From the IMG/VR virus record IMGVR_UViG_3300032675_000001, positions 124,001 to 188,000 of that record: DNA of 64,000 bases. One strand, written 5' to 3'. The notes under the pieces were generated by a model. It had not been told where the DNA came from and did no database searches. It saw only the letters and a program-made list of their open reading frames with translations. A program made the position numbers and the translations under genes. Each line of letters starts with the position of its first letter. Position 1 is the stretch's first letter. This document shows, one piece after another, positions 1 to 64,000 of this stretch.

Positions 1-68
1 CCTCCGACTTCATTCGGTTTGCCAGTTGGGCGACGATTACCTTGTTTCTCTGAGTTATACTTGTTCAT
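1..68 (-). CDS. 5' part of a small late (probably virion) protein, truncated by the window edge
   Basis: ATG at 68 on the minus strand, 5 nt after a TAAATA late box; reads MNKYNSEKQGNRRPTGKPNEVG and stays open to the edge. Confidence 0.55.
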   Translation of the reverse strand, partial: MNKYNSEKQGNRRPTGKPNEVG

Positions 69-83
69 TTGTATATTTATCAT

Positions 84-3000
84 TTAGGTTACATCCACTT
101 CCAAGAACTTGGCTGGAATAGTCTGACTGATTTGCAACGGATCGCCCAATGTAGAGTTGTAAACATATGAATTCCAAGTCTGGTTATAGTAGGCACTTGG
201 AAGTTCATTATTAGATGTCAAACTGAAGGCTTCTGTATATTGCGGAATATAGAGTTGTGCGCCAGTTCCATTTGCTCCACGCTGCAAGCCACCCAAAGTA
301 TTATTAGTCAAGTTCACAATATTGAACTTGATTTGTTCACCATTTACGTAAATGGTATTACCTACCAGTGTATTAATGGTTAACGAATCACCAACAGTAA
401 TGTAACTTCCGACATTAATTTCTAATACAGGAGCTAGATCAACTATTACTACTTGATACGATGATGTAGGAATATATTGGTTAGTTCTATTATTGTAAAC
501 AGTAATTCCCGTAATCAGCGTCTTATCAACATTGTTTAACCCAATGCTATATACATTGTCGCCAAACTCATTGAGTGCAGCTTCTGGTGTCACAGAAGTT
601 TGTATTACATTGTTAGTCACAGATGTTACATCCTGAACGTAGATCAAGTCGCTTTCAAGTGACAGTGGCTGTGTTAGCCAAGTTCTTGTTCCAGTGTTTG
701 CTCTGTATACCGTAGCTTCTCCTGTCTGATTTACAAAGTTCATGTAAATTTCTTCTGACGGAGTTGCTGTTGGAATCATGTTAGTAATGATAACAGTATC
801 ACCAGACGAGATAGGAGCAAGTATGCTCAATTCATTTGACGAGTTCATACGTAGGCATGAAGATGGAACACGATAACCATTAATGGTTACCCACAAACGA
901 TCAACATTAGTCTGCTCCCATTGAGTTACATTTACAGTTCCACTTGCATTACTTAAAGCAACAACACTACCATATTGTGAAGAAGCCACATTAAATGTAG
1001 TTGGACTTAGGATTTCGTTAACATAATATGTTGTTCCCTGAATCAATCCTCCGAGAATGTTAGTGCCATCCAATGATCCAAGTTTACTGAATAATACCGG
1101 AGTATTGACATCCAACATAGCAGTGCTTGATACCGTTATGGCATTGTTGATTGATGCAGTTGCTGAGGCAGTAGTATCTACCAAATAATAGGAACCCTGA
1201 ATCCAAGTATATCCGCCGCCCGTGTATGCAGAAATAGCGGTTACTGGATAATTAACAGCATTAAGAGAAGAACTATATGCTTGAGTATATAAATCAAACT
1301 GTGTTGAAGATATTACTCTTACATAATAGTAGTTTCCATTAAGTTGTGTTGAACCCGCTGTTCCATCTATTCTGACTATTTCACCGGTTGTGAAACCATT
1401 GGTTCCGTTAGTGGTTACACGAACTGCTGGCTGTCCTCCTACTGTTACCAACATATTACCGCTGGCAGTCGTCAAAGATAGTGCTGATCCGCCTTGAGTG
1501 GCAGAAATCGTAAACGTGGTTGAGTTTACGATGCTTTTGACAAAATATACGGTTCCGCTAGTTGAAATTCCACCAAACCCAGTTCCTTCAAAGAATACAG
1601 TCTGATTGACCACAAAACCAGAAGTACTTGCAACGGTAATGTAGTTAGTACCAGAAGCAGTTGCTGTAGCGGTTGTGTTGGCAAGCGGTGCAGTAATATT
1701 ATTTGAAATAGTACTAATAGCATACACAGAATTAGAACCACTTGCCGTTATGGTTTGTGTATTCAAATATTGTTGTGTAGTATCGTTGTACGTTGTAACA
1801 GCAATAGGAGCATTCAATGCTGGTGCGGAATTGAACGTTATCGTGTTATTGGCTGGCGCGATTGTATACGTAGATGGTTTTTGACGCAATCCACTTACTT
1901 CTACCACTGCGCTGGCTGGATTTACAAGACCTTGGACATTATTTGAGAGATCAAATACTGTTTGTGAACCTGTTCCCGTAAACCATTGTGTTTCAGGAAT
2001 TGAATATCCTATTTGCTGTGGTTCGGTCTGCCCAAACAATGTATATGATAGGTAGTCATTATTGTTGCTATAGGCATCGGTTGAGAATATAATCATAGCC
2101 GAGATGCCATCTGGCTGAATACCAAATGCATAGTCATATGTGATGAACGTTGCGCCTCCCTGCTGAGTAGTCAATGGCAACACTGGACTTCCAGTAGGTG
2201 ATGTGGAAATAGTAAACGTGGTTGTTCCCAATACGTCAGCAACATAATATGTTTGAAGTGGAACAATATCAGGACCAAACATGTTAGCACTGAATGTTAT
2301 TGGCGATCCAGTAACCATTCCAGTAGTGGAGTTTGTTGTTATTGTATTGGTTCCAGCAGTCGTATTGGTTACGATATTGGTTCCACCACAAAGCAACTTT
2401 GTTCCATTATGGTAAATGATTGGAGAAGTCCACGTGGTTCCAGTACCGGCTTGAATGATAACGTACATTGATCCAGTAGCATCAGTCAATTCAAAGATTG
2501 GTCCTGCTTGACCAGTCATAGAGTTGAAAGAATCAGAAACCGTAATAGAATCGGTTGCAGTGCTTACACTCTTAACGTAATAGGTCGTGCCTTCTACTAT
2601 ATTACCAAAAGTAATTCCCTCAAAAGTGATGGCATCATTAATTGACAGTTGAGATACGCCAGCGCACACGATGCTATTATCACTAGCAATAGTCTGAGTG
2701 GCCTGAACATCAATGTCATATGATCCCGGCTTAACTACACCGCTTCCGTTGTAGATTGCAGCACTATAGTTGCAATCTACATAAATTTGATTGAAACCGG
2801 TAACAGGATCAGTTCTGATTGGGTCAACATCAGTATTAGATTTAACCAACTGACTACCGTTGCCCACTTCATATACATCTACTCTTAGTGTGTCCATTAG
2901 TGGCGTGAATGGAAGAGGATTGGTTAGCGTAATGGTTTTGTTGATCCAATTTACAGTGTAATCCGTATTTAAAGTCAATGTTGTACCGAGGCAGGATGTT

Positions 3001-6000
3001 GCGTCAATTTTCTGCACAAATACTTGAGCAGGATAATGCACAATATCAGCAAAACTATATACCGTTTGGGTTGCAGATTGCGGCACCATCTGTGTGGACA
3101 CCACATTGTAACCATTGTGACCATATTGTTCTACTGGCCAAGTAATACCCGGACGAGTAATAACTGTCATAGCAAAGTTATCCCATACAACCCCCGGAAC
3201 AAGTTCTTCTGGACCATAACCAGACTGGAATGTTCCTCCTTGAACGTCATAAACAGGAGGAACTGGTGTAAAGATAGAAGTATATGTCCAATTTACACCA
3301 TCTGTTGATGATAGAACAGCATTATTGTCACCAGTAACCACCCATGTGTTATTGGTATATGTTATACCATAAAGATTTTCAGTTATTCCTGAAGTTTGTA
3401 CTGTCCAGTTTACACCGTTTGCTGACGTAATAATAGTTCCAGTATTACCTACTGCTAACCAAAGACCATTTTCATAAACAACATTGTTTAGAGTTGGTGT
3501 ATTATTTACTGAACTCATTACTGTATATGCTGGAACCGATCCATTAGTCAAGGTAACCCCAGTCAACGTCAAAGAAGACGTAGATGTGATGCTGGCAATA
3601 GTATAATGTGTTCCAGCAACTATGGACGAGAATGAGTTGTTGAATACTACAGATTCACCAACCGTAAACCCGGATGTGTTAGTTACATTGATTGCGTTTG
3701 TATACGTGTTGACAGAAAGAGCATCAACCTCATTAAGTCCGAGCCAGTTAACTGCATTGAGACTTGTATAGATCACACCATTCTGACCTACAGCAATAAT
3801 CTGTCCAGTGACATTGTTTACAGCAACGCTATTCCAACCATTTTCAGTTATAGGAACAGGAGTTGTCTTAATGCCATTGAAATATTGATTCGTCAATGGC
3901 GCATCAATCCATTTAATTGAATCTGTGCTATATGATACAATGCTTGTTGGAACCAACGCAGATACTGGACCAGCATAACTATAAGTTACACCAGAACCAA
4001 CTGCAACATACCCAGTAAAGTATTGAGAATTTACATATGTTATGCCATTCATTTCAACTTCATATGTCGTGTTGTATGTATGAACTTCTGTCCAGTTGAC
4101 CCCATCTTGGCTAGTAATAATATTATTACCTACCGCTACCCAAAGTTCGTTTGAGTAAGAAGAAGATTGCAGAGTCAAGCCCACTGAAGATATTAAATTG
4201 TCGTTTGTGCTATTTGAATCACTATCATACGTGATGATATTACCACCTGAAGTCCAGTTAAATCCATCTAAACTTGTCAACAGCGGAGTTGCACTATTTG
4301 TTGATGTGATTAGATAGTTTCCATTTGCATATGAAATGGAAGTAATATCAACATTTGCGTTTAGCAACTTGTTGATTAGCCAATTTATACCATCAGTACT
4401 GTAAATGACTGCTGAATATGTTGGAAGGTTTGCAGTTGCAAAATAGTAACCATCATTATAAATGATTGATGTGATATTAATACCATTTGGATAAAATGGC
4501 TGATCTTGAAGAACCGTATCTAATGGATACTGTAATGAAGGCTGGAATGCATTACCCTGATAAATTGCATTAGGATAAGTTACTCCTTCAAACAACTGAG
4601 TAAGGTCCACACCCGGCATGTTCACGGTTGGTTGGTAGTATCCGATTACTCTATCCATTGCATTTAATCTTGGGTCATCAGAATCAATGAGTTCCCACTT
4701 GCCAAGCACAAATTCGCTATCGTTGTTTGAAACGACACAAACATACACTCTTCCGTTAAACTTAACGATAGATTGATTAAAGAAGAATGGTTCTGGTAAG
4801 AACGCAAAGCTTCCTGCTTTAGCAATAGTAAAGTTCGTGCTTGCGGCGGACGCAATGTTTATTGCACTTCCACCCGGTGTTGCTGATACTTGTAACTGTG
4901 TGCCATTTAAAATAGAGACAATATAATATGTTTGGTATTCAACTATAGTTGACGCAGAAACATCAGTGTTTCCGGTGAATACAACCGCATCATTGATATT
5001 AAATTGACCAGTATTTGAAATAGTTATTGAGTTGTTTGATGTGCTTACAGCAGTTACTGTATCTGTTGTGAATCCTACAAATGGGAAGTCAACTCCACTT
5101 ACTGGCTGACTCAACAGTTGATCGGAATATACTTCAAGCTGAGTTGGAGATATAACCTTCAAGTAATATTGCTGAGAAGTATAAGGAACCGTGCCGGAAC
5201 ATATTGCATTAATGATTCCGCCTGTTGAATTAATTGAGTTAACAGATAGAGTCACATCGTTAAGTGGAGATGTTCCACCAACCAATGCACCGCTGATTGT
5301 AATGATGTTGTCAATTGCAAATCCAGAACCAGAACTGGTAAAGATTGCTCTATACCCACCCAAAACATACGATATATCAATTGTAGGGGTAGAAGTAATA
5401 TATTGAGTCAACGTTGATCCAGATGTAGATGAAGACAGACTTACTGGCAATCCACCAATAGAAGTTGAAACCGTGATATATGGAGTTCCCACTCCAGTCA
5501 TCTCACCGGTTTGATCTGTCAATGCGACAACACTTCCTCCTTCTGTTGTTGATACAGTAAATTGTGTTCCACTCGTGATGGTTTTCACATAGTAGATTTG
5601 TCCAATAATCAATCCACCCAAAGATTGTCCAGAGAACACGATTGGCATACCAGAATACAAATACGATGTAGTGTTACATACAATTACGTTTCCATAATCT
5701 GATCCGAGAGTTTGGGTTGCAGATATTTCAATATTTGTTACATCTGACATACCGGAATATGTCAGAACGTAATAGGTTGTTCCCGTAGAAAGTCCGCCAA
5801 TTGCAGATGAGAACTGTATTGGCATACCCGCATAGAATAAATCTGTGCCATCAGAATTAATATCAAGAGCAATGATGTTAACACCGGATACCGTAGCATC
5901 AACTTGGCGTTCAATTAAATTGCCAACAGTCAATTCTGTAATATTTGGATACTGTCCAGAAGTTCCATATAGTGTGAATTGCTGACCGTTAACTTGTCCC

Positions 6001-9000
6001 GGACTTACTGGAAGCGAAACATTCATAGTCATGTTACCAGAGGCTGTAGTTAACACAGGTGAATCGCTCTGGTTGGTTACCGTCATTGAACCGGTTGCGG
6101 TTGTCAATGTTACCACTGGACCATTCAATGTTGCAGAAATGGTCATTTCAGTTTCACTAATTAATTCACTTACATAATATGTAACACCAGCAGTAATACC
6201 ACCGAACGTAGTTCCAGTAAAGATGATTGGATCGTTCAAATTAAATCCTGGATTTAAACTTGTAGTGATAATATTACCAGTTGCACTAGTTGCGGTGGCA
6301 GTTAAAGTTAGTTGCGTATCGTATGGAGAAATCGTAAACGTCTGCTGATCAATAACAGTGTTGATATAATAGACCTGATTTTCTACTATTCCACCAAACA
6401 CATTTTCACTGAAAAATACTGACAGACCCGGATAGAATCCACTAGTTCCTCCTGTGCCGATAACACTAGTTGGAACAGTCAAGTAGTTTGTTCCAGATGT
6501 GGTATTTGTCACATTTAGAATACCAGGATAGTTTATAGTCAGAACAGCAGTATTAACTGATTGTGCTATGTAGCATTGCAGCCCTGCGGCAGAAACTGTT
6601 GCCGTAGTCAATGATACCACTGGACCTCCAATAGTTTGTGAAACAGTGAAATCAGTTTCATTGATTACCGAGGCAACGTAATATAACTGCTCGTTTACGA
6701 GATTTCCTACCACAGCACCAATAAATTTGACTGGCATACCAACATAGAAGCCTATTGTGCTTCCTGATGCATTTGGTTCAGTGCTTCCTTGAGGAACAAG
6801 TCTGATGGCATTATTTGCACTATAAGTTCCACTAACGTATCTGATCGTTGATGACCAATCAAGTTGATTATTATTGCTTACATCAACGATTTCAAAAGTT
6901 GCTCCTTGTGCAGAAGAAAGGATACTTGCAATATTTGGATTTACGCTTTGCAATTGGATGTCAGAGCTTGACACTTGCAAAATGTTTTCGTAACTTCCAG
7001 CAAAGAAGGAGCCATAATATGCGCCAGATTCCCAATCAAGTATTTGAGAGTTGTATGTGGTTCTATCATATTTGATAGTAATATTATTCTCTCTTACTGG
7101 ATACGATGTTGAAATACCAAATGCTCTTGCGCCAGCACTTAATGTTAGTGAAGACGTTGAACCTATACTGTAGATATTAACACGATTCTTATCATTGATC
7201 GCATCTGAATATGTAGTATATAGTGCAATTACAGAAGTCGGAACAGTCTGTAGAACATTCACATAATACCACTGACCATCTTGCAGCCCTCCTATTCCAA
7301 CATCGTCAGTACCGGCGCGGTATTGTACAACTTGACCGGTAACCAATGATGGAGCATATACTACAATAGTGTTTAACAATTCATTTATTGCAGTATCAGC
7401 AAAATTAATGACATAGGATGGATCAATTATGATCTCAGGCATCGCGACATATCCCTGACCCGGATTAATGACATTAATCCCTATTACTGTGCCAAGGCTC
7501 ATTACTGCCTCAAGCTCAGCAGGAACAGTTGGTGCAGGATAAATGCTAGTATCAATATATGCAGTTACACGAGGAGGATTTTGATAGTCGTTTCCACCAT
7601 CCAACAGAACAACAGGAGGCAAATCCATAATGATTGGTGCACCCGGAATGTGGGTAGTGATCGTCGTGTTGTTTGCACCTCTGGTGAGACCAGAAATCAT
7701 GTTTAGTGCTGGATCAACCGTTTCATAGCCTATTTGCTCATCGTCTATTGTGATAATGCCGCTGCTAGGGAAACCATTGGCATTGTTAACAATCATAAAC
7801 GTAGATGATGTTGTCATATATGAAGTAAGGGTTGTCAATTGATAATCTGGCTGACCGGTCAATGATAAACCATAATTCTGATACCACTGTGTGTATGGAG
7901 CAGTTTGCCAGATTGAATCTGTGTTTAGGTATTCATATTCGGTATCTGCACCACTATACACAATCTGAGGTGAAATAAAATTCTGATACTGACTATTGAA
8001 TTGTGCAGGAACATCAAAATCAGTAATATTACCAGTATATTCTTCACTTCCAGTATAATCATACAAGAAATCCTTAATCAGAACGTGATAAGGCTTTACT
8101 TCATTGATGTAACCAGATAGGAAATCAAAGTTGTCTGTAACATAGTTTGAATATGGAAGAAGTTCGCGCAAAGTGTGTTGAACATCAAGCAAGGATGTTT
8201 TGTTTAACCATGGCAAGAAATTCTGTGATTCTACAGTTTCACTCTGAATGTATTGGAACAATAGAATTAAACTGAGATTTCTATATTGCAGTAAATCTTC
8301 CGTGAAGATTTGCTCATTCAATGCACGAATGATATAGTATGTTTCTTGGCTTGGATATGTGTCAAATGAACCAGTGTCAAAGAACGAACCGTCCCATCCA
8401 ATCTGTGCATCTGCATAATCCCACAATGAAGTGTTGAAAGCGATAGTGCCGTTTTGAAGACCAACACGAGTCCATACTCCATTGCCATCGTTTCTGTATA
8501 TTTCTGCCGAACCGTTACCATTTTGCTGCACCGTAACCAATGTTCCAGTTGAAACATTTAATGTAGCGAGGTCTGCATAATAAGGAACTTGATATAGTGA
8601 CTTTGTGCTATCGCTATATCCATCAGCCCACCAATAAGTGTAAGACCAGTAATCAGAAGTATTGAAAAATTCGCCTGATGCAAAAAGGAAAGTAGCATCT
8701 GGTCGTAGTTCTGTAATAGGATATTGTGCAAGAATACCATTTGCATATGTCAAATAGTTATTGATTGCCATAAATCTATCATAGAAGAAACTCTGACGAG
8801 GACGAACTTGAACACCAGATTGCACTGCGGCTGGCAAGAATGGATCAGGAACTACAGCACCAAATTGATCACATCCTGCCATTGAGTCAAGCATTCTTGC
8901 ATACAGTGAGGAAGGCTCACCGGAACTTACCGTAGTCGTATTTCCTTGAACTGTAGTAATTACTGTTGGGTGTTTTGTTATTGGAGGAATTCCGGGTAGG

Positions 9001-12000
9001 AAATCTTCAGCAAAACCTTCTCTGATCAGAGCAAATTCTTGGTGTGCTATATCATCATTGTTTCCGTTGGAGAACCCAACATGGAATACCGTATCTGTTC
9101 CATTGAAGAATTGCAATGAGTTATACATAGCAAATGTATTAGGCAACAATGGTGCCATAAACGAAATGCCAGAACCTCGTGGATTTGCGATGTATGAAGC
9201 CACTGATGAATCAGCAAGGGTCTTGTTTGCCTGAGTGAAAATAGTGTTGGTATTGCGTACCCAGAAATAGTATACTGGAACTACAACATTTGATGCATTC
9301 AGTACTGCATTGATGCAATATAGGTTAATGTTGTATGGTACACCCGGTCCCTGATATTGATTTGGTGGTATAAAACTTGCAATCCAAGAATATACAGCAA
9401 CATCTGATCCTGGGAAAACAGAACCCCAATACTTGCTGTTGTACACAACATCATTTTGATGATAGTTTACCCATCTTACATTAGTAGTGTCTAACCAAAG
9501 TTGACCAACCTGTGATGCACCCCACATATTACCATTATTACTTGCGAGATTGCTATTATACTGTGCTGGGTCCGCGCTCGTAATATAGTCAAGATTTTCT
9601 CGGGCAGCGCCGAGAATCTTTCCTTGTAATGGATCAATGTAATCAAAGTTGACCAGCGTTTCATTAGTTGATGCACTATAAAGTTGCGTATTCTGAATGG
9701 TATTAATATCAACAACCGGTGAGGAACTTCTATACACAGACCATACTGGAGTTCCTGTTGCGTTAGTATACACAACTACCTGACCATTATACAACCCAGG
9801 AACAAAGTTTGGTGTACCAACAACTACAGTATTATCATTGAAATCCAAAGAAGAACCATACATAGGCGAGTTGCCATATGATGTGGAGTTGTCATTAATG
9901 CTTTGTGCATATACATATTGACCCGGTGTGATTAGACTTTCATTATAATCTGCCATGTACTGGAACATATATACTGCACCAGCGTTTGGATACGAATCAA
10001 CAAATTGTGTCGCATTGTTATCAAACACCGTATCGTTATCAAGATCAATATAATCAACAAAATCAAATACTGTGCCTTCATAACGAGTACCACTTGGCGC
10101 GGAAACTACTATATTATTAAACTGATCTACCTTGATGGTATGACCAAACTGAGTTGGCCCAGTTGTGTATGGACATTGAAGTATTTGTGTTTCAGTGTAT
10201 GTGGTAATACCAATCTCTGATAGAATACCACTAGTGTTAGTAGCGGTGATTACCAACTCTTGGTTTACCTGAGCCAAGGCACTATTGATGCACTGAATAA
10301 TGATATTGTTGTCACTAGTTGCTGCAGCCTGAACATTAATAATACCTGCATTATTGATTGCATTTGCAACCACAGTAGCGTTTCCTGTAGGAATAGTTAC
10401 AGCAAACCCATTGATCAATATAGTGGATTGTGCAGTAACATTGCAGCCTCCTGAGCCGATTACAACACCATATTTTGCTCCACCATTTGAATATTTGTAA
10501 ACAGCGCCTTCTTGTCCGTTGATATCACTGATTTCAAATGGTGAACCGACGAGAACATCTGAGCCGCCATTTGAGTTTGCAACAGAATAACCAAAATGGA
10601 TACCCGTTCTGTCATGGTAGTTTGAATTAAATGTTTGAGCCAAGAAGAACTGACTATCACTTACGTTGATGATGTCACCAGCATTTAGCCCACCATAGTA
10701 GACAAAATTGCTGCCTACGGCGGCATAGTTGCAGTCATTTACCAGTGATCCATTAACACTTACATAAAGCGGAGTGACTTGAACATAAACCTGTACGCCA
10801 CTTAGTGATGCAGTCGCCAAACTTACCGGAGTTGTAGTGTTGCGGCTTGTTTTGATGGTGATGGTATTCGTTGATGTTGAAGCAATATAGTATACCTGAT
10901 TGGTACTGATGTTTGTACCAGAAAGGTTACCCGTAAACACGATTGGAGTATTTACTGGGTACGAAGTCATACTTGCGCTGCAAGTGATCAAATTCGTGCC
11001 TGAAGCAGTCGCGCTTGCTGTGATTGTAGAAGTAGCAACCGGGGTCCAAGCAAGAGGGAAAGTGATGGCTTGGCCAGCATTTGAGGTATACTGTGCTAAG
11101 AAGTTTTGTTCAGTTCGGTTGAATACCGAAACCTGACCCCAATCTTCAATTGTTCCGCTGTAGTTCTTTAATGGTGCACCAACAACAAGAAGGCTACCAT
11201 CTTGATCAGTTGACAGGGCTGCACTAAAATCATCACCAGAAACGTAACCATATGTTGAACCATTGATAACTGAAGCCTGTTGATATGTGCACTGTGTTGC
11301 AGTTCCGGTTCCGGTTCCAGAGCCAGTAGCAACAAATGTTATTCCTACTTCATTGTATACTGCCCCAATTGTGGTAAAGTCTGTTGTTCCAACTTCAGTA
11401 ATGATGTATGTCTGGCCGGAAACAAAGTGGCCAGCCTGCAATGGAATGTTTTCCTTGCGATATACATACACGTTATTGTTAACAATGTCAGAAATGTATA
11501 GCCAATTGGAGTCTTTGGACATAGCCATCGTGCTACCCCAGTTAGTTACACCACCGGGAGCAGAAATAGTCTGATATGCAATCAGATTATCACTAATTGG
11601 ACTACTGTTCAGCACATAAATGAATACATTTGGTGTTCCAGTTGGCTGAGACACGACATAAATGTTATTTGCTTCTGAATATACGATCTGTGATCCAAAA
11701 GATGTACTGTTGGTTATGGTCTGTGATAGATTGTAACTCTCAGACAATGCATTATACGTGTAGCAATAAAGCTTTCCAGCACCAGCATCTCCAATAAGGT
11801 ATCCTGCACTATTAGTGAATGCCACTGCGGAACCAAAAGTCGTTGATGTTGGTTGCTCAAGCTCATTTTGCATTTCATACGTATTTGATTTGAGAAGAAC
11901 AGCCCAATCACCATCTACGTTGGTGTCTACCCAAACTAAGTTGTCAACGAAATCTGCCTGAGTAAGATCAAGACCTTCAATGTCAGATGGATTTGTTACA

Positions 12001-15000
12001 CGATGTGACTCAAACGTCAACCCGATGCCGTATCCATTAACGGTAGTTTGATTTGCACCAATGATTGATAGGTTAATAGTAACTTGCATGATGTTTGGAA
12101 CATCAGTAATGATATAGTAGCCATCAATATTTGTTGCAAAGTTAACTATTGAAAGAGGCTGCAACTTAGTTAGATTATGGGGTGCAGCAAAAGTAACAGT
12201 TGCGGTAGAATTAAGATTGTTCTGAACCTTGATAACTTGACCAACCGATTTCCATGCAAACACGTTCCATTGGTTAAAGAAGTTTGCTATCCATGCATAC
12301 TGACCAACATAAAAGTTTTGTATAGGAACAATAGCACCACTGATATCAACCGCTCTAGGAAGTCCAGCGTAGAAATATGATGACATTGCAACGTCATTAA
12401 AGTTTACGTATCCTGCTGGCGGATACAGATATGATGCTGCTTCAGCCGTAGTGGTTGTTAGGATGTTAGGGTCGGATACCGGAGTTCCATAGTTGAACAA
12501 ACCATACAGTGGAACTTCTTGCATTGCTCCATCAGTACCTCCGCCATTTGTTAAGCTAACAATAGATGGATCACCTGACATCAAATCGGAGTCAATTTGG
12601 AAATCAACAAAATTATTGTTTAATACGCCACCGAACTGGCTTGACAATATTGCCCAGTTTTCATATGTATTGTATGATATACCACCGGTAGGAAGGGTTG
12701 CGCCATCAAATGCGCTAACGGCATTGAGAGTACCCATGTTCTTGATCATATTTTGATAGATTTGAACTTGGGCTTGGCTAGTCAAATCAAGCAGTGCGAG
12801 ATAGTCTCTTGGGCGATAACCTATCAAATTAAACGCCAATAAGTCTGCATCTTCCTGTAGGTTTGCTTGGTTCACATCATAATATAGCGTACTCTCGTAT
12901 GCACGAGTTGATGGGTTAGCCAACATACCAAACTGAATATCAGAATACAGAATCTGTTTCCAATATGTAGGGTCAAATGTTTGTGTTGGCTGCACAATGT
13001 CAAGTGCCTGCCAATACTTGTTCTTATATGTTACGATTTGACCTTTAGTGTATTTTAGATTACCTGTCCACTCTTGGATGTTGTCTTGACTAATAATGAA
13101 ACCGCCAGCATTTACCGTTCCATTCCAATCTGCAGATTTTATGCCACGGACATAGATACGATTTTGACGAAGACCAGTTACTAGATTATAAATGATATCA
13201 TTGAATACGGTAACATTATCAAACACGATGCCGTGTTCAAAGTTGCTCACGTTAAATTGTCCGTAAGCCAATGAGTCTCCCTGATTTAATGGATGTGCAC
13301 TAAATGCCGTGCCATCGCGATTTACGCAGAGATATTTTAAATCAATAGGATACAAGTCCTGATTCAAAATAAAGTTTTGATTCTGAATCGTTAGTGGTTG
13401 AACCACTGCTGTTCCCGGATCAATCTCCATCATTGTTGCTGCTGGATTAAGATTGATTAGACTTCCGTTAGCCCATCCAGTCTGTGCCCAATACAAGAAC
13501 TCATAAACCATTTGTGTCCAGTTAACCGGAACTCCATTTTGAATTTGATCAAAATTCATTCCTTGCTGTTCAAGATATGCGCCATAACTCATCAAGAACT
13601 GAGCAACTTCCTGTGCACTGTAGAATTTAGTGCCATAAGGAACAATGGTTGTTTTAGTTTCCGAATATTTATTAGTTACGTTTACGGATAGCTTTTCTAT
13701 GCTTAGGTTACTGTATCCACCAGTGAATATAGGATTGGCTACAGTAAAGTATGCGAACAGTTGTGAGTTCCCATATACAGTCCAATATCCGTCATTCTGC
13801 TGGATTATTACCCCACTGAAAATTATTTGCTCAAATGGCTGGTTTTCGTATAACAGTACAGAATAGCTCTCATTCGGAATTAGAAGTGAAGCGTTGGTAC
13901 TATTTGGTGAGCCTTTTTCAATATAGAATTGAAGTTGATTTTGATCACTAAACCCAGCTAGGCGATACACCAATCTTACATCAAGATTATTCAACAGTGT
14001 AGTAATGCCGGTGGTTGCATCAACACCTTGCTGTTTGGCAAAGTCAACCATCCAGTTAATATAGCTGGTTTTTGCAATTCCATTTCCATATACTTGAATA
14101 TTATTCAATACTAAATGGCTTCTATCATTTACCAAATATTGATTAAATTCTTCGCTGTACTTATAGTTGTCAAGGTCTACACCCAAGTTGAAGAACTCTG
14201 CCGGTCTTGTGAGAGCGTAGATTCTCATCAAATCAAATGGATATGTAGAACTGCGGCGATATGACAACTCAGTTGGACCATCATCACCAACCTTCCAATC
14301 TTTTTGGAAAGTGCTAGGATCATAGTTGCCCACTACAGCAGTCAATGGAGAAAGAAGATCACCGTTTGAATCAACTGGAATTATTGTAGAAAGTCCGGGT
14401 CTTGCAACCTCTGGATTTATATATGGGTCACCATTATTCCAAATTAAACCTGCTTCCAAGTCTCCCCAAAGAATACCATTGTCGCTCGTGTATGGTGCAG
14501 GACCATATCGTTCTACCCACCAAGTTGGTTGATTTGGAAGACCAAGCATTTCCCATGGAGTTTCATTCGGATTGGTAGTATCATACAGATATTCGTATAA
14601 GCCTCTCCAATAACCCTGCTGAATGACAGTGTTGTTAATCTTCACAGCAGAATTGGTATAGTTATAAGAATATTCGTTATACGCAGTATAAAACTGAGTT
14701 TTATAATCCAGACGATTCTGACCAATCCAGTTCAAAAATGCTGGACTATAGATTGACAAGAACTCAGACCAAGAATAAGTTGAATCTCTGAAAAAGCCAG
14801 GAACAACTTCATATTTGGATATTGGAACCTGTGTGCTCAACTTGAGATTGTTGTAGATTCTATTTTCAAATTCAAACAGGGCTTGGTCACGGAAATCTAT
14901 AAGAACCCCTAGGGATTCATCATAATCACCATATAGCTTGGTGTATGAACCGTCATGGCCTTTAATAAACCATGTTGGTATAGTATAATCAGAATCCAGA

Positions 15001-18000
15001 ACAACTGCTGGCTGGAATGCAGGATACAGACCCAACTTAGTTGGGGTATTTGGCACATACGAACCATATGTTTGATTGTATTCTTTGATCACTATCTGAT
15101 CACCAGCTTGAAGCGTAATGAACACCTCAAGAGTTGGAGAATCAGTGCTGATAGAATAATCCACTCCACTTAACAACTGCTTTTCAATAGCAACTCCCTG
15201 TGTGGTAGTCAAATGATACACGAGAACGCCATTGTAATTTGCGGTCTCAAAATTATAGATTTGACTTAATGGATAAAATGTGCTACTTGAAAGATTGTTA
15301 AAAGTATATGTATTGGAAATATATGGTGTTTGTGATGGCAGCATGTCTGACCAGAAAAATGCCTGATCTGGACTCTTTGCAGAAGTAATCTGCTGCAATG
15401 CTGTATCAAGAATCTGTGATGGGGTAAAACGCTGTGTGTAGTTATAGTTCTGTACAGTGTTGACAATAATCTGTTTGTATGTGATATATTCGCGGCTATT
15501 ATACAACAGTGCATCAAATATGTCATATTGAGTTGAACGCAAGAATGCCCCCGGCAAAACGAGTGATGCCGAGTTCTGAATTATTTTGGTTCCGTATGGA
15601 ACAAGATTTCCCAAATCTCTGTAATTATTTGCTCCAAATACTGGACCAGATGTGTTAGGCGCATTGATATAAATGTCCTGATACTGGTCACGTATATCAC
15701 CCATGTTAGCTGTAGTCAAGTTGTCATTTAGTGGGTTATTGTTTAGATTGATAGGAATATCATAATAACCAAACTGACTTACTTCATCACTAAGAACGAA
15801 TATTTGAATTACTGTTGGGGTTGTAGGTAACGTATTAAGAGTTACAATAGTTAAACTGTTACCAACTTCATAAGTATATGTTGATGGGTCCTGATATACA
15901 TTGTTGATATATACTTTTAAAGTTGGCCATCCTGGGTTTGAATCTGTAGGCGGAGTTAGTGCGGTGACATCACATACAAATGAATTTGAGACTGCCACAG
16001 TTGGATCATAATCATAGCTGAATACTTGATACTGAGTACTATCTGCAATGGCTGTTTGCCATCCCAACTGTCTTACCTCAGTGGTCAGGTCAGTATAATT
16101 ATAAACATAACCTATATTAACGTTTTCGGTTACAGCAGTGGTTCCGTTAACATAAGAAAATGTATCCAAGTTTAAAGAAACGTCAAAGCTTATATCACCA
16201 ATATTGTCAATGCTACTGTATCTGATTGGGAATCCAAGAACAGGATCATTAGTTCCAGTGCCAATACCATATGCAAATATCTTACATCCGTTAAACGAAG
16301 TACTTACATAAACCGATTGATCGCCCAATGATATTCCATTACTGTCAAAAATATCAAATAATGGTGCTTGGTTAACTGTCTTCTTCTGTTGACCAGATAC
16401 CCATGGACCATTTATATTTGCGGGATCGTAAAAGAATGTTAATCCTTGATTATAATATCCACGTGAGATGACGGTCTGTTCTTCTGGTAATACAACACCA
16501 TCCTCTGCTACAGTAAGCGTGATGATTGGAGTTGAGAATGGAGTGATTTGAGAGAACTCAGCAACATAAATTTTGTTTGCTACCTCTGGGTCTTCATCTG
16601 CCGCAAAGATAACGCGAGCGCCCGGAAATAGCGCATAATCGCTTACGTCCAAATCTGATGCGACGATGGACACATTATTTCCTGCGGAAACGTTCTGTGC
16701 AAACTCCCAAGAAACAGTAAGAGTAAGCGTAGTTGTTCCAGAAATGCTGGTAATCTGTGTATTGACTGGCAGCACGCCTGCCGAATCAGCGATAAACATC
16801 AAGTTTGCGAACGATCCTGTTACGGCGCTGGCAGGAACTGTTACAGTAGTAGATGTAGCGTTAGTTACAGGAGCAATGGTAGCAGAATACGTTGTGTATG
16901 TTTGAATGTCAGGATAATAATTAAATGATCCAGCAACCTGATTAAGTGCATTCGTTGCCTTCATATCAATATAATCTACTGGCAATTTACCTACAATACC
17001 AGAATTAAAGAGTTTTAGGTTTGGATAAAACTCAATGATTGGACGTACAGCACGATTGGATGCAGATGCATAAGTTGTGATGATTGTTGGGTCATTGTTG
17101 TATCCGGCAATCGCGCTGATAACATCCGCGTGGAACCAGCGATTGCTTCTGGACCAAGCATTCATGTTTATTGCTCCACGAGCAATAGTGATATAGTCCG
17201 GAACGGCAGGTATATTCAACTCGCCATCATAATTTAAATCATCATACCCAGTTGACGAAAATGGAATATATTCTTCTTGAGTAAATGCTTCTGGACAGAC
17301 CAAAGTGCTTGCAGGAACCAGTTGGATTGCAGTGCCAACTCCTTGCACATAGTACTGGTCCTGTAGATATGTTTCTGGGACCACACTTCCAGAAAATGTT
17401 ACAAGAAGACCGTTTGTGAAGACCACGCCATTAGGTGAGGTGTATGTCTTTTTGCCAAGAATATCCGTATCAACATCAATAGTAACATTTACATTGTTGT
17501 CAACAATGTTGATCACTCCAACGTTTTCTGGATTGGTTCCATCCTGATAATACAATGTATTCAGTGGAGCAGTTATACTTGGAACAAGATTAATATCACC
17601 AAGGACATCACGATAAAAAGGAAGACCGATCCATTCTACACCGTAGGTCGGAATAATATTTACTTGAGTAGGAATAACTGATGTTGGAATCAAACGAATG
17701 ATTGGGTTTGATGGATCGCCAACATATTGCACCGTGTAAAAAGTTTGGTTTACGGTTGAATACAGACCTTCTTCCCACAATCCTTGGTTCACATTTAATG
17801 TCATTGAGCCAGAGCCAGTGGTGAGAGTTAGAGGTGTTCCATTAAGAGTTTCTGAAATAGTAAAATCTGTTGAGTTCAATATTGAACTAATAAAGTATAC
17901 TTGACCAGCAACGATTCCGCCAAAAACTGGATTGTTGCCATTAACAGAAAAGGTTACTGTATTATTCACAGTTAATGATGAGGTGCTTCCTGTTGATAAA

Positions 18001-19064
18001 GTAAATGCATTGTCTACCGAACTTGACGCACTGACATTAAGAGTCAATGGTGGAATAACTACCTGATTATTTGGATCATATGGATCATTAGGAACGCCTT
18101 GATTAGTATCATATGGCGTTTCATTCAAATATTCAGAAGTATATCCTATTTCATTCGGAACACCAGTGTTATAGAACATCACGGTGAGTCCATTGAGAGA
18201 TGTTATACCATCAATGCCACCAAAGCTGTTTACTAACTGACCTTCAACTTCCGCGAATGGGAGAGTGCTTACCACATCAACTGAAACGCTGCTAGGAAAT
18301 ACATATTCACTTTGTGCGTTTGACAAAGGAACATTGAAAATTACCTCACCGCTAGTAGCGCCATTATTTTCAACGCCATCCACATCACGCAAATACAAAT
18401 TAGGATGAACAGTTGAATATCCAGAAATACCCGGCTGAGTCTGAATCCAAAACTGTGATGATTGATTAACATTGAACACATATGAACCACCACGCAACAG
18501 TGTTATTGGAGGATTAACAGAACTAGAACTTGATGTTCCGGTAGTAATTTCATAACCGTTTGGTAAATCAACAACTGTATAGTTTTCATTATTGTAAATC
18601 GTGGAAGTTCCAACGGTCACAGAAGGTGGCCCTTCTGGCAACCAGTAATATTGAGTATAGTTGATAAGCTTGTCTAGATCAGTAAAAGAATCCCATGAAT
18701 AAAACTGACTAGGGAACAATCTACTGTTATTATTTGTTACGCCACTTTCAAGTGATAATGCATCCAGAATTCCCGGATATGTAATAAAATCGGTTGCAGT
18801 TCCCGCTGGTGGATTCACCGAGGTTGATGGTGCCGTAAACACAACTGCCGGGTCCAATTGGTAGTTAGCACGAGTAGTATTTGGTTCAGTGACATAATAG
18901 TCATTGGCGTTAACGCCATACCCAATCTTACTGCCTACGTAGCCCTGAATCTTCATTGAGCTTGGTGGGTTTACCAATTGATCCAGTGTTGCTCCCAAAA
19001 ATTCTGCATTAGTAGCAGTTTGGAAGATGTTTGGGAGAAAGTTTAGTGTTCTTATTCTAGCCAT
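84..19064 (-). CDS. Giant baseplate wedge/fibre-like structural protein (6326 aa) with ~15 repeated small beta modules and FG-GAP/BNR-like propeller segments
   Basis: Single long ORF directly downstream of gp6; INEVKPYH motif typical of wedge proteins; repeated xxFxGxxFGGIxxGxxYYV modules; SxDGxxW repeats; FG/VGAP propeller motifs. Confidence 0.8.
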   Translation of the reverse strand: MARIRTLNFLPNIFQTATNAEFLGATLDQLVNPPSSMKIQGYVGSKIGYGVNANDYYVTEPNTTRANYQLDPAVVFTAPSTSVNPPAGTATDFITYPGILDALSLESGVTNNNSRLFPSQFYSWDSFTDLDKLINYTQYYWLPEGPPSVTVGTSTIYNNENYTVVDLPNGYEITTGTSSSSSVNPPITLLRGGSYVFNVNQSSQFWIQTQPGISGYSTVHPNLYLRDVDGVENNGATSGEVIFNVPLSNAQSEYVFPSSVSVDVVSTLPFAEVEGQLVNSFGGIDGITSLNGLTVMFYNTGVPNEIGYTSEYLNETPYDTNQGVPNDPYDPNNQVVIPPLTLNVSASSSVDNAFTLSTGSTSSLTVNNTVTFSVNGNNPVFGGIVAGQVYFISSILNSTDFTISETLNGTPLTLTTGSGSMTLNVNQGLWEEGLYSTVNQTFYTVQYVGDPSNPIIRLIPTSVIPTQVNIIPTYGVEWIGLPFYRDVLGDINLVPSITAPLNTLYYQDGTNPENVGVINIVDNNVNVTIDVDTDILGKKTYTSPNGVVFTNGLLVTFSGSVVPETYLQDQYYVQGVGTAIQLVPASTLVCPEAFTQEEYIPFSSTGYDDLNYDGELNIPAVPDYITIARGAINMNAWSRSNRWFHADVISAIAGYNNDPTIITTYASASNRAVRPIIEFYPNLKLFNSGIVGKLPVDYIDMKATNALNQVAGSFNYYPDIQTYTTYSATIAPVTNATSTTVTVPASAVTGSFANLMFIADSAGVLPVNTQITSISGTTTLTLTVSWEFAQNVSAGNNVSIVASDLDVSDYALFPGARVIFAADEDPEVANKIYVAEFSQITPFSTPIITLTVAEDGVVLPEEQTVISRGYYNQGLTFFYDPANINGPWVSGQQKKTVNQAPLFDIFDSNGISLGDQSVYVSTSFNGCKIFAYGIGTGTNDPVLGFPIRYSSIDNIGDISFDVSLNLDTFSYVNGTTAVTENVNIGYVYNYTDLTTEVRQLGWQTAIADSTQYQVFSYDYDPTVAVSNSFVCDVTALTPPTDSNPGWPTLKVYINNVYQDPSTYTYEVGNSLTIVTLNTLPTTPTVIQIFVLSDEVSQFGYYDIPINLNNNPLNDNLTTANMGDIRDQYQDIYINAPNTSGPVFGANNYRDLGNLVPYGTKIIQNSASLVLPGAFLRSTQYDIFDALLYNSREYITYKQIIVNTVQNYNYTQRFTPSQILDTALQQITSAKSPDQAFFWSDMLPSQTPYISNTYTFNNLSSSTFYPLSQIYNFETANYNGVLVYHLTTTQGVAIEKQLLSGVDYSISTDSPTLEVFITLQAGDQIVIKEYNQTYGSYVPNTPTKLGLYPAFQPAVVLDSDYTIPTWFIKGHDGSYTKLYGDYDESLGVLIDFRDQALFEFENRIYNNLKLSTQVPISKYEVVPGFFRDSTYSWSEFLSIYSPAFLNWIGQNRLDYKTQFYTAYNEYSYNYTNSAVKINNTVIQQGYWRGLYEYLYDTTNPNETPWEMLGLPNQPTWWVERYGPAPYTSDNGILWGDLEAGLIWNNGDPYINPEVARPGLSTIIPVDSNGDLLSPLTAVVGNYDPSTFQKDWKVGDDGPTELSYRRSSTYPFDLMRIYALTRPAEFFNLGVDLDNYKYSEEFNQYLVNDRSHLVLNNIQVYGNGIAKTSYINWMVDFAKQQGVDATTGITTLLNNLDVRLVYRLAGFSDQNQLQFYIEKGSPNSTNASLLIPNESYSVLLYENQPFEQIIFSGVIIQQNDGYWTVYGNSQLFAYFTVANPIFTGGYSNLSIEKLSVNVTNKYSETKTTIVPYGTKFYSAQEVAQFLMSYGAYLEQQGMNFDQIQNGVPVNWTQMVYEFLYWAQTGWANGSLINLNPAATMMEIDPGTAVVQPLTIQNQNFILNQDLYPIDLKYLCVNRDGTAFSAHPLNQGDSLAYGQFNVSNFEHGIVFDNVTVFNDIIYNLVTGLRQNRIYVRGIKSADWNGTVNAGGFIISQDNIQEWTGNLKYTKGQIVTYKNKYWQALDIVQPTQTFDPTYWKQILYSDIQFGMLANPSTRAYESTLYYDVNQANLQEDADLLAFNLIGYRPRDYLALLDLTSQAQVQIYQNMIKNMGTLNAVSAFDGATLPTGGISYNTYENWAILSSQFGGVLNNNFVDFQIDSDLMSGDPSIVSLTNGGGTDGAMQEVPLYGLFNYGTPVSDPNILTTTTAEAASYLYPPAGYVNFNDVAMSSYFYAGLPRAVDISGAIVPIQNFYVGQYAWIANFFNQWNVFAWKSVGQVIKVQNNLNSTATVTFAAPHNLTKLQPLSIVNFATNIDGYYIITDVPNIMQVTINLSIIGANQTTVNGYGIGLTFESHRVTNPSDIEGLDLTQADFVDNLVWVDTNVDGDWAVLLKSNTYEMQNELEQPTSTTFGSAVAFTNSAGYLIGDAGAGKLYCYTYNALSESYNLSQTITNSTSFGSQIVYSEANNIYVVSQPTGTPNVFIYVLNSSPISDNLIAYQTISAPGGVTNWGSTMAMSKDSNWLYISDIVNNNVYVYRKENIPLQAGHFVSGQTYIITEVGTTDFTTIGAVYNEVGITFVATGSGTGTGTATQCTYQQASVINGSTYGYVSGDDFSAALSTDQDGSLLVVGAPLKNYSGTIEDWGQVSVFNRTEQNFLAQYTSNAGQAITFPLAWTPVATSTITASATASGTNLITCSASMTSYPVNTPIVFTGNLSGTNISTNQVYYIASTSTNTITIKTSRNTTTPVSLATASLSGVQVYVQVTPLYVSVNGSLVNDCNYAAVGSNFVYYGGLNAGDIINVSDSQFFLAQTFNSNYHDRTGIHFGYSVANSNGGSDVLVGSPFEISDINGQEGAVYKYSNGGAKYGVVIGSGGCNVTAQSTILINGFAVTIPTGNATVVANAINNAGIINVQAAATSDNNIIIQCINSALAQVNQELVITATNTSGILSEIGITTYTETQILQCPYTTGPTQFGHTIKVDQFNNIVVSAPSGTRYEGTVFDFVDYIDLDNDTVFDNNATQFVDSYPNAGAVYMFQYMADYNESLITPGQYVYAQSINDNSTSYGNSPMYGSSLDFNDNTVVVGTPNFVPGLYNGQVVVYTNATGTPVWSVYRSSSPVVDINTIQNTQLYSASTNETLVNFDYIDPLQGKILGAARENLDYITSADPAQYNSNLASNNGNMWGASQVGQLWLDTTNVRWVNYHQNDVVYNSKYWGSVFPGSDVAVYSWIASFIPPNQYQGPGVPYNINLYCINAVLNASNVVVPVYYFWVRNTNTIFTQANKTLADSSVASYIANPRGSGISFMAPLLPNTFAMYNSLQFFNGTDTVFHVGFSNGNNDDIAHQEFALIREGFAEDFLPGIPPITKHPTVITTVQGNTTTVSSGEPSSLYARMLDSMAGCDQFGAVVPDPFLPAAVQSGVQVRPRQSFFYDRFMAINNYLTYANGILAQYPITELRPDATFLFASGEFFNTSDYWSYTYWWADGYSDSTKSLYQVPYYADLATLNVSTGTLVTVQQNGNGSAEIYRNDGNGVWTRVGLQNGTIAFNTSLWDYADAQIGWDGSFFDTGSFDTYPSQETYYIIRALNEQIFTEDLLQYRNLSLILLFQYIQSETVESQNFLPWLNKTSLLDVQHTLRELLPYSNYVTDNFDFLSGYINEVKPYHVLIKDFLYDYTGSEEYTGNITDFDVPAQFNSQYQNFISPQIVYSGADTEYEYLNTDSIWQTAPYTQWYQNYGLSLTGQPDYQLTTLTSYMTTSSTFMIVNNANGFPSSGIITIDDEQIGYETVDPALNMISGLTRGANNTTITTHIPGAPIIMDLPPVVLLDGGNDYQNPPRVTAYIDTSIYPAPTVPAELEAVMSLGTVIGINVINPGQGYVAMPEIIIDPSYVINFADTAINELLNTIVVYAPSLVTGQVVQYRAGTDDVGIGGLQDGQWYYVNVLQTVPTSVIALYTTYSDAINDKNRVNIYSIGSTSSLTLSAGARAFGISTSYPVRENNITIKYDRTTYNSQILDWESGAYYGSFFAGSYENILQVSSSDIQLQSVNPNIASILSSAQGATFEIVDVSNNNQLDWSSTIRYVSGTYSANNAIRLVPQGSTEPNASGSTIGFYVGMPVKFIGAVVGNLVNEQLYYVASVINETDFTVSQTIGGPVVSLTTATVSAAGLQCYIAQSVNTAVLTINYPGILNVTNTTSGTNYLTVPTSVIGTGGTSGFYPGLSVFFSENVFGGIVENQVYYINTVIDQQTFTISPYDTQLTLTATATSATGNIITTSLNPGFNLNDPIIFTGTTFGGITAGVTYYVSELISETEMTISATLNGPVVTLTTATGSMTVTNQSDSPVLTTASGNMTMNVSLPVSPGQVNGQQFTLYGTSGQYPNITELTVGNLIERQVDATVSGVNIIALDINSDGTDLFYAGMPIQFSSAIGGLSTGTTYYVLTYSGMSDVTNIEISATQTLGSDYGNVIVCNTTSYLYSGMPIVFSGQSLGGLIIGQIYYVKTITSGTQFTVSTTEGGSVVALTDQTGEMTGVGTPYITVSTSIGGLPVSLSSSTSGSTLTQYITSTPTIDISYVLGGYRAIFTSSGSGFAIDNIITISGALVGGTSPLNDVTLSVNSINSTGGIINAICSGTVPYTSQQYYLKVISPTQLEVYSDQLLSQPVSGVDFPFVGFTTDTVTAVSTSNNSITISNTGQFNINDAVVFTGNTDVSASTIVEYQTYYIVSILNGTQLQVSATPGGSAINIASAASTNFTIAKAGSFAFLPEPFFFNQSIVKFNGRVYVCVVSNNDSEFVLGKWELIDSDDPRLNAMDRVIGYYQPTVNMPGVDLTQLFEGVTYPNAIYQGNAFQPSLQYPLDTVLQDQPFYPNGINITSIIYNDGYYFATANLPTYSAVIYSTDGINWLINKLLNANVDITSISYANGNYLITSTNSATPLLTSLDGFNWTSGGNIITYDSDSNSTNDNLISSVGLTLQSSSYSNELWVAVGNNIITSQDGVNWTEVHTYNTTYEVEMNGITYVNSQYFTGYVAVGSGVTYSYAGPVSALVPTSIVSYSTDSIKWIDAPLTNQYFNGIKTTPVPITENGWNSVAVNNVTGQIIAVGQNGVIYTSLNAVNWLGLNEVDALSVNTYTNAINVTNTSGFTVGESVVFNNSFSSIVAGTHYTIASITSTSSLTLTGVTLTNGSVPAYTVMSSVNNTPTLNNVVYENGLWLAVGNTGTIITSANGVNWTVQTSGITENLYGITYTNNTWVVTGDNNAVLSSTDGVNWTYTSIFTPVPPVYDVQGGTFQSGYGPEELVPGVVWDNFAMTVITRPGITWPVEQYGHNGYNVVSTQMVPQSATQTVYSFADIVHYPAQVFVQKIDATSCLGTTLTLNTDYTVNWINKTITLTNPLPFTPLMDTLRVDVYEVGNGSQLVKSNTDVDPIRTDPVTGFNQIYVDCNYSAAIYNGSGVVKPGSYDIDVQATQTIASDNSIVCAGVSQLSINDAITFEGITFGNIVEGTTYYVKSVSTATDSITVSDSFNSMTGQAGPIFELTDATGSMYVIIQAGTGTTWTSPIIYHNGTKLLCGGTNIVTNTTAGTNTITTNSTTGMVTGSPITFSANMFGPDIVPLQTYYVADVLGTTTFTISTSPTGSPVLPLTTQQGGATFITYDYAFGIQPDGISAMIIFSTDAYSNNNDYLSYTLFGQTEPQQIGYSIPETQWFTGTGSQTVFDLSNNVQGLVNPASAVVEVSGLRQKPSTYTIAPANNTITFNSAPALNAPIAVTTYNDTTQQYLNTQTITASGSNSVYAISTISNNITAPLANTTATATASGTNYITVASTSGFVVNQTVFFEGTGFGGISTSGTVYFVKSIVNSTTFTISATQGGSALSLTTASGNMLVTVGGQPAVRVTTNGTNGFTTGEIVRIDGTAGSTQLNGNYYYVRVISSTQFDLYTQAYSSSLNAVNYPVTAISAYTGGGYTWIQGSYYLVDTTASATASINNAITVSSTAMLDVNTPVLFSKLGSLDGTNILGGLIQGTTYYVNEILSPTTFNVASSQYGSVVALSNASGTVNVTQWEQTNVDRLWVTINGYRVPSSCLRMNSSNELSILAPISSGDTVIITNMIPTATPSEEIYMNFVNQTGEATVYRANTGTRTWLTQPLSLESDLIYVQDVTSVTNNVIQTSVTPEAALNEFGDNVYSIGLNNVDKTLITGITVYNNRTNQYIPTSSYQVVIVDLAPVLEINVGSYITVGDSLTINTLVGNTIYVNGEQIKFNIVNLTNNTLGGLQRGANGTGAQLYIPQYTEAFSLTSNNELPSAYYNQTWNSYVYNSTLGDPLQISQTIPAKFLEVDVT

Positions 19065-19072
19065 GTATGTAC

Positions 19073-22000
19073 TTATCTTACTTGTAATTCAGCGGGTGTA
19101 AGTGCCGCTATCACCATGATGTCGTTTGCTGTAGCAGCGTTTACAAAGATTTCATAGGGCAAGCATGTGATTTCATATAGGTCTCCAAAGGGCTGTGTTG
19201 GATCATTTGATACCAAAACTGCTGAACTTATCAAGTCTCCGCATTCATTGTGAAGATAGGCACTCAATTCTGAGAAATAAAAAGTATCACCAAAATTCCA
19301 GTTGTTGATGTTGAAATAGTTATTCATGGCTGTCAACACGGCACTTTGAATTTCGCTATTGCTTGCACTGGTATTAGCTGCCGGAACGACTTTGATTGTT
19401 CCTTGAAGTGCTGGTGCAGCTTTTGCTCCAAACAATGGCTTAAATACTACGCTATTGAGAATCACAGAATCACTTAGCATCTTGTAATCCTGAATCAATG
19501 GATAATCTTGCGATAGTTCATTGATTGTAGGAACATCTGGTTTTGGAATAGTATTAGTGGTATCCTGAATCCAGTTCGTATACTGAGTATAATACGATTG
19601 AGTGACCAGATACAAATCAATAATGTTAGTCACAACAGGATCAATACGATTGGTATTGTTTGAGTTGTGTCTATACTGATATGACAGTCCTTGTCTGCCC
19701 GGTAGCATGGTATACTGTGGCTGAATCACCATGGTGTATGATGGAGTTATTACTGTTGGGTCCTGCACCGAGGTGTAAAAGTTGTTTTCTGCGTAAGCAT
19801 AAAACAGTTGACCAACAGGATAATCATACTTGACAACTTCAATCTGAGATATGGTTGGGTATTGATAAGAAACAGCAGATGAAGGGACGATGTAGTCTCT
19901 TGTCAAGTTTAATGGATCAACTACAGTTTCAAAGAACACATAGACACCAACGTTTGTGCTTCCATTTACGTATCCGGTAATGTTACTGAAGAAATCCGGA
20001 TTCAGAATCAACTGACGATTATTTACATCAGTTGCCGCAACTTCAACTTGGAAATCATTGACGTATCCATCAGACTCAACAGTTTGCCCAACTATATTCA
20101 ATGATGTGTCTTGTCCGAGAGGGACGCTATTTCCAAATTGAGAGTTGATTCCCAACACATTAACAAAATCCTGTAGTATCTGACCAGAATATGGGTCGTA
20201 TACCACCTGATTTGAATCAAACGTAAATCTGGTATCGGAAACCGATCCGAAATAATAAGTCAACGCATTGTAATAAACGATATAGTTATTATTTCCTGTA
20301 CTCTGTAAATTGACGAATGCAGCAGGATCATTGTATGTTGATATTGACCAACGATCTTGATTAATAGGAAGAGAGTTATTAAATACCAAAGAGAAACTCT
20401 GCTGAAGTTCCATTCTGATAATGGCTTCTTGTATATTAGCCGAAGAAATAATATTATCAAACACAGGAATCACTTGTGTTAGTATTACCCCAGATGGTAG
20501 ATAACCATTAACTTGTACCGGTCCAGAACCATTTGAGAAGCTTCCAATTCCATTGTTGCTTCCATCACCGATAACATTCAACACTGTGGTCCATACCGAA
20601 GTGCTATTATTTGGTCCGGGGATACCGGCTACAAGACGATTATTTGAGTCAAAATAATAACCAGTAGGAGCACTAAACTGACAAATTGCACCAGTAGTCA
20701 CATATTTTAGATTGCTACTTGAATACGTACCAACTGTCATCGGAATCTGTGCAGCCTGCACATATGTATATAGATATCCAGTTTCCGCCCCGGTGTCTAC
20801 TGTACTTGTTTGCCAATAAACTGTTCCCGGACCAACTGTTGAGTTGACAGCATATCTTGGATAGTTCTGAATGTAGTATTGATTAGCACGATTTAACCCG
20901 AGCACCGAAGCTAGGTTGTTGGTGAAGAAAGAAATAATATCACTAGTAGTGTTGATGGTTAACGTCAGTGTACCATCGGTATTATCCTGATATAATGCCC
21001 CATCTGAACCGAACGAGTTTGTACTTGAATATTTTCCAGTTGGGTCAAGCAAGTCAAGGTTCTTTGATACACCAACAGATGAACGGTTCACGGCAGTTGA
21101 CTTAATAATAGAACTATAGAGAGTGTATGGGAAATTGCTATAATCTTCGCCATTTACCATACGGTTCTGCGTGTAATAACGCAATGGAGCACGTTGCTTA
21201 ATGTCAGTGATTGTTTCACGTGCCTGTGCATTTGACACCGAAGTTTGCAACGATAGTGCCAGTGTGAGGGTCTGTGCTCTTCCAGTATTATCAATGTAAG
21301 TGAATGATACTGAAAGACCTGACATTTCAGTTGGATCAATCGTGTATGTTAGAGCATTACCAGAACGAACATATGATCTGAAATTGCCTACAGGAATCTG
21401 AGAAAATACTCCATCACCGAAGACATAACTTACTGTATCGTTTACACCAGAGTAAACAGAGAATAATGGATTCAAAGTTGTTGGGCTTTGTAAGTAAGCA
21501 TTTGCATAGATATTGTCTACTTGAACCCAAGGTGTTCTGGTTCCATCACTGTTTATCTGATACAACCAAGTATCGGTATTATTTATTCCTTCAATTGTTC
21601 CTATTGGAATAATCTGATTTGATATCTGCTGTTGAAGGCTAAAGTCGTAGTTTTGTAATGTGCCTTGTTTGAAGTAAAAGAAAAATCCAGTATTAGGACT
21701 TCCGAACCCAAGCTGGTCGTTACGATAAACCATGTTGAACTGTCCAGTTGGTGCTGGTGGAATCTCATAGATATAATCTTGATTGACAGAAGTTACACTA
21801 ACCAATTCAAAATTCATACCTTGGTTGTCAATTGTTGCGTTAAAAGGAATGATCGGCAGTGCATTAGGAGCGATCTGAATCGCATATTCACTAGTGGTTA
21901 CACCCAAAATATCCTGTGTATTTCCCGGCTTACCGATTCTCTGAGAGTTAATGATTGCCGCATTGAATATTGTGTTGAACTGTTCTAACCAGTTAGGATT

Positions 22001-22444
22001 AGCCGGGTCATTCCATAGAACTGGAATATTACTCAAGTTAAAACCGTTGATGTCCGTGATATTTTGCGTGGTTGATACGCTCGTTACCTTGAGATATCCT
22101 TGGGCAGCTAAGTTACGTTTTGGTGTATATCCGACAAGATTGGCAAGTTTAATAACTGAGTCTCTACGCTCAGCAGTGTCCATAAAGTTTTCGCGAGCAT
22201 TTAAGTCATCACGAAAAGCAAGACCTTGGCCCATGAAAGCAATAACATCCAAGAGGGCAATAAATTCTGACGATTCAGTATAATCATTGAAAGTTTCTGG
22301 ATAATACAGACGTAGATAGTCTACGAAACTCTTACGAAGTGTTTCGTAATCATAGCTTTGAAAGTCAGCCTGTTGGTATGTCTGATAGATTGTCTTCCAA
22401 TCGTTTACTCCAAACAATGCTGATTGTCTTGAACTTGTTGCCAT
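19073..22444 (-). CDS. Baseplate wedge subunit, T4 gp6-like
   Basis: DFxSYDYETLR, RENFMDTAERRDSV..LA..VGY.P and QNRMVNGEDY motifs; lies next to gp25. Confidence 0.85.
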   Translation of the reverse strand: MATSSRQSALFGVNDWKTIYQTYQQADFQSYDYETLRKSFVDYLRLYYPETFNDYTESSEFIALLDVIAFMGQGLAFRDDLNARENFMDTAERRDSVIKLANLVGYTPKRNLAAQGYLKVTSVSTTQNITDINGFNLSNIPVLWNDPANPNWLEQFNTIFNAAIINSQRIGKPGNTQDILGVTTSEYAIQIAPNALPIIPFNATIDNQGMNFELVSVTSVNQDYIYEIPPAPTGQFNMVYRNDQLGFGSPNTGFFFYFKQGTLQNYDFSLQQQISNQIIPIGTIEGINNTDTWLYQINSDGTRTPWVQVDNIYANAYLQSPTTLNPLFSVYSGVNDTVSYVFGDGVFSQIPVGNFRSYVRSGNALTYTIDPTEMSGLSVSFTYIDNTGRAQTLTLALSLQTSVSNAQARETITDIKQRAPLRYYTQNRMVNGEDYSNFPYTLYSSIIKSTAVNRSSVGVSKNLDLLDPTGKYSSTNSFGSDGALYQDNTDGTLTLTINTTSDIISFFTNNLASVLGLNRANQYYIQNYPRYAVNSTVGPGTVYWQTSTVDTGAETGYLYTYVQAAQIPMTVGTYSSSNLKYVTTGAICQFSAPTGYYFDSNNRLVAGIPGPNNSTSVWTTVLNVIGDGSNNGIGSFSNGSGPVQVNGYLPSGVILTQVIPVFDNIISSANIQEAIIRMELQQSFSLVFNNSLPINQDRWSISTYNDPAAFVNLQSTGNNNYIVYYNALTYYFGSVSDTRFTFDSNQVVYDPYSGQILQDFVNVLGINSQFGNSVPLGQDTSLNIVGQTVESDGYVNDFQVEVAATDVNNRQLILNPDFFSNITGYVNGSTNVGVYVFFETVVDPLNLTRDYIVPSSAVSYQYPTISQIEVVKYDYPVGQLFYAYAENNFYTSVQDPTVITPSYTMVIQPQYTMLPGRQGLSYQYRHNSNNTNRIDPVVTNIIDLYLVTQSYYTQYTNWIQDTTNTIPKPDVPTINELSQDYPLIQDYKMLSDSVILNSVVFKPLFGAKAAPALQGTIKVVPAANTSASNSEIQSAVLTAMNNYFNINNWNFGDTFYFSELSAYLHNECGDLISSAVLVSNDPTQPFGDLYEITCLPYEIFVNAATANDIMVIAALTPAELQVR

Positions 22445-22496
22445 AGTAACTCTCTTTTATGATATATTTATCATTATCAAAAAGGAGGTTTTTGGT

Positions 22497-22946
22497 TTAT
22501 GACAGTCCTGCTGTATTATTTTGTTGATCAAAAAAGACGTTCAAGGTCTGAGGATTGTTGAATGGAACGATAGAAAGCTGAATCTCTAAAAGAATACCGT
22601 TGTTCTGTGGGTATGCCTTGAGATAGTTTATGTCCAATCTCGGGTCCAGTGAAGCTACTCTTCTTATTTCATTTTCTAGCTGCCTTTGCACATCACCGGT
22701 ATTAGGTTCAAATACAAAATCCCACAATGTGGTACCATAACCCGGCTGACCAACTTTTGAACCAAGAGGTATGTTTAACGCATTAATGAAATCTTGCAAC
22801 ACCAACTGCCCATCAGTCATGGTATATTTTTTACCAGAATAGATGGGCCGGGTCGTTGTTCCTCCTCCGTTATCAACCCCATTTATGAGATTGGTGGATT
22901 TTGGCTGACATGCATTTATTGTGCTGAATCCTATATAAGTTACCAT
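22497..22946 (-). CDS. Baseplate wedge subunit, gp25-like
   Basis: G.K...P.YGT.LWD.VFEP...DPR pattern; size and gene order. Confidence 0.85.
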   Translation of the reverse strand: MVTYIGFSTINACQPKSTNLINGVDNGGGTTTRPIYSGKKYTMTDGQLVLQDFINALNIPLGSKVGQPGYGTTLWDFVFEPNTGDVQRQLENEIRRVASLDPRLDINYLKAYPQNNGILLEIQLSIVPFNNPQTLNVFFDQQNNTAGLS

Positions 22947-22961
22947 AATACTATTTAGTCC

Positions 22962-25900
22962 TTAAGAACCTGATGCTGGCCCCGTTATACCAGATATTGA
23001 GTTGCTTATTGCCTGCAAATTAGCCGCTGCTGATATTTGCAACGCCTGCGTGGATGTTCCTGCCAATCCATTTAACAGTGCTTGGTTATTAGCCTGAGAC
23101 AAAGAATTAGCAGTGGAGTTAAGCGATGAAAAATCACTCGTCAGTGATCCCGCGCTCGTCGCAAGTGCACCAATTGCAGAAGTAGACAGCGTTGATGCAC
23201 CTACTCCATTTGGCAGGGCATTTGACAAACCAGTGACACTTCCTGTAACTGAGGCAAGTCCTATCGTTGGGCTTCCTCCGGTTACTGATCCCAATAGACT
23301 TGAAATCGTAGAATTTGATGGGTTTGTTCCAGATGCATCTGCTGCTGCAACTGCGGTAGCAGTCGCATTCGTAGTTGTTGATGTCATAGATGCGGCGGTG
23401 CTTGCGGTTCCTGCTCCGCCGTCTATTGCTGCCGAGTTACCCAAATCATCTAGCTGCTTATTCAACGAAATATATGTAGGATCATTGAACAATGCCATAT
23501 ATGCATTATATGCAGAAGTGATGCCAGGATCACCAGCAGGTAGCGTTGCTTGAGCAGCTTCATATGCTTGCTTGGCAGCATCAATTTTATCATCCCATGC
23601 TTGAAGCTGATCCATAATCTTAAAGCCTTGGTTTGCATTTGCTATCAACGCATCTGCTTGATCTTGCGTACTTTGTGATACGCCACCAACAAGATTTGGC
23701 ATAGGAATACCTGGGTCGCCCAAAACTTTTGTTATTTGAGAAGTAATACTTGTGCGATCCGTGGTATTGACACCGAGAGTAGGAAGTTTGATGGTAGAAG
23801 GTCCACCAGAAGCCAACGATGCAATAGAAGATTGCAACTGAGCTATGGCTCCAACTGGCAAACCGGCAGACGCAAGTGCAGTAAGTCCATTTAGTTGTCC
23901 CTGCGCACTTCCCAAAGCATTTGATACTGTGTTGCCCAATGATCCTCCTGCTAAGCCTGACAATGAAGATGATATTCCACTCATCGCGGCTGTCTGTGCT
24001 GAATTTATAGCACCAGAAATTGCGCTTAAACCGGGTATAGAGTTTACAGCACCCGGTGCATTGTTTATGATAGAACCGGCAGTGCTTATTCCTCCCGGAA
24101 GATTACTCATTCCACTTGCGAGTGCAGAAGAAACAGAGGATGAACCGCCAGCTTGAATAGATGCGGCAGATGATGCCAATGAAGACAGTCCTCCTGTAGA
24201 TATAGTTGGACCTGCCCCTGCTATAGCACTTACAGAGTTTACTGCGGTCTGTATTCCTCCTACTATAGGATTGATCGCATTGACAACTGATGTTACCCCA
24301 GCCACTGCTCCACTCACGGAACTAGCAACACCGGTTATTCCGCCTATAGTAGTTGTTATTGTATTTGGCGTAGCTGATAATGTAGTTGCTGCTGTTGACA
24401 ATACATTTGTTGCCTGTGTTATTGATCCTGTAATTCCGCCAATACTATTGTTTAACAATCCTGCTGCTGCGTTTACCGAACCAATAGCAGAGGATGCAGC
24501 ATTTAATGCCCCAGAAGCGGCTGAGGCTATACCTGATAGTCCAGAAGTTGATATTCCAATACTGTTTGCTGCACCTGCTATACTTGATAGTCCTCCTGCC
24601 AAGCTTGCAGCCGAATTAATAGTGCTAGATAGCCCACCGAGGGCACTGGATGCGGCACCAAGCACCGAACTACCCAACTGTGAACTCTGGCTTGCTGTTG
24701 CTGCTGCAGTGGCCGCGTTGGCTTTTGCAATAGCAGTAAGATTTTGTGGTACACCAGCCTTTAATGGCTTAAATGAATTCTTGATGGCGTTAAACGCTGA
24801 TGCTGCAACACCTTCTGCCTGATTCAAAAGATTTGCCAAACTTGGAACACTTCCCATTGCGGTGAGTGCACTTGCGATTCCACCGAGGCCACCAATAGAT
24901 GATGCCAATCCGGCTGCTGCTGATCCTGATCCTATTGCATTCAAAGCTGACTGTGCCGTGTTAAGTGCACCAGTAACTTGTCCTACTGCTCCAGCAACTT
25001 GTCCTACTGTGCTATTGACTACACCAGCGGCGGCACCGGCCAATGCACCAGCAGCGCCTCCTACAGCGCCTCCTACAGCATTTGATACACTGTTGGATAC
25101 TCCGCCGATACCACTTGACGTTGCAAGTTGACTGGTTACTCCACTTATAGATTGAACAGCAGCCAGTGTTGAGTTGATCCCACAGGTAGCGGCAGCAGTT
25201 ACCAATCCCGCAACCTGTGCTGGTGCTTCGGCTCCGGTTATTGCACCTGCAGCACCAAGTGCAGTTTGTGCTTGTTGCATGGTATTAACTAATGCTGTAG
25301 CTTGTGCTACCGGATTCTGAACCAATGCAGTCAGATTAGTTGCCCCCGGAGCACCAGTAAACAGATTGTTTGTCATCGCTGATACGGCATTTGAACCAGA
25401 TGATATTAATCCATTGACCAGAGTTGAAGCACCTGGTTTTAAAACCCCAGCACTTGATAGCTGTGATGGCGTTAGAGCAAATGAACCTACTGCACACACA
25501 TTTCCTGTTGCAGTTGAAATTACTGCTGCACCTTGTGATGTGGCGGCGGCTAATGGCCCATTAGCAGCCTGTTTTGCAACGCCTGCTACCATTGCTGATG
25601 TAGTGTTTGTGTTAAGTGCAGCAGATACTGGAGGTGTAGATGGAGCAGACGCAACGGTAGCCACTGCGGGAGGAGTTGCTGATGGTGTTGCTGCTGCGGC
25701 AGCAGTAGTTTGTTGAACTGCCGAGGAAGAAGATGCTGGTAAATTTGAAGAAGCATCAAGTGACGTTTTTACGTCTACGCCTTGTCCCGCATTTGCCCAT
25801 GGTGCGTGTGCGGGTGCGCGCGAGCATATTGAAAGTAATTTTCCAGGAGCAGCCATGAAGCCTTTGGTTTGATCGTATAGCGTATCAGTTTGTGCAACCA

Positions 25901-27191
25901 AAGGAATGATTGGAACTGCTACTGGTGATGTTCCGGGAGCACCACTGTTTAAATTTACTTTTGATCCGTTTACGTATGCCTGACCTCCACCGACGAGTGA
26001 TGCGTCACCTCCTGCACCAAGTGCAATTGCTCCACCAGCAAGCACTGTATATTTGCCGAGTGCACTAAAGTTAATATCTTGCGTTGCTCTACCTGTTATA
26101 ACCTGTTCAGAGTTAAATCGTATGTTCTTACCTTGGAAATTCATATCTTCCATTGCATGAATATTGATATTCTGGTCTGCATGGAGGTTTAAGTCACCCT
26201 GGGTTCTCACATTAACTGAGTTAGTAGAGTACATATCAATCGTGCCCTCTTTACCCAACTCAATATATGATTGGCCATTTGAGTGGAGAATCATTAATGT
26301 CTGACCATCATCGCTCATTAGAATTTGATGACCAAGTGCAGTTCTGATTCTTATAAGCTGGTCGCGACCGATGACATCCCCATCGTCCATAACGATTGAA
26401 TGGCCGCCGCGTCTTGCCACAATTTGAAGTTGCGTGTTTTTTGATGGGTCTAGATTATTTGGTAGAGTTGAGTCATCATACCCACCAGCATAGATTGGTC
26501 TTCCGGGTGTGGATACACCCCAACCAACGCGACTGGCTGGTTCACGTGAAGCACTAGACGAAATAGGTCCACGAATAGGATCACGTATGATTCCTTGCTG
26601 GTTCATTATAGAAGCAGTATAACTATGTACTGGTCTAGGAGATGAATTAAACTGTGGGCTGTTTGTTTGACTTGGATTATTAGTATTCATGTTAGTCACT
26701 GGTAGCCTGACAGCACCACCATAACTCTCAGCTTCACCATCATTTGCAACAATATTATCAGATGAACCTATAGCAGGAACCATGTGCAGGGATTCAGGTT
26801 CTGGAACAGAACCTATATAAAAACCATAGTTTTGGTCACCATTAACGAATATACAAATAACCTTAGTACCGATATCGGGAGGAGCGTTCCATTGCCCATA
26901 TGAACTAGGATTAGATTTATATGTCCCATTATCATCACTCCCACTTCCTGCTGTAGGTTGGACCGTCCCAAAAAATGTACTGAGGTAGCTTACTGTAACC
27001 CAATTATCGGAACTATCCGAGTCGTTTGGACTTTTGTCACCAAGAAGAACTTTGATACGTCCAGAACATGTTGGGTCAATATTATCTTTGACTATACCAA
27101 AAACAGGAAAGTTTTTAGTATTTCCTCCACTGGTCTTTGCTGGATCGGCGGTTTTTAGTGCACCTGTCGTTTTCACTGTGTCTAATGGCAT
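22962..27191 (-). CDS. Central spike, gp5/VgrG-like, with a long Ala/Ser/Gly-rich C-terminal extension
   Basis: N-terminal OB-fold pattern (GIVKDNIDP..SGRIKV; PPDIGTKV.C.F.NGD); GHSIVMDD/GHQILMSD beta-helix repeats; then ~930 aa of low complexity. Confidence 0.75.
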   Translation of the reverse strand: MPLDTVKTTGALKTADPAKTSGGNTKNFPVFGIVKDNIDPTCSGRIKVLLGDKSPNDSDSSDNWVTVSYLSTFFGTVQPTAGSGSDDNGTYKSNPSSYGQWNAPPDIGTKVICIFVNGDQNYGFYIGSVPEPESLHMVPAIGSSDNIVANDGEAESYGGAVRLPVTNMNTNNPSQTNSPQFNSSPRPVHSYTASIMNQQGIIRDPIRGPISSSASREPASRVGWGVSTPGRPIYAGGYDDSTLPNNLDPSKNTQLQIVARRGGHSIVMDDGDVIGRDQLIRIRTALGHQILMSDDGQTLMILHSNGQSYIELGKEGTIDMYSTNSVNVRTQGDLNLHADQNINIHAMEDMNFQGKNIRFNSEQVITGRATQDINFSALGKYTVLAGGAIALGAGGDASLVGGGQAYVNGSKVNLNSGAPGTSPVAVPIIPLVAQTDTLYDQTKGFMAAPGKLLSICSRAPAHAPWANAGQGVDVKTSLDASSNLPASSSSAVQQTTAAAAATPSATPPAVATVASAPSTPPVSAALNTNTTSAMVAGVAKQAANGPLAAATSQGAAVISTATGNVCAVGSFALTPSQLSSAGVLKPGASTLVNGLISSGSNAVSAMTNNLFTGAPGATNLTALVQNPVAQATALVNTMQQAQTALGAAGAITGAEAPAQVAGLVTAAATCGINSTLAAVQSISGVTSQLATSSGIGGVSNSVSNAVGGAVGGAAGALAGAAAGVVNSTVGQVAGAVGQVTGALNTAQSALNAIGSGSAAAGLASSIGGLGGIASALTAMGSVPSLANLLNQAEGVAASAFNAIKNSFKPLKAGVPQNLTAIAKANAATAAATASQSSQLGSSVLGAASSALGGLSSTINSAASLAGGLSSIAGAANSIGISTSGLSGIASAASGALNAASSAIGSVNAAAGLLNNSIGGITGSITQATNVLSTAATTLSATPNTITTTIGGITGVASSVSGAVAGVTSVVNAINPIVGGIQTAVNSVSAIAGAGPTISTGGLSSLASSAASIQAGGSSSVSSALASGMSNLPGGISTAGSIINNAPGAVNSIPGLSAISGAINSAQTAAMSGISSSLSGLAGGSLGNTVSNALGSAQGQLNGLTALASAGLPVGAIAQLQSSIASLASGGPSTIKLPTLGVNTTDRTSITSQITKVLGDPGIPMPNLVGGVSQSTQDQADALIANANQGFKIMDQLQAWDDKIDAAKQAYEAAQATLPAGDPGITSAYNAYMALFNDPTYISLNKQLDDLGNSAAIDGGAGTASTAASMTSTTTNATATAVAAADASGTNPSNSTISSLLGSVTGGSPTIGLASVTGSVTGLSNALPNGVGASTLSTSAIGALATSAGSLTSDFSSLNSTANSLSQANNQALLNGLAGTSTQALQISAAANLQAISNSISGITGPASGS

Positions 27192-27213
27192 ATGTTATTC
27201 TCTTTATAAGCTA

Positions 27214-29787
27214 TTAATTTTCGGTACTATTGCTACTCATACTAACCCAAGATGAAGTTGTAGAATTCCATACATAATTTGAACCCGGAGGTGTTCCCAC
27301 AGGGTTAGCCGAGCTACTAGTGGCGACACCATCATCATTTGCTACTCCTTGAGAAGTCGTTGCTTGGGTTGGTGTATTGGTAGACGTGTTAGTTGGGGTT
27401 TGTTGTGGCTGAGCATTATTAACCGGAGGATCAGCAACAGTACCGGAATTCGTACTACTCTTTGTTGGGTTCGTGCTTGGTCCACTGGCGGTTCCGGTAC
27501 TTGACGTTGTTGGTCTTGCGTTTCCAGTATTGGTAGGCTCAGAATCCTGCATGGTATTCACTATTCCTTCCAATTTCTGTTTAAATGATCCATTGGAAAA
27601 AGTACTAGTAACATCAGTCAACATATAACTAATACCTTTTACATTAACATTTTGTGGATATTTAAAAAACAAAATACTATCGTTAATGGAAAGTGTTCCG
27701 GGATTTCCGGTTATACCTTGACCATTTGTACTGTTTGCAGGTATAATGTTTACGCCACCCGATGAATAATCAACCGCTTCTTTGAAATTTACCTCTATGA
27801 ATACCTGACCTCCATTTGGGTTTATAGTAAATCCATCCGGCCCATAAAACTGATCATATACAGTGTTAATACTCGATTCAGTGACGGACATGAGATAATC
27901 AGGATCACCAAAAATAGTCATTGACATATCTGCATATGCAGTCGGATCATACAAATTGGTTATATAGGAATTTTGTGCTTCCATACCATCACCAATTTTG
28001 CCAGTAGTTGGTTGATTTGTTTTTTGATTTGGTGCAAGAGCAATATCTTGCTGACTAGCAGATGTTGGGGGAGACTTATTGGAAGTAGTAGATGTTCCGG
28101 GCTGGGCATTTCCTGTATTGGAACCGCCACTTCCATTATTGTTACTTTCGGATGCTCCTCCTATAACATAGTTATAGTACAGATTATTCATATTCTGCTC
28201 ATATGATATGATTTCTGAATTTTGTCCAGTGTACCAGTAATCATATCTTTTATGAGGACCATAATATGAAGGGCCACCTTTAGCGTAGGGAGTTTCAACA
28301 ACCGGCGTTTTATACACTGATATTACATAATTGATATTGTATGTCCAATCTTTTATAGAATCGTCCCATTGTGGTTTTGATATCTCTGGACTACAATTGT
28401 ACCAGTTTATTTCAGCTTTTCCAGTACTTGTTACAGTTGGTTGTCCTCCCTTTTTCGGATCGGCTTCAGGAACAGAAGCATAGATTGCGTTGAGAGCATC
28501 TGACAAATATGTGCTTTGCGCGATTATTTGGTTTATAGCTGCAAGAATAGTTTGATCATTATTGAATGTTATGCTTCTTGCTTTTGTGTTTGTGATGGCG
28601 CGTATTTCAGTTGCAGCATTTGATTCTTCTGTTGTTTTTGCAGAACTAGTTGGCGTTTTCGATTTGTCTAAATCTGCTTGAGAGAAGATAGAAGCATTAT
28701 ATATAAGTTCAGTTCCAGGATTAAACGTTACGGTATACGTGTTTGCCAATTTAGATATAGGTGGATTCTGTTTCTTTTGTGATGACGATATCGTGTTTAG
28801 TTTTGTGAACAGATCGCCAATCAGTTCATCTACCGTTGTTCCAGTAACAGTTATATTATAAGGAATAATCCCCCTTTTAGTGGAATATGCCGCGCCCGGA
28901 GAAAGAGCGGCTGCTTCTACTGCATACTGCACAACCCTTCCATCAATTTTGGTTTTAACGGCAGTAATACCTATATCATGAAAAGTCTCAAAAAGCGCAC
29001 CATTAGATGAATTTGGGTCTAGTGGACTGCCATCAAAAACTTCAGTAGGTTTAACTAAGTTTCCAGATGAATCATATCCAAAAAAACGAATACCTAATAT
29101 AAAAATTTGTTTGGTTGGATTTTGTGGATTGGATTTTCCTATTGATTTTGAATATTGATCAATAGCATCAGATGCTGTTCTTAATCTAGTTATGAATGAA
29201 AAACCATATGGTTCTGTTATTGTGAAATTTATGGTACTTTCATTTGTAGCACTTTTTGTTTGTTTTCCACTTATTGCCTGCTTAATAGTAAGGTTATCGA
29301 TGTAATAATCATATTGAAACCCAGCAGCACGTTGACTATCTTTGTTGTTTACACCACCACTTTGTGCAATAATAAACGCACCTGGACCAGTTCCTGCACC
29401 AGTAGGACTGATATTACTTCCATTGAGTATGTTTATGTTTGTTCTACCAGAAGCCACAAATGCGTCATATGCGTCAGGAGTAATCATATACAATGTTATT
29501 TGATATGTGTAACTTGAAAGATACGCCAATGGATTTTTCAATCTTCTACCCGGCGTAGAATTCGCAACTGTTTTTTTTGGAGTTTGAACAACACTACTTG
29601 TCCCACCAGTGTTTGTTACTGGTGTTGCTGCATTTGGATTTGGTGGCGTGGATGAGGGACCACCTGATACTGGGGGAGTTGGGTTATTGGGTTGCTGTGG
29701 TGCACCAGTGGGATTGGTAGTGGTAGAAGCACTATCATCATTTGATGGAGAATTTAATATTTGTGTAGTTGGTGTTATTGCACCCAT
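27214..29787 (-). CDS. Baseplate hub protein (gp27-like)
   Basis: Lies between LysM-like gene and spike; ITEPYG, KRYDYWYTGQN, IFGDPDYL and VTSTFSNGSFKQ.L motifs. Confidence 0.6.
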   Translation of the reverse strand: MGAITPTTQILNSPSNDDSASTTTNPTGAPQQPNNPTPPVSGGPSSTPPNPNAATPVTNTGGTSSVVQTPKKTVANSTPGRRLKNPLAYLSSYTYQITLYMITPDAYDAFVASGRTNINILNGSNISPTGAGTGPGAFIIAQSGGVNNKDSQRAAGFQYDYYIDNLTIKQAISGKQTKSATNESTINFTITEPYGFSFITRLRTASDAIDQYSKSIGKSNPQNPTKQIFILGIRFFGYDSSGNLVKPTEVFDGSPLDPNSSNGALFETFHDIGITAVKTKIDGRVVQYAVEAAALSPGAAYSTKRGIIPYNITVTGTTVDELIGDLFTKLNTISSSQKKQNPPISKLANTYTVTFNPGTELIYNASIFSQADLDKSKTPTSSAKTTEESNAATEIRAITNTKARSITFNNDQTILAAINQIIAQSTYLSDALNAIYASVPEADPKKGGQPTVTSTGKAEINWYNCSPEISKPQWDDSIKDWTYNINYVISVYKTPVVETPYAKGGPSYYGPHKRYDYWYTGQNSEIISYEQNMNNLYYNYVIGGASESNNNGSGGSNTGNAQPGTSTTSNKSPPTSASQQDIALAPNQKTNQPTTGKIGDGMEAQNSYITNLYDPTAYADMSMTIFGDPDYLMSVTESSINTVYDQFYGPDGFTINPNGGQVFIEVNFKEAVDYSSGGVNIIPANSTNGQGITGNPGTLSINDSILFFKYPQNVNVKGISYMLTDVTSTFSNGSFKQKLEGIVNTMQDSEPTNTGNARPTTSSTGTASGPSTNPTKSSTNSGTVADPPVNNAQPQQTPTNTSTNTPTQATTSQGVANDDGVATSSSANPVGTPPGSNYVWNSTTSSWVSMSSNSTEN

Positions 29788-29788
29788 C

Positions 29789-30106
29789 TCAGATTCCTAA
29801 ATATGCCTGTAAGGTAGACAGTGTTGGGACATATATCCCTGTTCCAGCAGTAAAGTTAAAATATGGGTCCGGACCTAAACTGTTTGGATTTCTTGCAGCA
29901 AAAACCCACCAGAGTCTTTGATCGTTATACAAGTCATATGCCAACATGTCTGGTCTATACTCATACGCTGCAGGTATAGTATAATAGATGTCACTGGAAT
30001 TTCTAGGCAACAGTCGGTATTGCATAACATCTAAATATTTGTTATCTACAACATTAGTTGTATAATACGGACTTGTTGCAGTATAAATTGTTTGATTATA
30101 TGCCAT
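29789..30106 (-). CDS. Baseplate wedge protein, gp53/LysM-like
   Basis: YEYRPDMLAYDLY...LWWVFA.RN LysM-like motif; start at 30106 overlaps the upstream stop (TAATG). Confidence 0.8.
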   Translation of the reverse strand: MAYNQTIYTATSPYYTTNVVDNKYLDVMQYRLLPRNSSDIYYTIPAAYEYRPDMLAYDLYNDQRLWWVFAARNPNSLGPDPYFNFTAGTGIYVPTLSTLQAYLGI

Positions 30107-31563
30107 TACCACATACCTCCACCAGGTCTTCTTGTTCCTGCCAATAATTTACCAGATGCATAATCCGCAAGACTGAACTGATTGGAAATCTGATTTCTAC
30201 TTATGATTGGTAAGCAAGTTATTGACAATTGTATTTTTGTAGGAACCCATGTTACACCAACACTAGCCCCTTGCTGAGAAGCACCATAATTTGGCGGTGG
30301 GGGAGTTCCTCCCGGAGAAATCAATGACCCCAATCTGTTTATCGCGCTTGATATGCTCTGAATACTATTCTGTAAGCTCCCCGCAGGAGATGGTGCTTGC
30401 GTTTTAATATAATCAACATCGTTTGGCAAACTATATGTGAAGTTTGTTATGGCCAATGGATGAGCAGAAAACTGATAGTCACCCATGCCATACATATAAC
30501 ATAAAGGTGGTGGAGTTCCGGGTTTAGGATTCTGATCTTGCCCATAAAACATTTTAGTCATAGTTCTAAAGAAGTGAATGACTGCCAATAAGTAGTTTGC
30601 TTCTGACACATCCTGTGCAGTAAAATCGCCCGTAATAGAAACACTATCAATAGAACTGCTAGTATATTGATTGATAGCATAGTTACTATGGGTTGGTGAA
30701 TCACTTGAATACTTAGCAGCATAACTTACTTGAATCTGTGGAGTATACGGGAATATAACTCCATCAGTACCACCCTTTGTTGATAGAGGTTTTAAAATTC
30801 CCGGATTATTTGAGTTATACAAATAAGTTGCGCCGGGTGCTAAAGATAGTCTTACTCGCCAGTCTGCTTTGGCAGCAAACATCGCCTGATCTTGTGCCGT
30901 AGCAGATGCTTGGGTTGCTGCGACATTCCCGGTCAATCCCGATGCTGAACCAGTAGCAGATGATTGTGGGGCTTGAATGGGTGGAGTCTGTATATTATCT
31001 ATAGCCGATGTATCAATAGGAGCAATAGGTATCGGATCAGTTGATATTGATGCAGCAGGTATTTGGGGCACAGAAATGGTTGGGTCTACTGCACCACCTT
31101 CATCTGGGTCCCATGGAGTAGGGTCAGATACTGTTGGCCCAGTCGTTGCGTTATTGTCTATAGTTGTATTCGTATTCGGATCAGTGGTTGTTGCTGGACT
31201 TGATTCCGTAGAAGGGGTTGATGCCGTTTGCTGAGGCTGCTGTAACGTTGCTTGTATCTGATTTTCTTGTGATTGTATAGCATCACCTAAATTGCCAGTC
31301 AGACCCTGAACAGCAGCTATAGTCGCAGGATCGGTAATAGTCTGAGTTTGACCATTAACCTTTAGTGAAAGACTTACTATATTTCCATTAGCATCATAGT
31401 CATAACCCCCCGTACTTATACTATAACTCGAAGATGACAGATTGTATGATGATCCATTAGGTAATGTAAAGCTTGAGCTATAAGTTCCCGAATCAGGAGA
31501 ATATGTAGTTGTTACTACTGCGCCGCCTGTAATGGTAGTTGGTTGACTTGTATTATCTGCCAT
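30106..31563 (-). CDS. Tail-tube initiator / baseplate protein (gp48/54-like) with a Thr/Pro/Gln-rich N-terminal extension
   Basis: DWRVRLSL...GVIFPYTP.I, HFFRTMTKMFYG and PPP motifs; head of the baseplate operon. Confidence 0.6.
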   Translation of the reverse strand: MADNTSQPTTITGGAVVTTTYSPDSGTYSSSFTLPNGSSYNLSSSSYSISTGGYDYDANGNIVSLSLKVNGQTQTITDPATIAAVQGLTGNLGDAIQSQENQIQATLQQPQQTASTPSTESSPATTTDPNTNTTIDNNATTGPTVSDPTPWDPDEGGAVDPTISVPQIPAASISTDPIPIAPIDTSAIDNIQTPPIQAPQSSATGSASGLTGNVAATQASATAQDQAMFAAKADWRVRLSLAPGATYLYNSNNPGILKPLSTKGGTDGVIFPYTPQIQVSYAAKYSSDSPTHSNYAINQYTSSSIDSVSITGDFTAQDVSEANYLLAVIHFFRTMTKMFYGQDQNPKPGTPPPLCYMYGMGDYQFSAHPLAITNFTYSLPNDVDYIKTQAPSPAGSLQNSIQSISSAINRLGSLISPGGTPPPPNYGASQQGASVGVTWVPTKIQLSITCLPIISRNQISNQFSLADYASGKLLAGTRRPGGGMW

Positions 31564-31638
31564 ATTTTCCTCTGATAAATAGACTTTGCTCTATTTGTAT
31601 TTATCGCTCAAAAAAACTCGTTTTTTTACCCATAACTG

Positions 31639-31667
31639 TTGTATTTTTACAACAGGGATAGTACAAT
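31639..31667 (+). promoter_or_regulatory. Sigma70-type promoter upstream of the late sigma factor gene
   Basis: TTGTAT-17 nt-TACAAT. Confidence 0.5.
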
Positions 31668-31691
31668 AGTAATCTACGCAGAGGATCAACC

Positions 31692-32585
31692 GTGGCGATT
31701 AAACCAAAGAAACCAATAAACTACTTAAACAATAGAGACATTCTCAAAGAGATACACAAGAGCAAGGCAACATACTGTTATTATACCCAACCAGAGTATC
31801 ACATGTATGATCTGATTATTGATGCTCCGGAAAGTTCAATAGAGTTTAGCCTTGAATACGCACTTAAAGATGAACAAATACAGACTGCAAAAATAGTTAG
31901 AGCGGCAAGGTTATCACAGGAATCAGAACAGAAAATTCTTCCAGATTCTATCCCTACACAAGATTTAGTTTTTCGCGTTATGACTTGGGATCACATTCCG
32001 GTATCACAGAAGCAACCAAGAAAGACCACCAAGAAGAAAACCGCCAAGGACATCATAGCATTTGACGAAGATGATGTTGAGGACTTTTCAGACTTAGAAG
32101 ATAAGTCAACCAAAGGCGAGGTGGATGATATGGTTCACGTAAAGGTTAACTTCCCTCCATTCCAACATTTTAAACTTGATGAAACCAACACATTTAGATG
32201 TGTTGGTAAATCTCATTGGGTTGATGGCATTGAGAATGGACACTTTTCTAAAGATCACGGCAACATCACTAACAAGTTAGCTCGTATGTATATGATGCTT
32301 TGTGAGAAGTATGCTATGAAGTTCAACTGGCGCGGCTACACTTACAATGATGAAATGAAGGCGAGTGCCGTTTTACAGTTAACTTATGTCGGTCTACGTT
32401 TCAACGAAGCTAAATCGGCAAACCCATTTGCCTATTATACAGCAGCAATCACGAATAGCTTTTGCCGGGTGTTAAACACGGAAAAGCGCAATCAAAGCAT
32501 TCGTGATGACATTCTTGAGATGAATGGATTGAACCCGTCATTCTCGCGACAGATGAGTACGCCAAAGGCACCGATCATAGAATAA
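31692..32585 (+). CDS. Late-transcription sigma factor, T4 gp55-like
   Basis: NYLNN.D.L.EI; NWRGYTYNDEM; FNEAKSANPFAYYT; adjacent to gp47/gp46 as in T4-like phages. Confidence 0.85.
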   Translation: MAIKPKKPINYLNNRDILKEIHKSKATYCYYTQPEYHMYDLIIDAPESSIEFSLEYALKDEQIQTAKIVRAARLSQESEQKILPDSIPTQDLVFRVMTWDHIPVSQKQPRKTTKKKTAKDIIAFDEDDVEDFSDLEDKSTKGEVDDMVHVKVNFPPFQHFKLDETNTFRCVGKSHWVDGIENGHFSKDHGNITNKLARMYMMLCEKYAMKFNWRGYTYNDEMKASAVLQLTYVGLRFNEAKSANPFAYYTAAITNSFCRVLNTEKRNQSIRDDILEMNGLNPSFSRQMSTPKAPIIE

Positions 32586-32643
32586 TATTATCAATTGTAC
32601 CATATTGATTGATTTTTTTGTTCAAATGGTCTATACATAAGTT

Positions 32644-33660
32644 ATGTCGAACCTATTCAAAAAAGCAGCAGTATTCACCGACATACACTTTGGACTAAAG
32701 AGCAATAGCCTGCAACACAATCAAGATTGTGCAGACTTTGTTGATTGGTTTATAGAGAAGGCAAAATCTGAAGGGTGTGAAACGTGTTTGTTTTTGGGTG
32801 ATTGGAATCACCACAGAGCAAGCATTAACATTCACACCCTCCAGTTTGGTCTTCGTGCATTAGAAAAACTCAATGCATCGTTTGAAAAAGTGTATTTCAT
32901 TCCCGGCAACCATGATCTCTACTACCGAGACCGTAGAGACATTCATTCAGTTGAGTGGGCATCTCATCTGCCTAATGTGACCATCGTAAACGATTGGTTC
33001 AGTGAAGGCAATGTTGTGATCGCTCCTTGGCTGGTGGGTGAAGACTATAAGAACCTACCCAAACTAAAGGGTAAGTATCTTTTCTCGCATATGGAACTAC
33101 CAAACTTCTATATGAACGCAATGGTTGAAATGCCAGATCATGGCGAAGTCAACCTTGATCACATCAAACACTTTGATCGCGTATTTTCTGGACACTTCCA
33201 CAAGCGCCAATCCAAGAAAAACGTCTGGTATATTGGTAATGCCTTCCCGCATAACTATGCAGATGCTGGTGATGATGCGCGTGGTATGATGATATTGGAA
33301 TGGGACCAAGAACCTGAGTTTTATTCATGGCCCGGACAGCCAATGTTCCGTGTATACAAACTCAGTGAGATTCTTGACAATCCAGAAGGATTACTTCTTC
33401 CGAAGTCAAACGTGAGAGTTCATCTTGATATTGACATCTCATACGAAGAAGCAAACTTTATCCGAGAAACTTTAATCCCGACATACAGTCTTCGTGAAAT
33501 GGCACTTATTCCAGTAAAGAATAGTGAACATTCACAAGACTTGGCACCGGGAGAACTAAAGTTTGAGTCCGTTGACCAGATTGTATTAGAAAGTATAAAT
33601 AACTTAGAAAGTTCCACCTTCGATAGGAATTTACTAAGGAGCATATATGATAATCTGTGA
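32644..33660 (+). CDS. Recombination nuclease, gp47/Mre11/SbcD-like
   Basis: Metallophosphoesterase motifs DIH, GD, GNHD, H, SGHFH. Confidence 0.92.
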   Translation: MSNLFKKAAVFTDIHFGLKSNSLQHNQDCADFVDWFIEKAKSEGCETCLFLGDWNHHRASINIHTLQFGLRALEKLNASFEKVYFIPGNHDLYYRDRRDIHSVEWASHLPNVTIVNDWFSEGNVVIAPWLVGEDYKNLPKLKGKYLFSHMELPNFYMNAMVEMPDHGEVNLDHIKHFDRVFSGHFHKRQSKKNVWYIGNAFPHNYADAGDDARGMMILEWDQEPEFYSWPGQPMFRVYKLSEILDNPEGLLLPKSNVRVHLDIDISYEEANFIRETLIPTYSLREMALIPVKNSEHSQDLAPGELKFESVDQIVLESINNLESSTFDRNLLRSIYDNL

Positions 33661-34615
33661 GTATTGTAAATTAGAGGCAGCGCACACCTTCAAAAACGGA
33701 ATTCATTGTTGCAGTAAAAATGTGTCTGGGTGTCCAGAAATCCGAGCAAGACGAGAGAATACCGCTATGGTGAAATACGGAGACAAAAACTTCAAAAACC
33801 ACACCAAAGCAAAAAAAACTAAGCTAACACGGTACGGTGATGAAAATTATAATAATCGCCAGCAAGCAGAAGCAACGACAACTAAAATGTATGGAGTTTC
33901 CAATGTTAGTAAAATAGAAGACATAAAAGTAGCGAAACAATCTACCTTTAGTAAAAACTATCCTATAGGGTCATCCGAAAGAACTGACTTAGGTAATACC
34001 AGGGCAATCTCTTGGAAATCGAATGTTGTGTCCGAGATTACGGACAAAATAAAAACTACGTGCGCAGATAGGTATGGAGTGGACAATCCGAATAAAAACC
34101 CAGATATCGTTTCTAAACGAAAGCAAACAAACTTGGCTAGATACGGACAGCAGCCCGGATTCGGCACGGAGAAGTTTAAAAACACCATTAGACAAAAATA
34201 CGGGGTGGAGAATGTCTCGCAACTCGCAGAAATTCACGAAAGACAACAGCGACCTAATTGGAAATCATACACTCTTCCTTCCGGAAAAATTATTAAGGTG
34301 CAAGGATACGAAAACTTAGCGCTGGATGCATTGATGTCGGTGTATGACGAAAATGATGTTATTACGGTTAGGAAAGAAATACCGGCGGTTTGGTATGAAC
34401 ACGATAACATACGCAGAAGGTATTATCCAGATATGTTAGTTGTGCCTACCAACACGATAATAGAAGTTAAATCGGAATACATTTTTAAAAATAATGAAGA
34501 AGTCAACATGAAGAAAAAAGATGCATGTTTATCCATGGGGCTGGCATTTGAGTTTTGGATATACGAATCAAAAACACACGAACTAAGAAAGCTAATATAT
34601 CCCGCATGTCAATAA
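33647..34615 (+). CDS. Putative free-standing homing endonuclease with a C-terminal PD-(D/E)xK domain
   Basis: N-terminal Cys cluster; repeated KYGVxNxS DNA-binding-like motifs; YYPD...IIEVKS; inserted between gp47 and gp46 and overlapping both. Confidence 0.7.
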   Translation: MIICEYCKLEAAHTFKNGIHCCSKNVSGCPEIRARRENTAMVKYGDKNFKNHTKAKKTKLTRYGDENYNNRQQAEATTTKMYGVSNVSKIEDIKVAKQSTFSKNYPIGSSERTDLGNTRAISWKSNVVSEITDKIKTTCADRYGVDNPNKNPDIVSKRKQTNLARYGQQPGFGTEKFKNTIRQKYGVENVSQLAEIHERQQRPNWKSYTLPSGKIIKVQGYENLALDALMSVYDENDVITVRKEIPAVWYEHDNIRRRYYPDMLVVPTNTIIEVKSEYIFKNNEEVNMKKKDACLSMGLAFEFWIYESKTHELRKLIYPACQ

Positions 34616-36684
34616 TTTTGAAAAACATAACACTGCGTAATTTTCTTTCAATCGGGGCAGTTTGCCAAGCTGTCAACTTTGATAGCAAAGAACTAACACT
34701 CATCATGGGTCAAAACTTAGACCTTGGTGGAGATGGTGCAAGAAACGGAACAGGAAAAACCACCCTGATTCAAGGGCTGGCATATGCTCTATTTGGATCA
34801 CCGATCAATAGCATTCGCAAGGATAACCTAATCAACCGAACCAATGGTAAGGGAATGATGGTAACTCTAGAGTTTAATGCAAATGGCATTGATTACAAGA
34901 TTGAGCGTGGACGTAAACCAAACATTCTTAAGTTCTATGCAAACAGCAGCTTGCTAGAGGGTAAGGATGATGCTCAGGGAGAAAACAAGGAAACACAGGC
35001 TGCAATTGAGCGCGCTATTGGTATGTCTCCTGACATGTTCAAACACATTGTCGCGTTGAACACGTATTCTGAACCATTTCTGGCTATGAAGGCAAATGAT
35101 CAACGTCAGGTCATTGAGCAGTTACTTGGTATCACTTTACTGTCTGAGAAGGCAGAAGCCATCAAGGAAAAAAGTAGGGCGAACAAGGAAAGCATTCAGC
35201 AGGAAGAGTTCAAGGTAAAGGCCATTGAAGAGGCAAACAGGCGCATCCAAGAGCAGATTGATGCGCTTAAGAGAAGACAGACACTTTGGATCAAAAAGCA
35301 CGAAGAAGATTTAAACAAGCTTGTCGCAGATTATGACGAACTGACGAAGATTGACATTGATGCTGAACTTCAAGCACACAAAGACCTTGCTGCGTATCAG
35401 ATCACCAAAAAGAAGCACGATGATCGCAATGCTCTTATTTCTCGCCAGATAGCATGGAAGCAGAAGCAAGACAAAGACATTGCTTCTTTACAAAAAACTT
35501 ACGATACACTGAGTCGTATTGACATTGATGCTGAACTTCAAGCACATCTTGACTTGGTTACATACAACCAAAATAAGACACAGGTTGATAATGCAAAGAT
35601 CAGAGTAAAACAACTTGAAACGAGTTTAGTTAAAGACCAAAAGGCAATTGACAAACTCACTAGTGAGATTAAAACTCTTGAGAGTAACAAGTGTTATGCC
35701 TGTGGTCAAGACTTCCATGATGATAGCCATTCGGACGTTATTAACTCCAAGCGTGAACTCTTATCATCTGCTATGGCAGAGTTGGACCAGACCAAAAATG
35801 ATTTAGAAAAAAATAAACTTTTAATCGTAGATTTTGGTCAACCTCCAGTCACTTACTATAAGACTCACGCCGAAGCAATCAAGCACAGTTCTGAACTTGA
35901 AAACATTCAAAACCAAATCATAGCGAAGCAGAACGAATCTGATCCATATGCGGAGCAAATCTCAGAAACTGATGCCTTAGAAACCCTTGGAACGCTTCCT
36001 AAGACTATATACGATACGGAGACACAGGCGATTGAACATCGGTCTACTGTGGCAAGCTTATTGCAGCAGATTGAACGTAAAGTCGCGGAGAGTGATCCTT
36101 ATGCGGAACAAGTAGTTGAAATGGAATCTCAGGCATTACAAGTTGTGGATTTTGAAAAGATCAATGAACTGTCAAAGTATGGTGATCACTTGAAGTTTCT
36201 ACTGGACTTGTTGACGAGCAAAGATTCCTTTGTTCGCAAGAAGATCATTGATCAAAACTTGTCATATTTGAACGCAAGACTTACTCATTACTTGGACAAA
36301 ATGGGACTTCCTCATACTGTCATTTTCAAGAATGACTTGTCGGTTGAAATCACTGAACTCGGGCGTGAACTTGATTACTACAACCTATCACGTGGTGAGC
36401 AGAACCGACTAATTCTTGGGTTGTCGTTTTCGTTTAGAGATGTATGGGAGAATTTATATTATCCCATCAATGCGATGTTTATTGATGAACTGCTGGATAA
36501 TGGTACCGATGCGGTTGGGATGGAAAATTCAATGACGGTCCTTAAGGATATGAACAGGACCCGAGGAAAATCAATATGGCTAGTCAGCCATAAGGATGAT
36601 CTAACCAACCGCGTCAATAATGTTCTCAGTGTTGTCAAATCGGGTGGGTTCACCAGTTATTCAATGGTAACTGAGTCAGAATAA
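34606..36684 (+). CDS. Recombination ATPase, gp46/Rad50/SbcC-like (probable start 34606)
   Basis: Walker A NGTGKT, CYAC zinc hook, LSRGE signature, FIDE Walker B, VSH. Confidence 0.92.
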   Translation: MSIILKNITLRNFLSIGAVCQAVNFDSKELTLIMGQNLDLGGDGARNGTGKTTLIQGLAYALFGSPINSIRKDNLINRTNGKGMMVTLEFNANGIDYKIERGRKPNILKFYANSSLLEGKDDAQGENKETQAAIERAIGMSPDMFKHIVALNTYSEPFLAMKANDQRQVIEQLLGITLLSEKAEAIKEKSRANKESIQQEEFKVKAIEEANRRIQEQIDALKRRQTLWIKKHEEDLNKLVADYDELTKIDIDAELQAHKDLAAYQITKKKHDDRNALISRQIAWKQKQDKDIASLQKTYDTLSRIDIDAELQAHLDLVTYNQNKTQVDNAKIRVKQLETSLVKDQKAIDKLTSEIKTLESNKCYACGQDFHDDSHSDVINSKRELLSSAMAELDQTKNDLEKNKLLIVDFGQPPVTYYKTHAEAIKHSSELENIQNQIIAKQNESDPYAEQISETDALETLGTLPKTIYDTETQAIEHRSTVASLLQQIERKVAESDPYAEQVVEMESQALQVVDFEKINELSKYGDHLKFLLDLLTSKDSFVRKKIIDQNLSYLNARLTHYLDKMGLPHTVIFKNDLSVEITELGRELDYYNLSRGEQNRLILGLSFSFRDVWENLYYPINAMFIDELLDNGTDAVGMENSMTVLKDMNRTRGKSIWLVSHKDDLTNRVNNVLSVVKSGGFTSYSMVTESE

Positions 36685-36695
36685 ATTGATAAATG

Positions 36696-36760
36696 GGTGT
36701 GAGTCGCGGGAGTCCATTCCCCACTCATACTAATGCTAATCATTAATAAGGAGCATCAGC
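36696..36760 (+). promoter_or_regulatory. Structured 5' leader of the GIY-YIG endonuclease gene (two hairpins, the second overlapping the SD)
   Basis: GTGTGAGT/ACTCATAC stem with inner GGGA/TCCC; ATGCT/AGCAT stem overlapping AAGGAG; late-type TAAATG box at 36690. Confidence 0.5.
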
Positions 36761-36761
36761 A

Positions 36762-37517
36762 ATGAATATTTATCATAAAACATTACCATATATCTATAAA
36801 TGGATACATATACCTACCGGAAAATGGTATATTGGTTCTAAAGTGAGAACTGGATGGAACCCCTCGCGACATGAAGAGTATATATGTTCGAGCAAAGAAG
36901 TCAAGCCATTGGTTATGGAAAATCGAGATGATTGGGAATATCATATTCTGCATACTGGTGATGCAGCTTATATTGTCAATTTGGAAAAAATTATACTGTC
37001 TGAATTAGATGCTAGGAATGACCCAATGAGTTATAACCAGCACAACGGGGATGGACTATACAATAGATATGGTGTTAAAGAAAATGAAAACACTAGACTT
37101 AAGAAAAGTGCCGCTCGCTTAGCCGAAAAAAACCCAATGTATGGTAAAAGAGGTGACCTGTCCCCACATTATGGTAAATCACATTCATCTTGTTGGAGAA
37201 AAAACCAAAGCATTGGTCTAAAATTGTATAATGAAAATAGACCTGCTGAGCATAACAATAATATTTCAAAAGCATTGAAGGGTAACCCAAAACTATCAGA
37301 AAAAATGATTGGAGAAAATAACCCGCGTTATGGCAAACCAGCTTTAGAGCACAACAAACGCGCCTCGTCAATTGCAAATTCAGGAAACAATAACCCCATG
37401 AAAAAACCAGAACATCAGCGTACATGTGAACATTGCTGTAAAACCGTGGCTAAAAATCATTATACACTATTCCATCGGGACAAATGTAGATCAAAACCTG
37501 CAACCGACATAGAATAA
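36762..37517 (+). CDS. GIY-YIG-like (Seg-type) homing endonuclease with NUMOD3-like repeats
   Basis: YIYKW...WYIGS; NPMYGK/NPRYGK repeats; C-terminal CxxC..H..C. Confidence 0.75.
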   Translation: MNIYHKTLPYIYKWIHIPTGKWYIGSKVRTGWNPSRHEEYICSSKEVKPLVMENRDDWEYHILHTGDAAYIVNLEKIILSELDARNDPMSYNQHNGDGLYNRYGVKENENTRLKKSAARLAEKNPMYGKRGDLSPHYGKSHSSCWRKNQSIGLKLYNENRPAEHNNNISKALKGNPKLSEKMIGENNPRYGKPALEHNKRASSIANSGNNNPMKKPEHQRTCEHCCKTVAKNHYTLFHRDKCRSKPATDIE

Positions 37518-37554
37518 AAATTTTCAGGTGCGATTGTAAAGGATAAATCATTAT

Positions 37555-38148
37555 ATGCCATCACCACAGAAAGCTAAAGGTTCTTCCTTCGAACGTGAAG
37601 TCGCAAAGTTCCTGTCTAAAACCTATAACGAAAGTTTCATCAGAGCACCTGGCTCTGGAGCTTATGTTGGAGGAAAGAATCAGGAACGCAAGCAGTTTCT
37701 ACACGAAGGACAGATTCGCAGCTTCAAAGGTGACATCGTGCCCGGACAGACTTTCACTAAGTTTAACGCAGAGTGCAAGTCATATGCAGACTTCCCGTTT
37801 CATTTAATGTTAACGGGAAGTTGCAAAATCCTGGATACTTGGATTGAACAGCTTATGGCTGTAGCAGAAGAAGATGATTGTAACATTCTATTCATGAAGT
37901 TCAATCGTAAGGGACGCTATGTCGCTGTTCAAGCCAAGTATACTTGGGTAACAGATTATTTCATATACTACAGTTCCGCCAAGGTTGGCGACTGGGTATT
38001 CATTGAATTTGATACATTTTTTGAAAACAACAAAGACCTTTTTAAAGCATATTCAGGCTCAACATCTAGCTCATTATCTAGCCCATCACCTAGCCCATCA
38101 GACACCATGTCAGACACATCAGCTAACATTCTCACCATAAACATTTAA
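37555..38148 (+). CDS. Holliday junction resolvase-like PD-(D/E)xK nuclease (Hjc-type)
   Basis: KG..FEREVA, R.P.SGA, GDI and ECK motifs. Confidence 0.7.
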   Translation: MPSPQKAKGSSFEREVAKFLSKTYNESFIRAPGSGAYVGGKNQERKQFLHEGQIRSFKGDIVPGQTFTKFNAECKSYADFPFHLMLTGSCKILDTWIEQLMAVAEEDDCNILFMKFNRKGRYVAVQAKYTWVTDYFIYYSSAKVGDWVFIEFDTFFENNKDLFKAYSGSTSSSLSSPSPSPSDTMSDTSANILTINI

Positions 38149-38176
38149 CTCAACATCTAGCACATTTCCTAGCACA
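38058..38176 (+). repeat. Cluster of short C/A-rich direct repeats
   Basis: CTCAACATCTAGC at 38058 and 38149; CTAGCCCATCA x2; CAGACAC x2; CTAGCACA x2. Confidence 0.6.
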
Positions 38177-38189
38177 AAAACCCCACATT

Positions 38190-38760
38190 GCTGTCTGGTG
38201 TACGTTCGTAGACCCTCCTTGAGGAAGCAGGATTTAGAACCCCTGTAGTCCGGATTCTGGAGTATGCCTGACCGAGAGGTCAGTGCCAGATTCAACATAG
38301 TCTGGTGGAGTCTGATAGTAATATCGACCGCAAAAGCGTTAAGCAGCAATATGGTGTTTAACATTTGTGCTTTAGGAATACCGACAGGGCAATCGCACAG
38401 TAGGCGAACCCTGAATGAGTCCGTATTTAGTTTATCTCGTGGATACGGAACATGCGTTGTCGAGGAACTGGGTTAAACCAGCAGCCTCACTACACCTCCA
38501 TAAAAACCTTACAGGACAACCGGTGGCGAGCAGTAGCGTAAAAAGGCTAACTGATCGGGAGAGAGATAATAATGTATACGATGGGCCATGGCATATCGGA
38601 ATATTAGTAGTGCTTTCTGCGGAAAGCACTACTATGTCCTCCAAACCGGCAATTGTATCCGAAGTGACAATCTTTCTTAAAGAAATTAAAGCTACTAAAC
38701 GATAAAAAAATGAAAACGAACGAAGTGAGTTTTCAGATGAACGAAGTTCATCTCTTGACT
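38190..38760 (+). ncRNA. Candidate large structured ncRNA / structured origin element
   Basis: No credible ORF; more than 12 consecutive stem-loops, including GAGA and GTAA (GNRA) loops, a 13-bp cTGCGg (UNCG) hairpin, a long-range GTTGTC/GACAAC pair and terminal cGAAg hairpins. Confidence 0.6.
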
Positions 38761-38805
38761 TAAACAAAAGATGAACTCCTTAATATACGGCTGGGATAGG
38801 TGGGT

Positions 38806-39036
38806 TTAGAAATAAGGCAGTTGTGATTGCTTGGTTATTTCTAGATTGTTCTCAATGATTTCATTGATAGACTGACGTTCAAAAGCAGACATATTTAATA
38901 TGTCCTCATAAGAAGCACCTCCACGCATGTGCCATGCCATGGATAATGCTCCTTTCTTCACTCCCTCAACTTCAACTTCGTATTGTTTAATAAGCTTCTG
39001 AATTTCCTCGGGTGTGGAATGCAGAAGCTTTATTCG
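38806..39036 (-). CDS. gp51-like / gpT-like segment, probably translated by -1 frameshift from the upstream gene
   Basis: 76-codon open -1 frame RIKLLHSTPEEIQKL...WHMRGG.SYEDILNMS.FER...LPYF with no start codon in its first ~25 codons; not in the ORF track. Confidence 0.7.
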   Translation of the reverse strand, partial: RIKLLHSTPEEIQKLIKQYEVEVEGVKKGALSMAWHMRGGASYEDILNMSAFERQSINEIIENNLEITKQSQLPYF

Positions 39037-39854
39037 AAAAAATCCACTGGGCTTAGTGTGAATGGTTGTTCATATTCGTGCCCACATCCGTCACACTTAA
39101 TGTTAAGTGGTTTTATTTCTGTTGCGGCTTTAAGTTCACCGTTGTAATCTCTGATCTTATTGTAGACATTTCTATCACAGTTCTTCAAGTAATCAAGGAT
39201 GAATTCTTTTTGATCTACTCTAACGCTTGAAGTTTGAATATACTCAATAGTCTGTGTCAATAGATTCATTGTGAGAGCAGTAATCTTTTCTAACGTATCT
39301 TTAGTGATTCTGTTCTTTTCTTCTTCTGATTCTGAGTTTTCAATGTTCACAAATGTACGCTGAAGTTCAAAATTTGCCAAAGCGGCATCATTCATTTCCT
39401 TGTAAGTAAGAGGTTTGAACTTGATGCTCAAGTCTCCAACAGTCAAAGTGTTATCGTAATTTCCTGGCTTTAAGGTATTAAGAATAGGAATAAGATTGAC
39501 GCCATAAGTGTTGGTTTCTGTGCACGAAGGGCATGAAGTTTCAAGCTCAAGTACATCACCGGAAGAAGCAATCTTGATGGCGATCAAAATAGCATCCATA
39601 TCGTTGCTGCTAATTTTCCAAGGGTCTTTGATCACTGGAACACAACTTTTCACAATGTCAACGAGTGCCGTACCATTAAAAAGTGCGTCCGGTGTTCTGG
39701 TGGTGATTTCATCAATAGCAGTCATGGGATATACTGGGATTTCTCCAGTTTCAGGGATGTCAATCATGCCATCCACGTAATCTTTTCCTCCGGAAGGAAG
39801 CTTAAAATATACAGCCGGTCTTCGGAAGTATTGCTTTAGTGGGTTGTTGTTCAT
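39030..39854 (-). CDS. Baseplate hub / tail assembly chaperone, gp26-like
   Basis: NPLKQYFRRP..Y..LPS.G, PMTAIDEI, two CxxC pairs, ends DFFE. Confidence 0.7.
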   Translation of the reverse strand: MNNNPLKQYFRRPAVYFKLPSGGKDYVDGMIDIPETGEIPVYPMTAIDEITTRTPDALFNGTALVDIVKSCVPVIKDPWKISSNDMDAILIAIKIASSGDVLELETSCPSCTETNTYGVNLIPILNTLKPGNYDNTLTVGDLSIKFKPLTYKEMNDAALANFELQRTFVNIENSESEEEKNRITKDTLEKITALTMNLLTQTIEYIQTSSVRVDQKEFILDYLKNCDRNVYNKIRDYNGELKAATEIKPLNIKCDGCGHEYEQPFTLSPVDFFE

Positions 39855-39951
39855 TTCAGTTCCTCATAAAAAATGGAGTATTTACTAGTAATAAATAGTT
39901 ACGTAATATTTAGTGCTCAAAAAGTAGCAAAAAATAAAGTTCGGATTGACA

Positions 39952-42900
39952 ATGGACGCAGACTTAATTGCTCAGATAAATGATAAGCTTAAAGAGATGA
40001 ATGACTTGCTTACTAAGCAAGGTTCTGTTATTACAAGTCAAGTAAATGCAATAAACAGTTCTACATCAGCAACTAAAAATTTGTATTCGTCCACTCAAAC
40101 CCTATCAAATTCAGAGAAAGAGGCTGATTCCACCTATACTGGAGTTTCTAAAAAAAGTGAAGCTGCGGCAAAAGCATCTTCTGTTATGGATGAATCTACC
40201 ACTCAGCTTACTAAGGCATTGAATGACGGGAGCACCGCCGTCCTCGGCTTTGCGCACAGTATGTTGGATACCACTCCGGGCTTAACAAAATACGCCAGAA
40301 GTGTTACCGATATGGCCCTTGTTGTTTCTGACCTTGCCGCTCCATTTGGGCTGTTAGGTAAAGCAGCGGGCGGAATAGTGGCTATTCTCGGTACTCTTGT
40401 GGGTGCTTCATTTAAGTATTCAGATGCTGCTGTAAAAAGTTACGACGAGATATCAAAGGCTGGGGCTGGCATAGGAGAAAGTGCTGATAGCTTTTTAAAG
40501 CTTGCACATCAGGCAAATTTATCATCTCAAAACATGGGAATACTGTCAAAAGGAGTAACTGACTTAGGTGATAAGCTTTTATTCTTGGGTTCAACTACGT
40601 CAAAGGGCGCTGAAACCTTTGTTAAAATGGCTTCGTTTAACGACAAGACCTTAAAGCAATACAGAAATCTAGGTTTTACTCAACAGGACCTTATTGAGTC
40701 TCAAGAAAAATATTTAGAATTGCAGGCACAATCTGGCGCTGATATGAGAAAAAGCCCACAAGAGTTGCAGAAGGCTTCTCTTGAATGGATTGACCAACAG
40801 AATGAACTTGCTGAACTAACCGGAATCAATGCAAAAACTCAACAAGAAGCATTAGCTAAGGCTTTAGCTCAGGCCAACTTCCAAGCATATATTACCGGAG
40901 AAGAACAAAAGAAAAATGATGCCATCAAAAGGGGAGATACCGCATTAGCTGCTGAAATAGAACAACGAATAAAAGTAAAGAAAGAAGCAGCAACCTATGC
41001 GGAAGCAACATACGGTGCAGTAAAAGCCACCGCCATTCTTCAAGGTATATCTACAGATGGTGCAACAGTAATAGGACAGAACCAAGCCGCTCTTATGCGT
41101 AGTGGTCAAAATGTTGCAGAATATAATGAAATGTTGAATAAAGGTCAAAGTGTAGTTAAACGTATGTCTTCGGATAACGTTAATGCTATAGACCAATATA
41201 GAAAAAACTATGGTGAAATGGGTCAGGCTGCTGGTGAAGCATCCAGAAACATGATGAAAATCAACATGATTGACAATCAATCAATCGCAGCAGCCGCAAG
41301 AGACTCTCAACTGAAAACTACAGCAGGAAAGAGACAACAAACAAAAGAAGAACAAGAAGCTGCAGCCGCCCTTGAACGTGAGAAAAAATATAATGGCGAA
41401 ATCATGGCTAATAGGGCGCAGCAGGAACAATATGAACGTCAAATTCGTCAAGCACTTGATCCTATACTAGGAAAGTTATCAGATCAAATCAATGTACTTG
41501 TTTTAAAGCTTCAGCCGGTGATCACTAAAGTTATCGGTCTAATCAGTAAGAATATGAATTATGTAATTGATGTCGCAAAAGGTTTAGCAGTAACGTTTGG
41601 TATTATGTTTGGTGCGGTAGCGATAGGTAAAGTAGTAGGGTCAGTAAGATCATTTAAAGATGGTTTTTCTAAATGGAGAAAAGGTGAAAGTGGTGCAGTA
41701 GGTAGTGCAAACAATGCTGCTTGGGTAGTTTTTGATGAAAAGAGTGAAGTATTAAGTAAATTGTCAGGTGGAGGAGGAACTTCCGGGATACCCAAAGTTA
41801 GAAAAGCAGATTTGCTTGATAAAAATGGTAAAGTTTTACAAGGTGGCGCACTGCAAGAGAGAATGAAAAAGCTGGCAAGACAGCAAGGTCTTTCTGGGCA
41901 TACGGAAAATAGTGAACAAGAACTTGGTGGAACATTAGGCAATTTAGTTGATGTACTAAAATACGCTTCCAAAAATGCAGCAGATATTATAAAAGGTGGT
42001 GCAGCATTAGGACTTTCTTTAGCCGCTGTGGGTGGTGGAGCCGCCGCCGCCATATGGATTGTGGGTAAAGCTTTACCAACTTTTGCAAATGGTATGAAAT
42101 CGTTCAACGAGGTTAATGGTAAAAATCTTGAGGGCGTTGGCATAGGGTTGGCTGGAATCGGAAGCGGCATCCTAATGATGTCTAGTGGCGCAGTATTGGG
42201 CGTTTTAAGTACTATTGCAACATTGGTTGGTGGAAAAACCCCATTACAAAAAGCGGCAGATGAACTTTATCAGTTCCAAAAGCTAAACATAGATTCTAAA
42301 AAAGTTAAAGCAAATGGAGAAGCTGCTATAGTATTTGCTAAAGCACTAGCTGGTGCTGTGGCTATATCTGAGTTCAGTAAGCTTACTGACAGTTTAAATG
42401 GTTTTTTTGAGTCTAAACCTCCTTTTAAGGATTTTGAGGATTTCTCAAAACTAAACATAAATGAACCTAAAGTAAAAAATAATGCTACAGCATTCAAGGA
42501 GTTTGCCGAAGCGATGGATTCATACAAAGGTGGTGGTACCGTTGGTACTGTAACTACCGCTATAGCTGAATCTGTTGCTAACCATTTCAAGGTAAATCCT
42601 CCTATCAAGGAATTTCAGTATTTTTCAACATTGAAGATTGATCCTATTCAAACAAAAAAGAATGCAACAGCATTCAAGTATTTTTCTGAGGCAATCGCAG
42701 AATACAAAGGAACTAATAGTGGGGTAATAGACTCACTTAATGCTCTCATCGGAAGCTCGTTGAATAAGTTGTTCAATTTGGATGGGCCGATAGATTCTTT
42801 TGTAAACTTCACAAACAAGTCGTTTGGTCCAAATGCAGAAAAAAATGCTGACGCTTTCTACAAATTTGCTTCGGCTATGGGAATACTGTCAGGTTCAACT

Positions 42901-43797
42901 AATGCAACTGGCTCGGCAAACTCCGCAGTAAACGGGGTGGTTGGAGCTATAGGCGGTGCACTAAGTTCCGGTGCAACTATATTGGGCGCTGCGGCAGGTG
43001 CGGCAGCAGATTGGGTTTCTAGCGTATTCAAGTTAGGAAAACCAAAACCAGAATATGTTGGTGTTATGCAGATCGCAAAAAAATCTGGTGATCCTCATCC
43101 GGAAATAACTGCAGCACAGTGGGCATTGGAATCCGGATGGGGTAAACATATGTCTGGTAAAAACAACCCATTTGGGCAAAAAGCAAAAAAGGATAAAGGT
43201 GGAAATCCTATAGAGCCAGCCACTTTACGCAGAACGCGAGAAGTTATAGGAGGAAAGGAGATATTCATCAATGATTATTTCAAAGATTATCCTACACAAG
43301 ATGCTGCAATTGCTGAACATGCACAAAAGTGGACAGCAAGAAAAACCCAGCCGGGATCATCCCCGCTAGAAGCTGCCGCAGCAATTAAAGCGGCAGGATA
43401 TGCCACTGACCCAAATTATGTTAAATCATTGGCTAATATTGTTGCAAGTAATGGTATTGATCCAAAAGCGCCACTGAAAGCCGCAAAAGGTGGTATTTTT
43501 GATGGTCCAATAACTGGATATCCAATGGAACTTCACGGAACTGAAATTGTAGTACCAATGGATAAAGACTCCTTACTAAAAAGACTGGCCACACAAAATC
43601 ATGACGAACAGGAGGATTTGTTACATTCACTTATGTCGCCTGAAACAAAAATCCATCATGAAACAGAATCTGATGTTATTGTAAAAATGGATACGGAAAT
43701 GAAGATGGTTTTACTTGATAAGTTAAGTAAAATGCTATCGGTCATTGATAGTAGACATGAAACTGCTAAAAAAATACTACAACACACACGTACATAA
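39952..43797 (+). CDS. Tape-measure-like protein 1 with a C-terminal GH73 glucosaminidase (FlgJ-like) domain
   Basis: Long helical Ala/Lys-rich body with hydrophobic segments; AAQWALESGWG, NNPFGQK and GYATDPNY motifs; ATG 39952 aligns with the paralog start. Confidence 0.75.
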   Translation: MDADLIAQINDKLKEMNDLLTKQGSVITSQVNAINSSTSATKNLYSSTQTLSNSEKEADSTYTGVSKKSEAAAKASSVMDESTTQLTKALNDGSTAVLGFAHSMLDTTPGLTKYARSVTDMALVVSDLAAPFGLLGKAAGGIVAILGTLVGASFKYSDAAVKSYDEISKAGAGIGESADSFLKLAHQANLSSQNMGILSKGVTDLGDKLLFLGSTTSKGAETFVKMASFNDKTLKQYRNLGFTQQDLIESQEKYLELQAQSGADMRKSPQELQKASLEWIDQQNELAELTGINAKTQQEALAKALAQANFQAYITGEEQKKNDAIKRGDTALAAEIEQRIKVKKEAATYAEATYGAVKATAILQGISTDGATVIGQNQAALMRSGQNVAEYNEMLNKGQSVVKRMSSDNVNAIDQYRKNYGEMGQAAGEASRNMMKINMIDNQSIAAAARDSQLKTTAGKRQQTKEEQEAAAALEREKKYNGEIMANRAQQEQYERQIRQALDPILGKLSDQINVLVLKLQPVITKVIGLISKNMNYVIDVAKGLAVTFGIMFGAVAIGKVVGSVRSFKDGFSKWRKGESGAVGSANNAAWVVFDEKSEVLSKLSGGGGTSGIPKVRKADLLDKNGKVLQGGALQERMKKLARQQGLSGHTENSEQELGGTLGNLVDVLKYASKNAADIIKGGAALGLSLAAVGGGAAAAIWIVGKALPTFANGMKSFNEVNGKNLEGVGIGLAGIGSGILMMSSGAVLGVLSTIATLVGGKTPLQKAADELYQFQKLNIDSKKVKANGEAAIVFAKALAGAVAISEFSKLTDSLNGFFESKPPFKDFEDFSKLNINEPKVKNNATAFKEFAEAMDSYKGGGTVGTVTTAIAESVANHFKVNPPIKEFQYFSTLKIDPIQTKKNATAFKYFSEAIAEYKGTNSGVIDSLNALIGSSLNKLFNLDGPIDSFVNFTNKSFGPNAEKNADAFYKFASAMGILSGSTNATGSANSAVNGVVGAIGGALSSGATILGAAAGAAADWVSSVFKLGKPKPEYVGVMQIAKKSGDPHPEITAAQWALESGWGKHMSGKNNPFGQKAKKDKGGNPIEPATLRRTREVIGGKEIFINDYFKDYPTQDAAIAEHAQKWTARKTQPGSSPLEAAAAIKAAGYATDPNYVKSLANIVASNGIDPKAPLKAAKGGIFDGPITGYPMELHGTEIVVPMDKDSLLKRLATQNHDEQEDLLHSLMSPETKIHHETESDVIVKMDTEMKMVLLDKLSKMLSVIDSRHETAKKILQHTRT

Positions 43798-43829
43798 GAA
43801 ATATTAAATACATTGTAACGAGGAAATAG

Positions 43830-46800
43830 ATGGATTCAGAGTTAGAAGCACAGTTAAATGAACAGTTACAGCAGATGTCTGATCTATTGAGTCAGCAGAA
43901 TTCTGCTATGTCTGCTCAAATTAAGGCAATGAATGATGCCGTCAACGCATCTAACGGTCAGTCTTCTGCTGCTAAAAATTTATCCTCCGCTGAAAATGAT
44001 GCCGTAAAAAATACTAGCACAAGTAATAAAAAGGTAGAGTCTGCCGGAAAAGCCATGGACATGGTTAAAGAGGCAAATGAACGCTTATCGACCTCTTTAG
44101 ATAAAGGCAAATCAGCCATATCAGGATTTGCTGTAGCAATGACTGATGTTACCCCTGGAATGGCAAAATATGCAGCAAGCTTAAAAGATGCTACACTTGC
44201 TGTTGCTACCATGGCTTCTGGTTTTGGTCCTTTAGGAAAAGCAACAGAAGGTATTCTTGGTGTTTTTGCTAGTCTTGTTACCGCCGCCACCAAATACAAT
44301 GATGCAGTGGTTCAGGGTTATGATGATGTTTCTAAGCTAGGAGCAGGCATAGGAACGAGTGCGGAAGACATAGTTAAACTTGGACATAATGCAGGTCTTT
44401 CATCACAAAACTTATCGCTGTTGACAAAGAACGCTGCATCTTTGGGAATGAATATTCGCTCGCTTGGAACAACAACTTCCAAAGGTTTAGATACATTTGG
44501 AAAGATGATAGCAGTTGGTGATACCACTCTTGAGCAATATCGTAAGTTGGGTTTTTCTCAAGAGGACTTGATTGAAGCGCAGACTGCATATATTGACATA
44601 CAAACGCAGGCTGGTGCAGATTTAAAGAAAAGTCCAGAAGAACTCCAAAAAGCATCTTTGGCTTATATTGACAATCTTAATGTCATGGCTGAAATGACTG
44701 GTGTTTCCGTAAAGCAACAACAGGATGCACAGAAACAAGCATTAGCACAAGAAAACTTTGATGTCTATATGTCAGGACTGCAAGCCAAAAAGGCAGAAGC
44801 ATTAAAATCGGGAAACAAGGCGGAAGCGGATAGATTACAAAAAATTTATGATGCTAAGTTAGAACTTGCAACTCAGGCTAAAGCAAACCTTGATCCAAAA
44901 CAAGCACAAGGAGTTTTAGAAGGCATTTCTACTAATGGTAAGACCATTATGTCTAAAGAAGTTGCCAAGCTTGAAATGTCTGGTATTCATATTAGTAAAA
45001 TGAATGATGAATTGAACAAGGGCAACAAGCAAACCGGAAGATTACTGGGAGAAAATGCGCAGGCAGTAGAAAACTATAGAAAACGATTCGGTGATTTGGG
45101 GACTGCTGCCGGGGATGCCTCCATTGGAATGATGAATGCATTCAATCTAGGTGTAAAAAGTTTTGAGTCTGGTAATAAATTTTATGATCTCAGAACAAAA
45201 GAAGGACAAGAGGCTTGGCAAAAACAATATGATGCCACAGTAGAAAAGCAGAAAAAAGATAAAGAAAGTCATGATAAATTACTGGACCAAAGAGCGGCTC
45301 TGGAAAAGAATGAAAGACAAGCAAGATTAGCGTTTGATGATTTGCTTTCAAAACTTTCTGCTATGTTTACTAAGGTTGCTTTAAAAGCAATGCCTCTAAT
45401 GGTATCGGCTTTAACTTTCATTTCTAATCATTTTGATACTATTGTTACTGTAACTAAAACTCTTGGTATTGCACTGGCAGCACTCGCAGCAGTTATGGCT
45501 GGTGCGAAAGTTGTTAACTTTTTCCGATCATTTACTGATAATATGAAAGGAATATTTTTAGGAAAACAAACACTAGGATCATCTACTACCAAACCAATGC
45601 ATGTTCGTATGGCAGGATCAGGTAAAGCGGTTACAACTGGTTCCGGCGCAGTAAGTAAAATGATTGGAAAATCAGCAAGTGCTGGGAATTTACTAAATGA
45701 AGCGGAAGAAGTTGCCGGTAAAAAAGGTAACAAAAATGGGATGCTTGGTAAAGCAGAACAAGGCATGTCTGGGATATCAAAAATGTCCTCCGCACCGGGA
45801 GCAGACAAATCTGGAATTTTTCTGGAAGGACTAGCCAAAGGACTTCAAGCATTAGGTAAAGCTGCCCCAGAGGTTATTGAAGGTTCTGGTGCTCTAGCAG
45901 CAGCAATTGTTGCTATTGGCGCTGCAGTGGGTGCAGCAGGGTTTATACTTGGTAAAACTTTACCATATCTTGCAACGGGATTGCATGATTTTGATAAAGT
46001 TAATGGTGAAAATCTAAAAGATGTTGGTATTGGTATGGCAGGTCTCGGCGCAGGTATACTTGCCATGGGAGGTTCTACTGTTGTTAATGCATTTGGTAGT
46101 ATCGTCAGTATGTTCAGTCAGGGAAAGGATGAAAAAAATGATCCTATCAAAAAACTTGGTGAACAGATTGTCAATTTTCAAAATATACCTATTAAACCAG
46201 ATAAAGTTGAAAAGAACGCAAAAGCTTTCGTGGCGTTTTCCCAAGCATTTGCTCAAGCTGCCGCAACTTCTTCTTTGGGAACTGTTGCGTCTGGTATAGC
46301 AAATGGCGTTAGTGGATTTTTTAGTAAGGAGCCACCATTCAAAAAATTCAAAGAATTCTCTGAGTTAAAGATAAACGAAGTCCAAACAAAAAAGAATGCA
46401 TTGGCGTTTAAAGAATTTGCTGAGGCAATGTCTTCTTATCATGGCAATGGTCCATTGGGAGCACTTGGTAGCATCAGTACGGCACTTGCTGATGCTGTGT
46501 ACAAGCATTTTCAAATGAAACCACCGGTTGATGAATTTGCGCATTTTGCAAGTCTCCCTATTGATCCAAAAAAGGCAAAATCTAATGCGGAAGCATTTGT
46601 TGATTTCGCAAACGCGATGTCCAACTATAAAGCAGCGCCGGGAGCATTAGATGCTTTAAGTCAACTAGTTGGTGGTGGATTAATGAAACTGGTTGGTGTA
46701 GGAGGACCAGTTGATGCTTTTGCTGATTTTGCAAAAAGAGACTTTGGTCCAAATATGGAAAAAAATGCAGACGCATTTCAAAAATATGCCGAAAGTATGG

Positions 46801-47714
46801 CTGCGTCTGGTGGAATCGCAGGATCAAGTCCTGGTGGCGGTGGCGGCGGTGGCGCTGGTGGATCAAGTGGCGCTGGTGGCAGTGCACTACAATCAGGAGT
46901 AAGTGCAGGACAGGCTGCAGTTGGATTTGTTGGTGGTCTAGTTAGTGGTGCAGGAAATTTAGTGTCTAATGCATTTGATTGGGCAAAAGCAGGGATTACA
47001 GGAAAACCAACTGACGTTTTGAATTTCACAGGCGAATCAGGTCAATATGCAAATTTTGCAGCACTTGACCCTGCCATGCAACAGGCTGTTATTCTATCAG
47101 CAACAGATTATAAAAAAGCAACCGGAAGAAAAATGACAATAAACAGCGCAAGACGTTCTGTTGCAGACCAAGAAAGATTGTGGGCGGAAACTGTAAAGTT
47201 GGGACATCCGGGCATAGGTCCACATGGCATGTTAGTTGCGAAGCCACCAAGACTTGGTGGTAATCCTCCTCATTTAAGAGGTAATGCCATTGATATTCAA
47301 GAAGGTGTTTCTGATTCGGCTAAAGCAATACCTATTCTCAAAGCACATAACTTAAAACAAACATATGGTGGAAAAGACCCGGTTCACTTTGATTTAAAAG
47401 CAAAAGATGGTGGTGTATTTGATGGTCCACGTGGTGGATATCCTATTGCAATGCATGGTTCCGAAATGATCTCTCCTTTGAAAAAGGATTCCATTCTGAT
47501 GAAACTTGCTAAAACGTCTGCATCAAAAGTAAATGCAACTGATGCGAAAAAGAAAATATCACAAGTAAGTCAAACACATGGATCAAGTCAAGTATTATAT
47601 TCAGAAAACATGAGACTTAATAAAGAGATAGCTGAAAAGCTGGATAGAGTTATTACGGTTCTTGAAAGCGATCACGATACTCAGCATAAGATATTGCGTG
47701 AAGTTCGCATTTAA
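43830..47714 (+). CDS. Tape-measure-like protein 2 with a C-terminal M15-like Zn peptidase domain
   Basis: Colinear paralog of the previous ORF; INSARRS..Q..L, H.RGNAID and DPVHF motifs. Confidence 0.75.
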   Translation: MDSELEAQLNEQLQQMSDLLSQQNSAMSAQIKAMNDAVNASNGQSSAAKNLSSAENDAVKNTSTSNKKVESAGKAMDMVKEANERLSTSLDKGKSAISGFAVAMTDVTPGMAKYAASLKDATLAVATMASGFGPLGKATEGILGVFASLVTAATKYNDAVVQGYDDVSKLGAGIGTSAEDIVKLGHNAGLSSQNLSLLTKNAASLGMNIRSLGTTTSKGLDTFGKMIAVGDTTLEQYRKLGFSQEDLIEAQTAYIDIQTQAGADLKKSPEELQKASLAYIDNLNVMAEMTGVSVKQQQDAQKQALAQENFDVYMSGLQAKKAEALKSGNKAEADRLQKIYDAKLELATQAKANLDPKQAQGVLEGISTNGKTIMSKEVAKLEMSGIHISKMNDELNKGNKQTGRLLGENAQAVENYRKRFGDLGTAAGDASIGMMNAFNLGVKSFESGNKFYDLRTKEGQEAWQKQYDATVEKQKKDKESHDKLLDQRAALEKNERQARLAFDDLLSKLSAMFTKVALKAMPLMVSALTFISNHFDTIVTVTKTLGIALAALAAVMAGAKVVNFFRSFTDNMKGIFLGKQTLGSSTTKPMHVRMAGSGKAVTTGSGAVSKMIGKSASAGNLLNEAEEVAGKKGNKNGMLGKAEQGMSGISKMSSAPGADKSGIFLEGLAKGLQALGKAAPEVIEGSGALAAAIVAIGAAVGAAGFILGKTLPYLATGLHDFDKVNGENLKDVGIGMAGLGAGILAMGGSTVVNAFGSIVSMFSQGKDEKNDPIKKLGEQIVNFQNIPIKPDKVEKNAKAFVAFSQAFAQAAATSSLGTVASGIANGVSGFFSKEPPFKKFKEFSELKINEVQTKKNALAFKEFAEAMSSYHGNGPLGALGSISTALADAVYKHFQMKPPVDEFAHFASLPIDPKKAKSNAEAFVDFANAMSNYKAAPGALDALSQLVGGGLMKLVGVGGPVDAFADFAKRDFGPNMEKNADAFQKYAESMAASGGIAGSSPGGGGGGGAGGSSGAGGSALQSGVSAGQAAVGFVGGLVSGAGNLVSNAFDWAKAGITGKPTDVLNFTGESGQYANFAALDPAMQQAVILSATDYKKATGRKMTINSARRSVADQERLWAETVKLGHPGIGPHGMLVAKPPRLGGNPPHLRGNAIDIQEGVSDSAKAIPILKAHNLKQTYGGKDPVHFDLKAKDGGVFDGPRGGYPIAMHGSEMISPLKKDSILMKLAKTSASKVNATDAKKKISQVSQTHGSSQVLYSENMRLNKEIAEKLDRVITVLESDHDTQHKILREVRI

Positions 47715-47747
47715 ACTAAATAGTCTATAACTAAGAGAAATAGGTCC

Positions 47748-49541
47748 ATGGCATTTAAAAAGAAATTCATTAATAAGAGTGGTGTTTCCTCACCAATCTC
47801 CGGTGCAAATAGCAATGCTGGTGCATGGAACGGTTCACCGGGTCAGAATGGTATGCCAACTGGTGGCTGGAACAATGATGATTTCGGCTACAAGAATTAT
47901 ATGTCAAGGCTTCCGGAAGTCTATACTGGGCACCCAAACAGAATTGAACGATACAATCAGTATGAAATGATGGACGTTGATGCGGAAATAAATGCATGTT
48001 TGGACATTCTGGCAGAGTTTTCAACCCAACGTAACGAACACAATAGAACTCCATTTGAGATTGAGTTTAGAGATGAACCTACTCCACATGAAGTAGAACT
48101 TCTTACCAAGCAGCTACAGCAGTGGTGCAAACTCAATGAGTTTGACGTTCGTATGTTCAAGATATTCCGTAATGTTGTTAAGTATGGCGACCAAGTATTT
48201 GTTCGTGATCCAGAAACATTCAAGTTGTTCTGGGTTGATATGGTCAAAGTTATTAAAGTTATCGTTAACGAATCAGAAGGTAAGAAACCGGAACAGTATG
48301 TTATTAAAGACATCAATATTAACTTACAGAACCTGTCAGTAGCACAAAAAACAAATACCGACTTTGCTGCTAATCCAGCAACAGGACTTGGTGGATCAGG
48401 CGGAGGCACAAACACTCCATATACTGTTCCAGCAATGCCATATAATACATCTGGATCACGTTTTACTCTTGGGCAATCAGAATCGGCCATTGACTCAAAA
48501 CATGTTGTTCACCTTTCATTAACAGAGGGTCTTGATCGCTTCTGGCCATTCGGACAGAGCATTTTAGAGAACATCTTCAAAGTTTATAAACAGAAAGAAC
48601 TGTTAGAAGACGCTGTTCTTATCTATCGTGTTCAGAGAGCGCCGGAACGTAGAGTCTTTAAGATTGACGTTGGTAACATGCCATCACACATGGCAATGGC
48701 ATTCGTTGATCGTGTCAAGAACGAAATTCACCAGAGACGTATTCCCTCCATTTATGGTGGACAGTCTGTAGTTGATGCAAGCTATAATCCGCTGTCAATG
48801 AACGAAGACTATTTCTTCCCTGTTACGGCAGAAGGTCGCGGTTCAACTGTTGATATTCTTCCGGGTGGACAGAATCTTGGTGAAATTGATGACTTGAAAT
48901 ATTTCAACAATCGTCTTGCTCGTGGTCTTCGTGTTCCAAGTTCATATCTGCCAACTGGACCAGATGATAATACTACTCCAATGAATGATGGTCGTGTTGG
49001 TACTGCCATGATTCAAGAGTTCAGGTTCAACCAGTACTGCGAACGATTACAGAACTATATCTGTTTGAAACTTGATGAAGAGTTCAAGTTATTCTTGCGT
49101 TGGAGAGGGTTTAATATTGATACTGGTCTCTTTAGTATCATGTTCAACGCTCCACAAAACTTTGCATCTTACCGTCAGGCAGAAATGGATACTGCTCGTG
49201 TTTCCACTTTTGCTACGATGGAAGCATTTCCGTATATCTCAAAACGTTTTGCACTTGAAAGATTCCTAGGTCTTACCGAAGAAGAAATCAAGAAAAATGA
49301 AAAGATGTGGGCAGAAGAAAATGCTGATGAGCAGCTTGATGAACCACAGGGTTCCGATCTTAGAAACATTGGTGTTTCAACTGGTGACTTTGAAGCAGAT
49401 TCGGATACCGCAGATCAGATTGAGCAATCACAATCCGATATGGATGGAGAAATGGGTGTAGCTGGTCCAGTAGCATCAGACATTGGTGCACAAGGTGCAG
49501 CAGGAGGCGGCGCAGCAGCCGGTCCAGTCGGTAATAGTTAA
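47748..49541 (+). CDS. Portal protein, T4 gp20-like
   Basis: LLEDAVLIYRVQRAPERRVFKIDVGNMP; EDYFFP...GRGS.V..LPGGQNLGEIDD. Confidence 0.95.
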   Translation: MAFKKKFINKSGVSSPISGANSNAGAWNGSPGQNGMPTGGWNNDDFGYKNYMSRLPEVYTGHPNRIERYNQYEMMDVDAEINACLDILAEFSTQRNEHNRTPFEIEFRDEPTPHEVELLTKQLQQWCKLNEFDVRMFKIFRNVVKYGDQVFVRDPETFKLFWVDMVKVIKVIVNESEGKKPEQYVIKDININLQNLSVAQKTNTDFAANPATGLGGSGGGTNTPYTVPAMPYNTSGSRFTLGQSESAIDSKHVVHLSLTEGLDRFWPFGQSILENIFKVYKQKELLEDAVLIYRVQRAPERRVFKIDVGNMPSHMAMAFVDRVKNEIHQRRIPSIYGGQSVVDASYNPLSMNEDYFFPVTAEGRGSTVDILPGGQNLGEIDDLKYFNNRLARGLRVPSSYLPTGPDDNTTPMNDGRVGTAMIQEFRFNQYCERLQNYICLKLDEEFKLFLRWRGFNIDTGLFSIMFNAPQNFASYRQAEMDTARVSTFATMEAFPYISKRFALERFLGLTEEEIKKNEKMWAEENADEQLDEPQGSDLRNIGVSTGDFEADSDTADQIEQSQSDMDGEMGVAGPVASDIGAQGAAGGGAAAGPVGNS

Positions 49542-49558
49542 CAGGGATAAATAACTTT

Positions 49559-49798
49559 ATGAACTTAAACGAGATGTTTGATCCGCCGATTCAGGGCTTC
49601 CAAGATGTCAATTCTGACAATAGTAAACCTGTGTGGAGAACATCCCGTAAGACTAAACTTACTCTCAAGCAGATTCGCAAACTTAGACGTATGCTTGATG
49701 TAAGAAATTATGAAAAGAAAAAGCATTTAGAAAAGGTTCGTAAACAGTATGGACCAAGACCAGAAGACACCGCAGGGGCAGCACCAGCAGTGGCTTGA
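49559..49798 (+). CDS. Small basic prohead-associated protein
   Basis: Between portal and core genes; RKTKLTL.QI.KLR motif; has its own late box. Confidence 0.6.
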   Translation: MNLNEMFDPPIQGFQDVNSDNSKPVWRTSRKTKLTLKQIRKLRRMLDVRNYEKKKHLEKVRKQYGPRPEDTAGAAPAVA

Positions 49799-49830
49799 TG
49801 TTTAAAATCTCCTAAATTATTCAAAAACGT

Positions 49831-49860
49831 AAAAAGTAGGCACTTATTGCCTACTTTTTT
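49831..49860. terminator. Bidirectional rho-independent terminator
   Basis: AAAAAGTAGGCA-CTTAT-TGCCTACTTTTT. Confidence 0.75.
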
Positions 49861-49913
49861 AGTATATGGTCTAAATATATATTACAAAGCCATTTCTATC
49901 AGGAGACAATTTA

Positions 49914-50765
49914 ATGGACATTAGAAAATATGAAAAGTTGATTAATTTAGTAATCAACGAAGACCAAGAAGCAGCCGACGCTCTTTTCCACGAAATCGTA
50001 GTAGAAAAGTCACGTGAAATCTTTGAATCAATCATGTCAGAAGAAGATGATTTGGAAGAAGGAATGGGCGGACAAGTCGGTGATATGCTAGACGAGATTA
50101 ACGCTGAAGAATCAGGAATGATGGAAGGCGAAGACGAAGAAGATATTGATTTTGACCATGAAGCCGAAGAAGATGGCGAAGACTTCACACATGATTTGGA
50201 AGCAGATCATGACGAAGAAGACATGGAACATGAAGAAATTGAAGATGCTGTAATCCGCATTGAAGACAAGCTTGACCAGTTGATGGCTGAGTTTGAAGAA
50301 ATCATGGGTGGTGGTGACGAAGGCGCAGAAGATTTCGGCGGCGAAGAAGACTTTGGTGACGAAGGTGACTTCGGGGACGAAGGCGATTTCGGTGGTGAAG
50401 ACGAAGAAGAGCCAATGATGGAAAACATCAATCTTCACAAAGTTTCAGTCACACACGGCGACAACGGCGCAAACACTAAGAATCCAGTAGCTTTCAACTC
50501 AGGTCAAGCTGGAATGGACAGTCGCCCAGTTAAGTTTTCTGGCGATGCAGAAACAGTTCCAACAAGCCCAAAGAAGCCAAGTGACTACTTGACTAAGGGT
50601 GAAGGTAACTTGCCGGGAGCAGGAAACTTCAAGAACGTACCGGGTAAGAACAACTTCAAGGATAAGGGCGATGCAGCACCAAAGCCAAAGCATGGTGATG
50701 ACGGTTCCAATCACAGAAGTCCAGTTGCAGAGTCAAGACGCCCTGCACGTAGACCAGTACGATAA
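49914..50765 (+). CDS. Acidic prohead core protein
   Basis: Very D/E-rich with DFGDEG repeats; between portal and protease; SD AGGAGA. Confidence 0.65.
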   Translation: MDIRKYEKLINLVINEDQEAADALFHEIVVEKSREIFESIMSEEDDLEEGMGGQVGDMLDEINAEESGMMEGEDEEDIDFDHEAEEDGEDFTHDLEADHDEEDMEHEEIEDAVIRIEDKLDQLMAEFEEIMGGGDEGAEDFGGEEDFGDEGDFGDEGDFGGEDEEEPMMENINLHKVSVTHGDNGANTKNPVAFNSGQAGMDSRPVKFSGDAETVPTSPKKPSDYLTKGEGNLPGAGNFKNVPGKNNFKDKGDAAPKPKHGDDGSNHRSPVAESRRPARRPVR

Positions 50766-50782
50766 TAGGAATCTGAGAGCAA

Positions 50783-51421
50783 ATGGCTTTGTATCTTAGA
50801 GAGAATCTGACATTTGACCGAGCCAATATGGTAGTCGAGTCAGTGTCAGAAGGCGATGACAAACTGAAGTCCCTCTATATGAAGGGTATCTTCATTCAAG
50901 GCGGGGTAAAGAACGCAAACGAGCGCATTTACCCCGTCAATGAGATTGAAAACGCAGTTCATACTCTCAATAAGCAAATTCATGAAGGCTATTCTGTTCT
51001 AGGCGAAGTCGATCACCCAGATGATCTAAAGATCAATCTTGATCGTGTATCACATATGATTACTCAAATGTGGATGGACGGTGCAAATGGGTTCGGTAAG
51101 CTAAAAATTCTCCCAACTCCAATGGGCGATCTTGTAAAGACAATGTTGGAGTCAGGGGTTAAGCTAGGTGTATCCAGTCGTGGTTCAGGTAACGTAAACG
51201 ACTTAGATGGCCGTGTCAGTGATTTTGAAATAATCACTGTCGATATTGTTGCACAACCAAGCGCGCCAAACGCATATCCTAAAGCAATTTATGAAGGACT
51301 TCAAAACATGAAGTACGGCCATAAAGTACTTGAGATTGCTAAGGACGCTCAAGGCAACAAACAAGTACAGAGATACCTTGCTGAGGAAGTAAAGCGCCTC
51401 ATCAACGATCTCAAATTATAA
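50783..51421 (+). CDS. Prohead protease, T4 gp21-like
   Basis: N.N.R.YP, GEVDHP, GVSSRGSG and DIVAQPS motifs. Confidence 0.93.
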   Translation: MALYLRENLTFDRANMVVESVSEGDDKLKSLYMKGIFIQGGVKNANERIYPVNEIENAVHTLNKQIHEGYSVLGEVDHPDDLKINLDRVSHMITQMWMDGANGFGKLKILPTPMGDLVKTMLESGVKLGVSSRGSGNVNDLDGRVSDFEIITVDIVAQPSAPNAYPKAIYEGLQNMKYGHKVLEIAKDAQGNKQVQRYLAEEVKRLINDLKL

Positions 51422-51432
51422 GGGGAACAAGC

Positions 51433-52539
51433 ATGTTAGATGCTATCAAGCCACTACTAGAAAGCGGACTTATCAACGAGGACGTGGGCAGAGAACTAAA
51501 CGAAGCCTGGGAATCCAAGTTGAACGAAGCTCGTAGTCAAGTTCGTGCGGAACTCCATGAAGAGTTTGCACAACGTTACGAACATGACAGAATGGTTATG
51601 GTAGAATCCCTTGACAAGATGATCACTGCCCACCTCGCAGATGAAATTGCAGAATTTGCATCTGAGAGAGCAGCAATGAACGAAGACCGAGTAAAAAATC
51701 AAATCAAACTTCGCGAAAGCGCAACTAAGTTCAATGATTTCATGGTTACTAAACTAGCCGAAGAAATCCGTGAATTGCGTGCAGATCGCAAAATTCAAAT
51801 GGAAAATCAGAAGAAGTTAGAACAGTTTATTGTTCATGCTTTGGCACGTGAAATCAAAGAATTTGCGATTGATAGAGAAGCCGTTGTTGAAGCAAAGGTC
51901 AAGCTCGTTGCAGAAGGTCGCCAACAGATTGAAGCACTTAAAGAAAAGTTCATTTCTGAAAGTGCCAAGAAGGTTAGCACCATGGTTGGAAATCATCTTA
52001 AGGGTGAACTATCACAACTCAAAGAAGATATCAAAATCGCAAAAGAAAACAATTTCGGTCGCAAGATTTTTGAATCATTTGCTGGTGAATTCTCAGTAAC
52101 TTATCTCAATGATAAGGCTGAAACCCGCAAAGTGATGAGTGCTCTTGCACAAAAAGACCGTCAACTCGCAGAAGCCAAAAAGCAACTACAAAATGCTGCT
52201 AAATTGGTAGAAAGCAAGGACCGCGAAGTTCGCATTATCAAGGAATCAACTCAGCGTCAGAAGACAATGGATGAACTATTGTCAACTCTCAATGAGCAAA
52301 AAGCCGAAGTAATGAGAAGTTTGCTAGAAAGCGTTCAGACACCTAAGTTGAAGAATGCATTCGACAAATATTTACCAGCGGTACTTAATACAGGTACAGC
52401 ACCAAAGGCAACAAAGGCACCTTTGACTGAATCTGTTATTGTAGAGGCAACTGGTAATAAAACTGCCCAGAGACCAACTGAAGTCGATGAATACGAAAAA
52501 GACAACGTAATCGACATCAAGCGCCTGGCGGGGCTTTGA
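51433..52539 (+). CDS. Prohead scaffold protein, gp22-like
   Basis: Coiled coil between protease and capsid genes; several L/I/V-x-ES putative protease sites. Confidence 0.8.
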   Translation: MLDAIKPLLESGLINEDVGRELNEAWESKLNEARSQVRAELHEEFAQRYEHDRMVMVESLDKMITAHLADEIAEFASERAAMNEDRVKNQIKLRESATKFNDFMVTKLAEEIRELRADRKIQMENQKKLEQFIVHALAREIKEFAIDREAVVEAKVKLVAEGRQQIEALKEKFISESAKKVSTMVGNHLKGELSQLKEDIKIAKENNFGRKIFESFAGEFSVTYLNDKAETRKVMSALAQKDRQLAEAKKQLQNAAKLVESKDREVRIIKESTQRQKTMDELLSTLNEQKAEVMRSLLESVQTPKLKNAFDKYLPAVLNTGTAPKATKAPLTESVIVEATGNKTAQRPTEVDEYEKDNVIDIKRLAGL

Positions 52540-52565
52540 TAAAAGACATATTAGGAGAATATTAA

Positions 52566-53762
52566 ATGTCAAAAGTACTATTAGAAAGCCGTTGGAGCGA
52601 AACAAAGGAAGCTCTGCTTGAAGGCTTAAAGGGCAATCGTCGCTCAACTATGGGTGTTATCCTTGAAAACACCAAAAAGCAGTTACTCGCAGAATCTTCT
52701 GCTGGCACGACTACTGCTGGTAATATCGCAACTCTAAACCGCGTTATCCTTCCAGTTATTCGCCGTGTTATGCCAACTGTTATCGCAAACGAACTCGTAG
52801 GTGTTCAGCCAATGACTGGTCCAGTCGGTCAAATCCACACTCTCCGTGTACGTTACGCTCAGTCATTGACTGACAACTCAGCAGCACAGACTTCAGTCGT
52901 TGCTGGTGAAGAAGCACTTTCACCATTCAAGATCGCACAGGCATACTCACGTGTGACTGAAGCAACTTCAAGCACTAACTACTACACTGGTGCTGATACT
53001 GCTACTCTTGAAGGTGACGGCGGTAAGCAAATCTCCGTGCAGATTCTCAGACAGGCTGTTGAAGCCAAGTCACGTAAGCTCCAAGCTCGTTGGACTTTTG
53101 AAGCTGCTCAGGACGCTCAATCACAGCATGGTATTGACGTTGAAGCAGAAATCATGGCAGCACTTGCACAGGAAATCACTGCTGAAATCGATCAGGAAAT
53201 CTTGCTTTCATTGGCAACTCTTGCATCAACTGAATACACTTACAACCAAGCAACTGTATCAGGTACTGCTACTTACGTTGGTGACGAACACGCTGCTCTT
53301 GCTGTTCTTATCAACCGCGTTGCAAACTTGATTGCACAGCGCACTCGTCGTGGTGCAGGTAATTGGGCTGTTGTTTCACCAGCTTCATTGACTGTTCTTC
53401 AGTCAGCAACTACCTCAGCATTTGCTCGTACAACAGAAGGTACATTTGAAGCTCCAACTAACACTAAGTTCGTTGGTACTTTGAACGGTGCAATGCGCGT
53501 ATTCGTTAACTCATATGCTCCTGACACTCAGCCAGTTCTGGTTGGTTATAAGGGTTCATCTGAAACTGACGCAGCAGCATTCTACTGCCCATACATTCCG
53601 TTGATGTCATCTGGCGTTGTCCTTGATCCGTCAACTTTCGAACCAGTCGTTTCGTTCATGACGAGATACGGATACATAGAATTGACAAATACTGCGTCAT
53701 CGTTTGGTAATGCCGCCGACTACGTTGGGGAAATTGCAGTTTCTAACCTTACTTTTCAGTGA
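52566..53762 (+). CDS. Major capsid protein, T4 gp23-like
   Basis: VGVQPMTGP.G.I, AKSRKL.A.WT.E.AQD, EI..EID.E, FYCPYIPL and TRYG motifs; strong codon bias. Confidence 0.95.
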   Translation: MSKVLLESRWSETKEALLEGLKGNRRSTMGVILENTKKQLLAESSAGTTTAGNIATLNRVILPVIRRVMPTVIANELVGVQPMTGPVGQIHTLRVRYAQSLTDNSAAQTSVVAGEEALSPFKIAQAYSRVTEATSSTNYYTGADTATLEGDGGKQISVQILRQAVEAKSRKLQARWTFEAAQDAQSQHGIDVEAEIMAALAQEITAEIDQEILLSLATLASTEYTYNQATVSGTATYVGDEHAALAVLINRVANLIAQRTRRGAGNWAVVSPASLTVLQSATTSAFARTTEGTFEAPTNTKFVGTLNGAMRVFVNSYAPDTQPVLVGYKGSSETDAAAFYCPYIPLMSSGVVLDPSTFEPVVSFMTRYGYIELTNTASSFGNAADYVGEIAVSNLTFQ

Positions 53763-53802
53763 AATATCAGATACTTACACAATCAACACAGTAAGAAAAA
53801 TG

Positions 53803-53828
53803 GAAAAGGGGGCTTCGGTCCCCTTTTC
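53803..53828 (+). terminator. Rho-independent terminator after the capsid gene
   Basis: GAAAAGGGGGC-TTCG-GTCCCCTTTTC (cUUCGg loop). Confidence 0.85.
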
Positions 53829-53830
53829 TA

Positions 53831-53859
53831 TTGACAAAACCACAAAACTATAGTATTAT
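53831..53859 (+). promoter_or_regulatory. Sigma70-type promoter upstream of the HNH gene
   Basis: TTGACA-17 nt-TATTAT. Confidence 0.6.
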
Positions 53860-53894
53860 TTATTGGAAAGTGAGATTCTGGAATAAATAATATT

Positions 53895-54650
53895 ATGTTC
53901 AAAGAAAACAAATACACCAAACATTACATGCTTCTCATCGATAATGCAAGAAATCGTAAACTTCCACTAGAGCAGTATAAAGAACGCCATCACATCATAC
54001 CCCAATCATTAGGCGGCTCGAATGATAAATCTAATTTAGTTTGGCTTACTGGACGAGAACATGCACTTTGTCATTGGGCACTATTAAAGATGACAGAAGG
54101 AGAAAATCGTGCTAAAATGTCATATGCATTTAATGGAATGAACGCAGAGAATGAGTTCCAACAGAGATACCATTCTCGAATTATAACGCGAGCATATGAA
54201 CGGCATCGGATTGAACATGCTAAAGTACATTCTGAAAGAATGAAGGGTAAAACTGCGTGGAACAAAGGCAGAAAATTGGAAGGCGAAGAGTTAGAACAGC
54301 ACCTAGAACGAACACGTAACAGAATTATTGATCCAGTTAAACAGGCTGAGGGGCAATTAAAAAGGATTGCTAAAGTAACTGGCCAAAAACGCACAGAAGA
54401 AACAAAAATAAAAATGAGTATTGCTTCAACAGGTAAACTAAAGGGAGCAATGTCAGATGATCATAAAGCCGCCATAAGTGCAAGCGGGAAGGGTAAACCT
54501 AAGAAAGAAGGACATGCTGAAAATGTTCGTAAAGCCAACATAGGTAACGTGTCTATTAACAAAAATGGGATTGAGAAAAAAGTCAAACGTGATACTCTTG
54601 ATCAGTGGTTGAGTGAAGGCTGGAGTCTAGGCGGAAGGAAAAGAAAATGA
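53895..54650 (+). CDS. HNH homing endonuclease (Mob-like) with NUMOD3-like repeats
   Basis: ERHHIIPQSLGGSN...NLV.LT.REH...H; AWNKG and RTEETK.KMS motifs. Confidence 0.85.
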   Translation: MFKENKYTKHYMLLIDNARNRKLPLEQYKERHHIIPQSLGGSNDKSNLVWLTGREHALCHWALLKMTEGENRAKMSYAFNGMNAENEFQQRYHSRIITRAYERHRIEHAKVHSERMKGKTAWNKGRKLEGEELEQHLERTRNRIIDPVKQAEGQLKRIAKVTGQKRTEETKIKMSIASTGKLKGAMSDDHKAAISASGKGKPKKEGHAENVRKANIGNVSINKNGIEKKVKRDTLDQWLSEGWSLGGRKRK

Positions 54651-55165
54651 CTAAAGAAACCTCTGAGGAAAAATTAATACGATATATCAAACGTGATTCA
54701 CTAGATGTAGTAAGGGATCATTATTTTAATACTAGATGGACCTCATACAAAGAGTTAATGGCATATATCAAATCAGCCGGATGGACTAGAGGAGAGTTAG
54801 TTAAAGCTGACCGCCCGAAAGGGAGAGGGGAAGCACGTTGGGAAAAGCAAAGTTTGTATTGGTATCTGACTGGAGGTCCAGATTATTATGATACTATCCC
54901 CGATGACGAAATAGCTGCGTTTGAAGGAGCGATATGTAACAACCTACCAACGATTGTTGTCACGTATCATGGACCATATGAATCGGAAATTATATACAAC
55001 CCCACATTCAAACGTTTATTGCGGTGTGTCAGGGAATCTATTTACGTGAATAAGGACCCGGATCACTGTGGTATAGGTAGGCTGCCTGATGTTGAAATAT
55101 TTGATGATGGCGGAGTCAATCAAGATATCAGATATCAAGTCATAACTTTTTCAATGGATAGCTAA
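54647..55165 (+). CDS. Hypothetical protein
   Basis: ATGA overlap with the HNH gene; no recognisable motif. Confidence 0.6.
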   Translation: MTKETSEEKLIRYIKRDSLDVVRDHYFNTRWTSYKELMAYIKSAGWTRGELVKADRPKGRGEARWEKQSLYWYLTGGPDYYDTIPDDEIAAFEGAICNNLPTIVVTYHGPYESEIIYNPTFKRLLRCVRESIYVNKDPDHCGIGRLPDVEIFDDGGVNQDIRYQVITFSMDS

Positions 55166-55167
55166 CA

Positions 55168-55323
55168 ATGAACAAAAAATTACCACAGTGGAAAGACCGA
55201 GTAGTTGCTGAGAACATACAGGAACTATCAGATCAGGAACTGGCTTCTAGAGTACAACAACATCATGCTGCATGTGTAGCAATTATGAAAAAAATCAAGA
55301 GATTCACCGATGAAAATAAGTGA
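55168..55323 (+). CDS. Small hypothetical protein (51 aa, MNKKLPQWKDRVVAE...)
   Basis: Fills the gap between its neighbours; too short for the ORF track. Confidence 0.45.
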   Translation: MNKKLPQWKDRVVAENIQELSDQELASRVQQHHAACVAIMKKIKRFTDENK

Positions 55324-55618
55324 TTTGTTGACTGAATCAGCAGACTCTATTGCCACATACCTTGCTATTCTAGGACATGACATTGTTTATTATGAGAATG
55401 GTTCCTCTTCGATCAAATCACAGTACATGGACAATCCCACATCAAATAATAAAATGGCAGCAAAAGCCATTCTGAATGACGTTAATCTCAAGATTCTTAC
55501 GTTAATCAGCGACATCGATTTGTGGAACAGATTTGAGGAAGACCCTGACGTGGAAATGATATATAACCGGTTTGTCAACCTTTATAATCAAAACAATGAC
55601 TATATTGAGTCATTGTGA
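55310..55618 (+). CDS. Hypothetical protein with an N-terminal MKISDLLTE tag
   Basis: ORF whose N-terminus nearly matches that of the downstream kinase-like protein. Confidence 0.55.
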   Translation: MKISDLLTESADSIATYLAILGHDIVYYENGSSSIKSQYMDNPTSNNKMAAKAILNDVNLKILTLISDIDLWNRFEEDPDVEMIYNRFVNLYNQNNDYIESL

Positions 55619-55672
55619 CGAGAGTACGTATACATTGGCACGGTGATAACTGTAAACAACGATAAATACACT

Positions 55673-56245
55673 ATGCGTATATCAGAACTCCTCACCGAAT
55701 CAGAAATGTTAGATGAAATCAGCCGTCCCTCGGGCAGAATGGCACAGCATATTTTAAAAAAAGCTGGTTACACTGTGTTAGGTAGTGGTTCAAATGCTGA
55801 CGTATATGCCAAACCTAACGAAAACACGGTTCTTAAATTGTTCAACAATGAAGACACAGCATATCAAGATTTCGTATACTTAACTATTAGTAACCCTAAT
55901 CCGCACTTCCCGAAATTCAAGGGGAAGATGATGAAAGTTACTGATGACTATTCTGCTATTCGTATGGAAAGATTGACTCCTTTACCGGACAATTACGAAA
56001 CAAGATTGTACGCTACGAGAATCTCGCTCTACACAAAACTGATTCAGAACAAATCAGGTCGTGCAGCTAATATGAATACCGAAGAAATAATGCGAGACAT
56101 TGATGAGATTGAAAAAGAACAACCCGGCATCAAATATGCTTGTGCCATCATAGGTAACAATCTCAAAAAGGAAATAATAGACATTCATAATGAGAACATT
56201 ATGATGCGTGGAAATGTTTTGGTCATCACCGATCCGGCCATTTAA
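55673..56245 (+). CDS. Protein-kinase-like protein (probable start 55673, MRISELLTE)
   Basis: Gly loop LGSGSNADVY, VLK, MERL, DIHNENIM catalytic loop, ITDP; late box 4 nt upstream of the ATG. Confidence 0.7.
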   Translation: MRISELLTESEMLDEISRPSGRMAQHILKKAGYTVLGSGSNADVYAKPNENTVLKLFNNEDTAYQDFVYLTISNPNPHFPKFKGKMMKVTDDYSAIRMERLTPLPDNYETRLYATRISLYTKLIQNKSGRAANMNTEEIMRDIDEIEKEQPGIKYACAIIGNNLKKEIIDIHNENIMMRGNVLVITDPAI

Positions 56246-56257
56246 CTAAATATAAAA

Positions 56258-56875
56258 ATGGTAGAAACTGAATTTTACTACATTGATGCACCGCCATACT
56301 CAATGTCAAATGAACTGTTAAACTCATTTGCTGATTACGATTATGCACTGGGAGTACTTCCATTGTGGTGTGGAGTAAATCAGTTCAACAACCAGCAAGA
56401 AAACGTAACGGGTAATACTATATCAGAGTTATATAGAAAAACCACGTTATTCAATGATCAGGAAGCATTCAATCAGATACGATTGAAATGTATGAACCAA
56501 TTCATATTAAATACGATGCTAATCCTCCTTCATCAAAATGCGAATGTTATGTGTGCTGCTCCTGCACACAGACATGGAGGACGAAGAAAAGAAAATGCTA
56601 CCGAATTATTTGATTCTATGCGCTGTGTAACGGTGGTCATTCCTACTAATACTTATGGGCCGTCAACTTCATATTTTTGGGCAAACTATCAGGATGAAGT
56701 ACCCCATGATCCGACCGATCAAACTATAAAAGGGCATATACAAAAAATAAAAATGCCAGACCCCGGCCAGTATCTTATACTAGATTTTGATTCGGTTAAG
56801 ACATTGCATGGAGTGGATAACAGCCTTGGTAACAAAAATGAGTTTCTGTGCTTAATGGCAGAAACTTTCTATTGA
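56258..56875 (+). CDS. Putative 2OG-Fe(II) dioxygenase/cupin-like protein
   Basis: PAHRH proximal motif and distal F....LHGVDN motif. Confidence 0.4.
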   Translation: MVETEFYYIDAPPYSMSNELLNSFADYDYALGVLPLWCGVNQFNNQQENVTGNTISELYRKTTLFNDQEAFNQIRLKCMNQFILNTMLILLHQNANVMCAAPAHRHGGRRKENATELFDSMRCVTVVIPTNTYGPSTSYFWANYQDEVPHDPTDQTIKGHIQKIKMPDPGQYLILDFDSVKTLHGVDNSLGNKNEFLCLMAETFY

Positions 56876-56888
56876 GCGATCACGCTTA

Positions 56889-57257
56889 TCATGCGACTAT
56901 AGTATCCCCATCCACAGTGGTATCTAGTATTGATTTTCTTCCGGTTCTGATTTGTTTATTGTGAATCCTGCTGCAGTTGGCACACATTGTCATCAAATTT
57001 GATACGTCTTTGTTCTTCTTGTTTCCATCCTTGAAAACTAGATCAAGCTGCACTCTGTCTTCGGGAACGAATCCACATTGTTCACATATGTTACCTTTAT
57101 GCTGGAGGTGATTAAATCTACCATTGTATAAGGCTTTGGCGCAATCTACGCAATATTTGTGCCATTGCTGGAATCCGTGTTTGCTTTTTCCATTAGGTTT
57201 AGCAAGAGCAAAACCACAATGTGCACATATGGGACGAGGTTTTTGGTTGGTAATCAT
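56889..57257 (-). CDS. Zn-finger protein with a degenerate HNH fold (probable start 57257)
   Basis: Four CxxC pairs; LDLVFKDGNKKN...NL.T.CANC.R.H. Confidence 0.65.
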   Translation of the reverse strand: MITNQKPRPICAHCGFALAKPNGKSKHGFQQWHKYCVDCAKALYNGRFNHLQHKGNICEQCGFVPEDRVQLDLVFKDGNKKNKDVSNLMTMCANCSRIHNKQIRTGRKSILDTTVDGDTIVA

Positions 57258-57344
57258 CATGTATTTAGGAGAACTGTAGTTCTTTTTTCCGACTTTCAAA
57301 AAACCAAAAAACTATAAATAGTATAAACATAATGGAATCAATAC

Positions 57345-59213
57345 ATGACAGCACAGGTTTTTAATTCGTTAAGTGGTTATTCAGTCGGTATTCCGCCTGT
57401 AACAGTAGTTGACGCTAATGGAAATGTTGTTACTAACGTTTTTACATCTGGAAATGTGTTCGCTAACGTAGTGTATGCAAACACATTTAAATTTTCCAAT
57501 GGACAACCTCTTTCAATATCTGCTGCAGGTTCTAATACGCAGGTCCAGTTTAATAGTAATGGTCAACTTGGTGCAGATGCCAATTTCACGTACACCACTG
57601 ACGGAGAACTTCTCGGGGTAGCGAACATAATTGTTTCGTCTCACACGAATCTTGGAAGCATATCAAATGTTACTATTACCGGTGGCAACAATGGGTACTT
57701 CCTACAAACAGATGGTACTGGAAATTTAACTTGGGCACCAGCAAGCGGTGGCGGGGGCGGAAACGGTTCACCTGGAGGAGCAAACTCGCAAGTTCAGTTT
57801 AACAATGATGGTAATTTTGGAGGTTTTCCTGGGTTCATATTTAATACGACAACATCAACACTGAATTCACCAAACATTACTGCCAACACCATTACTGGTA
57901 ATGTAATAACTTCAAACAGCTTTACTGGGAATTATCTAAGTCAATCCCTGCAATCCAATATAACTTCATTGGGAAATCTAACCTCACTGACAGTTGATGG
58001 CAATGCTTCTTTCGTTGGACCAGGAAAAGTATCACTTGGTTCAGTTTCAAACATTAGTATTACTGGTGGATTCAATGGTTATGTTTTAACTACCGATGGT
58101 ACTGGTAATCTTACTTGGGAAAATCCAGGCAGTGGACAAGGTAATCCGGGTGGTTCAAACACTACTATTCAGTATAACAACAATGGAAATTTTGCTGGTT
58201 CAAATGCTTTTATTTTCAATAGTGTATCAAACTCAGTAACTCTAACTGGAAACCTAACTACAAAAAATATAACATCTAATAACCAAACGGTTTATGGTGT
58301 CATCAACGTAACCGAGAACATAAGTGTTGCTGGATACTACTATGGAGATGGAAGTTACATATCAAATATTCAGGCTAATTTGGCAAACTATGTTTCTCAG
58401 CCATCACAGCCAAATATAACCAGCGTAGGGACATTACTCACTCTATCAGTAACTGGAAACATTCTTACTTCCCAGTACGTAAGTGCAGGAGGCTTCCAGA
58501 CTTCCGGTAGCGTAAATTCTGGATCAATAAACACAAGTGGTATAGCAACTATACACACTTTGAATTCCGTAGGAAACGCAACATTTAGTGGACCAAATGT
58601 AAATCTAGGAAACGTCTCAAATCTTCATATTGAAGGTGGTTTAAATGGATATTTCCTTCAAACTGACGGTCTAGGTGGATTAAGTTGGCAGTCTGTAGGA
58701 AGCGGAGGAGGAAACGCCATTCCGGGCGGTGGTAATACCCAAATTCAATATAACAATGCCGGAAATTTTGCTGGAAGCAGTTACTTCACTTTCAATGATA
58801 ATACAAACACAGTACAAGTTGCCGGAACGTTGATAGCCAATGTAGTACAAGTGGGGTCTGGTTCCTATCAGTTTGGAACATCCGAAGTCTATTTTGCAAA
58901 CAGTTCATCAACTTCAACGCAAGTTATATACACTATTCCAGTATCAGCATGTTCTGGTGTTGACTTTGAAATAATCGCAACGGACTCGGTTGGTCAGCGC
59001 AGACAGTCGGCAAAGTTCTCTTCACTGTATTATGCTGGGGTAGTTGAATACAGCGAATATGCAGGATTGAATATTAATGGAGGAATAGGAAACTTTCAAG
59101 TAGTGTATAATCCAGGTAATGTACTTGTTGCTCCATCACTGGATATGCAAGTAACACCATTCACTTCCGATCCGGTGGTATATAAGATGTTAATAACCAT
59201 ATTGGCCAATTAA
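57345..59213 (+). CDS. Tail fibre-like virion protein
   Basis: Repeats ITGG.NGY.LQTDG.GNL.W (x3) and GxNxQxQ(F/Y)N (x4); Asn/Gly/Thr-rich. Confidence 0.7.
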   Translation: MTAQVFNSLSGYSVGIPPVTVVDANGNVVTNVFTSGNVFANVVYANTFKFSNGQPLSISAAGSNTQVQFNSNGQLGADANFTYTTDGELLGVANIIVSSHTNLGSISNVTITGGNNGYFLQTDGTGNLTWAPASGGGGGNGSPGGANSQVQFNNDGNFGGFPGFIFNTTTSTLNSPNITANTITGNVITSNSFTGNYLSQSLQSNITSLGNLTSLTVDGNASFVGPGKVSLGSVSNISITGGFNGYVLTTDGTGNLTWENPGSGQGNPGGSNTTIQYNNNGNFAGSNAFIFNSVSNSVTLTGNLTTKNITSNNQTVYGVINVTENISVAGYYYGDGSYISNIQANLANYVSQPSQPNITSVGTLLTLSVTGNILTSQYVSAGGFQTSGSVNSGSINTSGIATIHTLNSVGNATFSGPNVNLGNVSNLHIEGGLNGYFLQTDGLGGLSWQSVGSGGGNAIPGGGNTQIQYNNAGNFAGSSYFTFNDNTNTVQVAGTLIANVVQVGSGSYQFGTSEVYFANSSSTSTQVIYTIPVSACSGVDFEIIATDSVGQRRQSAKFSSLYYAGVVEYSEYAGLNINGGIGNFQVVYNPGNVLVAPSLDMQVTPFTSDPVVYKMLITILAN

Positions 59214-59251
59214 CCCGAACAGATAAATATTAGATAGCACAGGACAGTAAT

Positions 59252-60934
59252 ATGGCAATCAAACCACTAAATTCAGTCGCAGGTTTCTCAACAGGAGCTA
59301 ATGCTAATGTTGTCATTGATGCTAACTCGAATTTTGCTGCAAGCAATCTTGCAGTAGCTGGTATTAGTAATTTAAACAATGTCGGAAATGTAAAAATTGG
59401 TGGAGGTTTCCCCGGTCAAATATTACAAACTGATGGAGCAGGAAATTTATCTTGGCAAAACGGAAGTCAGTCAACCGCCGACTACATAATTTATGTTTCA
59501 GTTAACGGCTCAGACACAAATGATGGAAGTTTCAACTCGCCATTCCAGACTATCAAAGCCGCACTGGCTGCTGCTTATACACTATCAGAAATGGGAACTC
59601 TCACGGTTTCTGTCCATGTAGAACCGGGAACATATACCGAAGATATGCCAATCACTATCACTCCTAACGTGTCCTTGATGGGTGACAATATTAGAAGTGT
59701 ATATATACAGCCTGCCGATCCAACCAAAGACATGTTTTATATGACAAATGGGTCATATGTTTGGGGCATAACAATACAGAATTATACAAGTACAGCTTTT
59801 AGTTATAATCCGGATGGTAGTACTTGTGCTACGTATGGTTCTGTGTTTAATTCTCCCTATATACAAAACGTAAGTTCTTACACTACAATACCTTTTCTGT
59901 ATATAACAAATACTACATCAACTAGTGGGCAATTTAGTGCTCCGTCTACTCAACCGGCACCATGGCCAGAAGTTGGAGATAAAGTATTAGTTACGGGTCA
60001 GTTAACTGGTACAGCCACGATAGAAGGGTATATATCAAATACGGTATATTATGTAGTAGCAAGCACACCTGGAGAAACTTTCACGTTATCCGAAACATCG
60101 GGTGGTCCACCAATCACAACCACAGAAGGTACAACTGATGGGCTGACGTTTAATTATTATGTATTTGGTGGTCTTTGTGTTAGTATTGATGGTAGCTTAG
60201 TTGACGAATACAGCACGAAAGCCATGATTTTGGGATTCATTACAATATTGAATCAAAATGGAACTGGATTGTATTTACTTAACGAAGGGTACAGCCAAGC
60301 AGTCAATATCTATACTCTCTATACTGATATTGGCGTAAAAGTTGATTCAGGAGCGTTCATTACATTAAATGCTTGTGACTGTGGTGTTGGTAACTATGGT
60401 CTTATTGCCAATGGTGTTGGAAGTCTTCAAACTACAGGAACAACGGTAGGAACTAGTACTGCCGGAACATTCATCGTAAACAACCTATCAAATGGTCAGC
60501 CATTTGTTAATACAGTCATGCAAGTTGAGGGCGATCCTAATTATTATACCATTGATACTATCATTCCAATAGATGCTCTTACAAGTACTGTAATCATTCA
60601 GCAGGTTTACAATAATGTAGTACCGGCTGGGACCACATTAACCTTTTATACTCGTAGCGCCATTATTGCTAGTGCTCACACATTTGAATATGTAGGTGCA
60701 GGAGTAACTTATGCAGGATTGCCTCAGTATGGTGGTATTCCGAAAGAAGAAAATGAAGTTATACAGACTAATGGAGGAGTTGTAACGTTTACTAGTACAG
60801 ATCACAAAGGTAATTTTAAAGTTGGAGCAGGATTCACTATTAACCAAGCCACGGGAAGTATAACAGGTAACGATTTTTATGAAAGTTTGTTTGCTGAAAT
60901 GACCCCGTTCATACTGGCATTAGGCTCAGATTGA
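59252..60934 (+). CDS. Virion fibre/spike protein with a pectin-lyase-like beta-helix
   Basis: YVSVNGSDTNDGS...PF.TI.AA, V.PG.Y.E, SL.GD.IR, SPYIQN and STDH.GNF.VG motifs. Confidence 0.65.
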   Translation: MAIKPLNSVAGFSTGANANVVIDANSNFAASNLAVAGISNLNNVGNVKIGGGFPGQILQTDGAGNLSWQNGSQSTADYIIYVSVNGSDTNDGSFNSPFQTIKAALAAAYTLSEMGTLTVSVHVEPGTYTEDMPITITPNVSLMGDNIRSVYIQPADPTKDMFYMTNGSYVWGITIQNYTSTAFSYNPDGSTCATYGSVFNSPYIQNVSSYTTIPFLYITNTTSTSGQFSAPSTQPAPWPEVGDKVLVTGQLTGTATIEGYISNTVYYVVASTPGETFTLSETSGGPPITTTEGTTDGLTFNYYVFGGLCVSIDGSLVDEYSTKAMILGFITILNQNGTGLYLLNEGYSQAVNIYTLYTDIGVKVDSGAFITLNACDCGVGNYGLIANGVGSLQTTGTTVGTSTAGTFIVNNLSNGQPFVNTVMQVEGDPNYYTIDTIIPIDALTSTVIIQQVYNNVVPAGTTLTFYTRSAIIASAHTFEYVGAGVTYAGLPQYGGIPKEENEVIQTNGGVVTFTSTDHKGNFKVGAGFTINQATGSITGNDFYESLFAEMTPFILALGSD

Positions 60935-60950
60935 TGAAGAAGGAAAAACC

Positions 60951-61295
60951 ATGCCAGCAGCATTAAATAATTTCAAAACAACATTAGCAAACATAACGAC
61001 TGCAACCGCCAACGTGTATACACCTCCTGTTGGATACGCAACTGTAGTTTTGATGGCACAAGTAAGTAATAATGGAGATGAAACGATACAGATATCTGCT
61101 GGCGTAAACAGAGGTGGAAATACTACAGCACTTATAAATGGAGCTAGTGTCCCTGTAAATGATGCCATTACGGTTCTTACGGGAAGGTTAATTCTACAAT
61201 TTGGTGACACGTTACAATTCACTAGTAGTGATAATACTAGTGCACAATTAGTTTTGAGTTATCTGGAAACTCTGGTAACAGGTAGCGGCGGATAA
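60951..61295 (+). CDS. Small virion structural protein
   Basis: YT.P.G..TVV.....N...G.L.L..GD.L pattern, within the fibre cluster. Confidence 0.55.
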   Translation: MPAALNNFKTTLANITTATANVYTPPVGYATVVLMAQVSNNGDETIQISAGVNRGGNTTALINGASVPVNDAITVLTGRLILQFGDTLQFTSSDNTSAQLVLSYLETLVTGSGG

Positions 61296-61297
61296 AA

Positions 61298-62764
61298 ATG
61301 GCATTGAATTCATCAAAGCTGCTAAGCGGTCGTGTCCCGGTAACACCATATACTCAGCTTTCTAATACTCGTTATCAATTTTTAGGGCTACCACAAGCGG
61401 AGCCTAGTTTGGGTGTACCTATTACGGATGGAAGTGTGTTTACTTCAACTGCAAATGGTATTAGAAGTTGGTCCAATGCGGTTAATCTTAACTCAAATGT
61501 TGTAACTTTTTATAATTCTTATTCTTTCCCAAATACAAATCCTTCTCGTGGTCAGTTATTGGTTGCTAATGGGAATGGTGGACTTGTATTTTATACTCCT
61601 ATCATCACTTCTGTATCCAATGCAAACAGTATTATCAATACATTTTCTAGTACAGGAAACGCTAATAATGGAAGCATTACCATGTCAGTTGACAATGTTT
61701 CCAATGTTGTTGTGGTCACGTCTACGGGATCAAACATTAACGGCGTACTAAATGTAACAGGTAATATTAGTGCTTCGCAGTTTATTTCAAATGTTGCAAC
61801 TGGTAATCCTCCTCTCGTAGTGACATCTACCACTCAGGTAGCTAATTTAAATGTTGCTACATCAGGAACTGCCGGTACAGTAACAACTAATGCACAACCA
61901 AACATAACATCTATAGGTAACCTAACATCACTGACGGTTAATGGTATAAGCAATTTGAGTTCAGTCAGTAATGTAAAAATAACTGGTGGTTCCAATAACT
62001 ATGTTCTTCAGACAGATGGAACTGGAAATCTTTCGTGGGTCTCCATAGGACAAGGTAATGGGATAGCCAACGGAAATTCAAACATAACTGCTGGGATCGC
62101 CAATGGAAACATTACGGTATCAATTGGTGGAATTTCAAATACGGTAATATTCACCACCACCGGAGTCAATGTAGCTGGAAATCTCACTGTAGTTGGGAAC
62201 ATAACCGATTCAAACACCGTCAGTGCAAACTATCTTATCTCTACTCAGGGGTGTGTTTCTGTATCACAAGGTGTTATTGCGGTAATAGGCAACAATGCTG
62301 GTATTTTTAACACATTGACAGGAAATATTAATATTGGGACAGAAGCCAATGTTACGTTTGGTTCGCCAACAGGTAATGTTACTTCTCAAGGGACATTTAC
62401 TGCTCCAAACATTGTAACCAGTGGAACGCTCAGTGCACAAAACATAACAGTTGGTGATCTCTATAGTGATAGAACGCCTATTACGGTAAGTGCTAATACA
62501 GTTATAGATTCATTTCCTATCAGTGAGTACAGATCGGCAAAATACACAATTAATGCTAGTACTTCCGGTGGATATCAGGCACTCGAGGTCCTATTAATCC
62601 ACGATAGTATAAATAGTATCACTACTGTTTATGGTAACTTAACTACCACCGGTTCTGATATTATAACGGTTGATTCAAGTATTAGCAGCAACGTAGTTCA
62701 ACTTTTGGCTACTGCAACTGGCGGAACTACTACTGTAAATCTTTTGGGAACTTATGTTCCATGA
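61298..62764 (+). CDS. Tail fibre-like virion protein
   Basis: Shares LQTDG.GNLSW, VTSTTQVANLN and AQPNITS.G.L repeats with its neighbours; C-terminal DSF....YRSAKY domain. Confidence 0.7.
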   Translation: MALNSSKLLSGRVPVTPYTQLSNTRYQFLGLPQAEPSLGVPITDGSVFTSTANGIRSWSNAVNLNSNVVTFYNSYSFPNTNPSRGQLLVANGNGGLVFYTPIITSVSNANSIINTFSSTGNANNGSITMSVDNVSNVVVVTSTGSNINGVLNVTGNISASQFISNVATGNPPLVVTSTTQVANLNVATSGTAGTVTTNAQPNITSIGNLTSLTVNGISNLSSVSNVKITGGSNNYVLQTDGTGNLSWVSIGQGNGIANGNSNITAGIANGNITVSIGGISNTVIFTTTGVNVAGNLTVVGNITDSNTVSANYLISTQGCVSVSQGVIAVIGNNAGIFNTLTGNINIGTEANVTFGSPTGNVTSQGTFTAPNIVTSGTLSAQNITVGDLYSDRTPITVSANTVIDSFPISEYRSAKYTINASTSGGYQALEVLLIHDSINSITTVYGNLTTTGSDIITVDSSISSNVVQLLATATGGTTTVNLLGTYVP

Positions 62765-62790
62765 TGTCTGATGATCTAGGATGATATAAA

Positions 62791-64000
62791 ATGAGTACAA
62801 AAAACTTTAACGTTAAAAACGGACTTACAGTAGGTGTTGCAAATATTGATGCCACAACTGGTAATACATATATTGGTAACTTAGTCACCAGTGGTCAGGC
62901 GAATCTTGCTTCATTGGTTGTTCCCGGCACTTCAAATCTGGGTCCGATTGGTAATGTTACGATAACTGGTGGTTCATCTGGGTATTATCTTCAAACCAAT
63001 GGATCAGGTGGTCTTTCTTGGGCATCAGTTCCTACTGGCACTGGCATTTCTAATGGCAACTCCAATGTTAATATTCCTGTTGCCAACGGAAACGTAAACA
63101 TTTCGTCTGCTGGTAACGCTAATATTGTAGTAGTTACGGGCACTGGTGCAAACGTTAATGGATCATTAACAGTAAGTGGTGTTAGTAACTTAGGGCCAGT
63201 CAGTAACGTTGTTATCACAGGTGGTACATCAGGATACTATCTACAAACCAATGGATCAGGTGTTCTTTCTTGGCAACCCATTTCAGTTGGCACTGCACTC
63301 CAGAATGGTAATTCAAATGTTACTGTAACTGCTAACTCAAATGTCAATACTTCTGTTGCGGGTGTTGCTAACGTATTCGTAGTAACGAGTACCGGAGCAA
63401 ACCTGACAGGCACATTTAACACCACAGGTAATGCTAACGTAGGTAATTTGGGAACAGCCGGATTAATCACCGCAACAGGTAACGTCACTGGCGGCAACCT
63501 GACCACTGGTGGTATAGTTTCTGCAACAGGTAACGTCACTGGTGGAAACTTGACTACTGGCGGTATAGTTTCTGCAACAGGTAACGTCACTGGCGGCAAT
63601 ATTACTACTGCTGGACAGCTTGTTTCATCTGTTTCAACTGGTACTGCCCCACTTGTCGTTACATCAACAACACAGGTAGCAAACTTGAATGTCGCTACAG
63701 CCGGTACTGCAAGCAATGCTGGAAACGTTCAGGCCAACACCTCAACAAGTTCTACGGTATATTTAACTGGCACAACAAGTGCTACGAACGCATACGTTTC
63801 TTTGAACTTCGTATCTGGCATTTATGCCAATATGAGCAACAACTCAATTACTGCAACTCAGTTTGTTGGTACTCACATCGGTAACGTACAGGCCACTGGT
63901 GCAAATGGTACGGTATTCGCAAACAATGTAACTATATCAGGTGCAGCAGGTGGAAACAGTAACGTTTCTACTGTAACCGGTAACTTGGGCTTAAGAACTA
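62791..64000 (+). CDS. Tail fibre-like protein, 5' part (runs off the window)
   Basis: ATG 62791, MSTKNFNVKNGL; GGSSGYYLQTNGSG.LSW repeats; continues toward the edge. Confidence 0.75.
   Translation, partial: MSTKNFNVKNGLTVGVANIDATTGNTYIGNLVTSGQANLASLVVPGTSNLGPIGNVTITGGSSGYYLQTNGSGGLSWASVPTGTGISNGNSNVNIPVANGNVNISSAGNANIVVVTGTGANVNGSLTVSGVSNLGPVSNVVITGGTSGYYLQTNGSGVLSWQPISVGTALQNGNSNVTVTANSNVNTSVAGVANVFVVTSTGANLTGTFNTTGNANVGNLGTAGLITATGNVTGGNLTTGGIVSATGNVTGGNLTTGGIVSATGNVTGGNITTAGQLVSSVSTGTAPLVVTSTTQVANLNVATAGTASNAGNVQANTSTSSTVYLTGTTSATNAYVSLNFVSGIYANMSNNSITATQFVGTHIGNVQATGANGTVFANNVTISGAAGGNSNVSTVTGNLGLRT
63472..63615 (+). repeat. 51-bp tandem repeat (about 3 copies) encoding ATGNVTGGNLTTGGIVS
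   Basis: GCAACAGGTAACGTCACTGG at 63472, 63523 and 63574. Confidence 0.85.

Follow-up and report, generated by a model that had tools for sequence, protein, structure and literature searches.

In bacteriophage T4, the capsid targeting sequence (CTS) is the textbook route for loading arbitrary proteins into a phage head, and it also serves as an engineering tool. Known substrates of the T4 protease gp21 include gp24 (MAKINELLRE/S; the slash here and below marks a known or candidate cut), gp22 (MLKEQLIAE/A), gp23 (FLTE/A) and the internal proteins IPII and IPIII, which open with MKTYQEFIAE (PMC9026906, PMC3012670). The kinase gp0.7 of phage T7 (T7K), for its part, has recently been found to disable many defence systems through mass phosphorylation, and jumbo-phage homologues of T7K without its shut-off (SO) domain have previously been noted (PMC13645617).

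The locus described here lies in an uncultivated T4-type jumbo phage with a genome of 360,683 bp, known solely from metagenome contigs; a 90-kb contig in IMG/VR is 100% identical. The window, that is, the whole stretch of DNA analysed, comprises 64,000 nt (positions 124,001 to 188,000 of IMG/VR record IMGVR_UViG_3300032675_000001), and a search of the phage collection returned no near-identical DNA for its positions 54600-57400. Two adjacent genes on the plus strand, ORF-A (55310..55618; 102 aa) and ORF-B (55673..56245; 190 aa), encode proteins that begin MKISDLLTES and MRISELLTES. A reading of the DNA made beforehand from its letters (the sequence-only reading) had singled out these two N-termini on otherwise unrelated proteins, and indeed their alignment is confined to residues 1-10, of which 8/10 are identical and 10/10 similar (BLASTP E = 0.007, for a single comparison). 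The corresponding leaders are MKISDLLTE/S (residues 1-9; 55310-55336) in ORF-A and MRISELLTE/S (55673-55699) in ORF-B. At the DNA level merely 18/30 nt are identical, with Ser encoded by AGT versus TCA and Leu by TTG versus CTC, arguing that the likeness is held at the peptide level. The longest frame of ORF-B opens at GTG 55643; we place the real start at ATG 55673, both because all orthologues and paralogues start at that Met and because a promoter box (see below) sits between the two codons.

Three genes upstream lies the gene for a T4 gp21-type prohead protease (50783..51421, + strand; phrog_207, 3.3e-59), which shares 34% identity with T4 gp21 (E 1e-20; both 212 aa) and is the presumed enzyme for removing the leaders. 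Between the protease and capsid genes, as in T4 and relatives, stands a gene for a scaffold/core-like coiled-coil protein (51433..52539, +) with the N-terminus MLDAIKPLLE/S, followed by that for a gp23-type major capsid protein (52566..53762, +; Pfam Gp23, 1.2e-97) with the N-terminus MSKVLLES. The L-x-E-S pattern that the earlier reading had reported for both head proteins (PLLES and VLLES) is thus present. The N-terminal 43 residues of the capsid protein contain four (L/I)-x-E sites (LLE7/S, LLE18/G, ILE33/N and LAE43/S), and its alignment to T4 gp23 begins at residue 46; in the comparable region, T4 gp23 has the sites PLLE/G, IFE/N and FLTE/A. Head-protein N-termini of relatives show the same motif of L-x-E plus a small residue, as in MSQLLTES of GAP32 and Vibrio phage 2.275.O. 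A small protein whose gene follows that of the portal, where T4 has gp67 (49559..49798, +), has GATAAATA 5 nt upstream of its ATG, and its homologue in PA5oct starts with MKINDIITEG and is present in the virion. A complex prediction for the prohead protease with ORF-A scored 0.00, which bears neither for nor against binding.

The leader is not restricted to this pair. Across the genome, the pattern M-[KR]-x-x-[DE]-hydrophobic-hydrophobic-x-E-small opens about ten further unrelated proteins, among them a SleB-type cell-wall hydrolase (MRAKEFITES), an Amidoligase_2 protein and its paralogue (MRAKHFLDLYEA), and proteins of 208 aa (MKSLKHFIAES), 126 aa (MRAREFITEA), 223 aa (MKISDIFEST), 428 aa (MRAAEFITEE) and 173 aa. 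The genome-wide scan for such N-termini that the sequence-only reading had suggested returned seven ATG matches to a strict form of the pattern, each at the first ATG of its ORF; dropping the Met yielded six further, internal matches in 125,693 residues. Likewise, when ORF-A residues 2-10 served as seed, a neutral BLOSUM62 score of >=15 was reached by 8/505 N-termini versus 156/107,712 internal windows (~11-fold). Enrichment at first ATGs amounts to about 11- to 45-fold, and a pattern scan of the relatives gave nine matches versus none in the reversed control. In orthologues, the Glu of the leader is kept in 55/55, 34/35, 13/13 and 6/6 sequences, and six kinase sequences show no variation at the Glu or at the hydrophobic pair; the leader as a whole is no better conserved than the remainder of each family, invariance being limited to these key positions. 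The leader genes occupy unlinked genome positions (4 kb, 63 kb, 268 kb and 329-339 kb). An NT5C nucleotidase also fits the pattern (MKILDLFEEA); as it is an unlikely cargo, the pattern evidently yields false positives. The leader is real and portable among unrelated proteins and among loci, and the notion of a portable, T4-like L-x-E-S leader common to the head proteins held in every test run.

By profile match, catalytic motifs and predicted fold, ORF-B is a minimal Ser/Thr protein kinase of the T7 gp0.7 type, with presumptive activity. A profile search matched residues 22-188 to phrog_15752 (1.8e-9), and hhalign aligned residues 29-189 with residues 66-216 of T7 gp0.7 (97.1%, E 6.3e-11), such that the Gly-rich loop, the beta-3 Lys, the D-x-H-x-x-N loop and the Asp of DP(V) line up with the T7 motifs. 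G37, G39, K55, D170, H172, N175 and D187 are invariant in the six kinase sequences, D187-P188 representing the DFG-like motif. The chain stops 3 residues past this DP motif, and a C-terminal host shut-off (SO)/DNA-binding domain is absent. Against Kinase-PolyVal (PF18762), ORF-B scored 19 bits, below the 27-bit gathering cut-off, with residues 32-72 as the sole part matched. The AF2 model (pLDDT 70.8) has kinases or APH as its top fold matches throughout, extending from the N-lobe to the DFG (Z 6.3-8.8 over 120-136 residues), and Foldseek returned APH/OspG matches (E 3e-4); querying solved structures with a profile of the aligned kinases gave no significant match. The model thus lends moderate, not strong, support to a protein-kinase-like fold. 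The sequence-only reading, which had recognized the kinase motifs and had named structure prediction beforehand as a possible refutation, is supported as to both kinase family and fold.

ORF-A is harder to place. It matched no Pfam family, no PHROG family and, by tblastn, no sequence among phages, and a structure search in the ESM Atlas retrieved generic helical-bundle look-alikes only. It contains a single (L/I)-x-E site, at residues 7-9, and its predicted mature part is a helical bundle of 93 aa (10.7 kDa, pI 4.2). We also considered ORF-A as an orthologue of a 98-aa protein of relative L020, which was ruled out as BLASTP finds no similarity. ORF-B, in turn, has a second cleavage-type site, L-D-E/I (residues 13-15), immediately before an invariant I-S-R-P.

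A probable gp55-type late promoter box, GATAAATA (55661..55668, +), lies 4 nt upstream of the ORF-B ATG, where a late box had been noticed before. It differs from the TATAAATA of T4 in the first base, and relatives have TATAAATA at the equivalent place before the kinase. In the whole genome GATAAATA is over-represented (58 copies versus ~26 expected), and it is found upstream of baseplate, tail-fibre and head-core genes, of ORF-B and of four other leader genes. We read (T/G)ATAAATA as a late promoter because the genome encodes a T4 gp55-type late sigma factor (31692..32585, +; phrog_12791, 3e-74; phrog_234, 1.4e-21); from box and sigma factor, late expression of ORF-B is likely, and a late promoter ahead of ORF-B, as seen in the sequence-only reading, held in all tests run. 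ORF-A itself lacks such a box. It is situated downstream of a G+C-rich terminator-like hairpin (53803..53828, unstranded) directly after the capsid gene and of a sigma-70-like promoter (53831-53859) that precedes an HNH homing-endonuclease gene (53895-54650). Comparing upstream sequences with those of relatives further revealed ~30 nt left over from a homing-endonuclease gene's 3' end (55636..55665, +; …WHGDNCKQ followed by a stop), whose stop codon overlaps the late box; in relatives, the endonuclease gene directly precedes the kinases.

In those relatives, differing leader-tagged proteins, each with the same late box in front, occupy the site that follows the capsid gene and homing endonuclease. 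They are kinases (single or up to three in tandem), a 227-aa protein (MRIIEILTES), a GNAT-like protein or a 98-aa protein, an arrangement of variable cargo like that of the T-even IP loci. At the DNA level, kinase genes and a different cargo gene have late box, endonuclease 3' end and leader in common. For the 227-aa cargo (relative L025), an ADP-ribosyltransferase assignment made by eye (R…STS…E) was dropped, as Pfam gave no support. A separate T4-type phage, Rhizobium phage RHph_I1_18, combines a gp21-type protease with a gp0.7-like kinase that starts (M)KSFSEHIAES.

Cultured relatives also allow a small number of leader carriers to be compared with virion contents. Atu_ph07 gp113, homologous to the 208-aa leader family even without the leader (E 5e-8) and with MKTLQDYLTES as its true N-terminus, is an abundant virion protein (11 peptides, 61.7% coverage; PMC6102473 Table S5). 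PA5oct gp150 (MKINDIITEG) is a virion protein as well, and in the 148 kb of PA5oct that were read along with the annotation the leader occurs on the capsid protein and gp150 only, both of which were detected in the virion. Scanning the whole PA5oct record added a single protein, gp271 (MKIKEIILEN, with a late box 5 nt upstream), which is not flagged as a virion protein, and AUZ95307 of Atu_ph07 (MRLSEILEE) seems absent from the virion table, its gp number having been assigned provisionally, by accession order.

Taken together, we consider it probable, though by no means assured, that ORF-A and ORF-B are accessory, T4-style internal head proteins that are capsid-targeted and protease-processed; targeting, cleavage, packaging, ejection and kinase activity are all predicted steps. 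The first 9-10 residues, M-[KR]-I-S-[DE]-L-L-T-E/S, would work like the T4 capsid targeting sequence: made late, both proteins would be brought by the leader into the prohead scaffolding core, where the gp21-type protease would cleave after the Glu of L-x-E and perhaps cut the kinase again after L-D-E15. The mature proteins would then remain in the DNA-filled head and reach the host along with the DNA. There, ORF-B may phosphorylate host proteins ahead of all phage gene expression, proteins of transcription, RNA processing or defence among them, with ORF-A as a small, acidic, helical protein delivered alongside it. The proposal of the sequence-only reading, a kinase and a second effector carried in the head and injected for host takeover or anti-defence, is supported in part.

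Several observations point the other way. The hydrophobic register is shifted by one position relative to the T4 CTS, which speaks against the CTS reading. Against packaging, ORF-A is without a late box; among the graded kinase N-termini described below, a propeptide of just 5 residues would fall short of the 10 that T4 requires; two leader-like proteins of the cultured relatives are unreported in virion mass spectrometry; and T7 gp0.7, which is not packaged, starts with MNITDIMNAIDAIK, which is amphipathic in a similar way but lacks the Glu.

This last resemblance also feeds a different account, in which the motif is an intrinsic element of gp0.7-like kinases (an amphipathic helix, then (L/I)(S/T)RP) that ORF-A and others gained by recombination, the late promoter and first codons being a shared cassette boundary and the kinase acting, unpackaged, in the cell late in infection. 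Beyond the opening of T7 gp0.7, the N-termini of kinase homologues are graded, from MR-LDE-LTRP via MRxxEILxE-LSRP to MRISELLTES-EMLDE-ISRP; all end in LxE-(L/I)(S/T)RP, and the motif may therefore indeed belong in part to the kinase itself. That 5' cassettes of this type are mobile is shown by T4, in which the leader DNA of ipII and ipIII is alike in 30/30 nt, and the box, endonuclease 3' end and leader DNA that kinases share with a different cargo gene in relatives would fit the same process. However, with 18/30 nt matching, the ORF-A and ORF-B leaders differ too much for the cassette to have been copied recently, the leader genes are scattered over unlinked loci (as above), and carriers unrelated to kinases have deep orthologue families of their own that retain the leader. 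Moreover, propeptides of the capsid and scaffold proteins match the motif, and a late-made, unpackaged kinase without the SO domain would have no obvious role. We hence regard this account as unlikely.

Still less probable, in our estimation, is that the leader serves some other N-terminus-dependent process without encapsidation, be it the efficient translation of late mRNAs with a short leader or none, recognition by a chaperone or protease of phage or host, or association with a membrane or assembly site. Twelve genes have a late box just 4-5 nt from the ATG, so that many late mRNAs may be leaderless and first codons could matter; Lys or Arg at position 2 is frequent in highly expressed genes, and relatives encode Clp-type proteins that would suit recognition by a chaperone or protease. 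Yet most of the twelve genes lack the leader, most leader genes show ordinary spacing and Shine-Dalgarno-like sequences, residues are kept while codons differ, and invariance falls on the hydrophobic pair and Glu within residues 6-9 rather than on the first codons. That the two N-termini resemble each other by chance might be argued from the shortness of the stretch, ten residues, and from the modest E-value of a single comparison; this is already refuted by the pattern enrichment and the reversed-control scan, since the strict-pattern scan and the BLOSUM62 test both enrich N-termini and the leader is kept in orthologues, and we assign it a negligible probability.

If capsid targeting of ORF-A and ORF-B is correct, a diverged leader on about a dozen jumbo-phage proteins would extend the CTS principle beyond T-even phages and allow injected proteins to be predicted from metagenomic phage genomes by a simple sequence rule. 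A new cargo class would be indicated as well, as a T7K homologue arriving with the DNA would act even earlier than T7K itself. The kinase belongs to a wider family of 3200 clusters (at 50% identity), some members of which have 3-5 kinase repeats. More tentatively, and as a conjecture that we hold to be possible rather than probable, this large family of T7K-like minimal kinases, whose members often lie in tandem arrays by structural genes of T4-core jumbo phages, might be capsid-delivered in pre-made form via a propeptide of variable length ending in L-x-E. Host defence and gene-expression proteins would then be phosphorylated at DNA entry, before phage transcription, and the leader would define an injected effector set of kinase, SleB-type hydrolase, amidoligase, DUF6267 and small acidic proteins.

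On our best reading, ORF-A and ORF-B fall within a known kind, the T4-type CTS internal proteins, while the cargo class would be new. As with IPI, IPII, IPIII and Alt of T4, which carry the CTS, a short N-terminal leader ending in (L/I)-x-E opens otherwise unrelated proteins; as in the T4 IP system, a gp21-type protease and scaffold core are encoded nearby; as in T4 and T-even IP loci, cargo genes vary, are accessory and lie partly in clusters; and, here as in T4, propeptides of head proteins (capsid, vertex and scaffold in T4) use the leader motif. Unlike in T4, the consensus is M-[KR]-I-x-[DE]-[LI]-[LI]-x-E-[ST] with Glu at position 9, nearer to gp24 (MAKINELLRE/S) than to MKTYQEFIAE; at the DNA level the leaders are divergent; among the cargo are enzymes not known as T4 internal proteins, namely a kinase, a SleB-type hydrolase and an amidoligase; and the carrier is a 361-kb jumbo phage of the Rak2/PA5oct/Vibrio 2.275.O capsid clade. 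Ejection or inner-body proteins of phiKZ and SPN3US are likewise head-internal, cut by a prohead protease after Glu and ejected, but there the capsid lineage and motif (S/A/G-x-E) differ and the propeptides are long rather than of 10 residues (PMC5694885, PMC7411985).

Among kinases, ORF-B resembles the kinase domains of polyvalent proteins (Kinase-PolyVal, PF18762) in being truncated, with the C-terminal subdomain absent and active-site residues kept; PF18762 kinases, too, occur in tandem cassettes with GNAT and other modifying domains in their context, and their predicted route is injection along with phage or plasmid DNA (PMC5512222). However, ORF-B is a stand-alone protein of 190 aa rather than a domain of a giant protein, and its proposed delivery relies on a CTS-type leader. 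With T7 gp0.7 it shares a homologous core—Gly-rich loop, VxK lysine, D-x-H-x-x-N loop and (I/V)TDP(V) motif—and in both, the kinase core ends shortly after the DFG-like motif. ORF-B lacks the C-terminal shut-off/DNA-binding domain and the 65-residue N-terminal region of T7K, and has a leader instead. Finally, whereas T7K is the product of an early gene and is made after entry, ORF-B belongs to the head gene region, is preceded by a probable late promoter and would arrive pre-made.

The window covers bases 124001-188000 of a single phage contig of 360,683 bp and contains a T4-type head module: a portal gene (47748-49541), a small gene at the gp67 position (49559-49798) followed by a 283-aa gene, a gp21-type prohead protease (50783-51421; phrog_207, 3e-59; 34% identity to T4 gp21), a scaffold-like gene (51433-52539), and a gp23-type major capsid gene (52566-53762; Pfam Gp23, 1e-97), whose nearest relatives all belong to jumbo phages (Vibrio phage 2.275.O, 67%; PA5oct, 66%; GAP32, 64%). 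Downstream of the capsid gene lie, in this order, a hairpin, an HNH homing endonuclease gene that carries a sigma-70-like promoter of its own, a pair of small ORFs, ORF-A (55310-55618), the kinase-like ORF-B (55673-56245), and tail-fibre genes. Elsewhere in the window, a 6326-aa minus-strand ORF (84-19064) adjoins a baseplate wedge gene (19073-22444); at the equivalent position, PA5oct encodes a virion protein of 3857 aa. A 1283-aa protein (39946-43797) with an endolysin-type domain towards its C-terminus (residues about 1023-1203) is probably a virion-associated lysin.

ORF-A and ORF-B begin with MKISDLLTES and MRISELLTES, respectively, and their BLASTP alignment is confined to these ten residues, bearing out the shared leader described in the sequence-only reading. 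The two leaders agree at only 18 of 30 nucleotides and use different codons for Ser and Leu, arguing that the leader is conserved as a peptide. The L-x-E-S pattern noticed at the capsid and scaffold N-termini also held (MSKVLLES and MLDAIKPLLES); the capsid protein of relatives begins MSQLLTES. Sequence comparison places the true start of ORF-B at the ATG at 55673, not at the upstream GTG, and this Met is the start in all its relatives. The spurious GTG extension stems from a 30-nt remnant (55636-55665) of the homing-endonuclease gene 3′ end (WHGDNCKQ.*), whose stop codon overlaps the late box.

A genome-wide scan for leader-type N-termini, suggested earlier and now run, returned seven ATG matches to a strict pattern—in every case the ORF's first ATG—and only six internal matches in 125,693 residues. 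When BLOSUM62 scores against residues 2-10 of ORF-A served as a neutral test (cut-off 15 or more), 8 of 505 N-termini scored positive versus 156 of 107,712 internal windows. This confirmed that the two neighbours belong to a larger, statistically solid pattern. Further leader proteins are those of 208 aa (MKSLKHFIAES), 126 aa (MRAREFITEA), 223 aa (MKISDIFEST), 428 aa (MRAAEFITEE), and 173 aa (GTG start; (M)RAFEFLFED), a SleB-type cell-wall hydrolase (482 aa; MRAKEFITES), an Amidoligase_2 protein of 744 aa and its 863-aa paralogue (MRAKHFLDLYEA), and a DUF6267 protein (METINTVIAEG; MKIREIITES in a relative). Several of these leader genes fall into a second cluster on the minus strand (L243; genome 328817-339374), with products of 223, 352, and 173 aa, the Amidoligase_2-type proteins of 863 and 744 aa, and the SleB-type hydrolase of 482 aa; a 147-aa Dps/ferritin-like gene among them has no leader. 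The 208-, 223-, and 126-aa families have many IMG/VR orthologues that keep the leader; its Glu occurs in 55 of 55, 34 of 35, and 13 of 13 distinct sequences, respectively. Across five related genomes, the leader DNA pattern gave nine sites versus none for the reversed control.

The kinase assignment predicted for ORF-B from its motifs proved well supported. ORF-B matches phrog_15752 (T7 0.7 kinase family; 1.8e-9) and, below threshold only, Pfam Kinase-PolyVal, and a six-sequence alignment matches T7 gp0.7 (probability 97.1%, E 6e-11) across the Gly-rich loop, VLK, D-x-H-x-x-N, and ITDP. Kinase-like folds were the sole matches of its AlphaFold model (pLDDT 70.8), with Foldseek retrieving APH and OspG and VIA-align reaching Z up to 8.8 against protein kinases, from the N-lobe through the DFG motif. 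The chain stops directly after the DFG-like Asp, as in polyvalent-protein kinases (PMC5512222) and in jumbo-phage homologues of the T7 gp0.7 kinase without its C-terminal host shut-off domain (PMC13645617).

The picture is complicated by a profile search that retrieved 3200 clusters of homologous kinases. Among the matches listed, the full leader occurs in 35 of 112 short homologues, the remainder mostly starting MR-LDE-LTRP or similar, with intermediates present. In all N-terminal forms, L-x-E immediately precedes an invariant (L/I)(S/T)RP, which fits processing of the whole family at this site, with propeptides of 5, 9, or 15 residues; it also fits an L-x-E-(L/I)(S/T)RP element that is structural, with the long leader added. 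One short-form kinase is flanked by a T4 gp13-like gene and a giant sheath gene, the kinase of a 171-kb T4-type Rhizobium phage begins (M)KSFSEHIAES, and the N-terminus of T7 gp0.7 (MNITDIMNAIDAIK) lacks the Glu residues. Some homologues (P0004, P0005, P0008, P0133) carry three to five kinase domains per polypeptide of 800-1800 aa, linking the phages' stand-alone tandem kinases with the 'polyvalent protein' architecture.

The late box ascribed to ORF-B stood as well: GATAAATA occurs 58 times genome-wide versus about 26 expected, an ORF follows in 48 cases, and the phage has a gene for a gp55-type late sigma factor (31692-32585). Genes behind the box include those for a baseplate wedge, a virion structural protein, and a tail fibre, the gp67-position gene, ORF-B, the 208-, 126-, and 223-aa leader genes, and the amidoligase gene. 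In twelve genes, GATAAATA lies merely 4-5 nt 5′ of the ATG (in the window, 49546-49553 and 55661-55668); T4-like spacing would put the transcription start at or beside the first base of the start codon, which could make these late mRNAs leaderless. Beyond the window, at genome positions 32563, 40647, 47775, 49830, 61594, 112594, 276696, and 310308, at least eight genes resemble one another at the N-terminus (MTIY…/MNIY…/MSIY…) and look like homing-endonuclease genes; GATAAATA stands 58-68 nt 5′ of each, as though a mobile gene family carried along its own late promoter.

Virion data of relatives offer indirect evidence. The Atu_ph07 homologue of the 208-aa family, gp113 (AUZ94910), was detected in virions by 11 peptides (coverage 61.7%; PMC6102473 Table S5); its frame runs upstream past the annotated start to MKTLQDYLTES, and its homology persists without the leader. 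PA5oct gp150 (MKINDIITEG) is a virion protein; gp271 (MKIKEIILEN) was not detected among PA5oct virion proteins, nor, probably, AUZ95307 in the Atu_ph07 virion. Two annotated starts look wrong: that of gp113 (L241, 84393-85148) should move 29 codons upstream, and that of gp271 (L233/L240, 179881-180267) five codons downstream, immediately after a GATAAATA box.

Several independent comparative lines make packaging and injection of ORF-A and ORF-B the best explanation, and we consider it probable; the mechanism would be the one known from T4. In the T4 record, gp24, gp22, and gp21 begin MAKINELLRES, MLKEQLIAEA, and MNEPQLLIE, ipII and ipIII share the start MKTYQEFIAE, and gp23 is cleaved between FLTE and A. 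For targeting, IPIII needs no more than its first 10 residues, and residues 8 and 10 govern processing (PMC9026906). The first 43 residues of the window's capsid protein hold four (L/I)-x-E sites, as the T4 gp23 propeptide likewise carries such sites. Interest lies in the cargo and in the value of the leader for prediction in metagenomic jumbo phages.

The slot 3′ of the capsid and homing-endonuclease genes varies among IMG/VR relatives: L020 holds a pair of kinases, a GNAT-like protein, and a protein of 98 aa; L022, from a 333-kb relative, three tandem kinases; and L025 a shortened ORF-A, an inserted gene, and a protein of 227 aa starting MRIIEILTES. The homing-endonuclease gene lies directly 5′ of the kinases in L022 and L023; its 3′ end plus TATAAATA precedes the first cargo gene in L022, L023, and L025 (5 nt to the ATG), as TAAATA does in L020 (4 nt). 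Of this layout, the window retains the 30-nt remnant at 55636-55665. In L025, a stop shortens ORF-A to 39 codons (4001-4120), followed by a 539-aa gene (4142-5761) with a weak nucleotidyltransferase-like match, suggesting that ORF-A is dispensable and that the slot turns over quickly. The architecture is that of the T-even internal protein loci, described as encoding diverse proteins of which the capsid targeting sequence alone is conserved (PMC3012670, citing Repoila et al. 1994).
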